A stretch of DNA of 64,000 nt, taken from assembly GCF_965214065.1 (NCBI RefSeq), contig NZ_CBDCAT010000024.1, positions 5,345-69,344 on the forward strand. The letters run 5' to 3'. Below are positions 1 through 64,000 of the stretch, in pieces (positions within the stretch are counted from its first letter, which is position 1; each line of letters opens with the position of its first letter). Made by a program: the position numbers and the translations under genes. Below the pieces are notes generated by a model. The model was not told the DNA's origin and searched no databases. It saw only the letters and a program-made list of their open reading frames with translations. This DNA comes from Candidatus Poriferisocius sp. (lineage in GTDB: Bacteria; Actinomycetota; Acidimicrobiia; Acidimicrobiales; Bin134).

Positions 1-528
1 GATGAGGTGTACGTCGAGATGGGGTCGGTGGACATCTTGGTGAACAGCGCGGCGATCAACATCCAGGGCAGCATCTTCGACTTCGACCCCGAAGACTGGG
101 ACAACGTCATCGCCGTGGATCTCACCGCCTGCTGGTGGCTGATCTGGCGGTCTATCGGAGCCATGCGGGAACGCCAGTGGGGGCGCATTGTGAACGTGTC
201 CTCGGTGGCGGCCTATTTGGGGGGCAACGGCCGGGAGGGGCCGTACGCCGCGGCCAAGGCCGGCCTCAACGAGATCACCCGAGGATCCGCCATCGAGGGC
301 GGACCGCACAACATCAGGGTGAATGCGGTGGCCCCCGGCCTGGTGCGATCGAAGTGGGTGGACGCCCAGGCCGAGTACTACGAGTCGTTCCGGGCAGAGA
401 CCCCGCTGCGCCGACATGCCGAGCCTGAGGACGTGGCCAACACCATCGCCTTTCTGTGCAGTGACGAGTCGGCCCACGTCACCGGCCAAGTGATCAACAT
501 CTCCGGCGGGTGGTACCTCACCCCGTGA
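1..528 (+). CDS. SDR-family oxidoreductase, 5' end outside window
   Basis: Frame is open from nt 1. C-terminal half of a classical SDR: catalytic YAAAKAG (YxxxK) and IRVNAVAPG motifs. Confidence 0.85.
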   Translation, partial: DEVYVEMGSVDILVNSAAINIQGSIFDFDPEDWDNVIAVDLTACWWLIWRSIGAMRERQWGRIVNVSSVAAYLGGNGREGPYAAAKAGLNEITRGSAIEGGPHNIRVNAVAPGLVRSKWVDAQAEYYESFRAETPLRRHAEPEDVANTIAFLCSDESAHVTGQVINISGGWYLTP

Positions 529-544
529 CCCTGGCTCTCCGGCG

Positions 545-1324
545 ATGAGCGGGATCGGAGGCCGGATTCGGGCCGCAGGCCCAGCCCCGGGGGAGGTGGA
601 CCGCAACGCGGTCGTTCTGATCCTGCTGGCCATCGGCACGGTCATCGCCATTCGCTACGGCGGCCTGTCATCCACCACCGACTGGCTTACCGTCACCCTC
701 GACGGCGTGGCTCTCGACGGGCTGTCCGACCGCTTCGAGCGAGCCTTGGGCGAATCCGAACACGCCGGTTTCAACCGCCGCATGTACTGGGGCCTGTTCC
801 GCTGGGTGGTCTACGTGGTGCCCGCCGTTCTGGTGGCCCGCTTCGTGCTGCGCACTCGCCTCCGCGACCTCGGTCTCAAGGCCGGCCCTGAACTCCGCCG
901 CCACGCGCCCCTCTATTTGGGTCTCTATCTGGTGCTGCTGCCGTTCGTGGTGGCGGCCAGCTTCAACGGCGAATTCCAGGACACCTACCCGTTCTACGAG
1001 CCACCCCCCGGAATCGGCTACTGGCCCCGCTTCTACATCTGGCAAGCGGTGTACGCCGGGCAGTTCCTGGCCCTGGAGTTCTTCTTCCGCGGCGTGCTGG
1101 TTCACGGCCTCGCCCGCCGCTTCGGCGTCATGGCCGTGTTCATCGCCCTTATCCCCTACGTGATGATCCACTTGACTAAACCCCTGGCCGAAGCCCTCGG
1201 CTCCATCGTTGCTGGCACCGTCTTGGGCTTCCTCAGCCTCCGCACCGGCTCCGTCTATCTTGGCGCCGCCCTCCACTTCGCCGTCGCGTTGACGATCGAC
1301 TTGCTCGTCTTGGGCATCCAGTAG
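545..1324 (+). CDS. CPBP-family intramembrane protease (CAAX/Abi-like)
   Basis: Multi-TM protein with LALEFFFRGVL (ExxxR-type motif 1) and a late ALHFAVAL histidine motif. Confidence 0.7.
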   Translation: MSGIGGRIRAAGPAPGEVDRNAVVLILLAIGTVIAIRYGGLSSTTDWLTVTLDGVALDGLSDRFERALGESEHAGFNRRMYWGLFRWVVYVVPAVLVARFVLRTRLRDLGLKAGPELRRHAPLYLGLYLVLLPFVVAASFNGEFQDTYPFYEPPPGIGYWPRFYIWQAVYAGQFLALEFFFRGVLVHGLARRFGVMAVFIALIPYVMIHLTKPLAEALGSIVAGTVLGFLSLRTGSVYLGAALHFAVALTIDLLVLGIQ

Positions 1325-1371
1325 CCGCTGGGCTGCCCGTCACCTCACCACCAAAACCTAAGCTGAACCCC

Positions 1372-2565
1372 ATGGCCACCCTCGGCTACCGCACGTTCGA
1401 CTCCGACAACCACTATTACGAGGCACCCGACTGCTTCAGCCGCCACATCGAGTCCCGTTGCCAGGACAAGGCCATTACCGCTAGCCAAAGGGCCGACGGG
1501 GAGTGGGAAGTGAAGGTGGGGGACCGGCCCTACAACTTCATGCACGTGAAGTTCGACAAGACCAATGCGCCCGGCTCCATGTACGAGATGTTCAAGGCCA
1601 AGCGGGACAACCCCGACCTGAGCTGGGGCGACGCCTACACCGCAGAGAACATGCTTCCGGCTTACAAGCAGCCCGACGCCCGCCTCGACCTGCTCGATTC
1701 GCAGGGCGTGGAGTGGGCGATCTTGCTCCCCACCTTCGGGGTTTCGGTGGAGGAGTACATGGTGGACGACGTCGAGCAGACCTACGCCAACCTGCGGGCC
1801 TTCAACCGGTGGCTGGAAGACGACTGGGGATACGTCCACCAAGATCGCCTGTTCACCCCGCCGCTTTTGTCGCTGCTCGACCGGGAGCATGCCGTTGACG
1901 AGCTCGACCGGGTGCTCGAAGCCGGGGCCCGCATCGTACACCTGCGGCCGTGTCCGTGGGGCGGCGAGGGCCGCTCGATCGCCGACCCCTACTACGACCC
2001 GTTCTGGGCCCGCCTCAACGAGGCGCAGGTCCCGGTGGCGTTCCACATCTCCGATCTGCGCTACGGCGACCTGGCCGTGCGCATGGGCGACGACCCGGTA
2101 GCCAACGTGAGGGAGATGTCGGCCTTCCAGTGGGCCTTCCTCCACGGCGACCGCCCCATCATGGAGACGTTCGGGGCGCTTCTGTACGGCAACATGCACG
2201 CTCGCTTCCCCAACCTCAACTTCTTGAGCATCGAGAACGGCTCCGATTGGGTCCACTACCTGCTCACCTTGATGGACAAGAAGAAGGGCATGGCCCGCTT
2301 CGGCCCCTGGCCCGCCGGCCGCCCCGCCGGGCGCATCAGCGAGATCTTCAAGCAGTGCTGCTTCGTGTCCCCCTACCCCGAAGACGATGTAGAGGCCCTG
2401 GCTGACCGCATTGGCTCGACCCAGGTCTTGTTCGGCTCCGACCACCCCCACCCTGAAGGCATCGCCGACCCCAACAGCTTCATCAACCTCATCGCCAACC
2501 GCCCCGCCGAAGAGCAGCGCCAAATCATGCGCGAAAACGCCGCCACCCTGTTCAAAGTCGCCTAA
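1372..2565 (+). CDS. Amidohydrolase-family (amidohydrolase_2-like) metal-dependent hydrolase
   Basis: 397 aa. Has the C-terminal LFGSDHPHPEG signature. Non-biased composition, unlike the antisense shadow ORF 1345..2523. Confidence 0.8.
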   Translation: MATLGYRTFDSDNHYYEAPDCFSRHIESRCQDKAITASQRADGEWEVKVGDRPYNFMHVKFDKTNAPGSMYEMFKAKRDNPDLSWGDAYTAENMLPAYKQPDARLDLLDSQGVEWAILLPTFGVSVEEYMVDDVEQTYANLRAFNRWLEDDWGYVHQDRLFTPPLLSLLDREHAVDELDRVLEAGARIVHLRPCPWGGEGRSIADPYYDPFWARLNEAQVPVAFHISDLRYGDLAVRMGDDPVANVREMSAFQWAFLHGDRPIMETFGALLYGNMHARFPNLNFLSIENGSDWVHYLLTLMDKKKGMARFGPWPAGRPAGRISEIFKQCCFVSPYPEDDVEALADRIGSTQVLFGSDHPHPEGIADPNSFINLIANRPAEEQRQIMRENAATLFKVA

Positions 2566-2626
2566 CCCAAGCTCCGCTTAACTCTGCACAAATTGAAAGT
2601 AGTACTTGCAGAATGTCGCGCCTGTT

Positions 2627-3460
2627 TTACCTCGCGGGGATGAAGCCGCCGTCGACGATTATGCATTGGCCGGTGATGTAGCTGCCAGCGTCGGAAGCCA
2701 ACAACAGGGCGGCGCCGACTAACTCGTCGGGGTGGCCGATGCGGCCGATTTGGCTGAGGTCGGACATGCGGGCCATGGCCTCGGGGCCGGTGTTGCGGGT
2801 CATGGTGGTGTCTACGGTGCCGGGGGCTATGGCGTTCACCCGGATGCCTTGGGGCGAGTACACGCCGGCCATAGAGCGGGTGAACGACAACAGGCCAGCC
2901 TTGGCTGCGCCGTACATGGAGGTGTCGGCCGCCGGGATGTAGGCCCCCACGGAGATCACGTTGATGACCGAGGCATGGTCGGAATCCAACAGCGCGGGCA
3001 GGCAGCGCTGGAACAAGAAGAACGGCCCTCGCAGGTTCACGGTGAACGACTTTTCCCATGCTTCGGGGGTGATGTGCTCCATGGGCAGGCCCAGCGGGTT
3101 GGCCGCGTTGTTCACCACGATGTCGATCTGGCCGTAGTGCCCCAGGGTGGTGTCTACCAGCTGGTTAACGCTGTCGAGATCGCCCATGTGGACCGGCACG
3201 GCCAAGGCCTCCCCGCCGGCTTCGGCGATCTCGGCCACGGCTAGACTGCAGGCGTCGGCCTTGCGGCTGGCCACCACCACCTTGGCCCCCTGGGCAGCGA
3301 AGCCGTGGGCGATGGACAGGCCGATGCCCCGGCTGCCCCCGGTGACGATGGCCACCCGGCCCGACAGGTCGAACATCTGGGCGGCGTCCAGTGACGCGGC
3401 ATCAGGTCGGGGAGAAAAACTTGGATCGGTGGCGGGGTCGGAAGCGGGGGAGTCGGCCAT
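2627..3460 (-). CDS. SDR-family oxidoreductase
   Basis: VAIVTGGSRGIG (TGxxxGxG) NAD(P)-binding motif, YGAAKAG catalytic motif, IRVNAIAPG. Confidence 0.85.
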   Translation of the reverse strand: MADSPASDPATDPSFSPRPDAASLDAAQMFDLSGRVAIVTGGSRGIGLSIAHGFAAQGAKVVVASRKADACSLAVAEIAEAGGEALAVPVHMGDLDSVNQLVDTTLGHYGQIDIVVNNAANPLGLPMEHITPEAWEKSFTVNLRGPFFLFQRCLPALLDSDHASVINVISVGAYIPAADTSMYGAAKAGLLSFTRSMAGVYSPQGIRVNAIAPGTVDTTMTRNTGPEAMARMSDLSQIGRIGHPDELVGAALLLASDAGSYITGQCIIVDGGFIPAR

Positions 3461-3491
3461 GGCCGCACCCTAGAGCCAGTACAAGACCGAC

Positions 3492-4391
3492 CTAGAAGTG
3501 GTAAGGGAACTGGGAGAAATCGGCGTCGCGCTTTTCTAGGAACGAGTCCCGCCCCTCGGCAGCCTCGTCGGTGCCGTAGGCCAGGCGGGTGGCCTCGCCG
3601 GCGAACACCTGCTGGCCCACTAGGCCGTCGTCGATCAGGTTGAAGGCGAATTTCAGCATTCGCTGGGCGGTGGGGCTCTTGGCGTTCACCGCTGCGGACC
3701 ACTCCAGCGCGGTCTGCTCCAGCTCGGCGTGGGGCACCACCGCGTTGACCATGCCCATCTCATAGGCCTCGGCCGCGGTGTAGGCCCTGCCGACGAAGAA
3801 CACCTCCCGGGCCCGCTTCTGGCCCACTTGGCGGGCTAGGTAGGCCGATCCGAAACCGCCGTCGAAGCTGGCCACATCGGCGTCGGTCTGTTTGAACATG
3901 GCGTACTCGGCTGACGCCAGGGTCATGTCGGACACGACATGCAAGCTGTGGCCGCCGCCTGCTGCCCACCCTGGTACCACCGCTATCACCACCTTGGGCA
4001 TGAAGCGGATGAGCCGCTGCACCTCCAGGATGTGCAGCCGCCCGGTGCGGGCACCGTCAACCGTGTCGGACGTCTCCCCGCTGGCGTATTGGTAGCCGTC
4101 GGCTCCCCGGATTCGCTGGTCGCCCCCCGAGCTGAACGCCCAGCCGCCGTCGGTCGGCGAGGGACCATTTCCGGTGAGCAGCACGGTTCCCACATCTGGG
4201 CTCATGCGGGCGTGGTCCAGAGTGCGATACAGCTCGTCAACCGTGTGGGGCCGAAAGGCGTTTCGCACCTCCGGCCGGTCGAAGGCTATTCGCACGGTGG
4301 CCTGGTTCACGGCTCGGTGATAGGTCACGTCGGAGAGGTCGAACCCCTCCACCGGATTCCACAGCCCGGCGTCGAACAGCTCCGATACCAT
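3492..4391 (-). CDS. menB: 1,4-dihydroxy-2-naphthoyl-CoA synthase
   Basis: 299 aa crotonase fold with MenB-typical FRPHTV, AFSSGGDQRIRG and a C-terminal FLEKRDADFSQFPYHF tail. Confidence 0.9.
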   Translation of the reverse strand: MVSELFDAGLWNPVEGFDLSDVTYHRAVNQATVRIAFDRPEVRNAFRPHTVDELYRTLDHARMSPDVGTVLLTGNGPSPTDGGWAFSSGGDQRIRGADGYQYASGETSDTVDGARTGRLHILEVQRLIRFMPKVVIAVVPGWAAGGGHSLHVVSDMTLASAEYAMFKQTDADVASFDGGFGSAYLARQVGQKRAREVFFVGRAYTAAEAYEMGMVNAVVPHAELEQTALEWSAAVNAKSPTAQRMLKFAFNLIDDGLVGQQVFAGEATRLAYGTDEAAEGRDSFLEKRDADFSQFPYHF

Positions 4392-4400
4392 GAGACAAGC

Positions 4401-5504
4401 CTACGGGCGAGGCGGCTGGCGAAGGTACTCGAATCCGCCAGGCGAGTCGTCTCGCCAGTCCTGGTAGGTGTCTTTGGCCTTGTCGGTTGCCTTTTTCCGG
4501 ACGGTCTTGGACAGCTTCCTTTTGGCCTTGTCCGCCGACTGGGTGATTGTGTAGTACTGCATCTCCTTGAATGCCCGGCGGCGGCCCATCTCCACCAGCG
4601 CCCGAGCCGCGCTCAGCGTTTTGCCCGTCCCCAGCGGCATGGCCACCCTCCCGGCGAACACCAGAGCCGAGCGCCAGTCGCCCTGGCTCAGCGCGTACAG
4701 CGCTCGGGTGGTGTCCACGATCTCGCCCACCACCGGCAGTACCCCGGCCGCCTCCATGGCCCAGAACCCCACGTCGTCCCAGCCGAACCCGTCCTTGCGG
4801 TGGTAGGCGCCGTGGGCGATGACCGCAGCGGCCGCCTCCCGCACCTCCGGCGGCAGGCTCGCGTCGGCGGCGATAGCCTCGAAGTCGGCCTTGGACAAGA
4901 ACCGGTCGGCCTTTGACGGGTCGCCTTCGGCGGCGGTGTCGATGGCGGCCAGATAGGGCAACAAGGTGGTGTAGGCCGAAATCTTGGCCTCGAAGGCATC
5001 GAGATCGTCGAGGCTGATGCGCCCGTCGCCTCCGCTGGCATGGAAGCCCTCGTCGGGGTTGGCCAGGTAGTCGCGGTTGTTGCTGGCGGTGTCCACCATG
5101 GTGAACAGGGCGGGGTTGGTGAGCATAATCCGGGAGGCCTCCCCCAGCTCGTCGGTGCGGGTGACGAAGCCCTCCAAGTCGCCACGCGACACGATGTGGT
5201 CGCCGCCCCACGCCTCGGGAGCCTCCCGCAGAATCTCGATGGCCCACAGCGCCAGGTTCAGCCCCTCGGGACCGAGCAGGATCATCTGGGCTCGTTGGGA
5301 GATGTCGCCAGAGTCGATCCGAAGCTGCTGGGCGATCCCGCCCAGCGACAGCTCCACAGGGTACTGCTCGCCGCCTAGCCAGTACTCGACCTCGGCTACC
5401 ACCGCGGCCCAACGCTGGCGCCGCAGGTCGATCTCGTCGGCGGCTGCCAGATAGTCAACGGCCAGATCAAAGGCCGCCTCGGCATCCATCCCCACAGTGG
5501 GCAT
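4401..5504 (-). CDS. Hypothetical protein (EF-hand-like loop; TG-rich pre-toxin-like segment; short basic C-terminus)
   Basis: Start moved to ATG 5504 (MPTVGMDAE...), because the upstream part of ORF 4401..5732 is W/R/P-rich noise. Contains GGDGRISLDDLDAF and GDWRSALVFAGRVAMPLGTGKT. Confidence 0.5.
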   Translation of the reverse strand: MPTVGMDAEAAFDLAVDYLAAADEIDLRRQRWAAVVAEVEYWLGGEQYPVELSLGGIAQQLRIDSGDISQRAQMILLGPEGLNLALWAIEILREAPEAWGGDHIVSRGDLEGFVTRTDELGEASRIMLTNPALFTMVDTASNNRDYLANPDEGFHASGGDGRISLDDLDAFEAKISAYTTLLPYLAAIDTAAEGDPSKADRFLSKADFEAIAADASLPPEVREAAAAVIAHGAYHRKDGFGWDDVGFWAMEAAGVLPVVGEIVDTTRALYALSQGDWRSALVFAGRVAMPLGTGKTLSAARALVEMGRRRAFKEMQYYTITQSADKAKRKLSKTVRKKATDKAKDTYQDWRDDSPGGFEYLRQPPRP

Positions 5505-5550
5505 ACATGGAATATAGGGAAAATATTTGAAACAAGCTACAGATAAATGG

Positions 5551-6897
5551 TCAGGCGACCTTGCCGGGGCCAGACCCGCCGTTTCTGGTGAAGGGCCGCG
5601 GCGGGCGGCGAAGCAGATTAACTGCCATAGCCGACGCCCGCATGGGCCACGGTGCCCACTCGCCCTGCTCGTCAACCGGCACGCCTTCTCGGGCCACAAT
5701 CCGCCACCCGGTATAGGCCACCACCACCGCATGGGCGCCCACCAGCACCAGGAAGAATGTCCAGGGAGCGGTCAGCGCCATGACCACACCACCGATCACC
5801 GGTCCGAGAATCGAGCCGACTCCGGCGGTTCGCACCAGCGCGGCGCTGGCGCCGTTGAGCTGTGATGTCGGCACCCGGTCGCCGGCAAAGGCAAGGGCCA
5901 GCGAGTATAGGGGGAAGGTGGCGCCTCCGAAGCAGAACATGAGCACCAGCGACAGAGCCGACCCTGGTTCAACCAAGGGCATAATCCCGGCAATGGATGC
6001 GGCCGCGGCGGCAACCACGAAGATCACTGCGCGGCGCGACACCCGATCAGACAACGACCCCAGCGGCCACTGGAAGGCCATGGCCCCGGCAGTGGCCGAC
6101 ACCAGGAACAGGGCGATCCGAGACGTTGGCAGTCCCTCGTTGGCGGCGTAGACCGCGCCCAACCCGAGCAGTGTTCCGTGGCTGATGCCAGCACACAGGG
6201 CGGTGAGCACGCCGAGGGGCGCCAAGGAGATGAGCTGGCGCATCGACAGCGGCTCGGGCACGGTGAGGGGGGGAGCGCTGGTGGCCGACAACGTGATGGG
6301 AACCAGCGCGGCGGAGATGAGCACCGAGGAGATCACGAACAGCTCGAAGCCCTCGGGGTCGGCGCCGTTCAGCAGCAACTGGCCGAGGGTGAGCCCGCCC
6401 ATCGACGAAACCATGTACATCGAGAGCAGTCGCCCCCGGGTGGAGTTGGTGGCCATGTCGTTGAGCCACGACTCCACCACCACCAAGACACCGGCTATGC
6501 ACACGCCGAATACCAACCGCAAAAGGGCCCAGGCGGTGGGGTTGATCCACAAGAGGTGGAGGATGGACACCGCGGAGGCCGTCGAGGCCAGCGCCGCGAA
6601 CACCCGGATGTGGCCCACCGCGGCCAGAAAATGCTCGGCCAGGCGGGTCCCGACCAAGAATCCGAAGAAGAAGCTGGCCATGACGATGCCGCTCACGGCC
6701 AGGCCGAATCCCTCCGATTCGGTTCGCACACCGAGCAGCACTCCCTGGAGGCCGCCGCCCACCTGTATGAACAGCATTCCGAACAGCAAGGCTCGGGCCG
6801 CACCCAGGCCGCGCCCTTGCGGCCCAGCCTCGATCAAGGGACCGCCCACGACTCCACCGTCGTCATCTTCTAGCCACCCGACGGCGTTCTCGGCCAC
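5551..6897 (-). CDS. MFS transporter
   Basis: 448 aa, about 12 hydrophobic segments, MFS loop motif GSLSDRVSRR. Confidence 0.85.
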   Translation of the reverse strand: MAENAVGWLEDDDGGVVGGPLIEAGPQGRGLGAARALLFGMLFIQVGGGLQGVLLGVRTESEGFGLAVSGIVMASFFFGFLVGTRLAEHFLAAVGHIRVFAALASTASAVSILHLLWINPTAWALLRLVFGVCIAGVLVVVESWLNDMATNSTRGRLLSMYMVSSMGGLTLGQLLLNGADPEGFELFVISSVLISAALVPITLSATSAPPLTVPEPLSMRQLISLAPLGVLTALCAGISHGTLLGLGAVYAANEGLPTSRIALFLVSATAGAMAFQWPLGSLSDRVSRRAVIFVVAAAAASIAGIMPLVEPGSALSLVLMFCFGGATFPLYSLALAFAGDRVPTSQLNGASAALVRTAGVGSILGPVIGGVVMALTAPWTFFLVLVGAHAVVVAYTGWRIVAREGVPVDEQGEWAPWPMRASAMAVNLLRRPPRPFTRNGGSGPGKVA

Positions 6898-7125
6898 TGC
6901 CGATCAGCCTATCGGTGTGCTTGCGATTTCCAACCGGAAAACGCGGTGGGATTCAGCCATCTCGAGTCGGGCGACGGCCACCCCCTGCCTCACGATCCCG
7001 AGGACACCACTAGAGCCTTCACACCGGCCTCATGCACCAAAGTGAGGGTGCCAACGCCTTTGCCGCCTACGTCCCCAACGCTGTCATCGCCGTCCGGGGC
7101 ACCTCGGACTTGGGGTAGTAAGGCG

Positions 7126-7941
7126 TCAGTCCTCGAAGACTGGTGGGCGGTTCTCGGAACGGGCCAGCACCGCCTCCTCGAAGTTGCGGGTGGTCATTCG
7201 CACTAGCAGTTGGGCATTCATCTCCGAGCGGATGTGGGCCGCGTAACTGGATGCCTCCAAACCGGCCCAGAGCATCCGCTTGGTGAGCTCGGTGCCGGGT
7301 CTGCTGAAGGCGGCAATGCGGGTGCCGATCTCGTAGCAGCGCTCTAGCAGGTCGGCAGGCGGCACCGTCTCGCTAACGAGGCCGATGCGGGACGCTTCGT
7401 CGGCATCTACGTCTCGTCCGGTGAGCATGATCTCGAAGGCACGCGACGACCCGATCGCCCGGGGCAGAGTGAAGCTGAGACCCAGTTCGGCCGCAGTGAG
7501 GCCGTTATTGATGCCGGCAGCCCGGAAGTAGGCCTTGGTTGACGCTATGCGTATGTCACAGGCCAAAGCGAGACACATCCCCCCGCCTATGGCCGCGCCG
7601 TTGATGGCCGCGATCACTGGCTGGTGCAGGTCGCCGATCAGCTCGATGACCTCGTGGAGACGGTCGGCGGCCCGGTGGGCGATCGTCGAAACAGTGAGGC
7701 CTTCGATGTAGGGGACCCGGCCCGAGCTGACCAAGTCGGCACCGGAGCAAAAGCCGTGACCGGCGCCGGTGACCACCACCGCTCTAACGTTGTTGTCGTT
7801 GTTGACCTCCCGCAGGGCATCGGCGAGGGGCAGCATCACGTCGAAGGCCATGGCGTTCATGCGCTCGGGCCGGTTCAGCGTGACCAGCGCGATTTCGGGC
7901 CGAGGGTGGTCGATCAGTACGAATTCGTCTGCGGAGGTCAC
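7126..7941 (-). CDS. Enoyl-CoA hydratase/isomerase family protein
   Basis: 271 aa crotonase fold: VVVTGAGHGFCSGADL oxyanion motif and AAINGAAIGGG. Confidence 0.85.
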   Translation of the reverse strand: MTSADEFVLIDHPRPEIALVTLNRPERMNAMAFDVMLPLADALREVNNDNNVRAVVVTGAGHGFCSGADLVSSGRVPYIEGLTVSTIAHRAADRLHEVIELIGDLHQPVIAAINGAAIGGGMCLALACDIRIASTKAYFRAAGINNGLTAAELGLSFTLPRAIGSSRAFEIMLTGRDVDADEASRIGLVSETVPPADLLERCYEIGTRIAAFSRPGTELTKRMLWAGLEASSYAAHIRSEMNAQLLVRMTTRNFEEAVLARSENRPPVFED

Positions 7942-8290
7942 AGCAGGCGACGGTATCAGCCGCTGGCTCCGGGCGGAATCTCAGCCCCCATACCCAAGAC
8001 AAACAGCCGCGCCCAAGGTGGCTGCCGCCGGCATCGTCTGGCCCCGCGGGAGCGAGGAGGCAGAAGACGGCAACGGCGAACGGTGGTATCTGCCGCTTCG
8101 GCGCGCCAACACTACAGTCAAGCCGGGCAAAACCAAGAAAAGCGGCGGCAAAGGCCCCGCCCGCATCTACGGCACGTTTGCGCCAATCGACTGGCCAATC
8201 ACCCCTGAGGCCCTAAACCGAACCCCACACCCCCAAAACCAGCCGCCGCCTTGCTACCGTTCCAATACGCGCCACACAACGCGCCAGCCC

Positions 8291-8365
8291 GCCCACGTAG
8301 CTCAGTCAGGACAGAGCAGGGACCTCCTAAGTCCAAGGTCGCAGGTTCGAATCCTGCCGTGGGCG
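8291..8365 (+). tRNA. tRNA-Arg (anticodon CCT)
   Basis: Hand-folded cloverleaf. Acceptor GCCCACG/CGTGGGC, D stem GCTC/GAGC, anticodon loop CTCCTAA, T arm GCAGG-TTCGAAT-CCTGC. No encoded CCA. Confidence 0.9.
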
Positions 8366-8368
8366 CTT
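8346..8368 (+). repeat. attL core (tRNA 3' end) of GI-1
   Basis: Identical 23-mer recurs at 21480-21502. Confidence 0.85.
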
Positions 8369-8492
8369 CCGGGTGTTCTCAGCAGTTGCTCGATGGTCCC
8401 AGTTGATCTCTGTTGTCCCAGCTTAGCGACCGTTTCTGTCAGTTCAGGGTGGTAGGCTGTTCTCAGCAATTGCCGGGCTATCCCCCAGAAAG

Positions 8493-8512
8493 TGGGGGAT
8501 GGATTGGGGGAT
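8493..8512 (+). promoter_or_regulatory. Direct TGGGGGAT repeats (12-bp phase), candidate integrase arm-type sites
   Basis: TGGGGGAT at 8493 and 8505, immediately 5' of the integrase ATG. The same motif pair occurs at 21408/21420 and 44652/44664. A diverged triplet TGTGGGAC/TGTGGGAC/TGGAGGAC lies at 27418/27430/27442. Confidence 0.5.
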
Positions 8513-8516
8513 GGGA

Positions 8517-9669
8517 ATGTCGCTTTTGACCGCTGTAGAAGTCAAGAACGCCGGTGTGGGAAAGCGCCATGACGGGCGCGGATTATTTCTGCGGGTGTAC
8601 AAATCGGGGTCGAGGTGCTGGGTTCTGCGCCTGACCGTGGACGGGCGCCGCCGAGAGATCGGCTTGGGCGGCTGGCCCGCGGTGGGCCTGGCCGATGCCC
8701 GCCGCAAAGCGCACGAGCACCGCGTGGCCGCCGCCGACGGGCGCGATCCGCTCGCCGACAGGCGCCGCTGCGACGTGCCGGTGTTCAGAGAGGCGGCGAG
8801 GATCGTGTGGGAGGCGAACAGGGCCCGGTGGCGCAACGAGCGGACCGCGACTTTGTGGTGGGCGTCGCTGGAGAACCACGCCTTTGCGGCCATCGGCGAC
8901 ATGGCCGTGGACCGCATCACCCAGTCCGACGTTTTGGGGTGTGTGGAGCCGATCTGGACGACGCGCACTGAGACGGCCCGCAAGGTCCGCCAGAGGATCC
9001 GCACCGTGTTGCGCTGGTGCCAGGCCCACGGCTATGTAACAGTGAACGTGGCCGGCGAGGTCATCGACGGCGCACTGCCGCCCATGCCGCGCGTAAAGGC
9101 CCACTTCCGCTCCCTGCCCTATGTCGAGGTCGCCGACGCGCTCGGCGTGGTGGACCGCACCGGAGCATCGGCGTCGGCCAAGCTGTGCCTGCGCTTCGCC
9201 GTGTTGACCGCGGCCCGCTCTGGGGAGGCCCGCAACGCCTCATGGTCAGAGATCGACTTTGCCGCCAGCGAGTGGCGCATCCCCGCCGACAAGATGAAAG
9301 CCGCAACCGAGCACCGGGTGCCCCTCAGCGACGCCGCCCTCGACCTGCTCGACCGCGCCAAAGACAACCACGACGGCTCCGATCTGGTGTTCCCCTCCCC
9401 CCCTCAGAGCCGGCCGCCCACTGTCGAACATGACGCTCACGAAAATCCTTCGCGACGCCGGCCTCGCCGACCGTGCCACCGTCCACGGATTCAGAGCCAG
9501 CTTCCGCACCTGGGCACTGGAGCAAACCGACACCCCCTGGGCAGTCGCAGAAGCCGCACTGGCCCACGCCCTCGGCGACTCAACCCAACAGGCCTACATC
9601 CGAGGCGACGCCTACACCAAACGCCGCCAGCTCATGGACCAATGGGCCCAATACCTGCAACAGCCATAG
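8517..9669 (+). pseudogene. P4-type tyrosine integrase (DUF4102 arm-binding N-terminus), frameshifted
   Basis: Collinear with the intact paralog at 27453..28610. The frame breaks at a C7 run (9397-9403); with C6 it would read FPSPLRAGRPLSNMTLTKIL like the paralog. The C-terminal catalytic part (HGFRASFRTW, QQAYIRGD) lies in frame +1 (9430..9669). Confidence 0.85.
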
Positions 9670-9690
9670 AAGGGCCCCGGCGGGCTGACC

Positions 9691-11094
9691 GGGTCTGTCA
9701 GATTTTTTGTGTATGCGGGCGTGATGGTTTTCATTTGATGTGGTCGGCGATCCGGTCGCCGTAGTGGACGGTCAGCGTGTTCAGTATGGCCTTCCAGCCG
9801 TTGGTCTTGCCGGTGAGGTTGCTGCGGTTCTTTCGTTTGGCGGTGGCGACAAGGTAGAGGATCTTCATCGCGGCCTGCTCGTTGGGGAAGTGCCCTCTGT
9901 GCCGGACCGCTCGTCGGAACCGGGCGTTGAGGCTCTCGACGGCGTTGGTGGTGTAGACGACGCGGCGCAGCTCGGCGGGGAACTCCAGGAACGGTGTGAA
10001 CTCGGTCCAGCTGTTGCGCCAGGCTCGGATCATGGCCGGGTAGGTGTCCTCCCAGTCTTCGGCGAAGGCCTCGAAGAGTGCCTCGGCGGCCCCGACGGTG
10101 GGGGCGGTGTAGATCTCCCGCATTGATCGGGTGATCGGCCCCCTGTGCGTCTTGGACGCGTACCTGAGGCTGTTGCGGACCATGTGCACCACGCAGGTCT
10201 GCACCACCGCGTCGGGCCAGGTGGCGCGGATCGAGTCGGGCAGGCCTTTGAGCCCGTCGCAGCACACGATCAACGCGTCGGCCAGGCCCCGGTTGCGGAG
10301 CTCGCCCAGCATGGCCGCCCACTGCTTGGCGCCCTCGCCGCCCGATGGGCCCAGCCACAGGCCCAAGACGTCGCGCTCGCCTTGGAGATCGACGCCGATG
10401 GCGACATAGACGGGCCGGTTCGCGACCTGCGAGTCGCGGACCTTGACCACTATCGCGTCGATCAGCAGAACCGCATAGACCGCGTCGAGGGGGCGGTTCT
10501 GCCACACGGCCATGTCGGAGACGATCTCGTCGGTGATCTTCGAAATCGTCTCCCTGCTCACCGAGGTGTCGTAGATCTCGGCCAGGTGCGCCTGGATCTC
10601 GCCGGTGGTGAGCCCCTTCGCATAGAGACTGATCACGTTGCCCGACAAACCGTCCAAGCGGCGCCGGTGCTTGGGCACCGTGACGGGCTCGAACGTCCCC
10701 GCCCGGTCGCGCGGCACCCGAAGGTCGATCTCGCCGATCTCGGTGGTGACCCGCTTGGGCGAAGAGCCGTTGCGCGAGTTCCCCGACCCCCGGCCCTCCG
10801 GGGCGTGGCGCTCATAGCCCAAATGGTCGGCCATCTCGACCTCCAAGCCCGTCTGGAGGACCTGGCGGACAAGCCCCGTCAACAGCCCCCCGTCGCCGGT
10901 CAGATCCACGCCATCGGCGCGGGCCCGCTCGACCAACAGCTCGGCCCAGTCCTGCATCGCCGCCTCACCGGCGGCCTCGTCCGCCGACACCGCCGGCATA
11001 TCCTGATCAGTCATAGACATGATCCTTCCCGGCCCGCAGCACCAAACCGCGGACCCTCAGATCACGCCCGATACACAAAATTCCTGACAGACCC
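9691..11094 (-). mobile_element. IS256-family insertion sequence
   Basis: Imperfect terminal inverted repeats of about 34 bp: GGGTCTGTCAGATTTTTTGTGTATGCGGGCGTGAT (9691-9725) versus the reverse complement of 11061-11094. No obvious 8-bp target duplication. Confidence 0.85.
9731..11020 (-). CDS. IS256-family (Mutator-type) transposase
   Basis: 429 aa, typical IS256 transposase layout including CCDGLKGLPDSI. Confidence 0.9.
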   Translation of the reverse strand: MSMTDQDMPAVSADEAAGEAAMQDWAELLVERARADGVDLTGDGGLLTGLVRQVLQTGLEVEMADHLGYERHAPEGRGSGNSRNGSSPKRVTTEIGEIDLRVPRDRAGTFEPVTVPKHRRRLDGLSGNVISLYAKGLTTGEIQAHLAEIYDTSVSRETISKITDEIVSDMAVWQNRPLDAVYAVLLIDAIVVKVRDSQVANRPVYVAIGVDLQGERDVLGLWLGPSGGEGAKQWAAMLGELRNRGLADALIVCCDGLKGLPDSIRATWPDAVVQTCVVHMVRNSLRYASKTHRGPITRSMREIYTAPTVGAAEALFEAFAEDWEDTYPAMIRAWRNSWTEFTPFLEFPAELRRVVYTTNAVESLNARFRRAVRHRGHFPNEQAAMKILYLVATAKRKNRSNLTGKTNGWKAILNTLTVHYGDRIADHIK

Positions 11095-11246
11095 CAGCAC
11101 AGAGCCGAATCCCCAACAGCCAACCAGCAAAGACCGCTCAAGCCCCCAACCCGCAGCGAACAGCGAGCCGAATCAGTTCCACACGTTTGCACTAAAGTCC
11201 CCGCCATACACTGCATATCCCAACGGCGAATAGCTATACTGTTCAG

Positions 11247-11543
11247 ATGGAGCCGATACGGATACTCAGCGATTCCGAGCTCGCCGCGGCCGAGAAGGAG
11301 CTTCGCCGGCGGGAGCGCCAGCGCCGGCTGGAGGGGTCGTCTCAGCTCAGGGATTTGGAGGCGAACTCCAAGGCTGTGACGCAGCTGCAGTCCCGCCTTG
11401 ACGATGCCCGCGCCCATCGCGCCAAGCTCATCGAGCAGGCCCTCAAAGCGGGCCACAGCCGCTTCGAGGTCGCGGACGCGGCCGGGATCACGGTTCGGCG
11501 CCTCGATGCCATTCGCTTCTCAGCTGCACAGAGCCCTCGCTAA
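11247..11543 (+). CDS. Hypothetical coiled-coil/HTH-like small protein
   Basis: 98-aa ORF with non-biased composition. No recognisable family. Confidence 0.4.
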   Translation: MEPIRILSDSELAAAEKELRRRERQRRLEGSSQLRDLEANSKAVTQLQSRLDDARAHRAKLIEQALKAGHSRFEVADAAGITVRRLDAIRFSAAQSPR

Positions 11544-12060
11544 CAGGGCCCGCAAGCTGCACCCTGATCCAACAACACCGAATCGGCTCCTAGCCGCAGC
11601 GCCATAGATCGACGCAGCACCTTGGTGCAGGCGTGTGGACGGAAATCGCCCTCTGTTCGCTGCTGGTGCTCGATGGGAGCTTCGGCCTGTGGTGATTCTG
11701 TGTGCTGGGGTGTTTCAGGCTGGGCTGGGCACCTTGGTTGGCTCATTGAGGTCGTCGGTTCCAGGTTCGCTCTGTGCGGTTTCGTCGAATGGCTCATGGT
11801 TCGACATGGAGTGCGCCAGCGATTTTCTGGGGCTGGCAGACCTCCACCCTTCGAGGGCGACGGCCGCGGCGAATTCGACCCCAACGGCCAAATCAGTGCG
11901 ATGACCGCATGAGCCCAACCACAACAAATCCGAGTGTCACTGTTGGGTCTGCCGGGGCCCTCAGCCGGGGGGTTACGGTCCGGTCCTGCGCTCGGCGTTG
12001 ACTCCACAAGATATTGGCCTTGTGCCTGTTGTCAGACGTGTCGCGTCGAGTGTGGGGCCG

Positions 12061-12126
12061 GCAGGAGCGCTTTTGTCTTGAAGGGAGCCTGATCATCTCG
12101 ACTCGGTTGTGACGAAGCGCTCCTGC
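12061..12126 (+). ncRNA. Candidate structured RNA in the IS110 left end (bridge-RNA-like)
   Basis: Perfect 12-bp inverted repeat GCAGGAGCGCTT (12061-12072) / AAGCGCTCCTGC (12115-12126) encloses 42 nt. It ends 43 nt before the IS110 transposase ATG. Confidence 0.35.
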
Positions 12127-12169
12127 GGTTCCCGGACCACCGGAACATAACTTCCAGCAGGAGCACAGC

Positions 12170-13255
12170 ATGACATTTCCAGTCGGGGGCATCGACCCCC
12201 ACCAAGACACCTTCACCGTCGGCATCGTCAACCGCCACGGCGTCGAGATCGTCTGTGAGACCTTCTCGAACACCGCGGCCGGCTACGGCGAGGCGATCGA
12301 TTTGCTCGACTCTCACACCGTCCGCCAGGTCGGCGTCGAGGGCTCGGCCAAATGGGGAGCGCACGTCGCGATCGCGTTGTGCGCGGCAGGGTTCGACGCC
12401 CGCGAGGTCCCCGCGTCGCGCTCAGCGGCCCAGCGCCGCTCGCGGCGCCTGGAAAAGACCGACGCCGTCGACGCGGTCGCCTCAGCGCGCGCCTTGTTGG
12501 CCGAGCCCGAGCTGGGACCCGTCCAAGCACTGGAGGTCTACGACCCGCTCGTCGCCGAGATCGAAGCGGTGCTCGAGCACCGCCGAGCCCTGGTAGCAGC
12601 CAGAACACTCATGCTGCACCACACCGCCGACCAGATCTCCAAGCTCCCCACCGAGGTCCGCGACCAGCTCGACACCGGCGGCAAGATCGAAGGCCGGCTA
12701 CGGCGCCTCGAACACATCGACCCCGCTTGTGCGGCCACCCCCTCGGGCGCGTACCGGCTCGCATGGCTCCAGAACTTCATCGACCAAGACCGCGCCGCCC
12801 GCAGCGAGATCCGCCGATTGGAACGGCTCATCGACGAGCTGCTCGACCGTCACGGCACCACCCTGCGCGACGAACCAGGCATCGGCCCCATCTCAGCAGC
12901 CACCCTGGTGTGCGAGGTCGGAGACCCCCACCGGTTCGGCAGCGAGTCCAAATTCGCCCGCTGGTGCGGCACCGGCGCCGTCGCGCTTTCCTCCGGTGAA
13001 GGCACAGGCAACCCAATCAAACACCGCCGCGACTTTCGGGGCAACCGGCGCATCAACAGCGTGCTCCACATCGCGTCGGTCACCCAGGCCCGACAACAGC
13101 CTGACGCGGTCGCCTACCTCGCCCGCAAAGCCGCCGAAGGCAAGACCCGACGCGAAGCCCGCCGAGCCCACAAACGCCACCTCGCCAACCGCGTCATACG
13201 CCGAATGTGGCGCGACGAACAAACCCGAAAACAACCCCTCGCACACGCCGCTTGA
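12170..13255 (+). CDS. IS110-family transposase (DEDD recombinase)
   Basis: 361 aa. N-terminal GIDPHQDTFTV DEDD motif and a C-terminal Transposase_20-like region (IPGIGP-type EPGIGPISAATLV). Confidence 0.9.
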   Translation: MTFPVGGIDPHQDTFTVGIVNRHGVEIVCETFSNTAAGYGEAIDLLDSHTVRQVGVEGSAKWGAHVAIALCAAGFDAREVPASRSAAQRRSRRLEKTDAVDAVASARALLAEPELGPVQALEVYDPLVAEIEAVLEHRRALVAARTLMLHHTADQISKLPTEVRDQLDTGGKIEGRLRRLEHIDPACAATPSGAYRLAWLQNFIDQDRAARSEIRRLERLIDELLDRHGTTLRDEPGIGPISAATLVCEVGDPHRFGSESKFARWCGTGAVALSSGEGTGNPIKHRRDFRGNRRINSVLHIASVTQARQQPDAVAYLARKAAEGKTRREARRAHKRHLANRVIRRMWRDEQTRKQPLAHAA

Positions 13256-13310
13256 CAAGGGAGCGTCCGACAGACCCCTTCCCTCGGTTTGTCCAGCGGG
13301 ACCTAAGGAG

Positions 13311-13505
13311 CTACGAGTCCTTTCGGCGTCCCAAGCGTAGTTTGCTGTGTTTGGTTCTTGTCTCCAGCCGGTACAAATAAGCGGCGACCAAAAGCGACAT
13401 GGCAATGGCGGACAGAATGAACGGTGTCGGTGGCCAACTCGATATGGTAGAGACTGCCGCTATGACCAGAACGCTCTGGTAGGGCTTAGGCTTGGGGACC
13501 CTCAT
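13311..13505 (-). CDS. Small 2-TM membrane protein, hypothetical
   Basis: ATG 13505 preceded by AAGGAAG. 64 aa with two hydrophobic helices. ATGA overlap with the upstream ORF. Confidence 0.35.
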   Translation of the reverse strand: MRVPKPKPYQSVLVIAAVSTISSWPPTPFILSAIAMSLLVAAYLYRLETRTKHSKLRLGRRKDS

Positions 13506-13750
13506 TTCTTCCTTCTTGCCCACATGGGCGGGCGTGTGGCAGCCCCGTAGCGGGCTTTGTTGTAGCGGTGAACCACCGCCGCCAAAGGCACGCCTACGCC
13601 GACCCAAATGACCAAATCCCACGGGCCCGACAGGGGTATAAACCAAAGCCCCACCCGCAAGCTGGCCAAAACAACAACGACTTGAACGAGGCTCACGAGC
13701 GGCGGAGGCCCGAGCGGGCCTCTATCGCTGCTGCTTCCAGATGATTCCAC
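13502..13750 (-). CDS. Small 2-TM membrane protein, hypothetical
   Basis: 82-aa ORF (GTG start) with two hydrophobic helices. Confidence 0.35.
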   Translation of the reverse strand: MESSGSSSDRGPLGPPPLVSLVQVVVVLASLRVGLWFIPLSGPWDLVIWVGVGVPLAAVVHRYNKARYGAATRPPMWARRKK

Positions 13751-14146
13751 CGATTGCTCCCAACATTTCCTAAATCACTTTGCAATAGCAGCTGGCCCTT
13801 ACTGCCTTCTACACTATATCAACGAGAGTCTGTCCGTATAGCATCGCAATCTGCCAGCTGCTGAAGACACCCCTTGTTAAGCTCTCCCAGCATACGTCGA
13901 ACAGCAGATTCAGTTGTGGCCTCCGTTGGCCGGGAGTCAATCATATAAGGAACGGCTCCCGGCGAGGTGCCCGGTCCAGGGATCAAGCGGCAGGGCAGTC
14001 CGCTTTGTCTGACAGGACGCTGGAAGTATCACAAGTCAAGATCGGAAATTGTGGACAGGTATGGTGAGCCAAGAGCAGGGTATGGTCACCACCGTACCGG
14101 CCTTTACGACCTCGAAGCTCTATCTCCTCGGCAATCAAGTAGAAGT

Positions 14147-17080
14147 TCAGCTGCAGCGCTCCACCTCGGTATCGCCTATTTTGTTCTTCTCGCCCTTAGG
14201 CTTTGCCTGAGTGCCGATGTCATACCAACCGGCGCTGGGAACTTCGAACTCCGCCGACGCGCCAGCAGCTTCAGGCCTGTTCTCGTGATGCCCGCCGCTC
14301 TTGATCTCCGTCACCCACACCTGAACCGGCAGGTTCGCCGGAGACTTGGCCCAAGACACAGAGATTACCCAAGCAGAACTCGTCCGCGAACACGAGACCG
14401 ACTCGAATACCAGTGACGCCCTAGGCGTCGGTGTCGGCGTAGCGGTTGGCGTCGGCTTGGCCGGAGAAGCGGTACCGTCTATCCAATTCGAGAACCCTCC
14501 GGCGTTGAAAGCCGCCACTCTCACCTCATAGGGCGAACCGTTGGAAAGCCCCGTAATCGTGTGCGAAGTGGCCAGATCCGAGCCGTACTCTAGATCCTTG
14601 TATTGGGCGGCTGCCTCGGCCTGGTCCCACGTCTGGGAGGCCTGCTTCCACTGCACCTGATATCCGAACTCCGCAGCCGGCGTATCCGACGACGCCGTCC
14701 AAGAAACCTTTATCTGCTTGTCTCCAGCAGTCAGCAACAAATCCGAAGCAGGTCCAGGAGGGTTCGAAACTGTATCATGCTTGGAATCCCCAGAAGTGTC
14801 GTCAGGATTAGGGGTTGGGGTTGGGGTTGGCGTGCGGAATGGAGGCGGCGGTGTAGGCGTAGCGTCTGGGTTGGTGCTAAGTGCATCGCAGGCCTTTTCA
14901 AGGAACTCGCCCAAGAACAGGCTGCCTGCAAGTTCGTAGAGAGTCTTATAGGGGCTATTGCTAACGTAGTTGATGGACATGCCAGTAACATTCGATGCAG
15001 TGAACTTGCCGTCTGAAGTACAACCCGACTTGAGTATCGCGTCTTGATGTGTGCCGTAGTTGCTTCGCCGTCGCGAACACTGATATTCGAGCGCTTTGTC
15101 AATTATGTACGATGTTCCTATAGCGACGTAAGCGTTTCCACCAGTGAACACTGTAGCTCCTAGTGTAACCAAGTTTTCTGTTAGGAATTGCCCTGTCTCG
15201 GTGCAGATAGCCTTCATTGTTGCGTCATATGCTGTTTTCAAACCGTCCGAGATGGTCTCGCCTATGTCAATGAACACATTTAGGATATTTCCAGTTGTAC
15301 CCTTGTCTTCTATGGCCTTATAGCAATCATGGTTATTGTCTAGTTGTTCCCACTCACCAGGATTGGCAGAGGCAACTTTTCCGCTCTTGTAAAATTCGTT
15401 CAGTTGTTCGTGTGTCATGACTTCAGGAGTTGCAGATGTATACACGAAGTAAATTAATGGTAGTGGTAGTGACAAGTTTTGGTATCCCGCTGGGCAGTTG
15501 TGCGGGTCGTGTTTGGTGGTGGTTGTGTGTGGTTTGCGGTCTGTGGTGGTTGTGACGCATTTGTTGTCGGCGTTGGGGGGTGTTTCGTCGTCGCATGTGT
15601 AGGTGACTCGTTGTCTGTGTATGCATTTGGTGCCTGACAATCTACTGTCTTCGTCACAGGTGTAGGCGGGCCGGGTTTTGCATTTGGTGCCTGACCGGGT
15701 GCTGCCTTCGTTGCATGTGTAGGCGGGCCGGGTTTTGGTGGTGCATTCGTTGTCGGTGTTGGGGGTCGAGTTGTCGGCGCATGTGTAGGTCACCGACGAG
15801 GGAGGGCGCGTGTGGACGCATTTGCCGGCCGACTCGTCTCCTATTTTGCATTCCGGGTCGGTGTAGGTGGTCTTGATGCAGTAGTCGCCCTGGAGGGTTT
15901 CGCCGCTGTCGCAGTCCGGGTCGGTGTAGGTGGTCTTGACGCAGTAGTTGCCCTGGAGGGTTTCGCCGCTGTCGCAGTCCGGGTCGGTGAGGGCTGTGTC
16001 TGTGCATCTATTGCCCGACAGGGACCCTTTCGCGCATGTCGGGTTTGTCCGGCTGGTGGTCGTGCAGGTGCCCCGGTTGGAGTCGAGGGCAGCCGCGCTC
16101 GACGTGCAGTAGGGGGTGGCGACGGTGTGCCGGTAGCAGAAGTCGCCTTTCTTGCTGTAGCCGCTGGGGCAGACCTTGCTGGTTGAGGTTTGAGCGGACA
16201 CGTTGATGCAGGCTCCCCAAAGAAGAACGTATCCCGCTGGGCATTGGGCCACCTGAGTTTCTACGCAAACGGGGATGCCGAAAGCCCCGGTGCCGAGCTT
16301 GCCCGAGGCGCACCGCCATGACGCCGCGGTGGTCGTGGTGGTGACGCACTTGCCGTTTCGCAGGCTGCCGCTGGCGCAGATCGGAGTTCCGGTATCTACG
16401 GTGGTTGCACACTTGCCGAACACCAAGTTGCCGCTGGCGCACGTGGCGACCTCGGAGGTGGTGGTGGCGCACTTGCCGTTTCGCGGGCGGCCGCTGGCGC
16501 AGGTCGCTATCTCGGAGGTGGTGGTGGCGCACTTGTTGTTGGAGTTGGGGGGCGACCCGTCGCCGCAGGCCGGTGTTCCCACGGTGCGCTCGCATACTTC
16601 CAAGACGCTCTGGCCGACGAGGGTGTACCTCTTCAAGTCATAGCCGGTATCGCAGACCGGCGTGGAGATTGCAGGCCTCGTCGTCACGCACCACCCGCTC
16701 TGGTCCGGCACACAACTCGCCTCAGCGTCCGTCACGCACCACCCGTCCTGGTCCGGCACACAACTCGCCTCGGCGTCCGTCTCGGTGACGCACACCAAGC
16801 CATAGTCCGGCACACAACTCGCCTCAGCGTCCGTCACGGTAGTCGTCGTCTTTACACACCGCTCGGCGACCCCAGACGACGGGGCGCTGTCCTCCAGGTC
16901 GTACCCATCGGGGCACGTCGTCACAGTCTCGGGCTCGTGGGCCTGGGCGGCGGGAACAGCGATCGCGCTGAACAAAACAGCAGCCACAACGAACACGACA
17001 AGCCCTCCGGCCCGCCGTTTCCTGAACCCGGCCCCGCTAGCAGTCGGATACGGACGGTGAGGCTTTGTCGATGCGGACAT
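14147..17080 (-). CDS. Large secreted Cys-rich modular repeat protein with FN3 domain
   Basis: Start set at ATG 17080 (AGGAGG RBS). The N-terminal signal/anchor is GGLVVFVVAAVLFSAIAVPAAQA. Three families of Cys-pair repeats are present: TDAEASCVPDxxGWCV, GKCATTTSExATCASG and TYTDPDCDSGETLQGxYC. There is a low-GC central domain, a P/T linker, and an FN3-like region (IKVSWTAS...YEVRVAAFNAGG). Confidence 0.8.
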   Translation of the reverse strand: MSASTKPHRPYPTASGAGFRKRRAGGLVVFVVAAVLFSAIAVPAAQAHEPETVTTCPDGYDLEDSAPSSGVAERCVKTTTTVTDAEASCVPDYGLVCVTETDAEASCVPDQDGWCVTDAEASCVPDQSGWCVTTRPAISTPVCDTGYDLKRYTLVGQSVLEVCERTVGTPACGDGSPPNSNNKCATTTSEIATCASGRPRNGKCATTTSEVATCASGNLVFGKCATTVDTGTPICASGSLRNGKCVTTTTTAASWRCASGKLGTGAFGIPVCVETQVAQCPAGYVLLWGACINVSAQTSTSKVCPSGYSKKGDFCYRHTVATPYCTSSAAALDSNRGTCTTTSRTNPTCAKGSLSGNRCTDTALTDPDCDSGETLQGNYCVKTTYTDPDCDSGETLQGDYCIKTTYTDPECKIGDESAGKCVHTRPPSSVTYTCADNSTPNTDNECTTKTRPAYTCNEGSTRSGTKCKTRPAYTCDEDSRLSGTKCIHRQRVTYTCDDETPPNADNKCVTTTTDRKPHTTTTKHDPHNCPAGYQNLSLPLPLIYFVYTSATPEVMTHEQLNEFYKSGKVASANPGEWEQLDNNHDCYKAIEDKGTTGNILNVFIDIGETISDGLKTAYDATMKAICTETGQFLTENLVTLGATVFTGGNAYVAIGTSYIIDKALEYQCSRRRSNYGTHQDAILKSGCTSDGKFTASNVTGMSINYVSNSPYKTLYELAGSLFLGEFLEKACDALSTNPDATPTPPPPFRTPTPTPTPNPDDTSGDSKHDTVSNPPGPASDLLLTAGDKQIKVSWTASSDTPAAEFGYQVQWKQASQTWDQAEAAAQYKDLEYGSDLATSHTITGLSNGSPYEVRVAAFNAGGFSNWIDGTASPAKPTPTATPTPTPRASLVFESVSCSRTSSAWVISVSWAKSPANLPVQVWVTEIKSGGHHENRPEAAGASAEFEVPSAGWYDIGTQAKPKGEKNKIGDTEVERCS
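15852..15990 (-). repeat. 63-bp in-frame tandem repeat (2.2 copies) inside the surface protein gene
   Basis: Units at 15852-15914 and 15915-15977 differ at 2 positions, plus a partial third copy. They encode the TYTDPDCDSGETLQGxYC modules. Confidence 0.8.
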
Positions 17081-17110
17081 GAGGCGGCCCTCCTGAAGGG
17101 ATCGGAAATG

Positions 17111-17131
17111 CGGCGGATATATGCCTTTATT
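17111..17131. repeat. IR-L of candidate invertible segment
   Basis: CGGCGGATATATGCCTTTATT. Its reverse complement occurs at 17463-17483 with 1 mismatch (20/21). Confidence 0.75.
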
Positions 17132-17462
17132 CGCCGCGTTCAGGCCCCTTGGGATGTGGAAGAGGTCGCTGGGGTTGCGGGCGCGGGACCCGCGCCCAAG
17201 CTGGGGATTCGCCAGACCGAGACGAGCAGCCGGAGCGGTGAGGCGTTCTTGGTCCTGGCTCTGCGGCGGCTGTGCTCTTGGCACCGGCCCCGTGCCGGTC
17301 GGCGTCTTGTGCGTGGCGGGGGGCCTCTTCGCCCAGCGGAGTCGGCCTGCTGGCTCGGTCCCTGTTTTGCCTGGTCGGCGGGGGTATTGCATGTTCGCCG
17401 TTGGGGCTGTGCCGTGTGGTGTTTGGGGAGGGGTTGACAGCATCTCTGGTTCTGAGCTAGGC

Positions 17463-17483
17463 AATAAAGGCATTTATCCGCCG
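17463..17483. repeat. IR-R of candidate invertible segment
   Basis: AATAAAGGCATTTATCCGCCG, the reverse complement of IR-L with 1 mismatch. Both arms translate to NKGIYPP in the ORF track. Confidence 0.75.
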
Positions 17484-17529
17484 GGTTGCAAGCTGTTGAC
17501 CAGGCTTTTCTCCTGGTTGTCGGCTGGGC

Positions 17530-18621
17530 TTGCACAGCGGGTGTGGGCTAGACATCGGCGGTGAATCCAACCACCACCCCCCCCCCGGCCATATGTGCTC
17601 GCATAGCGCCTCGGATGCCGGTGCTGGTCTTTGCTGTGTCAAGGGGCTGATCGCCCGGGCCGACGCCTCAGCGTTGTCTTTGAACACCCGAAAGACCTAT
17701 GAGACCGGGTGGAACAGCTGGGCCCGGTGGGCGGCGTCGAACGGTTACCGGGTTTCCAAGCCGACAGTCGAGAGGCTCCGGGACTGGCTGGCCTGCCTGC
17801 ATTTGGAGGGGAAGAAGCCCTCTACTTTGCGCACCTACCTGGCCGCTGTCGCCCACCGCCTACGCGGCCGCCGCGGCCCCAACCCGGCCCGCCACCCCCG
17901 CGTTAGCCTGCTGCTGGCAGGGCTTGCCCGCTACGCCGCTGAGCGCGGCGTCGCAACCCGGCAGGCCCAAGGGCTGCGCTGGGAGCGCATACTGCTGATC
18001 GAGGCCGCCGCACCCGCCTCGAGGCGCAATCAGCCCGGCGGGCGGCTGGAAACCCCCCAACAAGCCCGAAAACGCGCTGACACAGACATCGCCATGGCCG
18101 CCGTGGGCCACAACGGCGCCCTCAGGTGCTCGGAGCTGTTGGCCCTCACCTGGGGCGCTGTCGACTTCTCCGAAGGGCCGGGGCTGGCCACCATATGGAT
18201 CGGCCGCTCCAAGACCGACCAGAACGGCAAAGGCGCGGCCGTTCCCATCTCCGAATACGCCGCCCAAGCCCTCGCCCGATTGAGGCCAGAGGACTTCGAT
18301 CCCGACGCCCGCATATTCGATTTCTCGCCCAGCACCGCCCGCCGGCGCCTAAAAGCCGCCGCGAAAGCCGCAGGCATCGACCCCGCCGGGATCTCCACCC
18401 ACTCCCTGCGCGTCGGCATGGCCCAAGACCTCGCCGCCTCAGGAACAGGCACAATCGGCCTCATGCTCGCAGGCCGATGGGACACCACCGAAACCGCCGC
18501 CCAATACGCCCGCCGCCTCCAAGCCCAACACACCCCCGCCGCCCAATACCTCAAAACCCAACTCGCCGTGACAACAGGCCAATCCGAGCCCGGCGAAACC
18601 CGCAGACCGCAGGCAGCGTGA
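17530..18621 (+). CDS. Tyrosine recombinase (XerC/D / phage-integrase family); start uncertain
   Basis: N-terminal SAM-like core-binding region (LSLNTRKTYETGWNSW) and catalytic HSLRVGMAQDL and AAQYARRL (Tyr). Alternative start at ATG 17593. A C10 tract lies at 17577-17586. Confidence 0.8.
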   Translation: MHSGCGLDIGGESNHHPPPGHMCSHSASDAGAGLCCVKGLIARADASALSLNTRKTYETGWNSWARWAASNGYRVSKPTVERLRDWLACLHLEGKKPSTLRTYLAAVAHRLRGRRGPNPARHPRVSLLLAGLARYAAERGVATRQAQGLRWERILLIEAAAPASRRNQPGGRLETPQQARKRADTDIAMAAVGHNGALRCSELLALTWGAVDFSEGPGLATIWIGRSKTDQNGKGAAVPISEYAAQALARLRPEDFDPDARIFDFSPSTARRRLKAAAKAAGIDPAGISTHSLRVGMAQDLAASGTGTIGLMLAGRWDTTETAAQYARRLQAQHTPAAQYLKTQLAVTTGQSEPGETRRPQAA

Positions 18622-18917
18622 CACCCAGCGGCACTGAGTAGGCGGCCGATGGTCTGCAGATTCGCCTGCAAGAACGGGGTCTGGGACGGCTGGGACAACA
18701 TCGATCGAGCTATTGTCGAAGGCGCTGACCGCGTCGCCGCAGCCGCTCTCGCGGAACGCCTCAAGATGGCGAACGCAGGAATCTTCGGTGTCGACTCGGA
18801 AGGCGAGCGATCAGGCAGTCGAGCCCGCGGCGAGGCGGTGGAAGCCGTGCGGAGCCTTGCGTTGGCCCAAAAGAGCGGTCAACACCGAATCGGCTGGTGC
18901 TAGCGCGTCCGCGTCCG

Positions 18918-18966
18918 GACCGGTCGCGTCGCAGGTTGCGCCGGTTTGCGACCGGTTGCGACCGGT
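18918..18966 (+). promoter_or_regulatory. TTGCG(A/C)CCGG repeat cluster upstream of the AlpA-like gene
   Basis: Three tandem direct copies (18936-18944, 18946-18955, 18956-18965) plus one inverted copy (18920-28). Homologous clusters lie at 21179-21259 and 44496-44530. Confidence 0.5.
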
Positions 18967-18979
18967 ATTGCATTGCAGG

Positions 18980-19330
18980 ATGGTGGCCATGGAAGCCGAT
19001 GCTCGTGAAATCCATGAAATCCTGTCGACCCGCCGTCAGGTCGAGGCGCGTGGCGGGCTGTCCACCAGTTCTATCTACCGGTTCATGCGATATGGCCTGT
19101 TCCCAAATCCGGTCCGCGTCGGCAGGCGCGCTGTGCGCTGGCATGTGTCGGAGACCGACGCATGGGTCTCATCGCGCCCCCGCGCCGCCGGCGGCCGCCC
19201 CGCCGCACGGGCAACCGGTTATCCGTGTCGAATCCCGGCGCTAGTGCCGCAAGAGGCGGCCAAGGGCTGGGCTGTGGGGTGGGCAGGCAGCGGCAGCCGC
19301 CAACGGGGAGGCAGTCGGATATGGGCGTGA
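18980..19330 (+). CDS. AlpA/excisionase-family HTH DNA-binding protein
   Basis: MVAMEADAREIHEILSTRRQVEARGGLSTSSIYRFMRYGLFPNPVRVGRRAVRWHVSETDAWV matches the AlpA/Xis winged-HTH pattern (GLSxSxIYR...G.FP.P...G.R.v.W...E...W). Confidence 0.7.
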   Translation: MVAMEADAREIHEILSTRRQVEARGGLSTSSIYRFMRYGLFPNPVRVGRRAVRWHVSETDAWVSSRPRAAGGRPAARATGYPCRIPALVPQEAAKGWAVGWAGSGSRQRGGSRIWA

Positions 19331-19758
19331 GGCGCTCATCGGCGCAGCGGAAGCGCTTGGCGTTGGAGGCGAAGAGGCGCGGCGTTGATGCCGTGGCCAG
19401 ACAGGCTGGCGTCGAGCCCGGCACTGTGCGGGTCTGGCGTGCCGAGTTCGGCGTGGGCATTGGTACCAGGGGCAGCAGCCAGGCTGCGGCCGCTCCTGGT
19501 CACGAGGTTGACTTGCTTGAGGCAGCGGCTTGCGGCCTCGACGACTTCGCGGATTCCAATAGCATCCAAGAAATGGGCGGTTTGGTCAAAAAGGCGGGGG
19601 ACGCGCTGTCTTGTGAGCTGTCGGCTTGGCTTGGCGATGCCGACAGCAGGGAGCTTGCCTCAAAGAGGCTGGGAGAAGTGATCTCCGACTGGGAGGCTGA
19701 GCACGGCGCGGTTACCGCCGAAGAGCTTGACGAGGCGCGGGCCCAGCTCTTTGGATGA
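19321..19758 (+). CDS. HTH protein / putative antitoxin of a degraded PIN toxin pair
   Basis: 145 aa with an N-terminal HTH (VARQAGVEPGTVRVWRAEFG). Its stop overlaps the following PIN ORF start by ATGA (19755-19758). Confidence 0.5.
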   Translation: MGVRRSSAQRKRLALEAKRRGVDAVARQAGVEPGTVRVWRAEFGVGIGTRGSSQAAAAPGHEVDLLEAAACGLDDFADSNSIQEMGGLVKKAGDALSCELSAWLGDADSRELASKRLGEVISDWEAEHGAVTAEELDEARAQLFG

Positions 19759-20202
19759 CGGTCTTCGTTTTAGACGCCGGTGAGCTGATCGGACTCGACA
19801 ACGACAGCCGGACTGCTTGGGCGAGGCTCCATTCGGCGCGCGGGAATTCCGATGGGTCGGCCACCCCGACGGCCAGGGCCACGTCCGCCTCCATTCGGCG
19901 CGCGGGAATTCCGATGGTCTCGTTGTCCCGACCGGGGTGATCGGGCAAGCCTGGCGCGGCACTCCCCAGCAGGCGAGGCTCAGTCAGGCGCTCAAGCAAT
20001 GCAGGCCAATACCGCTGGACGAGGACACGGCACGCCTAGCCGGCTGTCTGTACGGGCGCGCCGGCACCTCCGATGTTGATAGATGCCGTCGTCGCTGAGT
20101 GCTGTCAGACACGGCGAGGCGTCGGTCCTAACCTCAGATCCCGAAGGCGTCAGCGCGCTGCTCGCGATTTTGAACTCAACGGTGAAGGTCGTGCCGGTCT
20201 GA
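19755..20202 (+). pseudogene. PIN-domain (VapC-like) toxin, disrupted
   Basis: N-terminus is MTVFVLDAGELIGLD. It is interrupted by a 62-bp insertion delimited by 29-bp direct repeats (19827-19855, 19889-19917), plus at least 2 further frameshifts. The C-terminus VLTSDPEGVSALLAILNSTVKVVPV is only recoverable in other frames. Confidence 0.7.
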
Positions 20203-20496
20203 CGCGAGAGCGGACGGCCTACCGGACACGGGTGCTCAAGACGAGCCACAAGGGCTATCCAAGAACCTTGCCCCTGGCGGTTCCAAGGCAGAATCGGGTG
20301 TCGTGGCATGGGCACGGCGGTTCGCTCCGGCGTTCCCCGCTCTATTCCCCCGGGGCCTCGGCGCTTCTGGCAGTGCGGGTCTAGTCGGCGCTTGGTCCTT
20401 CGGGTGTGCCGTGGGTGTGGCTGCCCATCTCCGGGGTCTGCTGGCACCGGGGATGTCCGCTGGCGCGCTGGTTGTCGGGGGTGCGACGGTGGTCCG

Positions 20497-20939
20497 GTGG
20501 GCAGGTGGTACACGTCCAACCACCATTTCGGGCATACCAGCATCATCGGATACTGCGGGCGCCCGTTCGCCGATGCCGACGCCATGGGCAAGGAGATGGC
20601 CGCCCGCTGGAACGATGTGGTGGCCGACCAAGACGAGGTGTGGATCCTGGGGGACCTGGTGATGGGCGGCAAGGCGCAGGGCCTCGCCGGGCACGTCGCG
20701 CGCCTCAGCCATTTCACCTATGTGCTCGACGCCCGCCACGACATGAATTACGACCAATGGCACCCAAAGAGGATGCTGACTGGCTGCTACACGGCCACGT
20801 CCACGAGAAATGGCGCCAACAACACCGGCAGATAAACGTCGGCGTCGACGCCTGGCGCTTCGCCCCCGTCCCAAAGCACACCATCGCCGACCTCGTCACA
20901 AAAGGCCCCTCGAATAGTCCAATCCCCGACTACGCGTGA
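20497..20939 (+). pseudogene. Metallophosphoesterase-family protein, frameshifted
   Basis: WYTSNHHFGHTSIIGYCGRPF...WNDVVADQDEVWILGD lies in one frame (from GTG 20497). The C-terminal GHVHEKW...NVGVDAW lies in another frame (to 20939). Confidence 0.6.
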
Positions 20940-21479
20940 GTTTGTTGCTATCAGCGGCTCACCGATCGCCTCCGAGCCGCCGACCAGCCGACCCCGAACC
21001 ACCCCGCGAAATCGACGGTGCAAGAGCCCCGGTCTGGCCAGCCGCCACGACCCACGGACCGCGATGGCATCGACGGGAAGACAGACCGCCGGGCAGGACT
21101 AGACGGCCCGCCCTTCCCGGTCGGTGACGCGGTGGCCACCTGATCGAGGCAACCGGCCAAACAGGCGAAACACAGGGGCTGCGACCGCTAGCGACCGGTG
21201 TGGGGTTGGCTTCCATGCCCGCAACCATGCGACACCACACCGGTCGCAACCGGTCGCAAGCACACTGAGGATCGGTCGGAAACCTCAGGAAGTGACCGCC
21301 CGGTGTGGGGCAGAGATAGTCGATTGCCGCTGGCCCGCAATGCCCGCCCTCTGATGCCTTACGCTCTTGCCTAGGAACCACCGAAACCTCAATAGCCGGG
21401 ACACCAATGGGGGATAAAGTGGGGGAAGAGCAAGATGCCAGCGCCCGCTTGACTTCTCTACCAGGGTGTTTAGCTAATA

Positions 21480-21502
21480 TTCGAATCCTGCCGTGGGCGC
21501 TT
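21480..21502 (+). repeat. attR core of GI-1 (copy of tRNA-Arg 3' end)
   Basis: Perfect 23/23 match to 8346-8368. Confidence 0.85.
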
Positions 21503-21537
21503 GGCTGATTCAAAATTGAATTTAGAATCAGCCAACT

Positions 21538-22725
21538 TTGGCTAGACTTATGGTCTTGACGATTGACCGGGATCTGGCCCCGAGACTGGAGCAGGCGGCG
21601 CGGAATGCGCCAACGGTCATACTCGCCGGTCCACGCCAGAGCGGGAAGACCACTCTCTGCCGGTCGGTGTTTCCCGACCATCCCTACGTCAGCCTGGAGG
21701 CGACCGATGTTCGTTCGTTTGCGACTGATGATCCCAGGGCATTCTTAGCCCAGTACCCGACGGGGGCGATTATCGACGAAGTCCAGAGGGCACCCGACCT
21801 ACCGTCGTATCTCCAAGGTCTCATCGACGCTCATCCCGCAGCTGGACGTTGGATTCTTACCGGCTCCCAGCATTTCTCCCTGCTTGAGTCGGTCAATCAG
21901 TCGCTGGCTGGCCGTACTTCAATTCACCACCTGCTGCCGCTCAGCCGCGGCGAGGCGATCCGCTTTCCCCGCTACCCCCAGAGCTTGGAGGAGGCGCTCA
22001 TCACCGGGGGCTATCCCCGCATCTATGACCGAGGCCTCGATCCAACCGAGTGGATCAGTTCGTACATCGCCACCTACCTCGAGCGCGATGTGCGAACGCT
22101 GCGGAACGTGGGAGACCTCTCTGCGTTCGCACGGTTCGTCCAGCTCTGCGCCGGTCGCACCGCACAGCTGGCCAATCTTTCTTCGTTGGCCAACGACTGC
22201 GGGGTGTCTCAGCCGACGGCAAAAGCCTGGCTCAGCATTCTGGAAGCCAGCTTCGTGGTGTTCTTGCTCCCGCCGTTTCACTCCAACCAGCGAAAGCGCC
22301 TGGTCAAGATGCCCAAGATGCATTTCTACGACACTGGCCTCGTCTGCCACCTTCTGGGCATCCGCTCTCCCCAGCAGCTCGTCTCGCACCCGCTCAGGGG
22401 TCCGATATTCGAGACGTGGGTCGTTTCAGAGATTGCCAAGCAGCGTACGCATCAAGGGTTGACCCGGGGCCTGTCGTTTTACCGCGATCGCAGCGGGACT
22501 GAAGTCGAGTTGATCATAGAGCACCCTGAGCGAGTCTCCCTGATAGAGGCAAAGTCCGCTGCAACCCCATCAATCAGCTTTCTCAAGACCGCCCGTCGGG
22601 TAGCTGCCCATCTTCAAGGCCTGCACTCGTGCGACCTGACTGCGGTGTACGGAGGCGACCAGCTTCAAAAGCGAAGCGAGGAGAGCTTGGTTCCCTGGGC
22701 ACAATTGTACGAAGCAAGCCTTTAG
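21538..22725 (+). CDS. AAA-type ATPase with DUF4143-like C-terminal domain
   Basis: 395 aa. Walker A is LAGPRQSGKTTL. Architecture is typical of the AAA_14/DUF4143 family. Confidence 0.8.
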   Translation: MARLMVLTIDRDLAPRLEQAARNAPTVILAGPRQSGKTTLCRSVFPDHPYVSLEATDVRSFATDDPRAFLAQYPTGAIIDEVQRAPDLPSYLQGLIDAHPAAGRWILTGSQHFSLLESVNQSLAGRTSIHHLLPLSRGEAIRFPRYPQSLEEALITGGYPRIYDRGLDPTEWISSYIATYLERDVRTLRNVGDLSAFARFVQLCAGRTAQLANLSSLANDCGVSQPTAKAWLSILEASFVVFLLPPFHSNQRKRLVKMPKMHFYDTGLVCHLLGIRSPQQLVSHPLRGPIFETWVVSEIAKQRTHQGLTRGLSFYRDRSGTEVELIIEHPERVSLIEAKSAATPSISFLKTARRVAAHLQGLHSCDLTAVYGGDQLQKRSEESLVPWAQLYEASL

Positions 22726-22872
22726 GATCTGGCCGTGGGCGCATTCTGTCGAGGGCGCCAATCTTGCACTGCGGAGGCGGTGGAACGTCGGGCTATGAAC
22801 TCGATTCGACCTGCAAGACATAGCCGGCGCCGTCGGCGGTTCGGCCCGTAATCTGAATGCGAGCGTTGCCTA

Positions 22873-24111
22873 TCACCGCGCTTTCCCCGACGCGGTACAC
22901 GTGCCTGGCGTCTCCGGCGAGGATTCCACCGTATGGGGGTGGATTTCGACTTCGCCGATCGATATCCATCCGGCTGCGTACCTGTTGATGGCCGGAGTGC
23001 CGAATGCCAGTGTTTGCCCATTGCCCATAACGTCCATCAGATTGGTTCCAAAGTGCCTGTCGGGCCGGTCGTAGCTGTGGGGCCAGCTCAGGGCGTGGCC
23101 CAGCTCATGAGCGAGGAAGAAGCCGGTGGGGGTCGGGGGGATGTGGCCGGGCACCGAGGTGATTCCCAAGGTGCTGAGCCGGATCTCCCTGGAGTTCTCG
23201 GGCCATTGGGGAGAGCACTCATTCGGTATCCGCTCTTCCAAGTGACGGTTGTAGCAGTTGCCGGGACCTCCTCCTCCGATCCGGCAATCTGCTGGGGTTC
23301 CGCAGTCAATCATTGCCAGGTCGATGACGATAACCGCGCCGTTGGCCTCTTGAGGTGAGGGAGTATTGCGAATGTTGTCGTAGCAGTCCTGCTCGTTCTC
23401 GGCCTTCACCGTTCCGCCGGCAATGAACTCAGCGAGATATGAACCGCCGGACAGCCATGAGAAATAGGGCTGGACCCAGCTTGTAAATCGCTCAGCCATC
23501 TCAACCGGGTCGTTCTCCAACGTTCCGGCCTCGGTATCGCAAGCCCAAACCACCCAGGTGTCTGTCCCAATGGTGTAAGCCCGGTCAATGTTGGCGAATG
23601 CGATCAGTCCGGACGGGTCGCTGCGATAGATCAATTCGGTTCGAATTTCCAGGAACTCCGCGATGGCTTCTTCACTGTTTGGAGCATCCGCCTGACCGTC
23701 GTCGTTGGCCCCCCAGCAGCTGATGGCTTCGTCAGCCCCGATAGCGCAGGAGTGCGTGCGACCAGCGGTGACATCAAGATCGAGGGTGGGGGCGGGGGTG
23801 GCGATAGGCTCAGGGGTCGGAGCGGGCGCGCCGTCGGCACAGCCGCCGGGGACGATCTGGGTGTCGATGTCGAATCGACAGCGGTACACGTTCAGTAGGG
23901 CTTCTTGGTTGGCAATCAGGCTGTCGCGGGCCTCTATATCTGCCGTGGGCGCTGAATGACGACTTATTCCATTTCTGAATTGTGGCGGTATCCCGTCAAG
24001 TCGGTAGGCGGGGAGAGGGTGGAGAGGCTGGAGCTTCGGGGCCTTCGCCTGCTTCGGTACAAACGCCGAAGTCACTGCGGCAGGCAGTATCAGCGTTGGC
24101 GAGATGCTCAC
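22873..24111 (-). CDS. Secreted zinc metalloprotease-like protein with RCC1-like repeat
   Basis: HExxH (FLAHELGHALSWPH), RCC1-like THSCAIGADEAISCWGANDDGQADAP, and an N-terminal NQEALLNVYRC...VPGGC module. Confidence 0.65.
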   Translation of the reverse strand: MSISPTLILPAAVTSAFVPKQAKAPKLQPLHPLPAYRLDGIPPQFRNGISRHSAPTADIEARDSLIANQEALLNVYRCRFDIDTQIVPGGCADGAPAPTPEPIATPAPTLDLDVTAGRTHSCAIGADEAISCWGANDDGQADAPNSEEAIAEFLEIRTELIYRSDPSGLIAFANIDRAYTIGTDTWVVWACDTEAGTLENDPVEMAERFTSWVQPYFSWLSGGSYLAEFIAGGTVKAENEQDCYDNIRNTPSPQEANGAVIVIDLAMIDCGTPADCRIGGGGPGNCYNRHLEERIPNECSPQWPENSREIRLSTLGITSVPGHIPPTPTGFFLAHELGHALSWPHSYDRPDRHFGTNLMDVMGNGQTLAFGTPAINRYAAGWISIGEVEIHPHTVESSPETPGTCTASGKAR

Positions 24112-24162
24112 CGTCTCGGACTTACTTCTAGTCCTGGGACGATCCCGTCTCTTGCAGGGGGC

Positions 24163-25023
24163 TCAGAGCTCGCCGGCGGCGAGCATGTCGGCGGGGATCT
24201 TCATGTCTAGGGCGCCGAGGTAGCCGCCTCCTTCGTTGGTGGCGTCGTGGACGTCATAGCCGAGCAGCTCTTGGGCCCGGCGGGGGAGGGTGCGGGCGAT
24301 GTCGGGGGGTGTGGCCAGGCAGTTGTTCTCCTCCGATCGCAGCCAGCCCAGCATGTAGCTGAGGTGGAAGGCTGGTCGGTGCTGGTCGGCAGTGGAGTTG
24401 GCCCCGGCGCCGTGGATGGTTGAGCCCAAATAGATCACCCGCGATCCGGCGGGCATCTCGGCATGGGCGAACTCGTGGGGCTCGGGCTTGCGGTCGAGCC
24501 CCCAGCGGTGGCTTCCGGGCACTACACGGGTGGCCCCGAGCTCGCGGGTGAAGTCGCACAGCGCAGTCACCGACGACAGCTCAATCTCGGGGCTGGGCTG
24601 GGGCATGTGCGGCCACACGTCCTCGTCGCGGTGGGGGAACTGGGCCTCGGCTCCCGGCCCCACCACCAGCATGTGGGCCACGTTAACCCCGAAGTCGGCG
24701 CAGTTGGGTCCCAGCACGGCGTCGGCGATGTCGAGCATCAGGGGGTGCAACAGCACCTCGGACACGAACGTGGGCGATTTGGAGGCCAGTCCGGTCACAT
24801 GGCGCATGTTCTCGCCGAAGAATGCTGCGATCATGGGGTTGATGAAGGTCCGGTTGGAGTCGGGCTTTTCCACGTAGGGCATCAGCTCGGCGAGGATCTG
24901 GTTGATCACCTGGTCGCTGAAGCAATCCTCCACGATCACCGCCCCGTCGGCGTCGAGCACCTCCAGAACATGCTCGAGCGGCTCGTCGTTCTTCAGGTGG
25001 ACCAATTCGGCTTGGGTTGCCAT
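24163..25023 (-). CDS. Phytanoyl-CoA dioxygenase (PhyH) family Fe(II)/2OG oxygenase
   Basis: 286 aa. HRD (FPHRDEDVW) and distal STIHGAGAN iron-binding residues in PhyH spacing. Confidence 0.85.
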   Translation of the reverse strand: MATQAELVHLKNDEPLEHVLEVLDADGAVIVEDCFSDQVINQILAELMPYVEKPDSNRTFINPMIAAFFGENMRHVTGLASKSPTFVSEVLLHPLMLDIADAVLGPNCADFGVNVAHMLVVGPGAEAQFPHRDEDVWPHMPQPSPEIELSSVTALCDFTRELGATRVVPGSHRWGLDRKPEPHEFAHAEMPAGSRVIYLGSTIHGAGANSTADQHRPAFHLSYMLGWLRSEENNCLATPPDIARTLPRRAQELLGYDVHDATNEGGGYLGALDMKIPADMLAAGEL

Positions 25024-25065
25024 GCCCCACTGTATTCCGAGATTGTGCGTCTCGGTCGTGCTCGC

Positions 25066-26400
25066 TTAGGCCTTCTGGAGGAGCCAGAGGCCGACCACGC
25101 TGTAGAAGACCATGACCAGGAGCATGGGGCGCTGTGCCCAGGCGGCTTCGCTGGCGTCGCTGGTCTCCACGGCCCGGTCGTGGGCCACCAGCACCGCGGC
25201 GATGTGGCCGATGACGATGGCCGAGAACTGCACCCAGGCGATGGCGTCGGTGGACACCAGAAGGAAGTTCACCGCCCAATCGGCGGTTCCGAACCAGTTG
25301 GAGCCGCGGTCGAACGGGTTGGACAAAAGGCGCAGGAAGTTCTGGCCACCGTCAAGAACCAGCAGCGAGAAGTAGTGGGCCACTGTGTATCCCAAAACGA
25401 TGGGAACCAAAGAGTGCGCGAAGCGCCGGGCCACCTCTGCTGCGGTCTGGTCGGTGAACCAGCCCACGGCCAGCGAACCCAGGTAGTAGAGCGCCGCCAT
25501 GATGGCGATGACGGCGACCATCCCCAGGGTATTGATCCCGGTGGCGGTCCAGCCCCGGTGGGTGCCCACCAGATCGGGCCACAGGGTGCTTCCGGCCAGT
25601 GAGTCGAACGTGGTTCCGCCGAGCACCAGCAGCAGCACGGCCAGCAGGTCGAGGCGGAGGGCAACCGTCGTCAGCCCCGACAATGGCGCCCGCAGCCGAA
25701 CCGCCCCGGTGTCGTCTCGATACAGGGGCGACAGTTTGGCCAGGAGCGAGAACAGCACCCCGAAACCGTCGGCCTGGCGCAGCCAGCGTCGCCCGTACAC
25801 CGCCGATCCGCCCACCATCCCCACCGTGTAGGCGACCATGGCCCCGCCCACTGCCGAGTTGGTGGTGCCGTCGTGGTAGCAGAGCTCGAAGAACAAGAAC
25901 CATCCCAGCGCGACCACAGCCGGCCAGTACCCGCCGGGGATCTCGCCGGAGTCGTCTATCTGGGGCAGGCCCAGCTTGCCCGCGGCCCACTCGATGGCCG
26001 AGGCGATGGTCTCGAAGGGGTTGAGCACCCGCCACACATCGCCGAACACAGCGGCCACCATCGCCATGCCCACCCACAGCGCCACATACACCGTGAGCGG
26101 CCCGAATCGCTGGCTCCCCACCTGTGCACCGCTGAGGCTGCTGGCCAGGGCCAGCACGAACAACCCCAGCGAGATCAAACGGGCGGGCACCGCCGCCACA
26201 TCCAGCAGCCGGCCGAATGCCATGCCCAGACTCCGGCCCGTTGCGGCCCCCGGCAGCCAAGCCCGATGCCAGAAGAAGCTCAGGCTGACAAATGTTGCCA
26301 TGAGGGCGACGGCTGCACCGATGCCGAACAGATAGAAGGGCAGGGGGAGATCGCCCCGCGACCCCACCCCGTGGGCCAAGACGGTATTGAGCATGGTCAC
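25066..26400 (-). CDS. Polytopic membrane protein, unknown function
   Basis: 444 aa with 10 or more hydrophobic segments. The other frames over this region are R/G/P-rich shadows. Confidence 0.7.
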   Translation of the reverse strand: MTMLNTVLAHGVGSRGDLPLPFYLFGIGAAVALMATFVSLSFFWHRAWLPGAATGRSLGMAFGRLLDVAAVPARLISLGLFVLALASSLSGAQVGSQRFGPLTVYVALWVGMAMVAAVFGDVWRVLNPFETIASAIEWAAGKLGLPQIDDSGEIPGGYWPAVVALGWFLFFELCYHDGTTNSAVGGAMVAYTVGMVGGSAVYGRRWLRQADGFGVLFSLLAKLSPLYRDDTGAVRLRAPLSGLTTVALRLDLLAVLLLVLGGTTFDSLAGSTLWPDLVGTHRGWTATGINTLGMVAVIAIMAALYYLGSLAVGWFTDQTAAEVARRFAHSLVPIVLGYTVAHYFSLLVLDGGQNFLRLLSNPFDRGSNWFGTADWAVNFLLVSTDAIAWVQFSAIVIGHIAAVLVAHDRAVETSDASEAAWAQRPMLLVMVFYSVVGLWLLQKA

Positions 26401-26448
26401 GTCAGATCTATCCCACTGGGTGCTCCATCACGATCCCTGCGATTGGGT

Positions 26449-27114
26449 TCATGAGATTGGCGCGGTGACTTTGGGGATGTCATTGGATGCCGAGTTGACC
26501 AGGCCCGACACCTCGTAGGCTTCCAAAGCGTCTTTGGAGTAGGGCTCCAGGAGCTGCGTCAACGCGTCGCTGTCGTCGAGGGCGGTGTCCAGCCAGAGAT
26601 CCTCTGCCTGTTCGGGCAAGATGACCGGCATCCGGTGGTGGATCGGCCTGAGCAGGTCGTTGGCCTCAGTGGTGATGATGGCGCATGACGGGGTGCGATT
26701 GCCCTCCGGATCGGTCCACACCGACCAGAGTCCGGCGAAAGCGAAGGGCTCGCCCGATCGCATTGCGACCCTCATAGGGCGCTTGGTGTCACCTGTCCTC
26801 TGCCACTCGTAGAAGCCGTCGGCGAGCACCAGGCACCGCCGCTTCTTCAGCGAGCTGCGGAACGAGGGCTTCTCGGCCACCGTTTCCGCTCTGGCGTTGA
26901 TGAGGGGGCGGCTGGAGGGCCCGTCTTTGGACCACGGTGGGATCAGGCCCCAGCGCATGAAGCCGGCTCGACGGGAGTCGCCGCCGACCACGGCCAACAC
27001 CTGCTGGGTGGGGGCGACGTTGTAGCGAGGGCTGAAGTCGTCTCGGTGGCCGTCGAAGTCGAATCGTTTGGCCAACTCCTCCAGGCTGGCTGTAATGCTG
27101 TACCGACCGCACAT
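26449..27114 (-). CDS. SOS-response-associated peptidase (SRAP/YedK family)
   Basis: N-terminal MCGRYS with catalytic Cys2, and conserved PRYNVAPTQ and FYEW motifs. Confidence 0.9.
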   Translation of the reverse strand: MCGRYSITASLEELAKRFDFDGHRDDFSPRYNVAPTQQVLAVVGGDSRRAGFMRWGLIPPWSKDGPSSRPLINARAETVAEKPSFRSSLKKRRCLVLADGFYEWQRTGDTKRPMRVAMRSGEPFAFAGLWSVWTDPEGNRTPSCAIITTEANDLLRPIHHRMPVILPEQAEDLWLDTALDDSDALTQLLEPYSKDALEAYEVSGLVNSASNDIPKVTAPIS

Positions 27115-27217
27115 CTAGATCCCATTATGAGTCTGAAGAAGACGAACAACCAATCCCCGCTGCCGACCTTGCCTCGGTGGGCAATACACTCGGAACAACA
27201 GGCCAAAGCGCCAGCCA

Positions 27218-27292
27218 GCCCCTGTAGCTCAGTCAGGACAGAGCAGTTGACTTCTAATCATCAGGCCGCAGGTTCGAATCCTGCCGGGGGCG
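27218..27292 (+). tRNA. tRNA-Arg (anticodon TCT)
   Basis: Hand-folded. Acceptor GCCCCTG/CGGGGGC (one G-U), D stem GCTC/GAGC, anticodon loop CTTCTAA, T arm GCAGG-TTCGAAT-CCTGC. The T arm is identical to the tRNA at 8291. Confidence 0.9.
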
Positions 27293-27452
27293 CTTTTTGA
27301 TGTTGCCGGGCTTTTCCGAATGCCCCCGCTAGTGCCCGAAGTCCCAGCGTATCCAGGGTTTTGTCGCTTCGTGGTGGTACACTGTTCCCAGGCTTAACTG
27401 CACAATCCCGCCAAAAGTGTGGGACAGATTGTGGGACGGATTGGAGGACAGG

Positions 27453-28610
27453 ATGGGACATCTCACCGCTGCGAAGGTCAAGGCAGCCGGGCCGGGGAAA
27501 TATCACGACGGGCAGGGCTTGCACCTTCGCGTGACCAACACCGGGTCCAAGTCTTGGTTTTTGCGCCTCACTGTGGACGGGCGGCGACGCGACATGGGTC
27601 TGGGCGGCTGGCCGGAGGTGAGCCTTGTCGATGCCCGCCGCAAGGCTCTGGAGCACCGCACCGCCGCCGCCGACGGTCGCGATCCCGTTGCCGACAACCG
27701 CCGGGGCGAGGCCCCCGTTTTCCGAGAGGCGGCCAAGGCGGTGCTCGAGGCGAACCGGCCGCGGTGGAGGGGCGAGCGCCAGGCGAGTCTGTGGTGGAGG
27801 TCGCTTGAGAACCACGCTTTCCCGGTGATCGGCGACATGAGGGTGGACCGCATCACCCAGTCCGACGTGCTGGGGGCTCTGACCCCGATCTGGACCACCC
27901 GCCCCGAGACGGCCCGCAAGGTCCGCCAGAGAATCCGGGCCGTGCTGCGCTGGGCGATGGCGCACGGCTACGTCGTGTTCAACGTCGCCGGAGAGGTGAT
28001 CGACGGCGCTCTGCCGCCGATGCCCAAGGTGCAGTCGCATTTCCGGTCGCTGCCCTATTTCGAGGTCGCCGACGCGCTCGCCGTCGTGGACCAGACCAAG
28101 GCGTCGCCTTCGGCCAAGCTGTGCTTGCGGTTCTTGGTGTTGAACGCGGCCCGCTCCGGCGAGGCCCGGAACGCAACCTGGGACGAGATCGAGTTCGGGG
28201 CCTGCGAGTGGCGGATACCAGCAGAGCGGATGAAGGCAGCGAGCGAGCACCGGGTTCCGCTGTCGGAGGCCGCAATGGCCGTGCTGGATCAGGCCAAAGA
28301 CCACCACGACGGCTCCGATCTGGTCTTCCCGTCGCCGCTCAAACCGGGACATCCGCTCAGCAACATGACCCTGACGAAAATCCTTCGCGATGTCGGGCTC
28401 GCCGACCGGGCAACCGTCCACGGCTTCCGGGCATCATTCCGCACCTGGGCGCTGGAGGAGACAGACACGCCCTGGGCGGTGTGCGAGGCGGCTTTAGCCC
28501 ACAGCCTGGGCGACTCGGTGCAGCAGGCATACATCCGCGGCGACGCGTTCGCCAAGCGCCGAAAGCTAATGGACCGGTGGGCGCAGTACCTGGAACAGCG
28601 ACAGGGATGA
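27453..28610 (+). CDS. int: P4-type tyrosine integrase (DUF4102 N-terminus), intact
   Basis: Start set at ATG 27453 (GGAGGA RBS). N-terminal arm-binding region is HLTAAKVKAAGPGKYHDGQGLHLRV. Catalytic motifs are HGFRASFRTW and QQAYIRGD. Paralog of 8517..9669. Confidence 0.9.
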   Translation: MGHLTAAKVKAAGPGKYHDGQGLHLRVTNTGSKSWFLRLTVDGRRRDMGLGGWPEVSLVDARRKALEHRTAAADGRDPVADNRRGEAPVFREAAKAVLEANRPRWRGERQASLWWRSLENHAFPVIGDMRVDRITQSDVLGALTPIWTTRPETARKVRQRIRAVLRWAMAHGYVVFNVAGEVIDGALPPMPKVQSHFRSLPYFEVADALAVVDQTKASPSAKLCLRFLVLNAARSGEARNATWDEIEFGACEWRIPAERMKAASEHRVPLSEAAMAVLDQAKDHHDGSDLVFPSPLKPGHPLSNMTLTKILRDVGLADRATVHGFRASFRTWALEETDTPWAVCEAALAHSLGDSVQQAYIRGDAFAKRRKLMDRWAQYLEQRQG

Positions 28611-28793
28611 TGGGCCTCGATGAAGACACGCGGCCCTGTGCCCACGAGCGCGGCTGAGCTTGGCGCCGGCGCATCCGCGACTTGCGGTCGCTTCGCTGGC
28701 CGCTCTACTGAAGCTCTCTGTGCTCGCCCAGCAAGTTGTCGACGCTCCGAAATCTGTATATGTCCATGGCGGTCCTCTTGTGCGAAACAGGGG

Positions 28794-29894
28794 TTACGAC
28801 GTGCAGGCTCCACCGTCGCCGTCGCGGTCTAGCCGGTAGGGGTCTACGCCCGGGACTAGAACGGTGACGGGCTTCTGGTCTGATGTGAGGTCGCCGCAGT
28901 TCAAGGCATCGCCAGACAGGCTGGGCAGGCACGGGCTGTAGGCGGGATGGCAGTCCGAGACGCTTGTTGTCTCGGCGGCTGTTTCCGTTGGCGGCGGTTG
29001 GATCGGCTCTGTTTGGAGGCTGGAGGGGCCTGACGGCTGCATGGGCCCGTCGGCGGGGCAGGCCTGGAGCACCTGTTCCAACGCGTTCTTCTCGGCTTGG
29101 TCTACCGACAGGTCGAATGCGGCTTTTACCTCGACCGTCTTCCAGGCCATGAAGCAGCGGCCCTGTGCAGTTGTCATAAGCCCTTGACATGTTCCGCTGC
29201 CGATCCGCCCGGACCATTCAGCCATGTCCCGCGAACCCTTGGATCGGTTGACGCAGTCGCGTGTCGCCACGAGGTTCAGAGCATCGTTGCCGAACGACTG
29301 GCGGCGGGCGGCGTTCCACTCCCACCCTCCTGACTCGAATGCTTCTTGAGCGGCGACGATGTGGTCGACGTCGCAGGTGGAGGCATCGAAAGCGACCCCC
29401 GTGTAGGGGTCTACGCCTGACGCGTTGCACAGATACCCTCGGTCATGCTCGAAATCGGACCGCTCGTAGCCTGATCCCCCGTACTCAGGCTCGACAGACA
29501 GACTGTCGAGAACGCCCAGCGCTGTTGAACCAGTCGAGGGGATAGCCGCTGCCGAAGGTGTGGCCGGAACAGGCGTCGAGGGGGCGGCTGTAGGGGCAGT
29601 CGCCCCCTCGGTTGGCTCTGCGGTCGGGATCGGTGCTGTCGCGGCGGGAGACGCGGTGGGCGCAGCGGTCGGCTGGGCTGGCGCGGGGGTAGCAGTGGAT
29701 GACGGGGTTGCGGGGGCAACAGCGCCCGGTGTTGGGGCAGCACTTGGAGTCGCAGAGGCGGGCTGGTCAACATCGGCGGTGTCGGCGGCGGTGGCAGTGA
29801 CAGGCAAGGCGGTCGGATCGGGCGCGCCGGTGTCGTCGCTGGTGCCGCAGGCGAACGCAATGAGCGCCGCGAAAGCCGCTGCCGCCATGGTCAT
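28794..29894 (-). CDS. Secreted DUF1524/HNH-like nuclease with C-terminal Excalibur Ca-binding domain
   Basis: Signal/lipoprotein-like MTMAAAAFAALIAFACGTS (start uncertain), a P/A/T linker, CDVDHIVAAQEA...NLVATRDCVNRSKGSRD, and Excalibur DPYRLDRDGDGGAC. Paralog of 39678..40817. Confidence 0.75.
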   Translation of the reverse strand: MTMAAAAFAALIAFACGTSDDTGAPDPTALPVTATAADTADVDQPASATPSAAPTPGAVAPATPSSTATPAPAQPTAAPTASPAATAPIPTAEPTEGATAPTAAPSTPVPATPSAAAIPSTGSTALGVLDSLSVEPEYGGSGYERSDFEHDRGYLCNASGVDPYTGVAFDASTCDVDHIVAAQEAFESGGWEWNAARRQSFGNDALNLVATRDCVNRSKGSRDMAEWSGRIGSGTCQGLMTTAQGRCFMAWKTVEVKAAFDLSVDQAEKNALEQVLQACPADGPMQPSGPSSLQTEPIQPPPTETAAETTSVSDCHPAYSPCLPSLSGDALNCGDLTSDQKPVTVLVPGVDPYRLDRDGDGGACTS

Positions 29895-30060
29895 CCGGGT
29901 TGTTCTCACGAACAGCAAGCTAGAGCCCAGCAGCCACTCGTCTCTCATCACGCAGGCACCACCTTGCCCTGCGAGTTCTCCAGGACTGCGCCACACAGCC
30001 TGGGTTATGCCGCGGGGGTTCATATCGTCTCGAGTTCCCCAGTTCTGTCGGTAGGCTGCA

Positions 30061-31017
30061 TTGGCGCGTCGCCCCGATTTCGTGAGCGATCTGGCTGATG
30101 AGATCGAGCAGTATTTCGACAAGGAGGGCATCCGGCACGAACGAGGCGAGTCGCCAAGTCCTGCGGACCTGCTGGAGCGGTATCTCTATCACTTCGACAA
30201 GGTGATCGTGCCGGGCCCGCGCCGTGTGCATTTCTCGGCTGAGCTCCGCGCCGCACTGGGGACGCTAGACGGCCGCTATGGGACCGCGATCGAGGCCATC
30301 AAGAGCCGCTTCGAAGCGGGAGGCGACCTCGCAGAGTTCCTTAGCAGGAAGGCGGCCGACGCCGGTTTCAAAGACAGGCTGCCGAGCGATTTCGGCATCC
30401 ATCATTTCCATCTCGGAGCAAAATCCGCCCTTAGCGAACGGCATGTGCGGCGCACAGGCGACTTGCTGTTCGTGTTCGTCCAACCCCTCGACGCGTAATT
30501 CCTCGACGTCAGGAAGCACCCAAACGACAGCGATCCCTGCGATTTCGGCTGGTGCGATGTCGACCTGCTGAACATCATCGACTCGAATTGGCCCGAAGCG
30601 TTGGAGCGCTACACCGCGCCCGGCGTCAAAGGAAGCACGCTCACCGACGAGCAGAGAAAAGTGCTGCGCAGCAAGAACACGAACGTCGCCACACAAGTCG
30701 GCGACAAGGTGATCGCGCCGCCAGGGGGCGGCCTTATGGCTTATGGCTCCAACCTCAAGTGCAAATCCCAGGCCATGAGGTTGCTGACCGAGATACGCCG
30801 CATCGAAAAGATATTCGAGGACCACTGGGACGAACGCGAGGGCGCGTTACGGAGTGCCGGCTTCGAAGACCCCGACAGCGCAGACTTGCGACTTGCGCGA
30901 ATCGCCGACTCCAGCGTCCCGCCTTCCCAGCTCAGATCAATGAATGGGGATTTGAGCTGGATCGGCTGGGCGATCGTAGAAGTCTCGACTGGAACCCTCA
31001 TCGACTGGAGCTTCTAG
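30061..31017 (+). pseudogene. Hypothetical 318-codon gene interrupted by one in-frame TAA
   Basis: ORFs 30061..30498 and 30601..31017 are in the same frame. The only stop between them is TAA at 30496-30498, and the readthrough ...FVQPLDA*FLDVRKHPNDSDPCDFGWCDVDLLNIIDSNWPEALERY looks coding. Confidence 0.6.
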
Positions 31018-31556
31018 CGCCAGGAGCGTCTCAACACTCCGGGTCGCTGCAACCCGGCTGATCTGATCCAAATCGCAGGAAGATCATGGGAGTCCTTCCG
31101 CACTTTGGTCCAGGTCGCCGGGGATCTGCTCTACGGGGGCTTCTGGCGTTAGCCAGCCCGGCTGGAGTTGCCAGCTGACGGAAGGAGGGAAGGCATCTGC
31201 GCTCCCCGCACCCCCTGGCAGGACATACCAGCGACGGTCTCAACTACGGCGATCCCACCGCCGACGAAAGGCTTTCGGCCGTTCTTGCACGAGGGGTCGG
31301 CCCGCTTCGGCTCGACTAGGGCGGCGATGGCAGGGCCTGCGATCCTTTAGTCGGTATCGACGCTCAGCGGCAACGAGTGCGGGGTCGTGCGCGGCCTGAC
31401 CGAGAGTTGTCATAGGCCGCTGGTATGTTTCATCGCCCGTGACGCACAGCGCAGCGAGCCCGGCAGGCAGGCCGACGGCCGGCGATCTGCGGGGCCCTGC
31501 CTGCCTGGGCCGAAGCGTCATCGTCTGGGCCGGCCAGCCCGCACCAGAGGGGTGGG

Positions 31557-34068
31557 ATGGGTGCCGCAGGGTCCGGGTTGGAGATGTCGTCCGGCCCAAA
31601 GTTGCGGGACGCCTGGGCTGCTCGGGAGCCGTTTGTCATCGAGGTCGCCGAAGGCGGCGGCCTGCCCGACTCCGACTGGTCGAGGAACCTCCGCTGGTGG
31701 GAGCTCGACGCGAAATTCAATATCGGCGGCGAGTCGCTGCGGTTCCTGGCCGAGTCGAACGCCGTCGACGCCCGCAATGCCGCCGATCCCAGGTTCGCCC
31801 CGCTGGTGCAGGCGGTCCACCTCGGCGCCCGCCGGTCGCCTCCCGAAAACCCGGGGGACGCTGTGTCGCCGTCCGGCTGGCCCATTTGGTGCGACGGAGG
31901 CCCGCTCGCGCCGTTCGCAGCCGAAGACCTACAGGCCGGCCAAGACGAGGCTGGCGACGGGCGGGTCGGGGTGGTGCCCGCGGCGAACCTCGCCGTCGGC
32001 AGCCTCGTCCCGATCTTCCCGTCAGATCCCGAGGCCGAGCTGGCCGCAGACCAGATGGCTGCGGTCGCCCATATCGGCGGCGGCGCTCGCATCGTCGCTC
32101 CGGCCGGGTCCGGCAAGACACGGGTCCTGACCGAGAGGGCCCGCCACTTGGTGCGCGGCCTCGGCGTCGACCCGAAGGCGGTGTGTCTGGTGGCCTACAA
32201 CAAGCGGGCACAGGAGGAGATGCAAGACAGGCTCTCCGATGTGGGCGGCTTGCAGGTGCGGACGCTCAACAGCCTGGGGCTGGCCATCTGCAACGGGTGG
32301 GGCCGTTCGCCCGCCCCCGCGGATTCGAGAGGGTCAGAACGGCTGCGGAACGCGAAGTGCGGGATCTGCTGGACGGCCTTGTGCCCCCGGCGCCCCACAG
32401 GGCGATGGTGGACCGAATCGGCCCCTACATCGACGCCCTCGCCGCTACTCGCCTCGGGCTGCGCGACCCGTCCTCGGTTGAAGCTGAATACGACCCCGAT
32501 GCCGACGGGTTCGCCGCGGTCGCCGCGGCATATGCCGACCTCCTCGGCGAGCGGGGCCTCGTCGATTTCGACCATCAGATAATCCGGGCGATAGAGGTAC
32601 TGCTCGCTGACCCGCACGCCCGCCTTGCAGCCCGCCGAGTGTGCTCGGTGATGCTCGTCGACGAGTTCCAAGACCTCACGCCCGCCCATCTGCTGCTGGT
32701 CCGTCTCCTCGCCGGGCCTCGGGCCGACGTGTTCGCCGTCGGCGACGACGACCAGACAATCTACGGGTATTCGGGGGCGTCGCCCCGGTGGCTCATCGAC
32801 TACGACCAATACTTCCCCCGCGCCGCCCGCCACGACCTGCACGTCAACTACCGATGCCCCCCAGAAGTCGTGGACGCGGCCGTGAGCCTCCTGTCGCACA
32901 ACGCCGACCGCCTCGACAAGCGGATAGCGGCCCGCCCCGGACTCGAGCAGCGTCCCCGCAACAGCCCCGACGGCCCCGCCATCCGCGCAAAGACCGCCGA
33001 AGACCCGGCCTTGCAGGTGAGACCCCACATCGAGCGTCTGCTGGGCCGGGGCGCCCAGCCAGGCGACATCGCCGTCCTCAGCCGGGTCAACAGCACCCTG
33101 CTCGCACCCCAGCTCGCCCTGGCTGACATGGGAGTCCCCTCGGACCGGCCCGTGGGCCCCCCATTCCTGTCCCGCAACGGAGTGGCCGCCGCTCTCGCCT
33201 GGGTCGAAGCGGCCACCGCAGCCGACAGGGTCGGACCGGACACCATGGAGATCATCGCCCGCCGCCCCCGCGGAGCATCCCGCCCGATCTGGTCCGAATG
33301 GCGGCCCAGCAGCGCACAGCGGAACAGCTCCGCGAGCTGGCCGAACATCTCGACAACCCCGAAGCGGCCTACAAGATCAACAAGCTGGCCGGCGACATCT
33401 CCGCCCTCCGCCACCTCGCCGCCAGACCCGCCACCACAACCGCCCGGCTGCTCGAAGCGGTCCGCGACGACATCGGCCTGGGCGAAGCGCTCGAAGAACG
33501 GCTCGACGCTTCCCGCCACACAGCGAACCGCCCATCACACGGCGACGACCTTCGCGCCCTCATCTCCGTCGCCGGCCTACACCCCCGGCCCGCCGGGTTC
33601 GCCCACTGGCTCACGCAACATCTCTCAGAACCGGCCGAGAACACACCGGGAGGGGTGCGGCTGGCAACCGTACACAAGGTCAAAGGGCTCGAATGGCCCC
33701 ATGTGATCGTCTACGACGCCACAGAAGGGCTCATGCCCCACATCCTCGCCGAAGACCTCGAAGAAGAAAGGAGAGTGTTCCACGTGGCGATCACCCGCTG
33801 CTCCGAATCGGTCACCGTCATCTGCGGCGAAGACTCCTCCCCTTACCCCGCCGAAACTCGCTCTCCCGCTCGCAAGACCCGCACACCGGGCCCCGCCGGG
33901 CCGCCTGCCCCCGCCGGCTCGCGCCGCACCCCCGGAAAACAGCCAACGACGGCCGCCCCAGTATCAGAACGCGTGCAGCCGACCCACCCGGGCACCAGCT
34001 GGCCTGTCCCAACCGGCCAGAAAAAGCCTCGACAGGACGGGAGCCGCAGCCGTAGGACCAGGCGATGA
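31557..34068 (+). pseudogene. UvrD/Rep-type SF1 helicase with unknown 170-aa N-terminal domain; at least 2 frameshifts
   Basis: Walker A (IVAPAGSGKTRVLTER) lies in frame 0. Motifs LVDEFQDLTP, AVGDDDQTIYGY and VNYRCP lie in frame 2. The C-terminal LATVHKVKGLEWPHVIVY...EERRVFHVAITR lies in frame 1. The shifts are near 32290-32300 and at the C5 run 33265-33269. Confidence 0.8.
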
Positions 34069-34237
34069 CCTCAACCAGGGGAACACCGGGCGGGCGGCTC
34101 CGGGAAGATCCTGTGGTGGTACTGCAATTCGCGAGCTCCGACCTCTGTCGGCTGGGCCGCGGCTGGTGGGAAAGTGCCGGTATTGTCGGGCTGGCTGCCG
34201 ATATCGTGCAGAAGTGCCCGGTTTTTTCGATTAGAAC

Positions 34238-34651
34238 TCAGGAGCTAACGACGTGGAGCCACTTCCCGGTCTCACATGTTGGGCACACCGAACCCAAGAC
34301 GGGGAGCGTCTCGCATCGGAGGCACATGACGCGGAACTCGCCGCCATCTCCCGGGCTGTCCTCAACGAAGTCGAATCGGTGCCGAAGCCGCAAGGCGATC
34401 ATCTCGTACTCGTCCACCATCGCCTGCTGATGGTCCGTGGGACCGTCGGCCCAAAGCTCTCTCAGCCTTCCGGCCAATTCCGTTTTACTGGTCTGCAACT
34501 CGTCTGCCTGCTCGTCGCTCAGCATCCTCACCGCATCCCACAGCACTGTGCGCGTGGCGATCAGCTGGCCGACCAAACCCTCGCCGGTGGACACTCGCCC
34601 ACCCACAGGCACCGGCTCACCATCCATGCGAACCCCTCCTCCGCTCCCCAA
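34238..34651 (-). CDS. Hypothetical protein with C-terminal CxxC...CxxC zinc-ribbon
   Basis: 137-aa ORF. The C-terminus carries CLRC...CPTC. Confidence 0.45.
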   Translation of the reverse strand: MGSGGGVRMDGEPVPVGGRVSTGEGLVGQLIATRTVLWDAVRMLSDEQADELQTSKTELAGRLRELWADGPTDHQQAMVDEYEMIALRLRHRFDFVEDSPGDGGEFRVMCLRCETLPVLGSVCPTCETGKWLHVVSS

Positions 34652-34828
34652 CAGCCAACTTCGGAAGATACCTGCGGCTATCCCAGCAGCAGCGCATCAA
34701 ACAGCATCATGGGCCGCAGCAGACATCCCCCCGCAAACCGGACAACCGCCCGAGCCAAAAGCCGCAACCGTGCGACCCGTGGGCGCTGACCGGCAAACTG
34801 GGGGTCGCTATCTCACAGGGGGCACAAC

Positions 34829-35824
34829 ATGGCTGATAATCCCGACACTGCCAACGACCGGGAGGGGCCTTCAGAGTTGAGGGCTTGGGTTGTGCGCGCT
34901 GGCCGTAAGGGAGAACAGGTTGCACACAACCTCCAACACGGTGTGGCGAGTATCGGTTGGGACGAGTGGGATGCCCCTGACCTCTCATCGTTTGCGGACA
35001 GGAACGCCTATGGGGAGTACATAGAGCGGGACTTCCAGCACGAACCACCCAGCGAAAGAGGAAGCTCCCGCGATCAGGTTTGGCGCTTCTACCACGAAAT
35101 CAGCGTGGGCGACCTCGTGGTCCTGCCGTTGAAGAACCACGGCACCGCCGAGGACTGGATCGCTATCGGCCGAGTGACTAGCGCAGCAGCCTTCGACCCA
35201 TCCCAACCCGTAGGTGGCCATCACCACCGATCTGTCCGGTGGCTGGCATCAAGTGTCCCCAAGTCTGCTGCACCCGAAGACCTGCAAAACTCAATCGTGT
35301 ACTCACGTCAGACCGTCTCCATGCCGAGGTCTAGCGAAGCAACCCGCATAATCCAGGAGTTAGCCGACGAACATTTTGATGCTGCATCAGATGATACCCA
35401 AGAGATTGAACATGACCCAGGCAACCATCAGTTTTCCGCCCTATCCGGCGACGAGGCCGGTGCATTCGACGAGGACGGCAGATTCGTAGAAGGGGCCACC
35501 AAGAAGGTCCCAGTCGTCGTGTACGAGAGGGACCCGGAAGCCCGCCGGATTTGCGTCAAGCATCATGGCGCGAAGTGCCGAGTCTGCGGCATCGACTTCG
35601 GAGAGGAATACGGGGACTTCGCAAACGGCTTCATCCATGTCCACCACAAGACCCCGGTGGCCCGAGCAGCCAAAGACGGCGAGTACAAGGTGGACCCGAA
35701 AGAAGACCTCGTGCCCGTGTGCCCGAACTGCCACGCCATGCTCCACCGCCACGAAGACAAGCCATGCACCGTCGAAACCCTGAGAGAGACACGACATACG
35801 AAGAAACAAACCGACAAAGGGTGA
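34829..35824 (+). CDS. HNH endonuclease with uncharacterised N-terminal domain
   Basis: C-terminal CRVCG...HVHHKTPV...VPVCPNCHAMLH (HNH/His-Me finger with Zn cysteines). The roughly 130-aa N-terminal domain (WVVRAGRKGEQ...GDLVVLPL...IGRV) belongs to no family I can name. Confidence 0.8.
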   Translation: MADNPDTANDREGPSELRAWVVRAGRKGEQVAHNLQHGVASIGWDEWDAPDLSSFADRNAYGEYIERDFQHEPPSERGSSRDQVWRFYHEISVGDLVVLPLKNHGTAEDWIAIGRVTSAAAFDPSQPVGGHHHRSVRWLASSVPKSAAPEDLQNSIVYSRQTVSMPRSSEATRIIQELADEHFDAASDDTQEIEHDPGNHQFSALSGDEAGAFDEDGRFVEGATKKVPVVVYERDPEARRICVKHHGAKCRVCGIDFGEEYGDFANGFIHVHHKTPVARAAKDGEYKVDPKEDLVPVCPNCHAMLHRHEDKPCTVETLRETRHTKKQTDKG

Positions 35825-36048
35825 CAACCACCAAAACAGCCTGCCGGTGATGGTTCCGAACGGGTAAAGGAGCCGTTGTCCTCACGGTCTCTCCAAGAAG
35901 GAGCAGACTTGCCCAGTCGCATTCTCCCAATCCGCGTCAAGCCCCCCGCCGAAGCAGGTCCGCCGTGTGATGGCCGCCGACTTGACCTAGGTTTCTGGCG
36001 CCTGTCCCCACCAGGGTTGGCTTCTGTGGGGGCTGCTGGCCGCTGTGG

Positions 36049-36438
36049 TCAGACCTGATACCAGAAGTCGCCGTTGTTTTTCGGCCACCAGGGCGGCTGC
36101 ACCAGGTGGAAGTCCGTCGGCCATGAGAAATGTCTTGAGTAGCCGCCGTAGTGTTTTGCGCTGATCGTTTCATTCGAGCCTACGAGCATCCTGCATTTGG
36201 TGACGGCCGAGCCCGAAAACGTCAGCGCCGGAATGGTGCACGGTTCATAGCTGCTGGCCAGCGAATAGGGCGCTGCCCCCGGCGTGTTGGCCCACACAGG
36301 GGGGCTGTCCGGCATGGCACAGTTCCCGACGGGCATATCGAAGTCGAGCGCCCACAGGCCGCTGTAGGGAACGAAGACGACGGCGTTGGCGATGGTGATG
36401 CAGTCCACCGGGGGAAGGCTGATGATCTTCGCCCGCAA
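36049..36438 (-). CDS. Hypothetical protein (N-terminus unresolved)
   Basis: The frame stays open upstream to 36660 and looks coding (GTISFYGGQSFPENDHTLTG), but has no ATG/GTG/TTG before TTG 36438. Possible truncation or unusual start. Confidence 0.35.
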   Translation of the reverse strand: MRAKIISLPPVDCITIANAVVFVPYSGLWALDFDMPVGNCAMPDSPPVWANTPGAAPYSLASSYEPCTIPALTFSGSAVTKCRMLVGSNETISAKHYGGYSRHFSWPTDFHLVQPPWWPKNNGDFWYQV

Positions 36439-36892
36439 GTCGGCGATGGCCGCTGCGCCGGTGAGAGTGTGGTCGTTCTCGGGGAAGGACTGGCCTCCAT
36501 AGAACGAGATTGTGCCTACCCTGGTGACAGGGGCCTCCCGGTTCGGGGGCAGTGGCTCCGGGCAGTCAGGGTCGTTCCATGTGTCCGGCGGCGGCAGGAA
36601 AGCGAAACAAGGCCGCCACTCCGGGAGACAGCACCTCCGGCAATAGGCGCAGACGCTTGCTCAGGTGTGGCGGAGTGCCACCACCCAAGAAGCCAAGTCC
36701 GACCCGGCCGGCCGACACTCGCCCACCCCTTGAACACGCTTCTCGCCAAGCCACAGCCGTCCTGACTGGCCCTCCGCGGCATCGCCTCAAACTGTCACCG
36801 CGCGCCAATACACTCGCCGCGGAACTGCTAGCCGCCTATAGCCGGATCACTGGCAGGCGAGAGGTGAAATCCGACGACGGGCAAGGAGTCTG

Positions 36893-38290
36893 ATGTCCAA
36901 GCAGCAAGAGCAGGAGAAGGTGGATGAGGGAGTCAGGATAGCTGTTCCCGAGTTTGTCGCAGACAAAGACAACCCCTTTGCCGGTGACTTGTTGGGCCGC
37001 GGGCCGCGGGTGAAGCTGCTGTGCGATTTCGCCAGATCGGTTTCCGACCATGTAGTCATCGCCGTCGATGGGGAGTGGGGAACTGGCAAGACAGCGTTCC
37101 TGAGGATGTGCAGGGCATACCTAGAGCAGCAGGAAGTCCGGGTTGCCGAGTTCAACGCCTGGACCGAGAGCTACACCACGGACCCCGTGTTCAATCTTGC
37201 TTCGGCGCTGGCCGAAGTGGTGGAAGGGGACCGACTTACCAAGATCATTGAGGCAGCGAAGGTCATTGGTGTGGCTGCTGGAAAGAGCCTGCCGTTCAAG
37301 GTCGGGGACGTTGTATCTGAGGCGGCAGAGATGATTGCCCAGAACCAAGCATTCCCAAACGGTCTACCTGAGTACCGCGATTGTGTTCGTGGATTCAAAG
37401 AGGCCCTGGAACAGGAAGCAGCCAGAGCAGACGGCCCGCTGTTGGTGCTGGTCGACGAGATGGATCGCTGTTTGCCCCAGCAGGTAGTCGAATACCTGGG
37501 GGCCGTCCACAACTTGCTGGCAGTGCCGGGGGTGGTTGTAGTGCTGGCGATCAACCTGGAGCAGACGGCAAGGGGGCTGGAAGCTGTCTATGGAAGTGCA
37601 TACGGTTCCAAGCGGTACTTGCAGCGGTTCTTCTCTCTGAGGATGACCCTTGATGGGGCTATTGAAACCGATGGACTCCTGCCGCTGATCCGCCTGTTGC
37701 GAGGCCACTTCGGGGATGATGTGGAATCGGCAGGGAGCGCCGACTTCATCGACTACTTATTGAGCATCCCCGCAATGGCCTCCCGTGGCTCCCTCAGGGA
37801 CCTTCAACGTGTGGGCCAGGCCCTTCAGCTGACGGCAGCGGTTGGTTTCGGTCAGAAAACGGGATTGAACACCAGCGACCAAGGGAACCTCACCCAGCTC
37901 TTGCTTGTGGCCTTGGCACTGCTGGTCTTGAGCCAGCTAGACGAAAAGCTCTACCGGGAGTTCATGGAAGGCAAGAAGAGTGCCTCCGAGGTCATGCTGG
38001 GCTTGCGTAACCGGCTCCCCGCCGACGACAGGGATCTGCCTATTGTGGCCCGCGCGGTAGCAGCCTATTTGGACGTTCTCGGAGATGCGCTCGGCACACC
38101 CGCAATCACCGAAGACCAGTACCAGGAGGTTGCAGGCCGCTATGGCCTTCAAAGAGGCGCGGGGGGCTACGAAGACTATTGCAGGTTCGTGGACAGTGTC
38201 CGGGGGCACCTCCGGGCCGGGATGTCCCGCCAGGTGTTGGCAGCAGTCGAGATGGCCAACGATTGGCCGAACATTCATTTGCGAGCCTGA
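36893..38290 (+). CDS. KAP-family P-loop NTPase
   Basis: 465 aa. Walker A is IAVDGEWGTGKTAFLR, Walker B is LLVLVDEMDRC. AAGGAG RBS. Confidence 0.85.
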   Translation: MSKQQEQEKVDEGVRIAVPEFVADKDNPFAGDLLGRGPRVKLLCDFARSVSDHVVIAVDGEWGTGKTAFLRMCRAYLEQQEVRVAEFNAWTESYTTDPVFNLASALAEVVEGDRLTKIIEAAKVIGVAAGKSLPFKVGDVVSEAAEMIAQNQAFPNGLPEYRDCVRGFKEALEQEAARADGPLLVLVDEMDRCLPQQVVEYLGAVHNLLAVPGVVVVLAINLEQTARGLEAVYGSAYGSKRYLQRFFSLRMTLDGAIETDGLLPLIRLLRGHFGDDVESAGSADFIDYLLSIPAMASRGSLRDLQRVGQALQLTAAVGFGQKTGLNTSDQGNLTQLLLVALALLVLSQLDEKLYREFMEGKKSASEVMLGLRNRLPADDRDLPIVARAVAAYLDVLGDALGTPAITEDQYQEVAGRYGLQRGAGGYEDYCRFVDSVRGHLRAGMSRQVLAAVEMANDWPNIHLRA

Positions 38291-38515
38291 TTCGAGATTG
38301 CAAATGGCTTGTTGATCTGAACGTGACTGCTGCCGATACCCAGGCCAATGACCGCCCCGAGATCCATGCCTCATGGGCTGCTGCCCGACCGGCTTTGGAT
38401 TTCTTCATAGCGGATCAAAGAAGGTCCGAGTTGTCGAACCCGCTCACTAAAATTGTGATGTTTGCCAGCTAGCCGCCTGCCCTCAGAACACCGGCAGGCA
38501 AGAGAGGAGACCGCG

Positions 38516-38743
38516 ATGAGCAAGAAACCCCCGGCACACACAGTCCTGCACGGCGACCAGTGGGCCAACCGGCGCGAAGGGTCGGAACGGGTCAGCAGAA
38601 AATTTCCCACCAAGAAGCAAGCCCAACAGGCGGGGCGCAACACCGCCAGGCGGGAAAACACCGAACACCTCATCCACAAAATAGACGGCACAATCGGCGA
38701 GCGGAACAGCTACGGCAACGACCCGCACCCGCCGAAGGGCTAA
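38516..38743 (+). CDS. DUF2188-like small protein
   Basis: Start ATG 38516 (GAGGAG RBS). HTVLHGDQWANRREGSERVSRKFPTKKQAQQAGRNTARRENTEHLIHKIDGTI fits the DUF2188 pattern. Confidence 0.65.
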   Translation: MSKKPPAHTVLHGDQWANRREGSERVSRKFPTKKQAQQAGRNTARRENTEHLIHKIDGTIGERNSYGNDPHPPKG

Positions 38744-38745
38744 CG

Positions 38746-39078
38746 ATGTCGGACCCACTAGCAAGCGCAGCAGCTAGCGCCATAGGTCCGAAGCTCTTTG
38801 GGAGGAGGGCGGCGAAGCGCCTTTCAGGTGCGGTGATGCAAATTGTTATGCGGATCGGGCTGTCGGGTGCTGACCGGGACCGGGCTCTACGCCAGCTCTC
38901 CCGTGAGATGTCAAGAGAAATCCGCTCCCTGAACCACACCCTCGCCGCCATAGCCATGTGCGATGAGTCCCCGGCAGCACGCCGCTATCTGTCGCAGATT
39001 GTCGAAGAAGGCATATCCGCGCACGACGAGAGGACATACAAGGAGCGGATGTGGGAACGGCTCGAAGCCATCCCATGA
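38746..39078 (+). CDS. Hypothetical protein
   Basis: ATG lies 2 nt after the previous stop. 110 aa with non-biased composition. Confidence 0.5.
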   Translation: MSDPLASAAASAIGPKLFGRRAAKRLSGAVMQIVMRIGLSGADRDRALRQLSREMSREIRSLNHTLAAIAMCDESPAARRYLSQIVEEGISAHDERTYKERMWERLEAIP

Positions 39079-39088
39079 GTAGGGTCCG

Positions 39089-39577
39089 ATGAGCTTCGTT
39101 GTTGCTGCCACCGCGGCTGCTGTCGGTTCTCTGCTTTCGGTTGTCCTTGTCGGCATCGGCAAGTACATGCGGGAAAACCGGATACGGCTCCGTTTCTGGG
39201 TTTCTGGCTTCTTCTCAGAACAGACCCCAGTCCGGTCAGACGGGCTTGCCTCTTCTCCAGATACGTCAGTGGGCACGACGGACTGGAGAGTGGTGTGCCC
39301 TCCCCTTTCAAGGATGTTGAAGGTGTGCAGAGCGGCCTTCAAGAAGGACTGTGAGACCACCATCGAAGCCATCGACCTGATGTACGGAAGGTTGGACAGC
39401 AGCAAGCAGGAGATGCTCCTAAGAATTTGTGCAACAGGTGTTGATCCGGGACCTCAAGGTAGGCGACATCCTTGGTCTAGGGGGATCCAACAACGTCGTC
39501 CAAGCCATCGAACCAGAAGGAAACGACCACTACGTCGTCACCTTCAACGAGCACAATGTCCAGCACTGGGCTGGTAG
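39089..39577 (+). CDS. Hypothetical membrane-anchored protein (3' end uncertain)
   Basis: N-terminal TM is FVVAATAAAVGSLLSVVLVGIG. The last roughly 50 codons are R-rich and overlap ORF 39429..39614, so the true end may be earlier. Confidence 0.35.
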   Translation: MSFVVAATAAAVGSLLSVVLVGIGKYMRENRIRLRFWVSGFFSEQTPVRSDGLASSPDTSVGTTDWRVVCPPLSRMLKVCRAAFKKDCETTIEAIDLMYGRLDSSKQEMLLRICATGVDPGPQGRRHPWSRGIQQRRPSHRTRRKRPLRRHLQRAQCPALGW

Positions 39578-39614
39578 TGGGAGCAAGGTGGCAGTCAAGA
39601 GGCATCTGGATTGA
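39429..39614 (+). CDS. Hypothetical small protein
   Basis: 61-aa GTG-start ORF with balanced composition (LKVGDILGLGGSNNVVQAIEPEGNDHYVVTF). Confidence 0.35.
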   Translation: MQQVLIRDLKVGDILGLGGSNNVVQAIEPEGNDHYVVTFNEHNVQHWAGSGSKVAVKRHLD

Positions 39615-39677
39615 ACACTTGTCCTCCTGCTCCGCCGCCCCTGTGGCCAAATCAGCGCCCCAAGTAGCCTGCCTCTC

Positions 39678-40817
39678 ATGCGAGCCATCCTGAGTTTCCG
39701 CTCCTTTACCTTGCTCGCTGGTGTGATCGCGTTGATCGCTGTGCTGCTTGGGCCAGTTGTGTCGGCGCAGACCCAAAGCGATTTTGAAGTGAGGGATCAG
39801 CTGATTGCGGACCAGGAGAACCTGTTGAACACCTACCGCTGCCTGTTCGGCGTGGAAACCGATGTGGTTCCAAGCGGGTGCCCGACCCCTGATGTGATCG
39901 AGCCTGGTCCTGCCCCTGCGAACCCCACACAGAACGACATCGACGTGCGGGACCGACTGATCCAGAACCAAGAAGCCCTGCTGAACGTCTACCGATGCCA
40001 GTTCGACGTTGACACCCAGCTCGTGCCCGGAGGTTGCGCCGCAGACGACGGTGAAAGCGACCAATCGACAGGGGAGGGCAGCACTAGCACCACGGTGATC
40101 GACGTGCTCAACAGCCTCACCGTCGAAGCCGAGTACACAGGGTCGGGATATGTGCGAGCCGACTTCGACCATGATCGGGGCTACCTCTGCAACGACTCTG
40201 GCATCGATCCCTACACCGGCATCGGCTTCGACCCGTCTACCTGTGACGTAGACCACATCGTAGCTGCGCAAGAGGCACACGAGTCCGGGGCATGGAAATG
40301 GGAAGTCGCCCGCCGCCAGGCGTTCGGCAACGACGCTTTGAACCTCGTGCCTAGCCGTGATTGCGTCAACCGATCCAAAGGAGCGCGGGACATAGCCGAA
40401 TGGTCAGGTCGGATCGGCAGCGGGGTGTGCAAAGGGGTGGAGACAACCGCCCAGGGGCTGTGCTATCTGGCCAGGAAGACAGTCGAGGTCAAAGCCGCCT
40501 ACTCCCTGTCAGTTGACCAGGCCGAGAAGAACGCGCTCACCCAGGTGCTAGACGGCTGTCCCGCCGACGGGGCTACGCAGCCTTCTGGCCCAGTCGACAC
40601 TCAGCCCACGCCCGGGCCGACTCCCTCGACCCAGGCCGACACAACAGGCGACTCCGACTGCCACCCCGCCTACAGCCCATGCCTTCCCGACCTTGCTGGT
40701 GACGCTCTGAACTGCGGTGATCTCACCTCAGACCAGAAACCAGTGCAGGTGCTCGTCGCCGGAGTGGACCCGTACCGGCTGGACCGGGACGGGGACGGGT
40801 GGGGCTGTACCTCCTAG
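39678..40817 (+). CDS. Secreted DUF1524/HNH-like nuclease with Excalibur domain and duplicated N-terminal Cys-pair module
   Basis: Signal peptide is LLAGVIALIAVLLGPVVSAQ. Carries two copies of the NQExLLNxYRC...VPxGC module, then CDVDHIVAAQEA...NLVPSRDCVNRSKGARD and DPYRLDRDGDGWGC. Confidence 0.8.
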   Translation: MRAILSFRSFTLLAGVIALIAVLLGPVVSAQTQSDFEVRDQLIADQENLLNTYRCLFGVETDVVPSGCPTPDVIEPGPAPANPTQNDIDVRDRLIQNQEALLNVYRCQFDVDTQLVPGGCAADDGESDQSTGEGSTSTTVIDVLNSLTVEAEYTGSGYVRADFDHDRGYLCNDSGIDPYTGIGFDPSTCDVDHIVAAQEAHESGAWKWEVARRQAFGNDALNLVPSRDCVNRSKGARDIAEWSGRIGSGVCKGVETTAQGLCYLARKTVEVKAAYSLSVDQAEKNALTQVLDGCPADGATQPSGPVDTQPTPGPTPSTQADTTGDSDCHPAYSPCLPDLAGDALNCGDLTSDQKPVQVLVAGVDPYRLDRDGDGWGCTS

Positions 40818-40874
40818 CCTTCCAGTCGGGTGGTTATCGCTGGCTGATAGTGGCCTGTGCTGGTCTGTCCCAGT

Positions 40875-43800
40875 TCACAGAAGGGTGGTGCTGTTAGGGA
40901 CCGTTGGTTTCTTTGCTGCTTTCGCGGTGACGGGAATGATGCCGTTGTCTTCAAGTTCTGCTGTGGAGATCAGCGGGCCAGAGAGCACGCGGTCGAGAAG
41001 GTTTGCCTGCTTGGTCTCCAGGTCGGCGAGCATTGTCAGCACGTTGATGAGTTGGAGCAGTTCTGTTGTGAATTCCGCCGTCCAAGTTCTCTGTGTGATC
41101 TTGTCGAGATCGGAGGAAGGATTTCCCTCAGGTTCCTTCTTTCGGGAGCGGAACCAGTTCCTTAGGGCGTTCACGCCCGACACTTCGTAGGTCCAGGCTG
41201 ATTCTTCGACGGGGCCTATGGTGCCCTCCCCGACAATGAGTTCCTTGCTTAAGGGGTTGTAGTCGATCTCGTTCGGCATTTCTTGTTCAGAGGTTGGTAT
41301 CGACTTGAGCACCTTGGGTCGACGCGGAGGCTCCAGATGTGGTGGCCTGCGGGGCCTGCTGCCGCTGTCATCGACGAATCGCTCGCCATATGTGTGGAGC
41401 CAGATGACTTCGGCTCCGATGTTCGCTGCCTCTCGATACAGCGCTCTGTCTCCGGTGAGGGGAACTCTTAGGCCAGGGGTTTGGAGGCCGACAAGTAGCC
41501 GCTCTGTATATGCGGGGGCACCGGCAATTGCAGCGACATAGGCAAACAGTTCCCGTGGTGAGGTGGTCTCGTTATGGACCGTGGCAATGAAGTCGAGGAG
41601 TCCGGGTGCAATGTTCGGGGAGGATGCACTGGGATCGCGCCAAAGGGGGAACACCCTGCCGCCGCGACCGTGATAGTGGTCTAGGTCTGGGACCAGCCCG
41701 GAGAACGTGATCGCCGGGCCGGACTTGGGAACCGTGCGGTGAATGGCGGTCAGATACACCTGGTTGTCGCCGCGCACATACCAGAGGGACGGGTTGGGCT
41801 GGTTGATTACCCGCTTGTCGGCGATCAGGTGTTGGCGGTCGAATGACCGAAACGCGATTGGCTCGGTCGGGCAATTAGCATCTTTCTCGTGGCCGAGTGA
41901 GGTCTTCGGGGGGTCGTATCCCCATAGGTTGTCCTCCAATCTCGTGTCCAGAGTCCTGTCTCGGGGGTGGGGGTCGAGAAGTTCGGATTTCTCCTCGCGG
42001 TCCGTTTCCCCGATGAGTTTTGACCAGCGGGCTTTGAGAACTTTGCTGTTGGGTCCGATCACCCATCTTCGTCCGGGCATGGTTCCTGAGCCGGACCAGG
42101 GGAAGAGGTCGTCCAGCGCTGGGTAGGATGCCCAATCTGGCGACCCTTCGGGCGTGAGTGGTGCCTTCCACTCGGTTGGCGCGAGGAACCATTGGGAGTT
42201 GTCGTCCGGGTCTAGTGATGACAGCTCTAGGAACTTTTCTGTGCGGTGGCCGGGATTGAGCTGTCTGAAGTGGACGGGGGCGGGGGTGTCCGAGTCTGTT
42301 GTCCCGTCTTTGAGGGCTATGACGACGCAGATCGGCTGCTGGACTCCTGGGAATACCCTGGTTGGAATATTTGGCTGGTGGCCTTCGGGGGTCGTGTCTA
42401 TGACCCATAGTTCGTCGGCTGTGCGCCTCAGGTAGTCGCGCATTTTGGCGAAGCCCGGCCCGCCCAAAAACCCCGAAGCGGTGACAAAGGAGATGATGCC
42501 GTTGGGGCTGTCCTCGTGGCGGTCAAACACCTTCCAAGATGCCCAGCGCCAGAAGTAGACGTAGGGGTTGTACAGGTGTTTGACATGTGTAGAGAGTTTC
42601 CACTCTGCGGGTGGCAGGAAGTCCTTGAGCGGCGGTTCGCTCGCCGACTTGTCGCCGGATTCGACCCATCCTCCCTTCCCCTTCGATCTCTCCTTGTAGG
42701 GGGGATTGCCGATGACCACGACGACAGGTTCGTCTGCCTTCACATTGTTGGCGTTGCGGCGCGATTGGGCGATGGGTTCGTACAGCGAGCCCAGCCGAGT
42801 CACCTCCACGAACGGGTCGTCGAGGGTGTTCGCGACGTAGAGCCGCAAGTCCTCCTCGGGTACATCGGCTCCCCGCCTGCGGTACTCCTCTGAAAGCCTG
42901 AGTTCCGCGACGCTGTACGGACCGGTCTGCAACTCGAAGCCGATGAGTCTCTTGGCTGCTGCTTCGAGCTGCGGCCCCACAGCCCCAGGTCCTTCTGAAT
43001 CTTCTACGGTTTGTGCTATCCGGTCGATGACCCGGAACAGGAAAGTGCCCGTTCCGCAGGCTGGATCGACAACGGTGACGCCTGGCGATGCGAGCCCTTG
43101 TTGAATCTTGAGGCGTGAGCGGAGAAGTCCGTCGGTGAGCTTCACCATTGAGTCGACCACCTCTACCGGGGTGTAGTAGCTCCCGGACTGCTTGCGTAGC
43201 TCGTTGTCGTACTCGGCCAGGAAGTCCTCGTAGAACAACAGCCATTTGTCGGGGTCGCCGTCGGACAGCCGGTCCCAGTCAACGACCGACAGGACCCGCA
43301 CGAGTGCCCAGACCGAGGTTGCGAGGCTGTCGAGGACTGTCTGGTCGGTGAGGAGCGACAGAGCCGTGCCGATCAGACCATGCCTGGTGTTGAGGTGCTT
43401 CGCTATCGAGTTGAAGTTTGGATTCTCCCCGTTCAGTGTGGCGGCGTTCAGGTCAATCCCTTCGACTCGCGCGAGGAGCAGAGCGAAAGTGATTGTTTGG
43501 GCGTATTGGTCTGCAAACTGCTTGTCTGTCGCCTCGGGATAGAGCAGGTCACGCCAGTCTGCCTGCAAGCTCTTCAATCCCGAGGAGCCGCCAATCAGCT
43601 CCAGCACCTCCAGCCTCAGGAGTCGGCACAGACGCGCCGTCGTCTCAGCCAGTTGCCGCACAGAAACAGGTGCAACGGGTTCCCACCCGAGGAAGTTGGA
43701 CAGCAGGAGTGCTAGCTCGGAGTCATCAGCGCTCAGGTCCGGGCCTGACTGGTCTACGTCACCCTGCAACCTCACGAGGCCGCCGACTCGATCGCCTTCC

Positions 43801-44177
43801 CGGTACAGGCCCCACTCGTTTCCGTCGGTGTACAAGATGTTTGGAAGCGCCGATAGGCGTTTCCACTGCTCCTTGTCATGCGCTTCTCGGAACCGCCTCG
43901 TGTCGGCCCCCTTGCCCGGAGCCTTCACCTCGATATGGCCCACAAGCAGTTGATCCACAAGCACGGCAAAGTCAGGCTTGACTCTCAAATCGCTAAGGGC
44001 GCTCTCACCCGCCAGCACGGGCACACCAATCCCAAGGGAGACCGCTATCCCGGTGACCAGGACTTCGACAGGAGCGCGAAGCTGCTCCTCCGGCTCTCCC
44101 AGCCCACTCTCTGACTTCTCTGTGACTGCGCGTCCGAATTCTGAGACGAGAGGCTGAAGTTCTGAAAGAGAGATCAA
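40875..44177 (-). CDS. Type IIG/IIL single-chain restriction-modification enzyme (PD-(D/E)xK nuclease + N6-adenine methyltransferase + specificity domain)
   Basis: 1100 aa. N-terminal KPDFAV...GHIEVKAPG nuclease motif, SAM motif I VVDPACGTGTFL, motif IV VIGNPPYKE. The long C-terminal region resembles MmeI/type-ISP-like specificity domains. GC is visibly lower than in the neighbours. Confidence 0.85.
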   Translation of the reverse strand: MISLSELQPLVSEFGRAVTEKSESGLGEPEEQLRAPVEVLVTGIAVSLGIGVPVLAGESALSDLRVKPDFAVLVDQLLVGHIEVKAPGKGADTRRFREAHDKEQWKRLSALPNILYTDGNEWGLYREGDRVGGLVRLQGDVDQSGPDLSADDSELALLLSNFLGWEPVAPVSVRQLAETTARLCRLLRLEVLELIGGSSGLKSLQADWRDLLYPEATDKQFADQYAQTITFALLLARVEGIDLNAATLNGENPNFNSIAKHLNTRHGLIGTALSLLTDQTVLDSLATSVWALVRVLSVVDWDRLSDGDPDKWLLFYEDFLAEYDNELRKQSGSYYTPVEVVDSMVKLTDGLLRSRLKIQQGLASPGVTVVDPACGTGTFLFRVIDRIAQTVEDSEGPGAVGPQLEAAAKRLIGFELQTGPYSVAELRLSEEYRRRGADVPEEDLRLYVANTLDDPFVEVTRLGSLYEPIAQSRRNANNVKADEPVVVVIGNPPYKERSKGKGGWVESGDKSASEPPLKDFLPPAEWKLSTHVKHLYNPYVYFWRWASWKVFDRHEDSPNGIISFVTASGFLGGPGFAKMRDYLRRTADELWVIDTTPEGHQPNIPTRVFPGVQQPICVVIALKDGTTDSDTPAPVHFRQLNPGHRTEKFLELSSLDPDDNSQWFLAPTEWKAPLTPEGSPDWASYPALDDLFPWSGSGTMPGRRWVIGPNSKVLKARWSKLIGETDREEKSELLDPHPRDRTLDTRLEDNLWGYDPPKTSLGHEKDANCPTEPIAFRSFDRQHLIADKRVINQPNPSLWYVRGDNQVYLTAIHRTVPKSGPAITFSGLVPDLDHYHGRGGRVFPLWRDPSASSPNIAPGLLDFIATVHNETTSPRELFAYVAAIAGAPAYTERLLVGLQTPGLRVPLTGDRALYREAANIGAEVIWLHTYGERFVDDSGSRPRRPPHLEPPRRPKVLKSIPTSEQEMPNEIDYNPLSKELIVGEGTIGPVEESAWTYEVSGVNALRNWFRSRKKEPEGNPSSDLDKITQRTWTAEFTTELLQLINVLTMLADLETKQANLLDRVLSGPLISTAELEDNGIIPVTAKAAKKPTVPNSTTLL

Positions 44178-44264
44178 TTCATTGGCCTTTCGGATCAGGG
44201 AACTTCACAGCCGACCACATCCAAGATCGCTGCTGGCGGTGTAAAGAGACTACTGGTGTCCTAT

Positions 44265-44289
44265 GGGACGTTCCTATAGACGTCAAGTG
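44265..44289 (+). repeat. Left direct repeat of internal att-flanked remnant
   Basis: GGGACGTTCCTATAGACGTCAAGTG matches 44737-44761 at 22/25. Confidence 0.6.
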
Positions 44290-44329
44290 AGCATCCCCCC
44301 TTTGGCCGGTCGCCTCGATTGGGAGGTAA

Positions 44330-44482
44330 TTATGTCATTGATGGAAAAGGAGAGGCCGCCGGGCAGGGCCAGACCCAATGTCCAGCCAACAGGAGGAAGC
44401 CCAGCCCACAGCGCGCCTCAAGCCAACGGCGGGCCGACAAGACGATTTGGCAATCACGAATATCGGTTTCCATGGCCACCAT
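44330..44482 (-). pseudogene. AlpA-like gene remnant
   Basis: MVAMETDIRDCQIVLSARRWLEARCGLG matches the N-terminus of 18980..19330. The HTH continuation (SSCWLDIGSG-P) is only in another frame and is truncated. Confidence 0.5.
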
Positions 44483-44736
44483 CCTGCAACGCCATACCGG
44501 TCGCGACCCATCCGCCGACCGGTCGCAAGCCGCCCGATCCCCACTACCAGAAGCACAGCCGCGTCAGCGGGCTCCAGTTCTTCACCGACTGCGGCAGATT
44601 TCGAGGCTCCCTCGGCTTGCCGCCGCCGGCGTCCGGATTACCCCGATAAAATGGGGGATGGATTGGGGGATAGAAGAAACTTTTTGCCGACTCTGGTGGC
44701 TCTACCAGGGATTTTGTCAACTGTTCAAGTCCCAGG

Positions 44737-44761
44737 GGGACGTTCCTGTATATGTCAAGTG
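44737..44761 (+). repeat. Right direct repeat of internal att-flanked remnant
   Basis: GGGACGTTCCTGTATATGTCAAGTG. It is preceded by a tRNA-3'-end-like TTCAAGTCCCAGGGGGACG at the same offset from CTCTACCAGGG as the GI-1 attR core. Confidence 0.6.
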
Positions 44762-44797
44762 CGGGTTGTGAGGGTGGGATGGGATGGTGTTCTGCGG

Positions 44798-45271
44798 ATG
44801 AGAAAATTGCTTGAGAGTGGGTTCTGGGCGGGGAGAACATTACGGAGTCACCCGCCACAGCAATTCGCCGATCTGACAGGCCGTGAGGCTGAAGCGGTCA
44901 TCGAGGGGCTCACTGTCCACCAGAGCCGGCTCCTAGACAACGACCCCTACGCGCATGGGATCAGCGTGGACCATTTGCTGGGCCGCATCGGCGAGCAGCC
45001 ACCACCAGAGCCAGTCCTGTGGGTGTGGCACGAGATCGACCTGCCGCTGCTGGACTGGAAGCTTGTGAGGGGACGGGAGAACCTTGGAGACGCGTACCGG
45101 CTTCTCGCCGACATCGCTTGCAGCATCGGAGCAGTGCCCGGCATGGTGAACATCGGAGATGGCTATTGCTGGGCAAGCAAGTTCGGGTTGCGGGTTACCT
45201 TCGTAGTTGCCAGCCCGGTCCCGTCGGGCGGTCTGCTGCTTCTATCTGTCGAGACGGTCGGAAGCACCTGA
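44798..45271 (+). CDS. Hypothetical protein
   Basis: 157-aa ORF from ATG 44798 with balanced composition. Confidence 0.5.
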   Translation: MRKLLESGFWAGRTLRSHPPQQFADLTGREAEAVIEGLTVHQSRLLDNDPYAHGISVDHLLGRIGEQPPPEPVLWVWHEIDLPLLDWKLVRGRENLGDAYRLLADIACSIGAVPGMVNIGDGYCWASKFGLRVTFVVASPVPSGGLLLLSVETVGST

Positions 45272-45298
45272 CATCTGCCATTGGGTCTGACAGCCCTG

Positions 45299-46366
45299 TT
45301 AGTCGTGTTCGTAGAGGCGGTCGGTGGCGGCGAGCCAGGCGGGGTTTTGGGGCCATTGGTCGGCGGCGGCGTTGAGGATTTCTGCGGCGGCGAGGCGTAG
45401 TTCTTTTCGGGGGGTGGGGTCGGCGATGAGCTGGTCGAGCCATTCGTCGGTGACGGTGGGCAGGGGTGGTCCGATGGTGGCGGCGATGGCTTCGGCGGTT
45501 TGTTCGTCGTTTTGGTCTACGGCGTCGACGAGCAGGGCGATGTCGGTTTTGACTTGTGGGGCGAGGGCCCAGTCGGCGGGGCTCTCGCGGATGACCCAGC
45601 CGTCTTTTTCGGCTCGTCTCATGAGGCTGCGGACGTTCTCTGGGGTGGAGCGGAGGATGCCGGCTACCTCGTCGGTTTTGGCCCGGTTGGCGCCGGCGGC
45701 GACGAGCACGGCGAGCAGCGACTCGCGGGCTTTGCGCATGGGCTTGTTGGAGCAGTACAGGTTGAACGCTTTTCCGCAGCGGGCTTTGATACCGTCGGCT
45801 CGGGCGAGCAGCTCTTCGCGGGTTGCAGGGGGTTGGGCGGGGGTTTCGGCGCGGTGTTCGGGCTGTGGGGATCCGCCGGTGTGGTCTGCGGCGGGCCGGG
45901 TCGGCGCGGGGGGCTCTGAAGGGTCGGGGTCGGGGTCGGGTTGGGCGTCGGGGTCGGGTTGGAGGGGCGTGAAGTAGGGGGGTGGGATGGGCTGGTTGCG
46001 GGGGCGGGGCAGGTCCCACACGGGGGAGGACAGGTGCAGTCCGCCGCTGTGGGGCCTCCAGGGCCTTCGCCGGACGATCCAGGACAGGGCAGGTGCGGCG
46101 ATCAGCGCCCAGATGGCGGCGGCGGTGGTGGCCGCGCATCTGGCGGCTTGTTCGCCGAGGTCGTTTTGGGCGATCTGGTGGTAGGCGGCGGTCCATGTTT
46201 CGGGGTCGGTTTCGAGCAGCCCGGTTTTGGCGGTCCAGGCGGTGTAGGCGCAGAATCCGGCCAGCGAGACGACTGAGCGGGCCCATTTGCGTATTTCGCG
46301 GCGGCCGGTGGGGGTGGCTTTGCGCCGGGTGTAGTAGACGGCTCTGGTGGCCTCGATGCCGGTCAT
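45299..46366 (-). CDS. Membrane protein with P-rich linker and C-terminal wHTH-like domain (last gene of transfer operon)
   Basis: 355 aa. Two TM segments, a PDPD/P-rich linker, and a C-terminal region (DEVAGILRSTPENVRSLMRRAEKDGWV) resembling a winged HTH. Confidence 0.6.
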   Translation of the reverse strand: MTGIEATRAVYYTRRKATPTGRREIRKWARSVVSLAGFCAYTAWTAKTGLLETDPETWTAAYHQIAQNDLGEQAARCAATTAAAIWALIAAPALSWIVRRRPWRPHSGGLHLSSPVWDLPRPRNQPIPPPYFTPLQPDPDAQPDPDPDPSEPPAPTRPAADHTGGSPQPEHRAETPAQPPATREELLARADGIKARCGKAFNLYCSNKPMRKARESLLAVLVAAGANRAKTDEVAGILRSTPENVRSLMRRAEKDGWVIRESPADWALAPQVKTDIALLVDAVDQNDEQTAEAIAATIGPPLPTVTDEWLDQLIADPTPRKELRLAAAEILNAAADQWPQNPAWLAATDRLYEHD

Positions 46367-46373
46367 TTCTGTT

Positions 46374-46736
46374 TCACGTCGGGCAGGCGGGCAGGTTGGC
46401 GGTTGCGCCTTCGTTGAGGACTTCGGCTATGCGTGCTGTGCCGGTCTTGTGGGCGATCCACAGCCGGGGTTTGACGGGGATGGACACGTCGATGACGAGG
46501 GCGTTGCCGGCGAGGCAGCCTTGGATGGCGGTGCCGGGGGCGTCGTCGTCTGCGGTGGTGAGCACTGCGTTGTCGCAGGTGCCGGTGGCGCAGCTCGCGG
46601 TGTAGGCGTCGGCGGTCTGCTCGGCTCGGATGGCGGCGAGGTTGCGGGCCGATATGAGCTCGGCCTGGTCGCCGATGGCCGTCGCGGTGAATCCGCACGC
46701 CCAGATCAATGACAGGTACACGATGGCGGTGTACAC
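46374..46736 (-). CDS. Small secreted/lipoprotein-like protein
   Basis: GTG 46736 gives VYTAIVYLSLIWACGF as a signal with Cys. The upstream part of ORF 46374..46964 is off-frame over the preceding gene. Confidence 0.45.
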   Translation of the reverse strand: MYTAIVYLSLIWACGFTATAIGDQAELISARNLAAIRAEQTADAYTASCATGTCDNAVLTTADDDAPGTAIQGCLAGNALVIDVSIPVKPRLWIAHKTGTARIAEVLNEGATANLPACPT

Positions 46737-46744
46737 GGCGGGTC

Positions 46745-47137
46745 CTAGCGGATGCGGCGCACCGACATCGCGGTGACGGTGTCGTCGGCCAGCACCGCGC
46801 TGGTGTGGATGGGGCAGACAACCAGCACCGCGACCGATGAGGGCGGGGCGGGCGGTTCGGGCTGGGCGTGGAGGCCGATGTCGAACCGGGGGTCTGATTG
46901 CACGCAGTCGCCCCAGACCGAGAGGCGCCCGTTGGCTTCGACGGCTTGGGCGGTCTGGGCCCACAGGGCCGCGTTTAGGGGGTCGGCGGCGATCTGGTCG
47001 GCGGCGTGGTCGGCTGCCAGCACAGCGTAGTTGGAGGCGCGGTAGCTGGCCGTCCCGCGGTCGCCGGCGGCGTCGGCGAAGACCATGGCCAGCAAAAGGC
47101 CGGGCAGGATCAAAAGCAGCGTCACCGCGTCGCTCAT
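46745..47137 (-). CDS. TadE/pseudopilin-like protein
   Basis: 130 aa. N-terminal hydrophobic helix AVTLLLILPGLLLAMVF followed by an Ala-rich segment. Sits in the Tad cluster. Confidence 0.55.
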   Translation of the reverse strand: MSDAVTLLLILPGLLLAMVFADAAGDRGTASYRASNYAVLAADHAADQIAADPLNAALWAQTAQAVEANGRLSVWGDCVQSDPRFDIGLHAQPEPPAPPSSVAVLVVCPIHTSAVLADDTVTAMSVRRIR

Positions 47138-47147
47138 CGCCTTTCCC

Positions 47148-47555
47148 TCAGCATCTGCCCGCTGCGGCGAGCGGGCCGCTCGCGCTGGGGGCCGAGCAGG
47201 CGACGGCGGTGTGCTCCAGGGCGGGCCAGCGGGCCGACAGGCCGCCGACGGTGACGGTGGCCGCGATGTTGCAGTCCGCCGCGGTCACGGTGACGGCCTT
47301 GGGCTTGACGCCGCCTTGGCCGAGGCGGGCTGCGACCGCCCGGTGCGCCTGGTTTTGGCCCGCGCCCAAAAGGGCGGGGTGGTCGGGGTCGCAGCCCCAG
47401 TCGCTGGGCACTTGTGCGGCGGCGGCAGCAGCGGCGGACTGGGCGGCGGCGTCCGCGGCGAGGCGGGTGGTGTGGCTGGCGTATTGCCACACCACCAGCA
47501 AAAAGGCGATGAGGAACAGCACTGATGTGCGCAGCACGATGATCGGCGTCTCCAT
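47148..47555 (-). CDS. TadE/TadG-like pseudopilin
   Basis: 135 aa. N-terminal helix SVLFLIAFLLVVW then AADAAAQSAAAAAAA, typical of TadE-like proteins. Confidence 0.55.
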   Translation of the reverse strand: METPIIVLRTSVLFLIAFLLVVWQYASHTTRLAADAAAQSAAAAAAAQVPSDWGCDPDHPALLGAGQNQAHRAVAARLGQGGVKPKAVTVTAADCNIAATVTVGGLSARWPALEHTAVACSAPSASGPLAAAGRC

Positions 47556-47564
47556 CGCCTCTGC

Positions 47565-47813
47565 CTATCGGCCCGCGGGGGTGCAAGCCCCGGCGCTGAG
47601 CCCTTGCAGTCCCGCCGGCGGCGTCCACTGCCCGCCGGCGGCGCCGCAGAGGCCGGCGGTGGAGATGAGCGCCCACTGGGGGTCGGCCAGCTCTCCTGTC
47701 CTGCCGGCGCGCTCGGCCCCGACCCGGGCCACGCTGAACGCGGCCATCGACACCAAAGCGGCGACCGCGACCATCACGGCCAAAAACCGGATCTCGATGA
47801 TGGCCTCAACCAC
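47565..47813 (-). CDS. TadE-like pseudopilin
   Basis: 82 aa with N-terminal EAIIEIRFLAVMVAVAALVSMAAF. Confidence 0.5.
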   Translation of the reverse strand: MVEAIIEIRFLAVMVAVAALVSMAAFSVARVGAERAGRTGELADPQWALISTAGLCGAAGGQWTPPAGLQGLSAGACTPAGR

Positions 47814-47858
47814 GGGGGGTCACCGCCTCGGGGGCGCCGGGGGCCGCGGGGGGCCGTC

Positions 47859-48074
47859 CTATTCCGCGCACGTGCTGTCTCCGGAGTTCCAGGTGCCGCC
47901 GACGGCTTCGCACAGGGTCTGGTTGGTGATGGTGTCGTAGTCGTAGATGACGTCGGTCTGCTCGTTGACTGTACCGGCCCGGTCGGTGACCTGGTTGTAG
48001 ACGACGATGCTCACGATGGCCGCCACTGCGATGCCGACCACGATGAGGATCATTTGGACTATGGCGCTTTGCAT
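47859..48074 (-). CDS. Small hydrophobic pilin-like protein (Flp position)
   Basis: ATG 48074 with AAGGAAA RBS. 71 aa with N-terminal helix MILIVVGIAVAAIVSIVVY. It occupies the flp slot after tadC but has no canonical G/XXXXEY motif. Confidence 0.45.
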   Translation of the reverse strand: MQSAIVQMILIVVGIAVAAIVSIVVYNQVTDRAGTVNEQTDVIYDYDTITNQTLCEAVGGTWNSGDSTCAE

Positions 48075-48127
48075 GGTTTTTTCCTTTCGGGTTTCTTGTT
48101 TGTCTTGTTCGGGGCTCATTTCTGGGG

Positions 48128-48838
48128 TCAGAGGCTCGACATGACGGCCAGCATCACGACGAGGCCGGTGACCACTGAGGTGAGCGTGGCGGTGATCCCG
48201 ACGGATCGGGCGATGCCGTCGACGGCTTGGCGGCGGTCGGCCTCGAAGGCGCGCACTGTGCGGGCCAGGGTGCGGTCCAACAGGCCGGTGGACGCGGCCC
48301 CGGAGCGCTCCGCGGAGATCACGGCCCGCAGCAGCGGCTCGGCCGGGGACCCGGAGATGGTGTCGACGACGACGGCGAGGGGGTCTGTGCCCGCAGCGAG
48401 CGCGGCGCTGATGCGGCCCTGGGCGGGGGTGAATCCCCGCCCGGTGATCGACATCGACGCGTCGACGGCCGCGGCGTTGATGGGGAGGCCGGTGGCGGAC
48501 AGGAGCCGCATGCGGCGGAACCACTCGAGCAGGTTCATGTCGCGCTCTAGGCCATAGGAGTTCAAGACCGCGGCGCGCAGCACGCCGGGCGCGAGCCAGG
48601 GAAGCCACATGGCCGCCAGCGCCGCCGCGGCGACCCCCGCGGCGGCGCCGGCGAAGATCGACGCCACCGCCCCGCACAGCGCCGCTCCGCCCGCCGAGCC
48701 CGCCCAGCCGGCCGCGGCCACCCGCCGCGGCGGCCATCCCATCGCGGCCGCGTCCACCGCCGCGGCCGGGCCGCGGGGGCTGGTCAACAACAGCAGCGCC
48801 GCGCACACCGTTCCGGACAGGGCGACGAGCGCGCTCAC
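48128..48838 (-). CDS. TadC-like platform protein (T2SS F-domain)
   Basis: GTG 48838 overlaps the upstream stop (GTGA). N-terminal TMs, a soluble T2SSF-like helical domain and a C-terminal TM (ITATLTSVVTGLVVMLAVM). Confidence 0.7.
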   Translation of the reverse strand: MSALVALSGTVCAALLLLTSPRGPAAAVDAAAMGWPPRRVAAAGWAGSAGGAALCGAVASIFAGAAAGVAAAALAAMWLPWLAPGVLRAAVLNSYGLERDMNLLEWFRRMRLLSATGLPINAAAVDASMSITGRGFTPAQGRISAALAAGTDPLAVVVDTISGSPAEPLLRAVISAERSGAASTGLLDRTLARTVRAFEADRRQAVDGIARSVGITATLTSVVTGLVVMLAVMSSL

Positions 48839-49647
48839 CTGAGCTCCCTTTGCGCCCGGCCCAGCACCCACACGTGCAGCAGCCCCAGCAGGGCCGCGGC
48901 TGCCAGCAGGATCGTCTGGCCGTCGCCGGAGACCAGCCAGGCCCCGGCGGTGTCGGCCAGCGTTCCGGTGATCGCCACCACGCCGACTGCCATGGCGAGC
49001 GTCGAGACGATCTGGCCCATCATCTGCCCTACGTGGCGGTGGAAGTGCCGGGCGGTCTCCGCGGCCTCTGCCGCCTCGGTGTCGAGGATGTGGACGAGCT
49101 GCGCCCACTGGATGCCCCCGGAGTGGGCCTCTACCAGGACGTTGGCGCACATCGCGGCCAGCGGCCGTCCCACGGTGGCGGCGAAGCGGTCGGCGGCCAC
49201 GGGAAGGCTGCCGATCCACACTTCCTCGGCCATCGTCCTAGCCGCCTGCCCCACCCGGCCCGGCACCAGCGGCGCCGCGTCCTTGATGGCCTCCACCACG
49301 GTCGGGGCGACGGCGGCCTGGTTGGCCAGCCCGCTGGTGAACTGGGCTATCTGCGTGGCCTCGGCCACTCTCAGCGCGGAGCGTGCCCTGATCGCCAGCG
49401 ACCATCCCCCCAGCGCGGCGATGATGGCCGCGGCGAGGCCGATGCCCGCCCCCCAGACTGCGGTGCCCGCGCCGAAGGCGGCTGCGGGCGCCGCGGCCCG
49501 GGCCAGGCTGCCCGGCGACACCCGTTCGGCCACAGCCGCGGCGCCGCGTCTCGCGAAGCGGCGGGGGACGCGGGGCCGCACGGGCCACAGCAGCACCGCG
49601 GCGAGCGCGACCCCGCCGGCGGCGACGGTGACAGCGGCAGCGCCCAT
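48835..49647 (-). CDS. TadB-like platform protein (T2SS F-domain)
   Basis: ATG 49647 overlaps the ATPase stop (TGATG). 270 aa with a TM - T2SSF-like domain - TM layout. Confidence 0.7.
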   Translation of the reverse strand: MGAAAVTVAAGGVALAAVLLWPVRPRVPRRFARRGAAAVAERVSPGSLARAAAPAAAFGAGTAVWGAGIGLAAAIIAALGGWSLAIRARSALRVAEATQIAQFTSGLANQAAVAPTVVEAIKDAAPLVPGRVGQAARTMAEEVWIGSLPVAADRFAATVGRPLAAMCANVLVEAHSGGIQWAQLVHILDTEAAEAAETARHFHRHVGQMMGQIVSTLAMAVGVVAITGTLADTAGAWLVSGDGQTILLAAAALLGLLHVWVLGRAQRELR

Positions 49648-51209
49648 CAGCCGGCCCCGGCGCCGGTCTCGGCGGCCACGCCGGCTGAGCGGTACACGTC
49701 GGCGACGAGGCCGACCGGCTCGTTGACGGGCTGCGCCCACCGCTGGCCGGGCCGAAGCGCCCAAAGCGGCAGGGTGGACACCGTGTCGCTGCGCTCGTCG
49801 TAGCCGGTCAGCTGGGACACGTCGGCTATCACCCGCTCGCCCTCGTCGTTTCGGCCCATCCATACCAGCAGGTGGACGGCCATGGCGATCTGCTGGCGGG
49901 CGTAGCGCGGGTCGGCGCCCTCCATGCAGGCGTAGGCGGTCAGCTTGGACATCACGCCGGGGCCCGGCCGCGAGTGGAGGGTGACGAGGCAGCCGTCTAG
50001 ACCGGAGGTCATGGCGTCGAGCACGTCGAGGGTTCCCTCGCCCCGGGTCTCGCCGATCACGAGCTTGGTGGAGTTGGCCCGCTTGGCGTCGCGGATGTGG
50101 TCGCCCATGCTCACCTTTCCCACCCCGTCGGCGTTCTCGTCGCGGGTGAGACGCTCGTAGGTGTTGGCGTGGATGCCGTATTGGGACAGGCGCAGCTCCG
50201 GGGTGTCCTCGATGGTGTCGATCCGCTCGTTCGCGTCGACGTGCGACAGCAGCGCCTGAACCAGGGTGGTCTTGCCGCCGCCCATCGCCGCGGCGACGAC
50301 CGCGTTGGCCCGCACCGCCCCCGACACCGACTCCACGAGGACCGCCTGGAGCTGCGGGTCGGACACGCCGAGCGATTCGAGGCTGGCCATGCCGGCCATG
50401 TTCGAGCGCAGGACCATGGTGGGCGGCTGGCACATGAACGCCTCGGCGTGCAGCCTCCACCGCTCGCCGACCCTGATGTCGAGCCGGTAGTCGAGCTTGT
50501 CGAACCGCTGGGGCATCCCCCCGGAGAAGCTGGCCAGGTGCCGGGTGGTCTCTATGAGCTCGTCGTCGGAGGTGAACGGCGAGTGCCGCCTCTCGAACCG
50601 GCCGCTGGTCCTTTGCACCAGCATGAACTCGCCGCCGCGTATCTGGTACTCCTCCACGCCGGTGTCGGCCAACAAGTCCTCGATGCGGGACATCGCGGCG
50701 TGCGCGGCCGACAGCCTGTGCGTCTCCTTGTCGAGCTGGTCCAGCCGCCTCGGCCGCGACGCGGCCGAGCTGTGGGACCGGCCGAGCCTATTGAGCGTCT
50801 TCAGCGGCTTGGGGCCCGACACCGGCGACACCCAGACCACCTTGATGCCTCCGCTGGCCGCCTCCTTGGCGTCGGGCTCGGCGTCGGCCAAAGCCACCAC
50901 CGTCACCGGGATCGCCCACCGGCCCACCGCGTCGAGCCGCAGCCTCGACCGCACGCCCGCCCCGGCGGTGGTCGACACCCACACGACCGCAGCCGCAGAC
51001 GCCGCCGCGGCCTCCAGGCGCACGGCGGGCTCGTCGGTGCGCAGCGACAGCACCACCGGGCGCCCCGAGCGGGCAGCCTCGTCGGTCTCCACCGCGTTCG
51101 CCGCGATCACCGCGGTCGGCGCTGTGGAGGTCACCCCCTCGAACAGAGCCGCCGTCACCCACTCCGCGACCTCGTCGTCGATCTTGTGGTCCCGAACCAA
51201 CAACAGCAT
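49647..51209 (-). CDS. CpaF/TadA-family secretion ATPase (VirB11/GspE superfamily)
   Basis: 520 aa. Walker A AAMGGGKTTL, Asp box, Walker B KLVIGETRG, His box GCLVTLHS. About 170-aa N-terminal extension. Confidence 0.85.
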   Translation of the reverse strand: MLLLVRDHKIDDEVAEWVTAALFEGVTSTAPTAVIAANAVETDEAARSGRPVVLSLRTDEPAVRLEAAAASAAAVVWVSTTAGAGVRSRLRLDAVGRWAIPVTVVALADAEPDAKEAASGGIKVVWVSPVSGPKPLKTLNRLGRSHSSAASRPRRLDQLDKETHRLSAAHAAMSRIEDLLADTGVEEYQIRGGEFMLVQRTSGRFERRHSPFTSDDELIETTRHLASFSGGMPQRFDKLDYRLDIRVGERWRLHAEAFMCQPPTMVLRSNMAGMASLESLGVSDPQLQAVLVESVSGAVRANAVVAAAMGGGKTTLVQALLSHVDANERIDTIEDTPELRLSQYGIHANTYERLTRDENADGVGKVSMGDHIRDAKRANSTKLVIGETRGEGTLDVLDAMTSGLDGCLVTLHSRPGPGVMSKLTAYACMEGADPRYARQQIAMAVHLLVWMGRNDEGERVIADVSQLTGYDERSDTVSTLPLWALRPGQRWAQPVNEPVGLVADVYRSAGVAAETGAGAG

Positions 51210-51904
51210 CAGCCCGCCCCCTCAGTCGCCTCGGAATCGCTCTGGGGCCCGGCGCTCCCCCCCTCGGCGCCTGCCTCACCGGTATTAGAACCTGCTTCGG
51301 GGTCAGCCTCATCGGGGTCTGCTTCGGGGTCTGCTGCCTCGGCGGGGCACCGGTCTTCCCAGCCCGCCGCGGGGGAGGCCCACACGGTCCACGGCTCGCC
51401 CTCGACCAGCGCGGCGAACAGGGCGGGGCCGGCCTCGACGGCTACCTGGCCGGTCTCGACGTCGACCAGCTCCAGCTCCAGGGCGGCGCAGCCGGCGGGC
51501 TCGAACGCGAACACGGCCAGCTCCCCCGCTGCGGGACCGCCGTGCCACCGCCCGGTGTCCGCGGCCACCCAGACCGTGGACGCGGTGTCGTCGGCGATCC
51601 CGGCACCCGGCGGGCGCAGCATCTCGGCGGTGACGATCGTCCCGGCGGGCAAGTCGAAGGCGGCGATCCTTTCGACGCCCAACTCGGCGGGGGCCGCGGC
51701 GAAAGCCGCCGCCTCGGCGGGAACCTCGACGGGCACCCACCCGCCGGCTTCCCGACCGGCCTGCCATTCCTCGGTCGTGACGGGCACCGGCGCGCGCTGC
51801 ACGCCGCCCCCGCCGCCGGTTGCAACCAGCACGACCACGACCGCAACCAGCACACCTGCGGCCCCGGCGAGCCGCAGCTTGAACGGGAGAGGCCAGTCGT
51901 TCAT
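51209..51904 (-). CDS. CpaB/RcpC-like (SAF-domain) pilus assembly protein
   Basis: Start set at ATG 51904 (MNDWPLPFKLRLAGAAGVLVAVVVVLV gives a TM). SAF-like IAAFDLPAGTIVTAEMLRPPG and an acidic tail. Its stop overlaps the ATPase start. Confidence 0.55.
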   Translation of the reverse strand: MNDWPLPFKLRLAGAAGVLVAVVVVLVATGGGGGVQRAPVPVTTEEWQAGREAGGWVPVEVPAEAAAFAAAPAELGVERIAAFDLPAGTIVTAEMLRPPGAGIADDTASTVWVAADTGRWHGGPAAGELAVFAFEPAGCAALELELVDVETGQVAVEAGPALFAALVEGEPWTVWASPAAGWEDRCPAEAADPEADPDEADPEAGSNTGEAGAEGGSAGPQSDSEATEGAG

Positions 51905-52005
51905 CGGACAGCTCCAGCGGGTGTCGGCCACGTGGTCACAGAAGGCACCTTCCTCGTCTCGCACTGGGTTCAAAGGCCCGTCGGGGCGACAGGCCTGCCC
52001 GCCTC

Positions 52006-52176
52006 TTGCAAGCGAGCGGAGAGAACATATTGCAAGCGGGCGGAAGAATGCAAAATCGTCGACCGCACCGGGCGGAAACCACCTTTCCGGTATCTAGGCA
52101 GGTCATTGGCTTTTCTTTCTCGCACATCGCTCGAATATGTCAAGCGAGCGAACCTTTTGTGATGTTCCGCTCGCTT
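52006..52176. promoter_or_regulatory. Four copies of AAGCGAGCGGA-type motif in the intergenic region upstream of the Tad module
   Basis: TTGCAAGCGAGCGGA (52006-52020), TTGCAAGCGGGCGGA (52030-52044), GTCAAGCGAGCGAA (52139-52152) and an inverted TTCCGCTCGCTT (52165-52176). The last two form a hairpin of about 12 bp. Confidence 0.45.
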
Positions 52177-52208
52177 CCAGGGCCGCGGAGTTGGGGTGCC
52201 CGGGCGGC

Positions 52209-55200
52209 TCATAGCCCGATGCCCGCACCGCCCGTGGAGACCCCGCGGCCGCGGCTGGTGGCCGACAGGCCCTCGGCGGCGGCGGAGCCGTCTGCGCTGA
52301 GGCCGTTGTCGCCGGGGCTGTCTGCGCTGAGGCCGTTGTCGCCGGGGCTGTCTGCGCTGAGGCCGTTGTCGCTGGGGCTGTCTGCGCTGAGGCCGTTGTC
52401 GCCGAGTTGGGGCGGGGGTGCGGGCCGGTGGGCGAACTCCCCGAGGTTGACGAGGGTGCTGGCCGACTTGCGCTTCTCGGGCTGGTCGAGGAGGGCTTTG
52501 TAGAAGCCCTCGTCCTTGTCGCGCTCGATGGGGTTGGCGTAGAGGTCGGCCTCGACTCTTTTGAGCTCGGTCTTCTTGTCCCTCAGCTCTTGGGCGTGGG
52601 GCCAGTCCTGGTGGATTTGCTTCTCGGCTATGGGGATGGACTGGGTGATGCGGTCGATGTCGGCGGCTGTGCCGGCGGCTGTGTCGGGGACCTTGTTGAC
52701 GGTGTTGGCGACGCGGGTGGCGGGCCGCAGCCGGCCCGCCGCGATGTCGCGGCCCTCTATGGTGAAGCCGATGCCTGCCTCTGGCGGGCCGATGCGCACC
52801 TCGACGGCCCGCATGTCGTCGTCGACGACGTGGCGGGCGGCCACTTCGAGGCCGGCGACCTCGGCGACGCGGGTGTCGGCGTCCTCCCGTCGGTGGTAGA
52901 CGGCTTCGAGCTCGCAGCGGAGCTGCTCGTCGGGCGAGTCGCCGCTGCCGGCGGGCAGGCTGCGGCCCGGGGTGACCCGGACCGACCCGGCTGTCTGCGC
53001 GGGAACGGCGAGGGGTTTGAGGGCTTCGAGCTTGGCTCGCTTCGCCGGCAGGGACTGGTGCCAGAACTTGAGCCGGGTGGAGGTGCGCCACCGCTCGATG
53101 TCGTGGGCCTCTTGGAGCAGCTCGAGCTCGCGTATGTCGTGGGTCAGCTCGGCGCGCCGGACCACCCTGGGGTCGCCGGAGGACACGGCCATGGCCGCGG
53201 CGAAGTCGTCGGTGCCCATCGCCTCGCCGCTGTCCTCGTATTCCATGGTGCGCCCGTGGTGGCGCCCCGACAGGAACTGGGCTATGAACTGCGCCTTGGA
53301 GTCCAGCGTCGAGTACATGAAGGTGTCGAAGCTGCTCTCTTGGCAGTACCTGATGACCTGAACCTCGTCGAACTGGTTGCCCGACCGCACGATGCGCCCC
53401 TCGCGCTGCTCCATGCTCGCCGGCGTCCACGCCGGGTCGAGGTGGTGCAAAGCGGCGAGCCGGGTCTGGATGTTCACGCCGGTGCCCGCCTTGGCGGTCG
53501 AGGCGACCAGCACGGACACGTCGCCCTGGCGGCACCGGCGGAACAGGGCGTCTTTGGCGGCGGGGCTGTCGTGGTCGTGGACGAACTCGATCTCGGCGCG
53601 CGGCACCCCGCGGGCCTCCAGCTCGGCGCCCAGCGCGTCGTACACGGTGAACGCCTTGTGCTCGCCGGGCGTGCCGAGATCGCAGAACACGATCTGGCAC
53701 GCGCCCGGCGCCCGGTGCTCGGTGCCGGTGGCGGGGTCCAGGAACCGCCGCCGCGCGTGGGCGTCTCTGATTCGGGCGACGCGCTCGGCGCAGGCTTGGA
53801 CCTTGGAGGGGCTGGGCTGGTCGACGCCGACGAGGCGCAGGTCGAGGGTGGCTTTGCGCCCGTCGTTGCAGATGCTGAGCATGTTGTCCCACTGGGGGTT
53901 CTCGCCCAGGTTCTCGGAGCGCCGCTGGAGCCACTCCTGGTACGCCACCATCCGCGGAGAGCCGGGCACCAGCACCGTCTCGGGTGCGCTGCCGGCGATC
54001 GCGGGCCGGTCGAGGTCCAGGTCGCCGGCGGTCTTGATGTCGCAGCACAGCGACAGGAGCCCGGCCAGCTCGGGTAGGTTCTTGTAGGCCCGCAGCCGGC
54101 TCTTGACCTTCCAGTCTGCGCCCCGCGGCGACGGCTCGGCGCGCAGGACGGACTCCGCGAACGCGGCGGCCCAGGAGTCGAACGACCACAGCCGGCGCTG
54201 GCGCAGCAGCCCGGGCTGCAAAAAGCGCTGCATCACGTATATCTCCCAGGGCGCGTTGGTGACCGGCGTGCCCGTCGCGAACGTCAGCGCGCCCCGGTTG
54301 ACGCCGAGCTCGCGGTTGCGGGCCCGCAGCGCGAACGCCTTGACCTCCATGGCCTGCGCCCAGATCGACGGGCTGGACTGCGCTAAGTCGCGGTTCTGGC
54401 TGACCAGCGGCAAATTCTTGAAGCAGTGCGCCTCGTCGATCATGACGTAGTCCACGCCGAGCTCCTCGAATGCGACGCCTTGTTGGTGCCACAGCGCCAT
54501 CTGGCGGTGGGCGAGGTCCCTGTTCTCCTGGCGCCGGTTCTCCAGCACCTGCTCGATGACCTTCTGGCGGGCCTTGGCCGCGCCAGCGGCGGCTTCGCCG
54601 TCGCGCTCGCCACGCAACTGGGCCTCGAGGTCTTCGATGCGCTGCGCGTTGAACGCGGCGACGGCGCTGGGCGATGCGGGCAACCGGTTGAAGAACGACA
54701 GGGGGATGACGATGGCGTCCCAGTCGCCGTTCATGGCCCTGGCGATGAACTCCTTGCGCCGGCGCTGGCCGGTCGGGGTGGCCCCGCCGTCGGGCATGAG
54801 GATCGACGCGTTCGGGTACAGGGTCTGCATATCCCGGCAGAACTGGGCGACGAGGTGGTTGGGGACGGCGATCAGCGGCTTGGCGCAGATCCCCAGCCGG
54901 CGCATCTCCATCGCCGCGGTGGCCATGACCGCGGTCTTGCCCGCCCCCACGGTGTGGGCCAACAAGACGTCGCCCTCGTGCAGAATGCGGCACACCGCGG
55001 AGGCCTGGTGGTCGCGGAGGGTGAACGAGTCGATCAGCCCGGCGGGGTGGCCGAGCCACTCCGGCGGGTACTGGGGGGCTATGAAGCAGTTGTAGGTGTC
55101 GTTGTACAATGCGGCGAGGCGGTCGCAGCGCTCGGGGTCGGTGTCGAACGCCCACCGGCGCAGCTCGGCGTTCCACTTGTCGATTTTGGCGCGGGCCGCG

Positions 55201-57656
55201 GCTATGGCGGGGTGGTTGGGCTCGCGGGTTCCGTCGGGGGAGGTCTGGGTGATCTCGATTTTCTTGTTGGCCCACGCGGCCTGCAACAGCTTGGGGGCGG
55301 GCCGCTCGGAGGTGCCCCACACCGAGACCATGGCCTCTCCCTGGGTGGCCAGGGTGCCGGCGAACCCGATGGCCCAGCCGCTGTCGGGCGAGTAGGACAC
55401 CTCCACGTCGCAGCTCTGTATGTCCAGGGTGTCGCAGATGAACTCGGCCACGTCCTCAGCGGGCAGCCACGGCGCGCCGCAGCACAGCGCGATGTCCGTC
55501 GGCGCGATGTCGGCGGGCACCGCCGCGGCCAGCGCCTCCGCGTTGGGGGCGTACTTTTCGCCGCCGTCTTCGGCTGCGGCCCGCCGGGCCAGGCGCAGCT
55601 TGGCCCGCACGTCGCCGCTCAAATAGCGGGGCGCGGCCTCCCACCGGGGCGGCCCGCCCCCGTCGGGGAACGGGTCCAGGTAGGCGACGCCCTGTTCGGC
55701 GAGGTCGTCGGGCGACCACTCGAACGAGGTGATGCCGGCCATGTACTCCAAGTCGAGGCGGCCGCGCCGCCCCATCGACGCGGCCGCGGCTTCGGCCAGG
55801 GTGGCGACCTCCACCGCGGCCTCGGGCGGCGTGTTGACCCGCCGCGACAAGATGTCGGCCTCGACGCACTCGCCGGTCTCGTGGCTGTAGTCGTCCAAGG
55901 CGATCACCCGCAGGTAATCGGGGTCGGCGGGCGACCCGGCCCACCCGGCGAACCCGCCGAGCTTGGGGTACACGCGGCGCAGCCCGCCCGACGCGACGGG
56001 CTCCTCGGCGTCGTCGGCGCGGCTGCGCGCTTGGACCTTGTAGTGGCTCAGCGGCCTGCCGGTGTGCGCTATGAACGACCGCCGGCGCGCCGCGAGGGTG
56101 TGCCGCAGCCGGTCAAGGTCGGCGTCTGGGAGGTTGGCGGCCTCTGCGGCGGTGAGGTCGCGGTGGGCGTCGCGCATGGCGCACACCAGGGCCAGCTCCA
56201 AGCGGGCGCCGATGTTCGACTCGGCCGGGCCGGCGTGCTCCGCGAGCCTCCCCTGCTCGACGCGGGCGAACCGGAACCGGGGCTTTTTGGTGCGGGTTCC
56301 GCTCTGGGTCTTCCAGGCGAAGATGCTCCCCTCCTGCGCCCAGGCCGGCCGCTGCCAGCCCGGCGGCGGCTCGCACACCTCGGCGTATCCCGCGTCGGTC
56401 TCGAGGGCGGGGGCGGGAAGGCGGCGGGCCAGCTCGATCCTTTCGGCCAGCCGGTCCACTGCCGCCTCCAGGTCGCCTCGCAGGTCGTCGCCGTCGTAGC
56501 GGACGACGAGCTGGTCGGCGGCGTAGAGGCCGCCGGACTCCCAGCGGCCCAGCACCAGGTCGGGGTGGTCCGCGTACCACCGGTTGTGCCAGTGCGCCTC
56601 GGCGGGGACCTTGGCGCCGTCGTCTGCGGTCCGGGCCGGCTTCATGAACGGCCCGCCGTCGGGGCGGACGGCCTCCACCGTGTCCTTCCACGGGGCCATG
56701 AGCCGGTTGGTGTCGGCCTCGATCTCGGCGCTGGTGGGCGCGGCGCCCTCGCCGTCGTGGCCGCGGCGCTGGAACACCACGATGTCGGTGGTCACGCCGG
56801 TGCCGGACTGGCGCTCGAACGCCGATCCCGGCAGGCGGATCGCGCCGAGGAAGCAGCCCAGCTCGCCGAGCCTTTGGCGCTGGGAGGGATTGAGGGCGTC
56901 GAGCGTCCCGGTGGAGGTGATCGCGATGAGGAGACCACCGGGCCGCAGCGTCCACAGCGCCTTGGCCAGCGCGTAGTTGTGCAGGCTCAGGCCCCGGTCC
57001 GCGGAGATCACCGGGTCGTACGGCTTGACGATCCCCGAGAACGGCACGTTGCCCACCGCCAGCTCGAAGCTGCCGGGGAGGGCTACCCCGGCCAGATCGG
57101 CGGTGATGACGGTGTGGCCGGGGTGGGCGGCCCTGCAGATCGCCGCGGTGGTCGGGTCCTTCTCGACGCCGGTTATGCGGGCGCCGTCGGGGGCGGTGGC
57201 CATGAACACGCCCGGCCCGCAGCCCGGCTCGATAGCGGCGCCCTGCTCGAAGCCGAGCTTTCGGGCCAGCCGCCAGATGGCCTCGGCGGCCATCGGGGAG
57301 GTGTAGTGGGCGTTGGGGGTGGTCGCCGACGCCAGCGCCATCTCCTCGCCGTCCAACAGCTCGGCCAGCTTCGGCCCGAACCGCTCGGCCAGCTCCGAGC
57401 CGGGCTCGAACAGGCTGGGCACCGCCCCCCACCCCGACCACCGCGCCAGCTCGCGCAGCTCTTCGTCGTTGGCGGGACCGCCCGCCTTGGCGATCTCGAT
57501 GGCGCGGAGGTTGGCGTTGATCCTCCCTATGTCCCCGCTGGGCGGGGCGTAGTCCCGGCCCCGAAGGCGGGTCAGTACGCCGGTATCGGATAGGCCAGAA
57601 GGCCCCTCAGCCCCTCCGGTGCGGTCTGGGTGCTCTTGGTGGCCCTGCGGGCCCAC
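52209..57656 (-). CDS. Giant N6-adenine DNA methyltransferase / SNF2-type helicase fusion (conjugative-element type); start uncertain
   Basis: MTase motif I is IEPGCGPGVFM and motif IV is AVGNVPFSG. Helicase Walker A is HTVGAGKTAVMATAAME, DEAH box is VMIDEAHCFKN, and the helicase-C region is STAKAGTGVNIQ...REGRIVRSGN. The track ORF extends to 58310, but that part is G/P/R-rich and overlaps the real gene 57572..58243. GTG 57656 is the nearest in-frame start. Confidence 0.85.
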   Translation of the reverse strand: MGPQGHQEHPDRTGGAEGPSGLSDTGVLTRLRGRDYAPPSGDIGRINANLRAIEIAKAGGPANDEELRELARWSGWGAVPSLFEPGSELAERFGPKLAELLDGEEMALASATTPNAHYTSPMAAEAIWRLARKLGFEQGAAIEPGCGPGVFMATAPDGARITGVEKDPTTAAICRAAHPGHTVITADLAGVALPGSFELAVGNVPFSGIVKPYDPVISADRGLSLHNYALAKALWTLRPGGLLIAITSTGTLDALNPSQRQRLGELGCFLGAIRLPGSAFERQSGTGVTTDIVVFQRRGHDGEGAAPTSAEIEADTNRLMAPWKDTVEAVRPDGGPFMKPARTADDGAKVPAEAHWHNRWYADHPDLVLGRWESGGLYAADQLVVRYDGDDLRGDLEAAVDRLAERIELARRLPAPALETDAGYAEVCEPPPGWQRPAWAQEGSIFAWKTQSGTRTKKPRFRFARVEQGRLAEHAGPAESNIGARLELALVCAMRDAHRDLTAAEAANLPDADLDRLRHTLAARRRSFIAHTGRPLSHYKVQARSRADDAEEPVASGGLRRVYPKLGGFAGWAGSPADPDYLRVIALDDYSHETGECVEADILSRRVNTPPEAAVEVATLAEAAAASMGRRGRLDLEYMAGITSFEWSPDDLAEQGVAYLDPFPDGGGPPRWEAAPRYLSGDVRAKLRLARRAAAEDGGEKYAPNAEALAAAVPADIAPTDIALCCGAPWLPAEDVAEFICDTLDIQSCDVEVSYSPDSGWAIGFAGTLATQGEAMVSVWGTSERPAPKLLQAAWANKKIEITQTSPDGTREPNHPAIAAARAKIDKWNAELRRWAFDTDPERCDRLAALYNDTYNCFIAPQYPPEWLGHPAGLIDSFTLRDHQASAVCRILHEGDVLLAHTVGAGKTAVMATAAMEMRRLGICAKPLIAVPNHLVAQFCRDMQTLYPNASILMPDGGATPTGQRRRKEFIARAMNGDWDAIVIPLSFFNRLPASPSAVAAFNAQRIEDLEAQLRGERDGEAAAGAAKARQKVIEQVLENRRQENRDLAHRQMALWHQQGVAFEELGVDYVMIDEAHCFKNLPLVSQNRDLAQSSPSIWAQAMEVKAFALRARNRELGVNRGALTFATGTPVTNAPWEIYVMQRFLQPGLLRQRRLWSFDSWAAAFAESVLRAEPSPRGADWKVKSRLRAYKNLPELAGLLSLCCDIKTAGDLDLDRPAIAGSAPETVLVPGSPRMVAYQEWLQRRSENLGENPQWDNMLSICNDGRKATLDLRLVGVDQPSPSKVQACAERVARIRDAHARRRFLDPATGTEHRAPGACQIVFCDLGTPGEHKAFTVYDALGAELEARGVPRAEIEFVHDHDSPAAKDALFRRCRQGDVSVLVASTAKAGTGVNIQTRLAALHHLDPAWTPASMEQREGRIVRSGNQFDEVQVIRYCQESSFDTFMYSTLDSKAQFIAQFLSGRHHGRTMEYEDSGEAMGTDDFAAAMAVSSGDPRVVRRAELTHDIRELELLQEAHDIERWRTSTRLKFWHQSLPAKRAKLEALKPLAVPAQTAGSVRVTPGRSLPAGSGDSPDEQLRCELEAVYHRREDADTRVAEVAGLEVAARHVVDDDMRAVEVRIGPPEAGIGFTIEGRDIAAGRLRPATRVANTVNKVPDTAAGTAADIDRITQSIPIAEKQIHQDWPHAQELRDKKTELKRVEADLYANPIERDKDEGFYKALLDQPEKRKSASTLVNLGEFAHRPAPPPQLGDNGLSADSPSDNGLSADSPGDNGLSADSPGDNGLSADGSAAAEGLSATSRGRGVSTGGAGIGL
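52281..52400 (-). repeat. 30-bp in-frame tandem repeat (about 3.9 copies) at the 3' end of the giant gene
   Basis: Unit GTCTGCGCTGAGGCCGTTGTCGCCGGGGCT at 52281, 52311, 52341 (1 mismatch) and 52371 (partial). It encodes DNGLSADSP(G/S) repeats. Confidence 0.9.
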
Positions 57657-58243
57657 TGGGCCGCCTGGGTGAACACCAGATGGCGCTCCGCTCGGCTGAT
57701 CCTGTGGTCCAGGGTGTGCTGGAGGTCGGCCACCGTCATCTGCGCGGGGGTCCGCTGGTGCGGGCCGGTCGCCTGCGTCGCCGCCCAGATCACCCCGTCG
57801 GCCAGCTCGGCCCGGCCCAGGTACTCCAGACCCGAGATCTCGAACATCTCGCAGTCCAGGGCCGGGTCGTAGGCCGGGTAGTCCACTTCCTTGGGGATCT
57901 GGACCCACTCGGCCCGCACCATCTGCGCGGCCTGCCGTTCGATCTCCCGCTCCGCGTGGCGCGTCTGCTGGCCGCCCAGCCCCGGCGGCAGGGCTCGCGT
58001 CTGGTGGTCTTTGATCTGGGCCCACATCGCCCAGCACCGGTCCCCGACCTCGTTGAAGTGCGCGGTCACGTGGTCCTGCGTCGCCGTGCCGGCCGGGGTG
58101 CGGCGCATCAGCTTGCCCAGGCTGTACGGCGTCCACATCGCCTGCCACTCCCACGCCGCCAGCGCCCATTCCTCCAGCGCCGGCACCGGTTCCAGGTGGC
58201 GCAAGGGGGCCACCTCCGGCGCTGGGAGCGTCAGCTGGATCAT
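57572..58243 (-). CDS. Hypothetical transfer-operon protein
   Basis: ATG 58243 with AGGAGG RBS. 223 aa with balanced W/Y/E/K-containing composition. Confidence 0.55.
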   Translation of the reverse strand: MIQLTLPAPEVAPLRHLEPVPALEEWALAAWEWQAMWTPYSLGKLMRRTPAGTATQDHVTAHFNEVGDRCWAMWAQIKDHQTRALPPGLGGQQTRHAEREIERQAAQMVRAEWVQIPKEVDYPAYDPALDCEMFEISGLEYLGRAELADGVIWAATQATGPHQRTPAQMTVADLQHTLDHRISRAERHLVFTQAAQWARRATKSTQTAPEGLRGLLAYPIPAY

Positions 58244-58328
58244 CGGGGGCCTCCTGGTCGGGGCCGAACAGGCAGAGCTGGTCGGCGCTGGCGCGGTCTC
58301 TGCGGACCATTTTACGGGCGCCTGCGAC

Positions 58329-59069
58329 CTATTCTTCCCCCAGCGCGGGGGGCGGGGGCCGGTGAGCGAGGGCGGTGACGCCGATCTGCCCGTCGGCATC
58401 GGCCCGCACGGCCACCCAGAACCGGTACCGGCGCTGCGCGCCGCCCGCCGCGGCGGCGTCCACGTCTACGGGCAGCACCGCTATCGGCGCTCCGGGCACC
58501 GCCAGGGGCTGGCCGGCCCCGGCGATCGACCACTCGGGGTAGGCCACCGCGGGCGGGTCGGGGCGGAACCCGGCATGGGTCCACCGCCACGGGTCGTCGC
58601 CGGCCAACCACGCCCCCAGAAAGCCCACCGCGGTCTGCCACCGCACGTCGCCGGCGGCCGCGGGCGGGATGTCCGCGTACGCCTCGACCGGGACGACCGG
58701 GGCTGCCGCGACTGCGGCCGGGGGCCACGGGGCCTGCCATCCCGCGGGGGTGCGGACCACGGTGATCGCGACGTGCTCGCCGCCGGGCAGAGCGGCGGTC
58801 ACCGCCGCCGCGTCGGCGTCGAGCCATTCCACGCCCGCCACCGCGACGCGCTGGCCGGCCCATTCGTCGAGGCGGGCCTGCGCCACCGCCGCCGCGTTCA
58901 CCGGCGCCGACGCCTCCTGCGGAGAGGGGCCCTGCGCCGGGGCGGTGACGACTTGCGACGGCGACGAGCACTTGGCCGCCACGACGGTGGCTGTGACGAT
59001 TGCCAGCAGCGCGGCCGCGGCCGCGAGCGCCCTGCGGAGCCGGGTGGTGTCGATGCTGTTGTTGCCCAT
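58329..59069 (-). CDS. Membrane-anchored/lipoprotein-like conjugation-associated protein
   Basis: ATG 59069 with AAGGAG RBS. Signal/anchor is ALAAAAALLAIVTATVVAAKCSS. Lies between the ArdC-like gene and the giant MTase-helicase. Confidence 0.55.
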   Translation of the reverse strand: MGNNSIDTTRLRRALAAAAALLAIVTATVVAAKCSSPSQVVTAPAQGPSPQEASAPVNAAAVAQARLDEWAGQRVAVAGVEWLDADAAAVTAALPGGEHVAITVVRTPAGWQAPWPPAAVAAAPVVPVEAYADIPPAAAGDVRWQTAVGFLGAWLAGDDPWRWTHAGFRPDPPAVAYPEWSIAGAGQPLAVPGAPIAVLPVDVDAAAAGGAQRRYRFWVAVRADADGQIGVTALAHRPPPPALGEE

Positions 59070-59080
59070 GGGGTTCTCCT

Positions 59081-59914
59081 TCAGTCGATGAACGGGTGCG
59101 GATATCCGGCGTCGAGGGCGGCCGCGCCTTGATGCGGGGCTTCGAGCTGGTGCGCGGCGATCTGCTCGACCACCGACGCGGCCAGCCGGGCCGCGTCTGC
59201 GGTGGCCGCCAGCGCGGCCCCGCCGCCGTCGGGGCCGCGCAACAGCTCCGACCACTCCTCGACCACGTCGGGGGCCGGGCGGTCGGGCCAGTACGCAAAT
59301 CCCAGCGCGTTGACCGCCACCTGCGACGCCAGCACGCCCACGAGGCTCTCCCGGGCGTCCTGCCAGCCCGCCGGGCGGCCCAGCGCCGCGCCGGTCTGGG
59401 CGACGGCGACCTCCGCGAGCTGCGACGCCCGGCGCTCCGGGTCCTCCTCGGTGCTCGCCACCCCGCCGCCGGCGAAGAGGCGGTCGATGTCGGCGGCCTC
59501 CAGCGGCGGCGGGGCCGCGAACCGCTCGTCGGGGGCTGCGGGCTCGGCAAGCTGGCAGGCGTTGTACACCGTCACCGCCCGCAGCCCGCCGAGGCCGGCG
59601 TGAAGCGTGACGATTCCCGGCTCCCCTGCCCGCAGGGCGCGCCCGGCGCCCTGCCAGGACTCCTCGGTCGCCCACGCGCCGGTGGGCGCCCCGCCGATGG
59701 CGGTGCGGCCTGCCGCCAGCGCGTACCGGTTGATGCCCGACCACACCGTGTTGTTGACCGGGTCGTGCGGCTGGGCCGGCCCGATGGCGTCCCAGCACCC
59801 GCTCCAGCGCTCGTCCGCATGGGACCGCTCCGCGCTGGCCGCCAGCGCCGCCGCGATGTGCGCGGCGACGCTCTCGGCCCGCTCCGTCTCATACACCGCA
59901 GAGCTCGTGCCCAT
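59081..59914 (-). CDS. ArdC-like ssDNA-binding (DUF1738 N-terminal domain) protein
   Basis: NTVWSGINRYALA...WATEESWQGAGRALRAGEPGIV matches the ArdC N-domain pattern (YsGiN.llL...W.Tf.Qa..lG..vrkGe.g). No HExxH protease domain. Confidence 0.65.
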   Translation of the reverse strand: MGTSSAVYETERAESVAAHIAAALAASAERSHADERWSGCWDAIGPAQPHDPVNNTVWSGINRYALAAGRTAIGGAPTGAWATEESWQGAGRALRAGEPGIVTLHAGLGGLRAVTVYNACQLAEPAAPDERFAAPPPLEAADIDRLFAGGGVASTEEDPERRASQLAEVAVAQTGAALGRPAGWQDARESLVGVLASQVAVNALGFAYWPDRPAPDVVEEWSELLRGPDGGGAALAATADAARLAASVVEQIAAHQLEAPHQGAAALDAGYPHPFID

Positions 59915-62222
59915 GGCGCACCTCCTCCTGTTGTGTTCCCGAAAGGTCGACCACGCAGCCCGACGGGTGCAGGCCGAACGCGCCGTCCGCGTCCTCGAAC
60001 GTCAACATCTCGTATTGCGGGGCGGCCTCGGACCGCCGCGCCTTGACGCCCTCCACGCTGATCCCCAGCGCGTTGTCCGCCTCCAGCACCGGAGGCGGCA
60101 GCCACCCGCCGGCACCGCCGGCACCGCCGGCACCGCCGTCGCTGGCCTCGGCGGGTTCCGCAGCCTCGGCGAAGGGGACGGCCTGGGCCAGCCGGGCCCT
60201 GATGTTCTCGTGGGCCTCGGCCAGCTCGTCCCGGTCGATGCCGGCGAGCAGGCTCGCGCCCGCGAACCTGTCGAGGGCGTCGACGTCGGGGCTCTCATAG
60301 AGCACCTCGTAGGGCGGCACATCCGGCGCCTCCGGGGGGTAGTCGAACAGCCGCCCGGGGCCCTCGGAGGCGGGCTGCCCGCCGCCGTCTCCCGCCACGG
60401 CCTCCGCGATGCCCGGGGCCTCGAAAGGCTCCAACTCGCCGGGCGCCTCGCCGGGAGGCCCCGGCGGGCCTTCCGCCTCCGGCCGCGGATCGCCCGCTTC
60501 CTCGGGGGCGCCGCCGAGCCAGCGGTCGGCGTCGGCGAGCCGGAACTTGAAGGGCTTGCGGTTGCCGGCCACCGCCATCGCGTAGCCGTCTTCGATCATC
60601 CGCCAGCCCGCCGCGGTCGCCACCGCCGACTCGTCGTCATCGTCGTCGGTGAGGGTCACGAACGTCTGCAGCGCCGCCGAGTCCGACGATCCGGGCAGCA
60701 CGACCTTCACCGCGCAGTTGTCCATGATCGTCGTGGCGTGCTCCCTGCCCCAGCTCGCGGCGAGCTGCGCGGGGGTCTGTATGCCGATGATGACCTGCGC
60801 GCGGGACCGGATCGTCGAGATCAGCTTCGGCATGTCGTTCAAGCGGGCGAGATTGGCGAACTCGTCGAGGGCGAACAGCGGGCGGGTGTGGGACACGTCG
60901 GGGTCGAGCACCGCGGTCTCAGCGACGTGGAACAGATGGCGCAGCACCGCGCCGAACAGCGCTTCGTGGGTGGACTGCGACGAGTGGTCGGCGATCAGAA
61001 ACAGCGTGTCCGACCCGCCGTTGACGGTCACGTCCACCGGCACCGGCGCCACCTTGGCGCCGGCTCTGGCCGTCCACTTCAGGCTGCGGGTCAGCTCGTG
61101 CGCGGTCGCCTCGATGGACCCCGCGATGCGGGAGTCCTTCTTCGCGTCGCTGGCGAGCTGGTCGAGGGCCTCTTTGGCCTCCGGCGACAGCTTCTTGCGC
61201 AGCGCCGCGTCTTCGGCGATCTCGGCGAACACCGACAGCTTCGTCATCCAGCCGACCACCGTCGACAGCTGCGCGCCGATCTCCGAGGCGATCAAAAGCA
61301 TGTCGCTCAGCGCGGCCTGCACCAGGTTCGGCCACACCGCCTGGTTTCCCTGGCCCGCCGCGCTGGCCTGGCCGGCGAGGAACTGCGCCAGCATGTCGGC
61401 GTTCTCGCGGGTCGGGTCGGCGGCCATGTAGCGCACCGGGTCCCACGACACCGGGGTGATCCCGTTGGCGGCCATCCAGCCGTGCAGCCGCCCGGTCGGC
61501 TCGAACCCGTACACCCTGCCCTTGGCCCTGCGGTGCTCAAGCGCCAGCTCGGCCAAGTCCTGCTTCACCGACGTTGCGACCACCGGGCCGGGATAGTGCG
61601 CCGTGTTCGGCCCCAGGAACCGGCGGGTCTTGCCCGAGCCCGTCGATCCCACCACCAGCACCGGCAAGCCGTCCGCGGCCACCAGATGGCGCCGCCGCCA
61701 GCGTCCGATGAGCACGCCCGGGCCCGGGCACCGGTAGTCGTAGGGGGCGGGCACCGGCCACCGCCGCCGGATGAAGTCCCGCTCGGGCCGCTCCGGGTTC
61801 TTGCGCCCCGCCAAAAGCCCCGCGGGCGCCCCGGCGGGCATCGACGGCATCGGCCAGCCCGCGGCCCGCCACTCCACCGCCAGCGCGCCCAGCGCCACCG
61901 GCACTGCCACCGCCAACACGGCGAACACCGCCAGCCACCACGCGGTCGCAATCGCCGTGACGTCGCCGCCGGCCATCAGCCACGCCACGTCCAAGCGCCG
62001 GCCCTGGGCCAGACCCCATACCGCCCGCAGCAGCACCGTGGTGGCGGGCCAGCCCATCGAGCGGCCCGCAGCCCACGTGCCCAGCACGAACGACACGCCC
62101 ATCGACCACCACAGCACCGGCACCCCGATGGCCGGCACCGCCAGCCACCACATGTTCGGCGCCTCGAACCACCACTCGCGCCCCGCCCCTCCCGCGGCCG
62201 GCCGGGTTTCCCGCTCACCCAT
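59889..62222 (-). CDS. Type IV secretion coupling protein (VirD4/TraG/TraD family)
   Basis: 777 aa. N-terminal TMs, Walker A VLVVGSTGSGKTRRF, Walker B-like LFALDEFANL and an acidic C-terminal tail. Confidence 0.85.
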   Translation of the reverse strand: MGERETRPAAGGAGREWWFEAPNMWWLAVPAIGVPVLWWSMGVSFVLGTWAAGRSMGWPATTVLLRAVWGLAQGRRLDVAWLMAGGDVTAIATAWWLAVFAVLAVAVPVALGALAVEWRAAGWPMPSMPAGAPAGLLAGRKNPERPERDFIRRRWPVPAPYDYRCPGPGVLIGRWRRRHLVAADGLPVLVVGSTGSGKTRRFLGPNTAHYPGPVVATSVKQDLAELALEHRRAKGRVYGFEPTGRLHGWMAANGITPVSWDPVRYMAADPTRENADMLAQFLAGQASAAGQGNQAVWPNLVQAALSDMLLIASEIGAQLSTVVGWMTKLSVFAEIAEDAALRKKLSPEAKEALDQLASDAKKDSRIAGSIEATAHELTRSLKWTARAGAKVAPVPVDVTVNGGSDTLFLIADHSSQSTHEALFGAVLRHLFHVAETAVLDPDVSHTRPLFALDEFANLARLNDMPKLISTIRSRAQVIIGIQTPAQLAASWGREHATTIMDNCAVKVVLPGSSDSAALQTFVTLTDDDDDESAVATAAGWRMIEDGYAMAVAGNRKPFKFRLADADRWLGGAPEEAGDPRPEAEGPPGPPGEAPGELEPFEAPGIAEAVAGDGGGQPASEGPGRLFDYPPEAPDVPPYEVLYESPDVDALDRFAGASLLAGIDRDELAEAHENIRARLAQAVPFAEAAEPAEASDGGAGGAGGAGGWLPPPVLEADNALGISVEGVKARRSEAAPQYEMLTFEDADGAFGLHPSGCVVDLSGTQQEEVRHGHELCGV

Positions 62223-63864
62223 GGGCGCACTCCCTGATCGGATTCGGACCGGACTCCGATCCCCGCCCGCCCTCGGCCGCCCCGTCGTCTGAGGCGGCGT
62301 AGGCGTCGTCGATTGCCTGCGGCGACCAGGGCTTCCCGCCCGCCCAGTGGGCGAACACCGCTCCGGGGCACGCCGGGCGCCCGTCGGGCGCCAGCAGCGC
62401 CACCGCCACCTCGCCGCCCGCGGCGGTCCCGATCATCTGCCCGGCCCGCACCGGGCCGCCGGCGTGGCGGCGGGGCTCGATGCCGCACAGCTGCCACGCC
62501 CAGCCGTGTTCGTCGGCGACGCTCACGCAGTCTTTCGCCGTCGCAGCGGCGTCGCCGCCAGCCGGCGACGCGACCACTGCGCCCGCGACGGCGGGCAGCG
62601 CCAGCACCGGCGACGGGGCCGACCATGCCGGATCTCCGGCGGGCAGGTGGTAGGGCCACCACCGGGGCGCGACCGTGTGCTCGGGCGCCGCCCCGTCGAT
62701 GTCGGGCGACGCCGCCAACGGCGGCGGGTTCACGGCCAGCGGCCAGCCCAGCCCGGCGCCGGCGGCGAGCCGGGGAAGCTGCGCCCAGCGCGCCGTGTCT
62801 CCGGCGAACAGCACTTTGCCCTCGGCGACGACCGGCCCCTCAGAGCCGATGCCGGCCAGGGCGTCCTGCCAGGCGGCGACGATCTCTGGGGCCTCGTCCA
62901 CCGCCCACGCGCACCGGCCCCCGACGCAGTGGGGCTCCACGTCGGCGCGAAAGCCGCTCAGCGCCGCCCAGCGGGCTACCACCGACGCCATCATCGGCTG
63001 CGCCTGCTCCAGCGGCGACCCCTCGGGCACCGCGGCGTGTCCCAGCGGCAGCCCATCGGGCAAAAGCGCCGCCTCGTCCTCGTCGAATTCCGCGACCAGC
63101 GCCACGTACTCGGCGGTCACGTCGGCCGCGTACTGCTCGGAGCGGTTGTAAGCCAAGATCGCCCCGCGCGCGTCGGGGCCGGCCAGGCACAAAAGGCGGG
63201 CCGCGGTCAGCGCCGCGTCCCATGCGTTGTGCGGGTCGGCTGTGCCGTCGCGGTTGGCGTCTGCGCCGAGTCGGGCCATCGTCGAGGGGAGGATCTGCAT
63301 CGGCCCGACAGCCCGGTCGCCGGACACGTCGAGGTCCCATGTGCCCGCGTCGGTGTCGGCGACCACCTCGTACTGCGGGTTCGCGCCGTCGAGCGCCGGC
63401 CCGACGATCCACGGCGACACATCCCCGAACGCGTTGATGTCCGCTGCGGCTGCGTGGCGCGACTCGATCTTGCCCACGGCCGCCACCAGCCGCCAGTCCG
63501 CCCGGTGCCAGCCGCCGCCGTCTTCGTCGCGCCCCTGCGGATCGCCGTCCGCGCCCGCCATCCACACCGCGCCCGACGCCGGATGGCACCACAGCCGCGA
63601 CGAGTGCTGGTACGCCGCCCACAGCTGCGCTGGCACCCCGCCTCGGCGGGCCTGCTCGGCTGTGCCGGCCGCAGCGCCCGACCCTGCGGTGTCCAAGGCC
63701 GCGCCGGCCATGAGCGCCAACAGCGCCGCCGCCGCGGCGAACCACGGCCACCGGCGGCGGACGACCCGCCCGATGCGCCCAGCCGCCCGAACGCCCCGCA
63801 GCGCGACCTGGGCGTTGGGGGGCAGGGCCCTGCCGATCAGCTTCGACGCCTTCTTCGCGCTCAT
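62215..63864 (-). CDS. Conjugation cell-wall hydrolase: lytic transglycosylase (SLT) + M23-like peptidase domain
   Basis: N-terminal TM. SLT core is AVGKIESRHAA...GPMQILPSTMARLGADANRDGTADPHNAWDAALTAARLL. The C-terminal region resembles M23/LytM (GGPVRAGQMIGTAAGGEVAV). Confidence 0.75.
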   Translation of the reverse strand: MSAKKASKLIGRALPPNAQVALRGVRAAGRIGRVVRRRWPWFAAAAALLALMAGAALDTAGSGAAAGTAEQARRGGVPAQLWAAYQHSSRLWCHPASGAVWMAGADGDPQGRDEDGGGWHRADWRLVAAVGKIESRHAAAADINAFGDVSPWIVGPALDGANPQYEVVADTDAGTWDLDVSGDRAVGPMQILPSTMARLGADANRDGTADPHNAWDAALTAARLLCLAGPDARGAILAYNRSEQYAADVTAEYVALVAEFDEDEAALLPDGLPLGHAAVPEGSPLEQAQPMMASVVARWAALSGFRADVEPHCVGGRCAWAVDEAPEIVAAWQDALAGIGSEGPVVAEGKVLFAGDTARWAQLPRLAAGAGLGWPLAVNPPPLAASPDIDGAAPEHTVAPRWWPYHLPAGDPAWSAPSPVLALPAVAGAVVASPAGGDAAATAKDCVSVADEHGWAWQLCGIEPRRHAGGPVRAGQMIGTAAGGEVAVALLAPDGRPACPGAVFAHWAGGKPWSPQAIDDAYAASDDGAAEGGRGSESGPNPIRECAHG

Positions 63865-64000
63865 CGCCCCGGCCCCTCGCCTTTTGCGGGGTCTGCGCCT
63901 GTCCCGGTGCCTGTCCCGGTGCCTGATTCGGCGTCTGCGCGGGTCCGGGTGCCTGGTTCGGTGTCTGATGGGCGGTCCCCGCTGGCGTTTCGCTGTTCCC
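63861..64000 (-). CDS. 3' end of a further upstream operon gene (partial)
   Basis: The frame ending at TGA 63861-63863 (ATGA overlap with the next start) stays open to the window edge. It encodes a low-complexity G/T/A/D tail. Confidence 0.3.
   Translation of the reverse strand, partial: EQRNASGDRPSDTEPGTRTRADAESGTGTGTGTGADPAKGEGPGR

Follow-up and report, generated by a model that had tools for sequence, protein, structure and literature searches.

Lambda- and P4-type tyrosine-integrase islands at tRNA genes carry, on the P arm of attR, arm-type sites for Int together with sites for Xis or AlpA. Cis-mobilisable elements (CIMEs), as set out in PMC5704250 (citing Pavlovic 2004 and Bellanger 2011), keep both attL and attR. 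Tandem accretion is described for streptococcal elements of the ICESt1/ICESt3 type, and a tandem at tRNA-Lys with a chimeric internal att site is described as well (PMC5704250). Here we describe a segment of about 0.5 kb, enclosed by imperfect 25-bp direct repeats, in an integrative and conjugative element (ICE) of Candidatus Poriferisocius sp. (Acidimicrobiia), a sponge symbiont. Like the streptococcal CIMEs, the segment is bracketed by direct repeats and lies beside or within a related element whose integrase is of the same family; unlike a CIME, its only recognisable arm is of the attR type and its repeats are imperfect. It differs from these tandems in that it occupies the internal cargo slot of an ICE at tRNA-Arg(TCT), rather than forming a tandem at tRNA-Lys, and its host is a member of the Acidimicrobiia rather than a Firmicute as for ICESt1/ICESt3. 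With the attR of lambda- and P4-type islands it shares the setting of PF13356-containing integrases, paired arm-type repeats at a fixed distance from a core formed by a tRNA 3' end, and a terminal alpA gene whose promoter is covered by repeats. In contrast to those systems, the repeats TGGGGGAT and CCGGTCGC are putative binding sites, and the partner site and both proteins are missing at this locus. We interpret the segment as the fossil attR-side terminus (about 450 bp) of an island with a P4-type integrase, belonging to the family of the resident island GI-1 and of the related locus L015 and having a tRNA-Lys(CTT)-type core. We assign a probability of about 0.75 to this explanation as a whole, within which the homology and its limits, the architecture, the lack of coding capacity and the flank variability are observed and we infer the order of formation, the inertness of the segment and the binding sites.

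The window, that is, the whole 64,000-nucleotide stretch analysed, consists of high-GC, actinobacterial DNA. Two tRNA genes were confirmed in it, tRNA-Arg(CCT) at 8291-8366 and tRNA-Arg(TCT) at 27218-27293, and each is followed by a P4-type tyrosine integrase with an arm-DNA-binding domain (Arm-DNA-bind_3, PF13356), which is present in all integrases of the GI-1 family. GI-1, at tRNA-Arg(CCT) (8346-21501), is complete, with an attL core at 8346-8367 and an attR copy at 21480-21501. For the tRNA-Arg(TCT) core, no second (attR) copy was found within the window; the ICE at this gene must therefore extend past the right window edge. The ICE integrase gene (27417-28610) lies just after tRNA-Arg(TCT), and a variable cargo insert of 16.7 kb (28611-45298) separates its 3' end from that of a convergent 355-aa gene on the minus strand (45299-46366); this second 3' end bounds the cargo slot. 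The cargo comprises GmrSD-like, UvrD-like, HNH, KAP-NTPase and Type ISP-like methylase/endonuclease genes in addition to the segment and a gene termed orf157, and its GC content is 0.58-0.63, compared with 0.66-0.77 in the conjugation module. That module, from about 45.3 kb onward, encodes a T2SSE-type ATPase, a 2033-aa SNF2-like helicase, a coupling protein and a lytic transglycosylase. The left neighbour of the segment is the Type ISP-like gene (40875-44177, minus strand), with its start codon at 44177.

Several minor features of this setting were recorded. Two GmrSD_C-like genes in the cargo, at 28792-29534 and 40083-40819, are inverted paralogs that are 75-77% identical, with about 11 kb of cargo between them, and could drive inversion or exchange of that cargo. 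The 3' end of the SNF2-like helicase gene contains tandem repeats of 30 nt (52250-52429). ARAGORN placed a tRNA-Ser(CGA) within the reading frame of the same helicase (57361-57440, minus strand); this prediction is probably a false positive, since the Rfam tRNA model scored below threshold.

The two repeats that enclose the segment are GGGACGTTCCTATAGACGTCAAGTG at 44265-44289 (plus strand), 88 bp away from the Type ISP-like start codon, and GGGACGTTCCTGTATATGTCAAGTG at 44737-44761 (plus strand), the first 3-4 nt of which are shared with the end of the core described below. Their positions and their identity of 22/25, both proposed earlier, were verified. They are the only two matches in the window at up to 3 mismatches, with none in shuffled sequence, and the best direct pair of 25-mers in 300 dinucleotide shuffles of 44000-45000 did not exceed 20/25, against the 22/25 observed. 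The three mismatches sit in the middle of the repeat, and an identity of 88% looks like the mark of two related sites rather than of a fresh duplication. The pair marks the exact limits, on both sides, of a stretch that is homologous to island termini: the left copy coincides with the point at which homology to the terminus of GI-1 starts, and the right copy, beyond its overlap with the core, is specific to this flank and is missing after the core in L012 and L015.

The 25-mer had no occurrence among 16 related loci, and an empty-site allele, in which the Type ISP-like gene, a single 25-mer and orf157 would be adjacent, was not found among the loci compared. Because no such allele was found, insertion at the 25-mer is a proposal, and so, as no other locus has the 25-mer either, is the order of events given below. 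The 25-mer may stem from the target, from a P' start or from sequence internal to the element. Upstream of the left copy there is no tRNA or T-loop sequence. At a tandem accretion junction (internal attI), the integrase-proximal arm and integrase gene of a second element would come after the core; here, the right copy is followed by GGTGGGATGGGATGG and an ATG; similarity of this stretch to the 5' regions of integrase genes was not significant, and orf157 is no integrase. If a tRNA exists whose 3' end and trailer read TTCAAGTCCCAGGGGGACGTTCCTGTATATG, the 25-mer would be part of a genuine tRNA attB rather than of a secondary site. A separate candidate, in which the 25-mer is a homolog of the trailer and P' start that follow tRNA-Lys in L003 (GGGACTTCCGCACAGTTGTCGGAAGT), was rejected, as the similarity was not significant.

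Between the repeats, the leftmost recognisable part is a non-coding stretch at 44294-44374 (plus strand) with one CCGGTCGC at 44306. It is 65% identical over 80 bp to GI-1 21027-21104 (E 0.003), its local score of 22.5 was equalled in 0/1000 dinucleotide shuffles, and its offset is colinear with that of the remaining segment. Next to it are the first 24 codons of an AlpA/Xis-type gene (alpA', 44402-44473, minus strand), with the peptide METDIRDCQIVLSARRWLEARCGL; homology to intact alpA ends at about 44401. The alpA promoter and leader (44474-44533, minus strand) carry CCGGTCGC repeats at 44497 and 44519. Taken together, these two parts (44402-44533, minus strand) match GI-1 18931-19060, the alpA promoter and first 24 codons there, at 76.5% identity (AlpA-like peptides METDIRDCQIVLSARRWLEARCGL and MEADAREIHEILSTRRQVEARGGL, respectively). 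CCGGTCGC thus occurs three times in the segment, and six copies lie around alpA and the right arm of GI-1, at 18920-18965 and 21191-21257. The AlpA-like remnant with its repeats, which had been noticed earlier, is borne out by this comparison.

Further right, a candidate pair of arm-type integrase sites, TGGGGGATggatTGGGGGAT (44652-44671, plus strand), consists of TGGGGGAT at 44652 and again at 44664, at a spacing of 12 nt and 72 nt upstream of the core. The paired motif TGKGGGR-N5-TGKGGGR occurs 4 times in the window against 0.03 expected, every time at an att arm, and across the 16 related loci it is confined to positions adjacent to integrase genes or to the right ends of islands. A P-arm motif, CTCTACCAGGG (44700-44710, plus strand), begins 48 nt after the first arm site and is kept in GI-1, L012, L014 and L015. 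The core itself, GTTCAAGTCCCAGGGGG (44723-44739, plus strand), is identical to tRNA-Lys(CTT) from the T-loop through to the acceptor 3' end, and homology to intact islands stops here; its TTCAAGT starts at 44724, 13 nt past CTCTACCAGGG. This order of arm site, CTCTACCAGGG at +48 and TTCAAGT 13 nt on repeats the right-end architecture of GI-1 (21408, 21456 and 21480), as the earlier note had stated. An 8-pair hairpin at 44691-44720, of which CTCTACCAGGG is the 3' half, is followed by ATTTTGT and resembles a terminator; as the hairpin is not evident in GI-1, it is the motif CTCTACCAGGG that is conserved and not the hairpin.

The open reading frames of the segment have codon-position GC values of 0.60/0.60/0.66, compared with 0.64/0.45/0.71 in neighbouring genes, and so show no gene-like pattern; none has a Pfam match, and no Rfam match and no match to a promoter consensus were found in the segment. 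The description of the segment as gene-poor is therefore accurate. No integrase, intact alpA or integrase-proximal (attL-type) arm is left in it.

From one 25-mer to the other, the sequence is colinear throughout with the last 475 bp or so of GI-1, its right-terminal region (21027-21502, plus strand). In GI-1 this region contains the homologous stretch, an inverted alpA' fragment of 3 codons, CCGGTCGC repeats, arm sites, CTCTACCAGGG and the tRNA-Arg(CCT) attR core at 21480-21501. The sequence of the arm sites and the spacings are identical in the two termini. They differ in the core, which is of the Lys type in the segment and of the Arg type in GI-1, and in the alpA' fragment, of 24 codons and 3 codons, respectively. 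Since the colinearity with the GI-1 terminus includes a short alpA', the truncation of alpA was probably already present in the terminus of the parental element and did not arise in the deletion that made the scar. The left part of the segment (ATCCCCCC...GATTGGGAGG...ATGTCATTG, then GGCCGCCGGGCAGGGCCAGAC) was also considered as an attL arm with a remnant of the integrase 5' end, for which the similarity was weak (6/300 shuffles at best); this reading of 44290-44400 was dropped, because the match to the GI-1 right-terminal region is significant and the match to the integrase is marginal.

GI-1 has undergone changes of its own. The 5' region of its alpA is present in two inverted copies (18946-18997 and 21208-21259) about 2.2 kb apart, and the block past alpA (19188-20558) is inverted relative to L016 (19244-17925), which together suggest that an inversion between the alpA 5' repeats shifted the functional alpA off the right arm. 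In addition, its 1108-aa open reading frame (14147-17473, minus strand) contains several families of tandem repeats of 48-63 nt, especially at 15500-16850, with a local GC dip to 0.525, and probably encodes a repetitive surface protein.

Intact relatives of the segment were obtained by a search for AlpA homologs with contig retrieval (L012/L013 and L014) and by a metagenome scan (L015). The right 340 bp of the segment are far closer to L015 than to GI-1: 44402-44739 is 89% identical to L015 120-466, where alpA is intact for the 61 codons visible before the contig ends. L012/L013 have a complete alpA of 73 aa, the first 71 nt of which, with 252 nt upstream, are 83.4% identical to window positions 44403-44740. 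In L012/L013 and L015 the same promoter thus precedes an intact alpA, and in L014 alpA is the outermost gene, adjoining the core genes. From the inside outward, the right end of this family consists of an inward-reading alpA, its promoter with CCGGTCGC, two arm-type sites, CTCTACCAGGG and the core, and the geometry of arm sites, +48 motif and +72 core is the same in GI-1, L012, L014, L015 and L016. The segment has each of these parts: paired TG(G/T)GGGR sites 12 nt apart with a CTCTACCAGGG-like motif at +48 and a core at 72 nt, an alpA at the terminus that reads inward from a promoter with CCGGTCGC repeats and has lost its gene body, and a core that is the 3' end of a real target tRNA, from which the last 3-4 nt are missing. 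Homology to the window ends at ...TTCAAGTCCCAGGGGG in both L015 and L012 and, in every comparison, at CCCAGGGGG(A/G), or in fuller form ...TTCAAGTC(C/T)CAGGGGG(A/G); past the core, each relative contig has its own flank. A contig scan for CTCTACCAGGG..TTCAAGTCCCAG returned a single chance match, within a Verrucomicrobiae gene. Viral contigs scanned for the core, the 25-mer and relatives of the Type ISP-like gene gave nothing, and there was no plasmid or phage match.

The tRNA that matches the core, for which the earlier note had suggested a search, is tRNA-Lys(CTT). GTTCAAGTCCCAGGGGG agrees at 17/17 positions with the 3' part of this gene in L003 and L011, where the gene ends in ...GGGTTCAAGTCCCAGGGGGGGTA, and the tRNA-Lys of L002 has a one-base variant of the core. 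At the segment, the final GGTA of the tRNA gives way to ACGT, with which the right 25-mer continues beyond its overlap with the core. L002, L003 and L011 are sister ICEs that are integrated at tRNA-Lys(CTT), with conjugation modules that are 94.6% (L003) and 83.6% (L002) identical to that of the window. In all three, the integrase gene has tRNA-Lys on one side and the 355-aa gene homolog on the other, and the integrase-proximal arm of L003 carries TTGGGGGAT pairs. As the core is the tRNA-Lys(CTT) 3' end used by these sister ICEs, the segment represents the attR side of a Lys-type family member. The identities of 89% and 83% to intact right ends, together with this core, are our reasons for regarding it as a real attR-side fossil, and they support the earlier view of a right arm from a GI-1-family element with a different target, reduced to its terminus (89% to L015 and 83% to L012/L013).

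The position of the segment was compared by BLAST in 10 related ICE loci (L001-L004 and L006-L011). In 10/10 of them, homology of the conjugation module breaks where the 355-aa gene has its 3' end, at 45292-45311. In L006 and L007, the integrase (88% identical to window 27294-28594) is at tRNA-Arg and directly adjoins the homolog of the 355-aa gene. L002, L003 and L011 have the same compact layout of integrase and 355-aa gene at tRNA-Lys, and L001, L004 and L008-L010 carry different cargo in the same slot. Because the integrase and the conjugation module are adjacent in L006/L007, we consider them one backbone, and the variable insert is therefore 28.6-45.3 kb. The proposed division into a defence part (27.2-44.3 kb) and a conjugation part from 44.8 kb did not survive this comparison, in that L006/L007 unite integrase and conjugation module and the homology of the module actually breaks at 45292-45311. 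In three cargo-bearing variants, no arm-site pair lies within reach.

To the right of the segment, a block at 44772-45298 (plus strand) contains orf157 (44798-45271, plus strand), a real gene of unassigned function (codon-position GC 0.66/0.46/0.72; homologs at 58-86% identity). In L016, a non-conjugative island of 14 kb that sits at tRNA-Glu and has an integrase of the same family, this block continues into the 3' part of the 355-aa gene, so that window 44772-45877 corresponds to L016 9975-11080 at 94% identity, starting 11 bp past the right 25-mer. The Type ISP-like gene on the left has a counterpart in none of the fetched loci. The segment thus lies at a mosaic junction, given the L016-shared block that starts 11 bp to its right and the Type ISP-like gene, with no counterpart, on its left. 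The earlier idea of a boundary between separate histories holds to this extent, although the junction is not the one that had been proposed. A reading of orf157 as a decayed integrase was rejected: it has no Pfam match and no significant DNA similarity to integrase genes, and it belongs to a homolog family of its own.

The surrounding junctions are themselves variable. Pieces of the 355-aa gene from its 3' end (45292-45601) are duplicated around an isochorismatase cassette in L001 (11793-11872) and L004 (11426-11478) and occur twice in L016 (8286-8583 and 10469-11080), which gives this gene end the look of a hot spot at which recombination exchanges cargo. The conjugation backbone (94-95% identical) is paired with integrases of tRNA-Arg or tRNA-Lys specificity, and the non-conjugative L016 uses tRNA-Glu. 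The window integrase at tRNA-Arg(TCT) is 88% identical to that of L006 (12550-11249) at tRNA-Arg(CCT), and the 3' ends of the two tRNAs differ by one base.

In intact relatives, the region retained here is the P arm of attR. By analogy, the N-terminal arm-binding domain of the integrase would bind the TGGGGGAT pair, 72 bp from the core, AlpA would act as excisionase by binding the CCGGTCGC repeats that overlap its own promoter, and strand exchange would occur within the tRNA T-loop/acceptor sequence. We propose that a relative of the Lys type entered the cargo slot by recombination at a related or secondary att-like site, which would have produced the 25-bp repeat, and that later deletion spared nothing of it but the terminal non-coding region. 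Integrase-mediated recombination at such a site, followed by loss, would be the simplest account of the repeat. Against insertion counts the left 25-mer, which is accompanied by no tRNA part, arm-site pair or integrase remnant. Alternatively, the scar may have been imported ready-made with the neighbouring cargo. Lacking an integrase, an intact alpA and an integrase-proximal arm, and with 25-mers that differ at three central positions, the segment is predicted to be inert; against this counts the GI-1 integrase of the same genome, which uses identical arm-type sites.

The edge of the cargo on which the segment lies admits a different interpretation, in which the entire defence cargo has its true right end here. 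A Lys-type island with 28.6-44.2 kb as its content would have entered the slot of the ICE by integration and lost its integrase end later, and the left 25-mer would be internal island sequence and no att site. The segment does lie where the Type ISP/defence block ends on the right, beyond 44772 the DNA has other relatives (L016), the GC content of the cargo is uniformly lower with the same codon-GC profile throughout, and several family members carry defence-type cargo. However, the left 25-mer falls exactly where homology to the GI-1 terminus begins, the repeat is locally significant, and there is no integrase remnant, tRNA-Lys core or arm-site pair within 28.6-44.2 kb. Moreover, 34215-34779 and 39664-40822 recur in L001, differently ordered and oriented, and so point to a mosaic instead of one island. 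We therefore consider one large Lys-type island unlikely. A quite different proposal, that the segment is a conserved regulatory or transfer region (an oriT, or the promoter region of orf157 or of the Type ISP-like gene) that merely resembles an att arm, could draw on its place between divergent genes (start codons 44177 and 44798) and on its repeats and one hairpin. Yet the same 500 bp, which the earlier note would have expected to find conserved in homologous elements in that case, are absent from the equivalent position in 10/10 related ICE loci, L016 shares orf157 and 26 bp upstream of it without the segment, the closest relatives are island termini beside alpA, and no Rfam or promoter-consensus match was found. 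The locus comparisons have largely refuted this proposal already, and we regard it as scarcely credible.

The label CIME-like, given to the segment earlier, is apt by half. Integration and conjugation genes have been lost and an attR, consisting of P arm and core, is kept, but there is no attL: the left end has only the 25-mer, with no T-loop, core or arm-site pair, and the adjoining DNA matches the GI-1 right-terminal region. The label goes no further because no integrase, intact alpA or attL-type arm survives. In a still-functional, true CIME, the 25-mers would serve as attL and attR for a resident integrase, e.g., that of GI-1, which would excise the 472-bp unit or mobilise its flanks. The bracketing direct repeats, the well-kept P arm (89% to an intact element) and the identical site pair TGGGGGATGGATTGGGGGA on the integrase-proximal arm of GI-1 would all agree with this. 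Weighing on the other side are a left copy without an arm-type site pair or any other attL architecture, an alpA cut after codon 24, and the finding of a second copy of the unit or of the 25-mer in 0/16 related loci; the three mid-repeat mismatches and a core unlike that of GI-1 (TTCGAATCCTGCCGTGGGCGCT) likewise argue against excision by a related integrase. Such activity is, in our judgement, very improbable. A related thought is that the segment is a usable landing site, and that the ICE family loads its defence slot by integrase capture of smaller members at internal att-like sites; resident integrases, e.g., that of GI-1, with the same arm-site sequence, would then still bind the preserved P arm and core. 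We hold this to be improbable as well.

As the fossil attR-side terminus of a Lys-type island, the segment is a commonplace scar, of the kind left when mobile elements accrete and decay, and a case of known biology in an unstudied host. It leaves the current view of ICE accretion and decay unchallenged, and its value lies mainly in annotation. The composite element is now delimited, with a backbone in two halves, the integrase at 27.3-28.6 kb and a conjugation module that starts at 45.3 kb. The intervening 16.7 kb are an exchangeable defence-cargo slot, and the segment shows that at least one further island, with specificity for tRNA-Lys, went through it. The comparisons also document a previously uncharacterised family of ICEs and islands in Candidatus Poriferisocius, and since its att arms follow a clear, recognisable grammar, they are useful for locating island borders in uncultured genomes.

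A second pair of neighbouring termini was seen in L015 (461-715), in which the bare right terminus of a tRNA-Glu-type island comes about 70 bp after the right end of the Lys type. This second terminus has TGTGGGAC pairs at 620 and 632 and the core TTCGAATCCCGTTGGGGGT at 692, and it is nearly identical to the right end of L016 (19290-19440). Because a Lys-type end lies beside a tRNA-Glu-type end in L015, nested or abutting termini recur in the GI-1/L015 family, as accretion and decay would predict.
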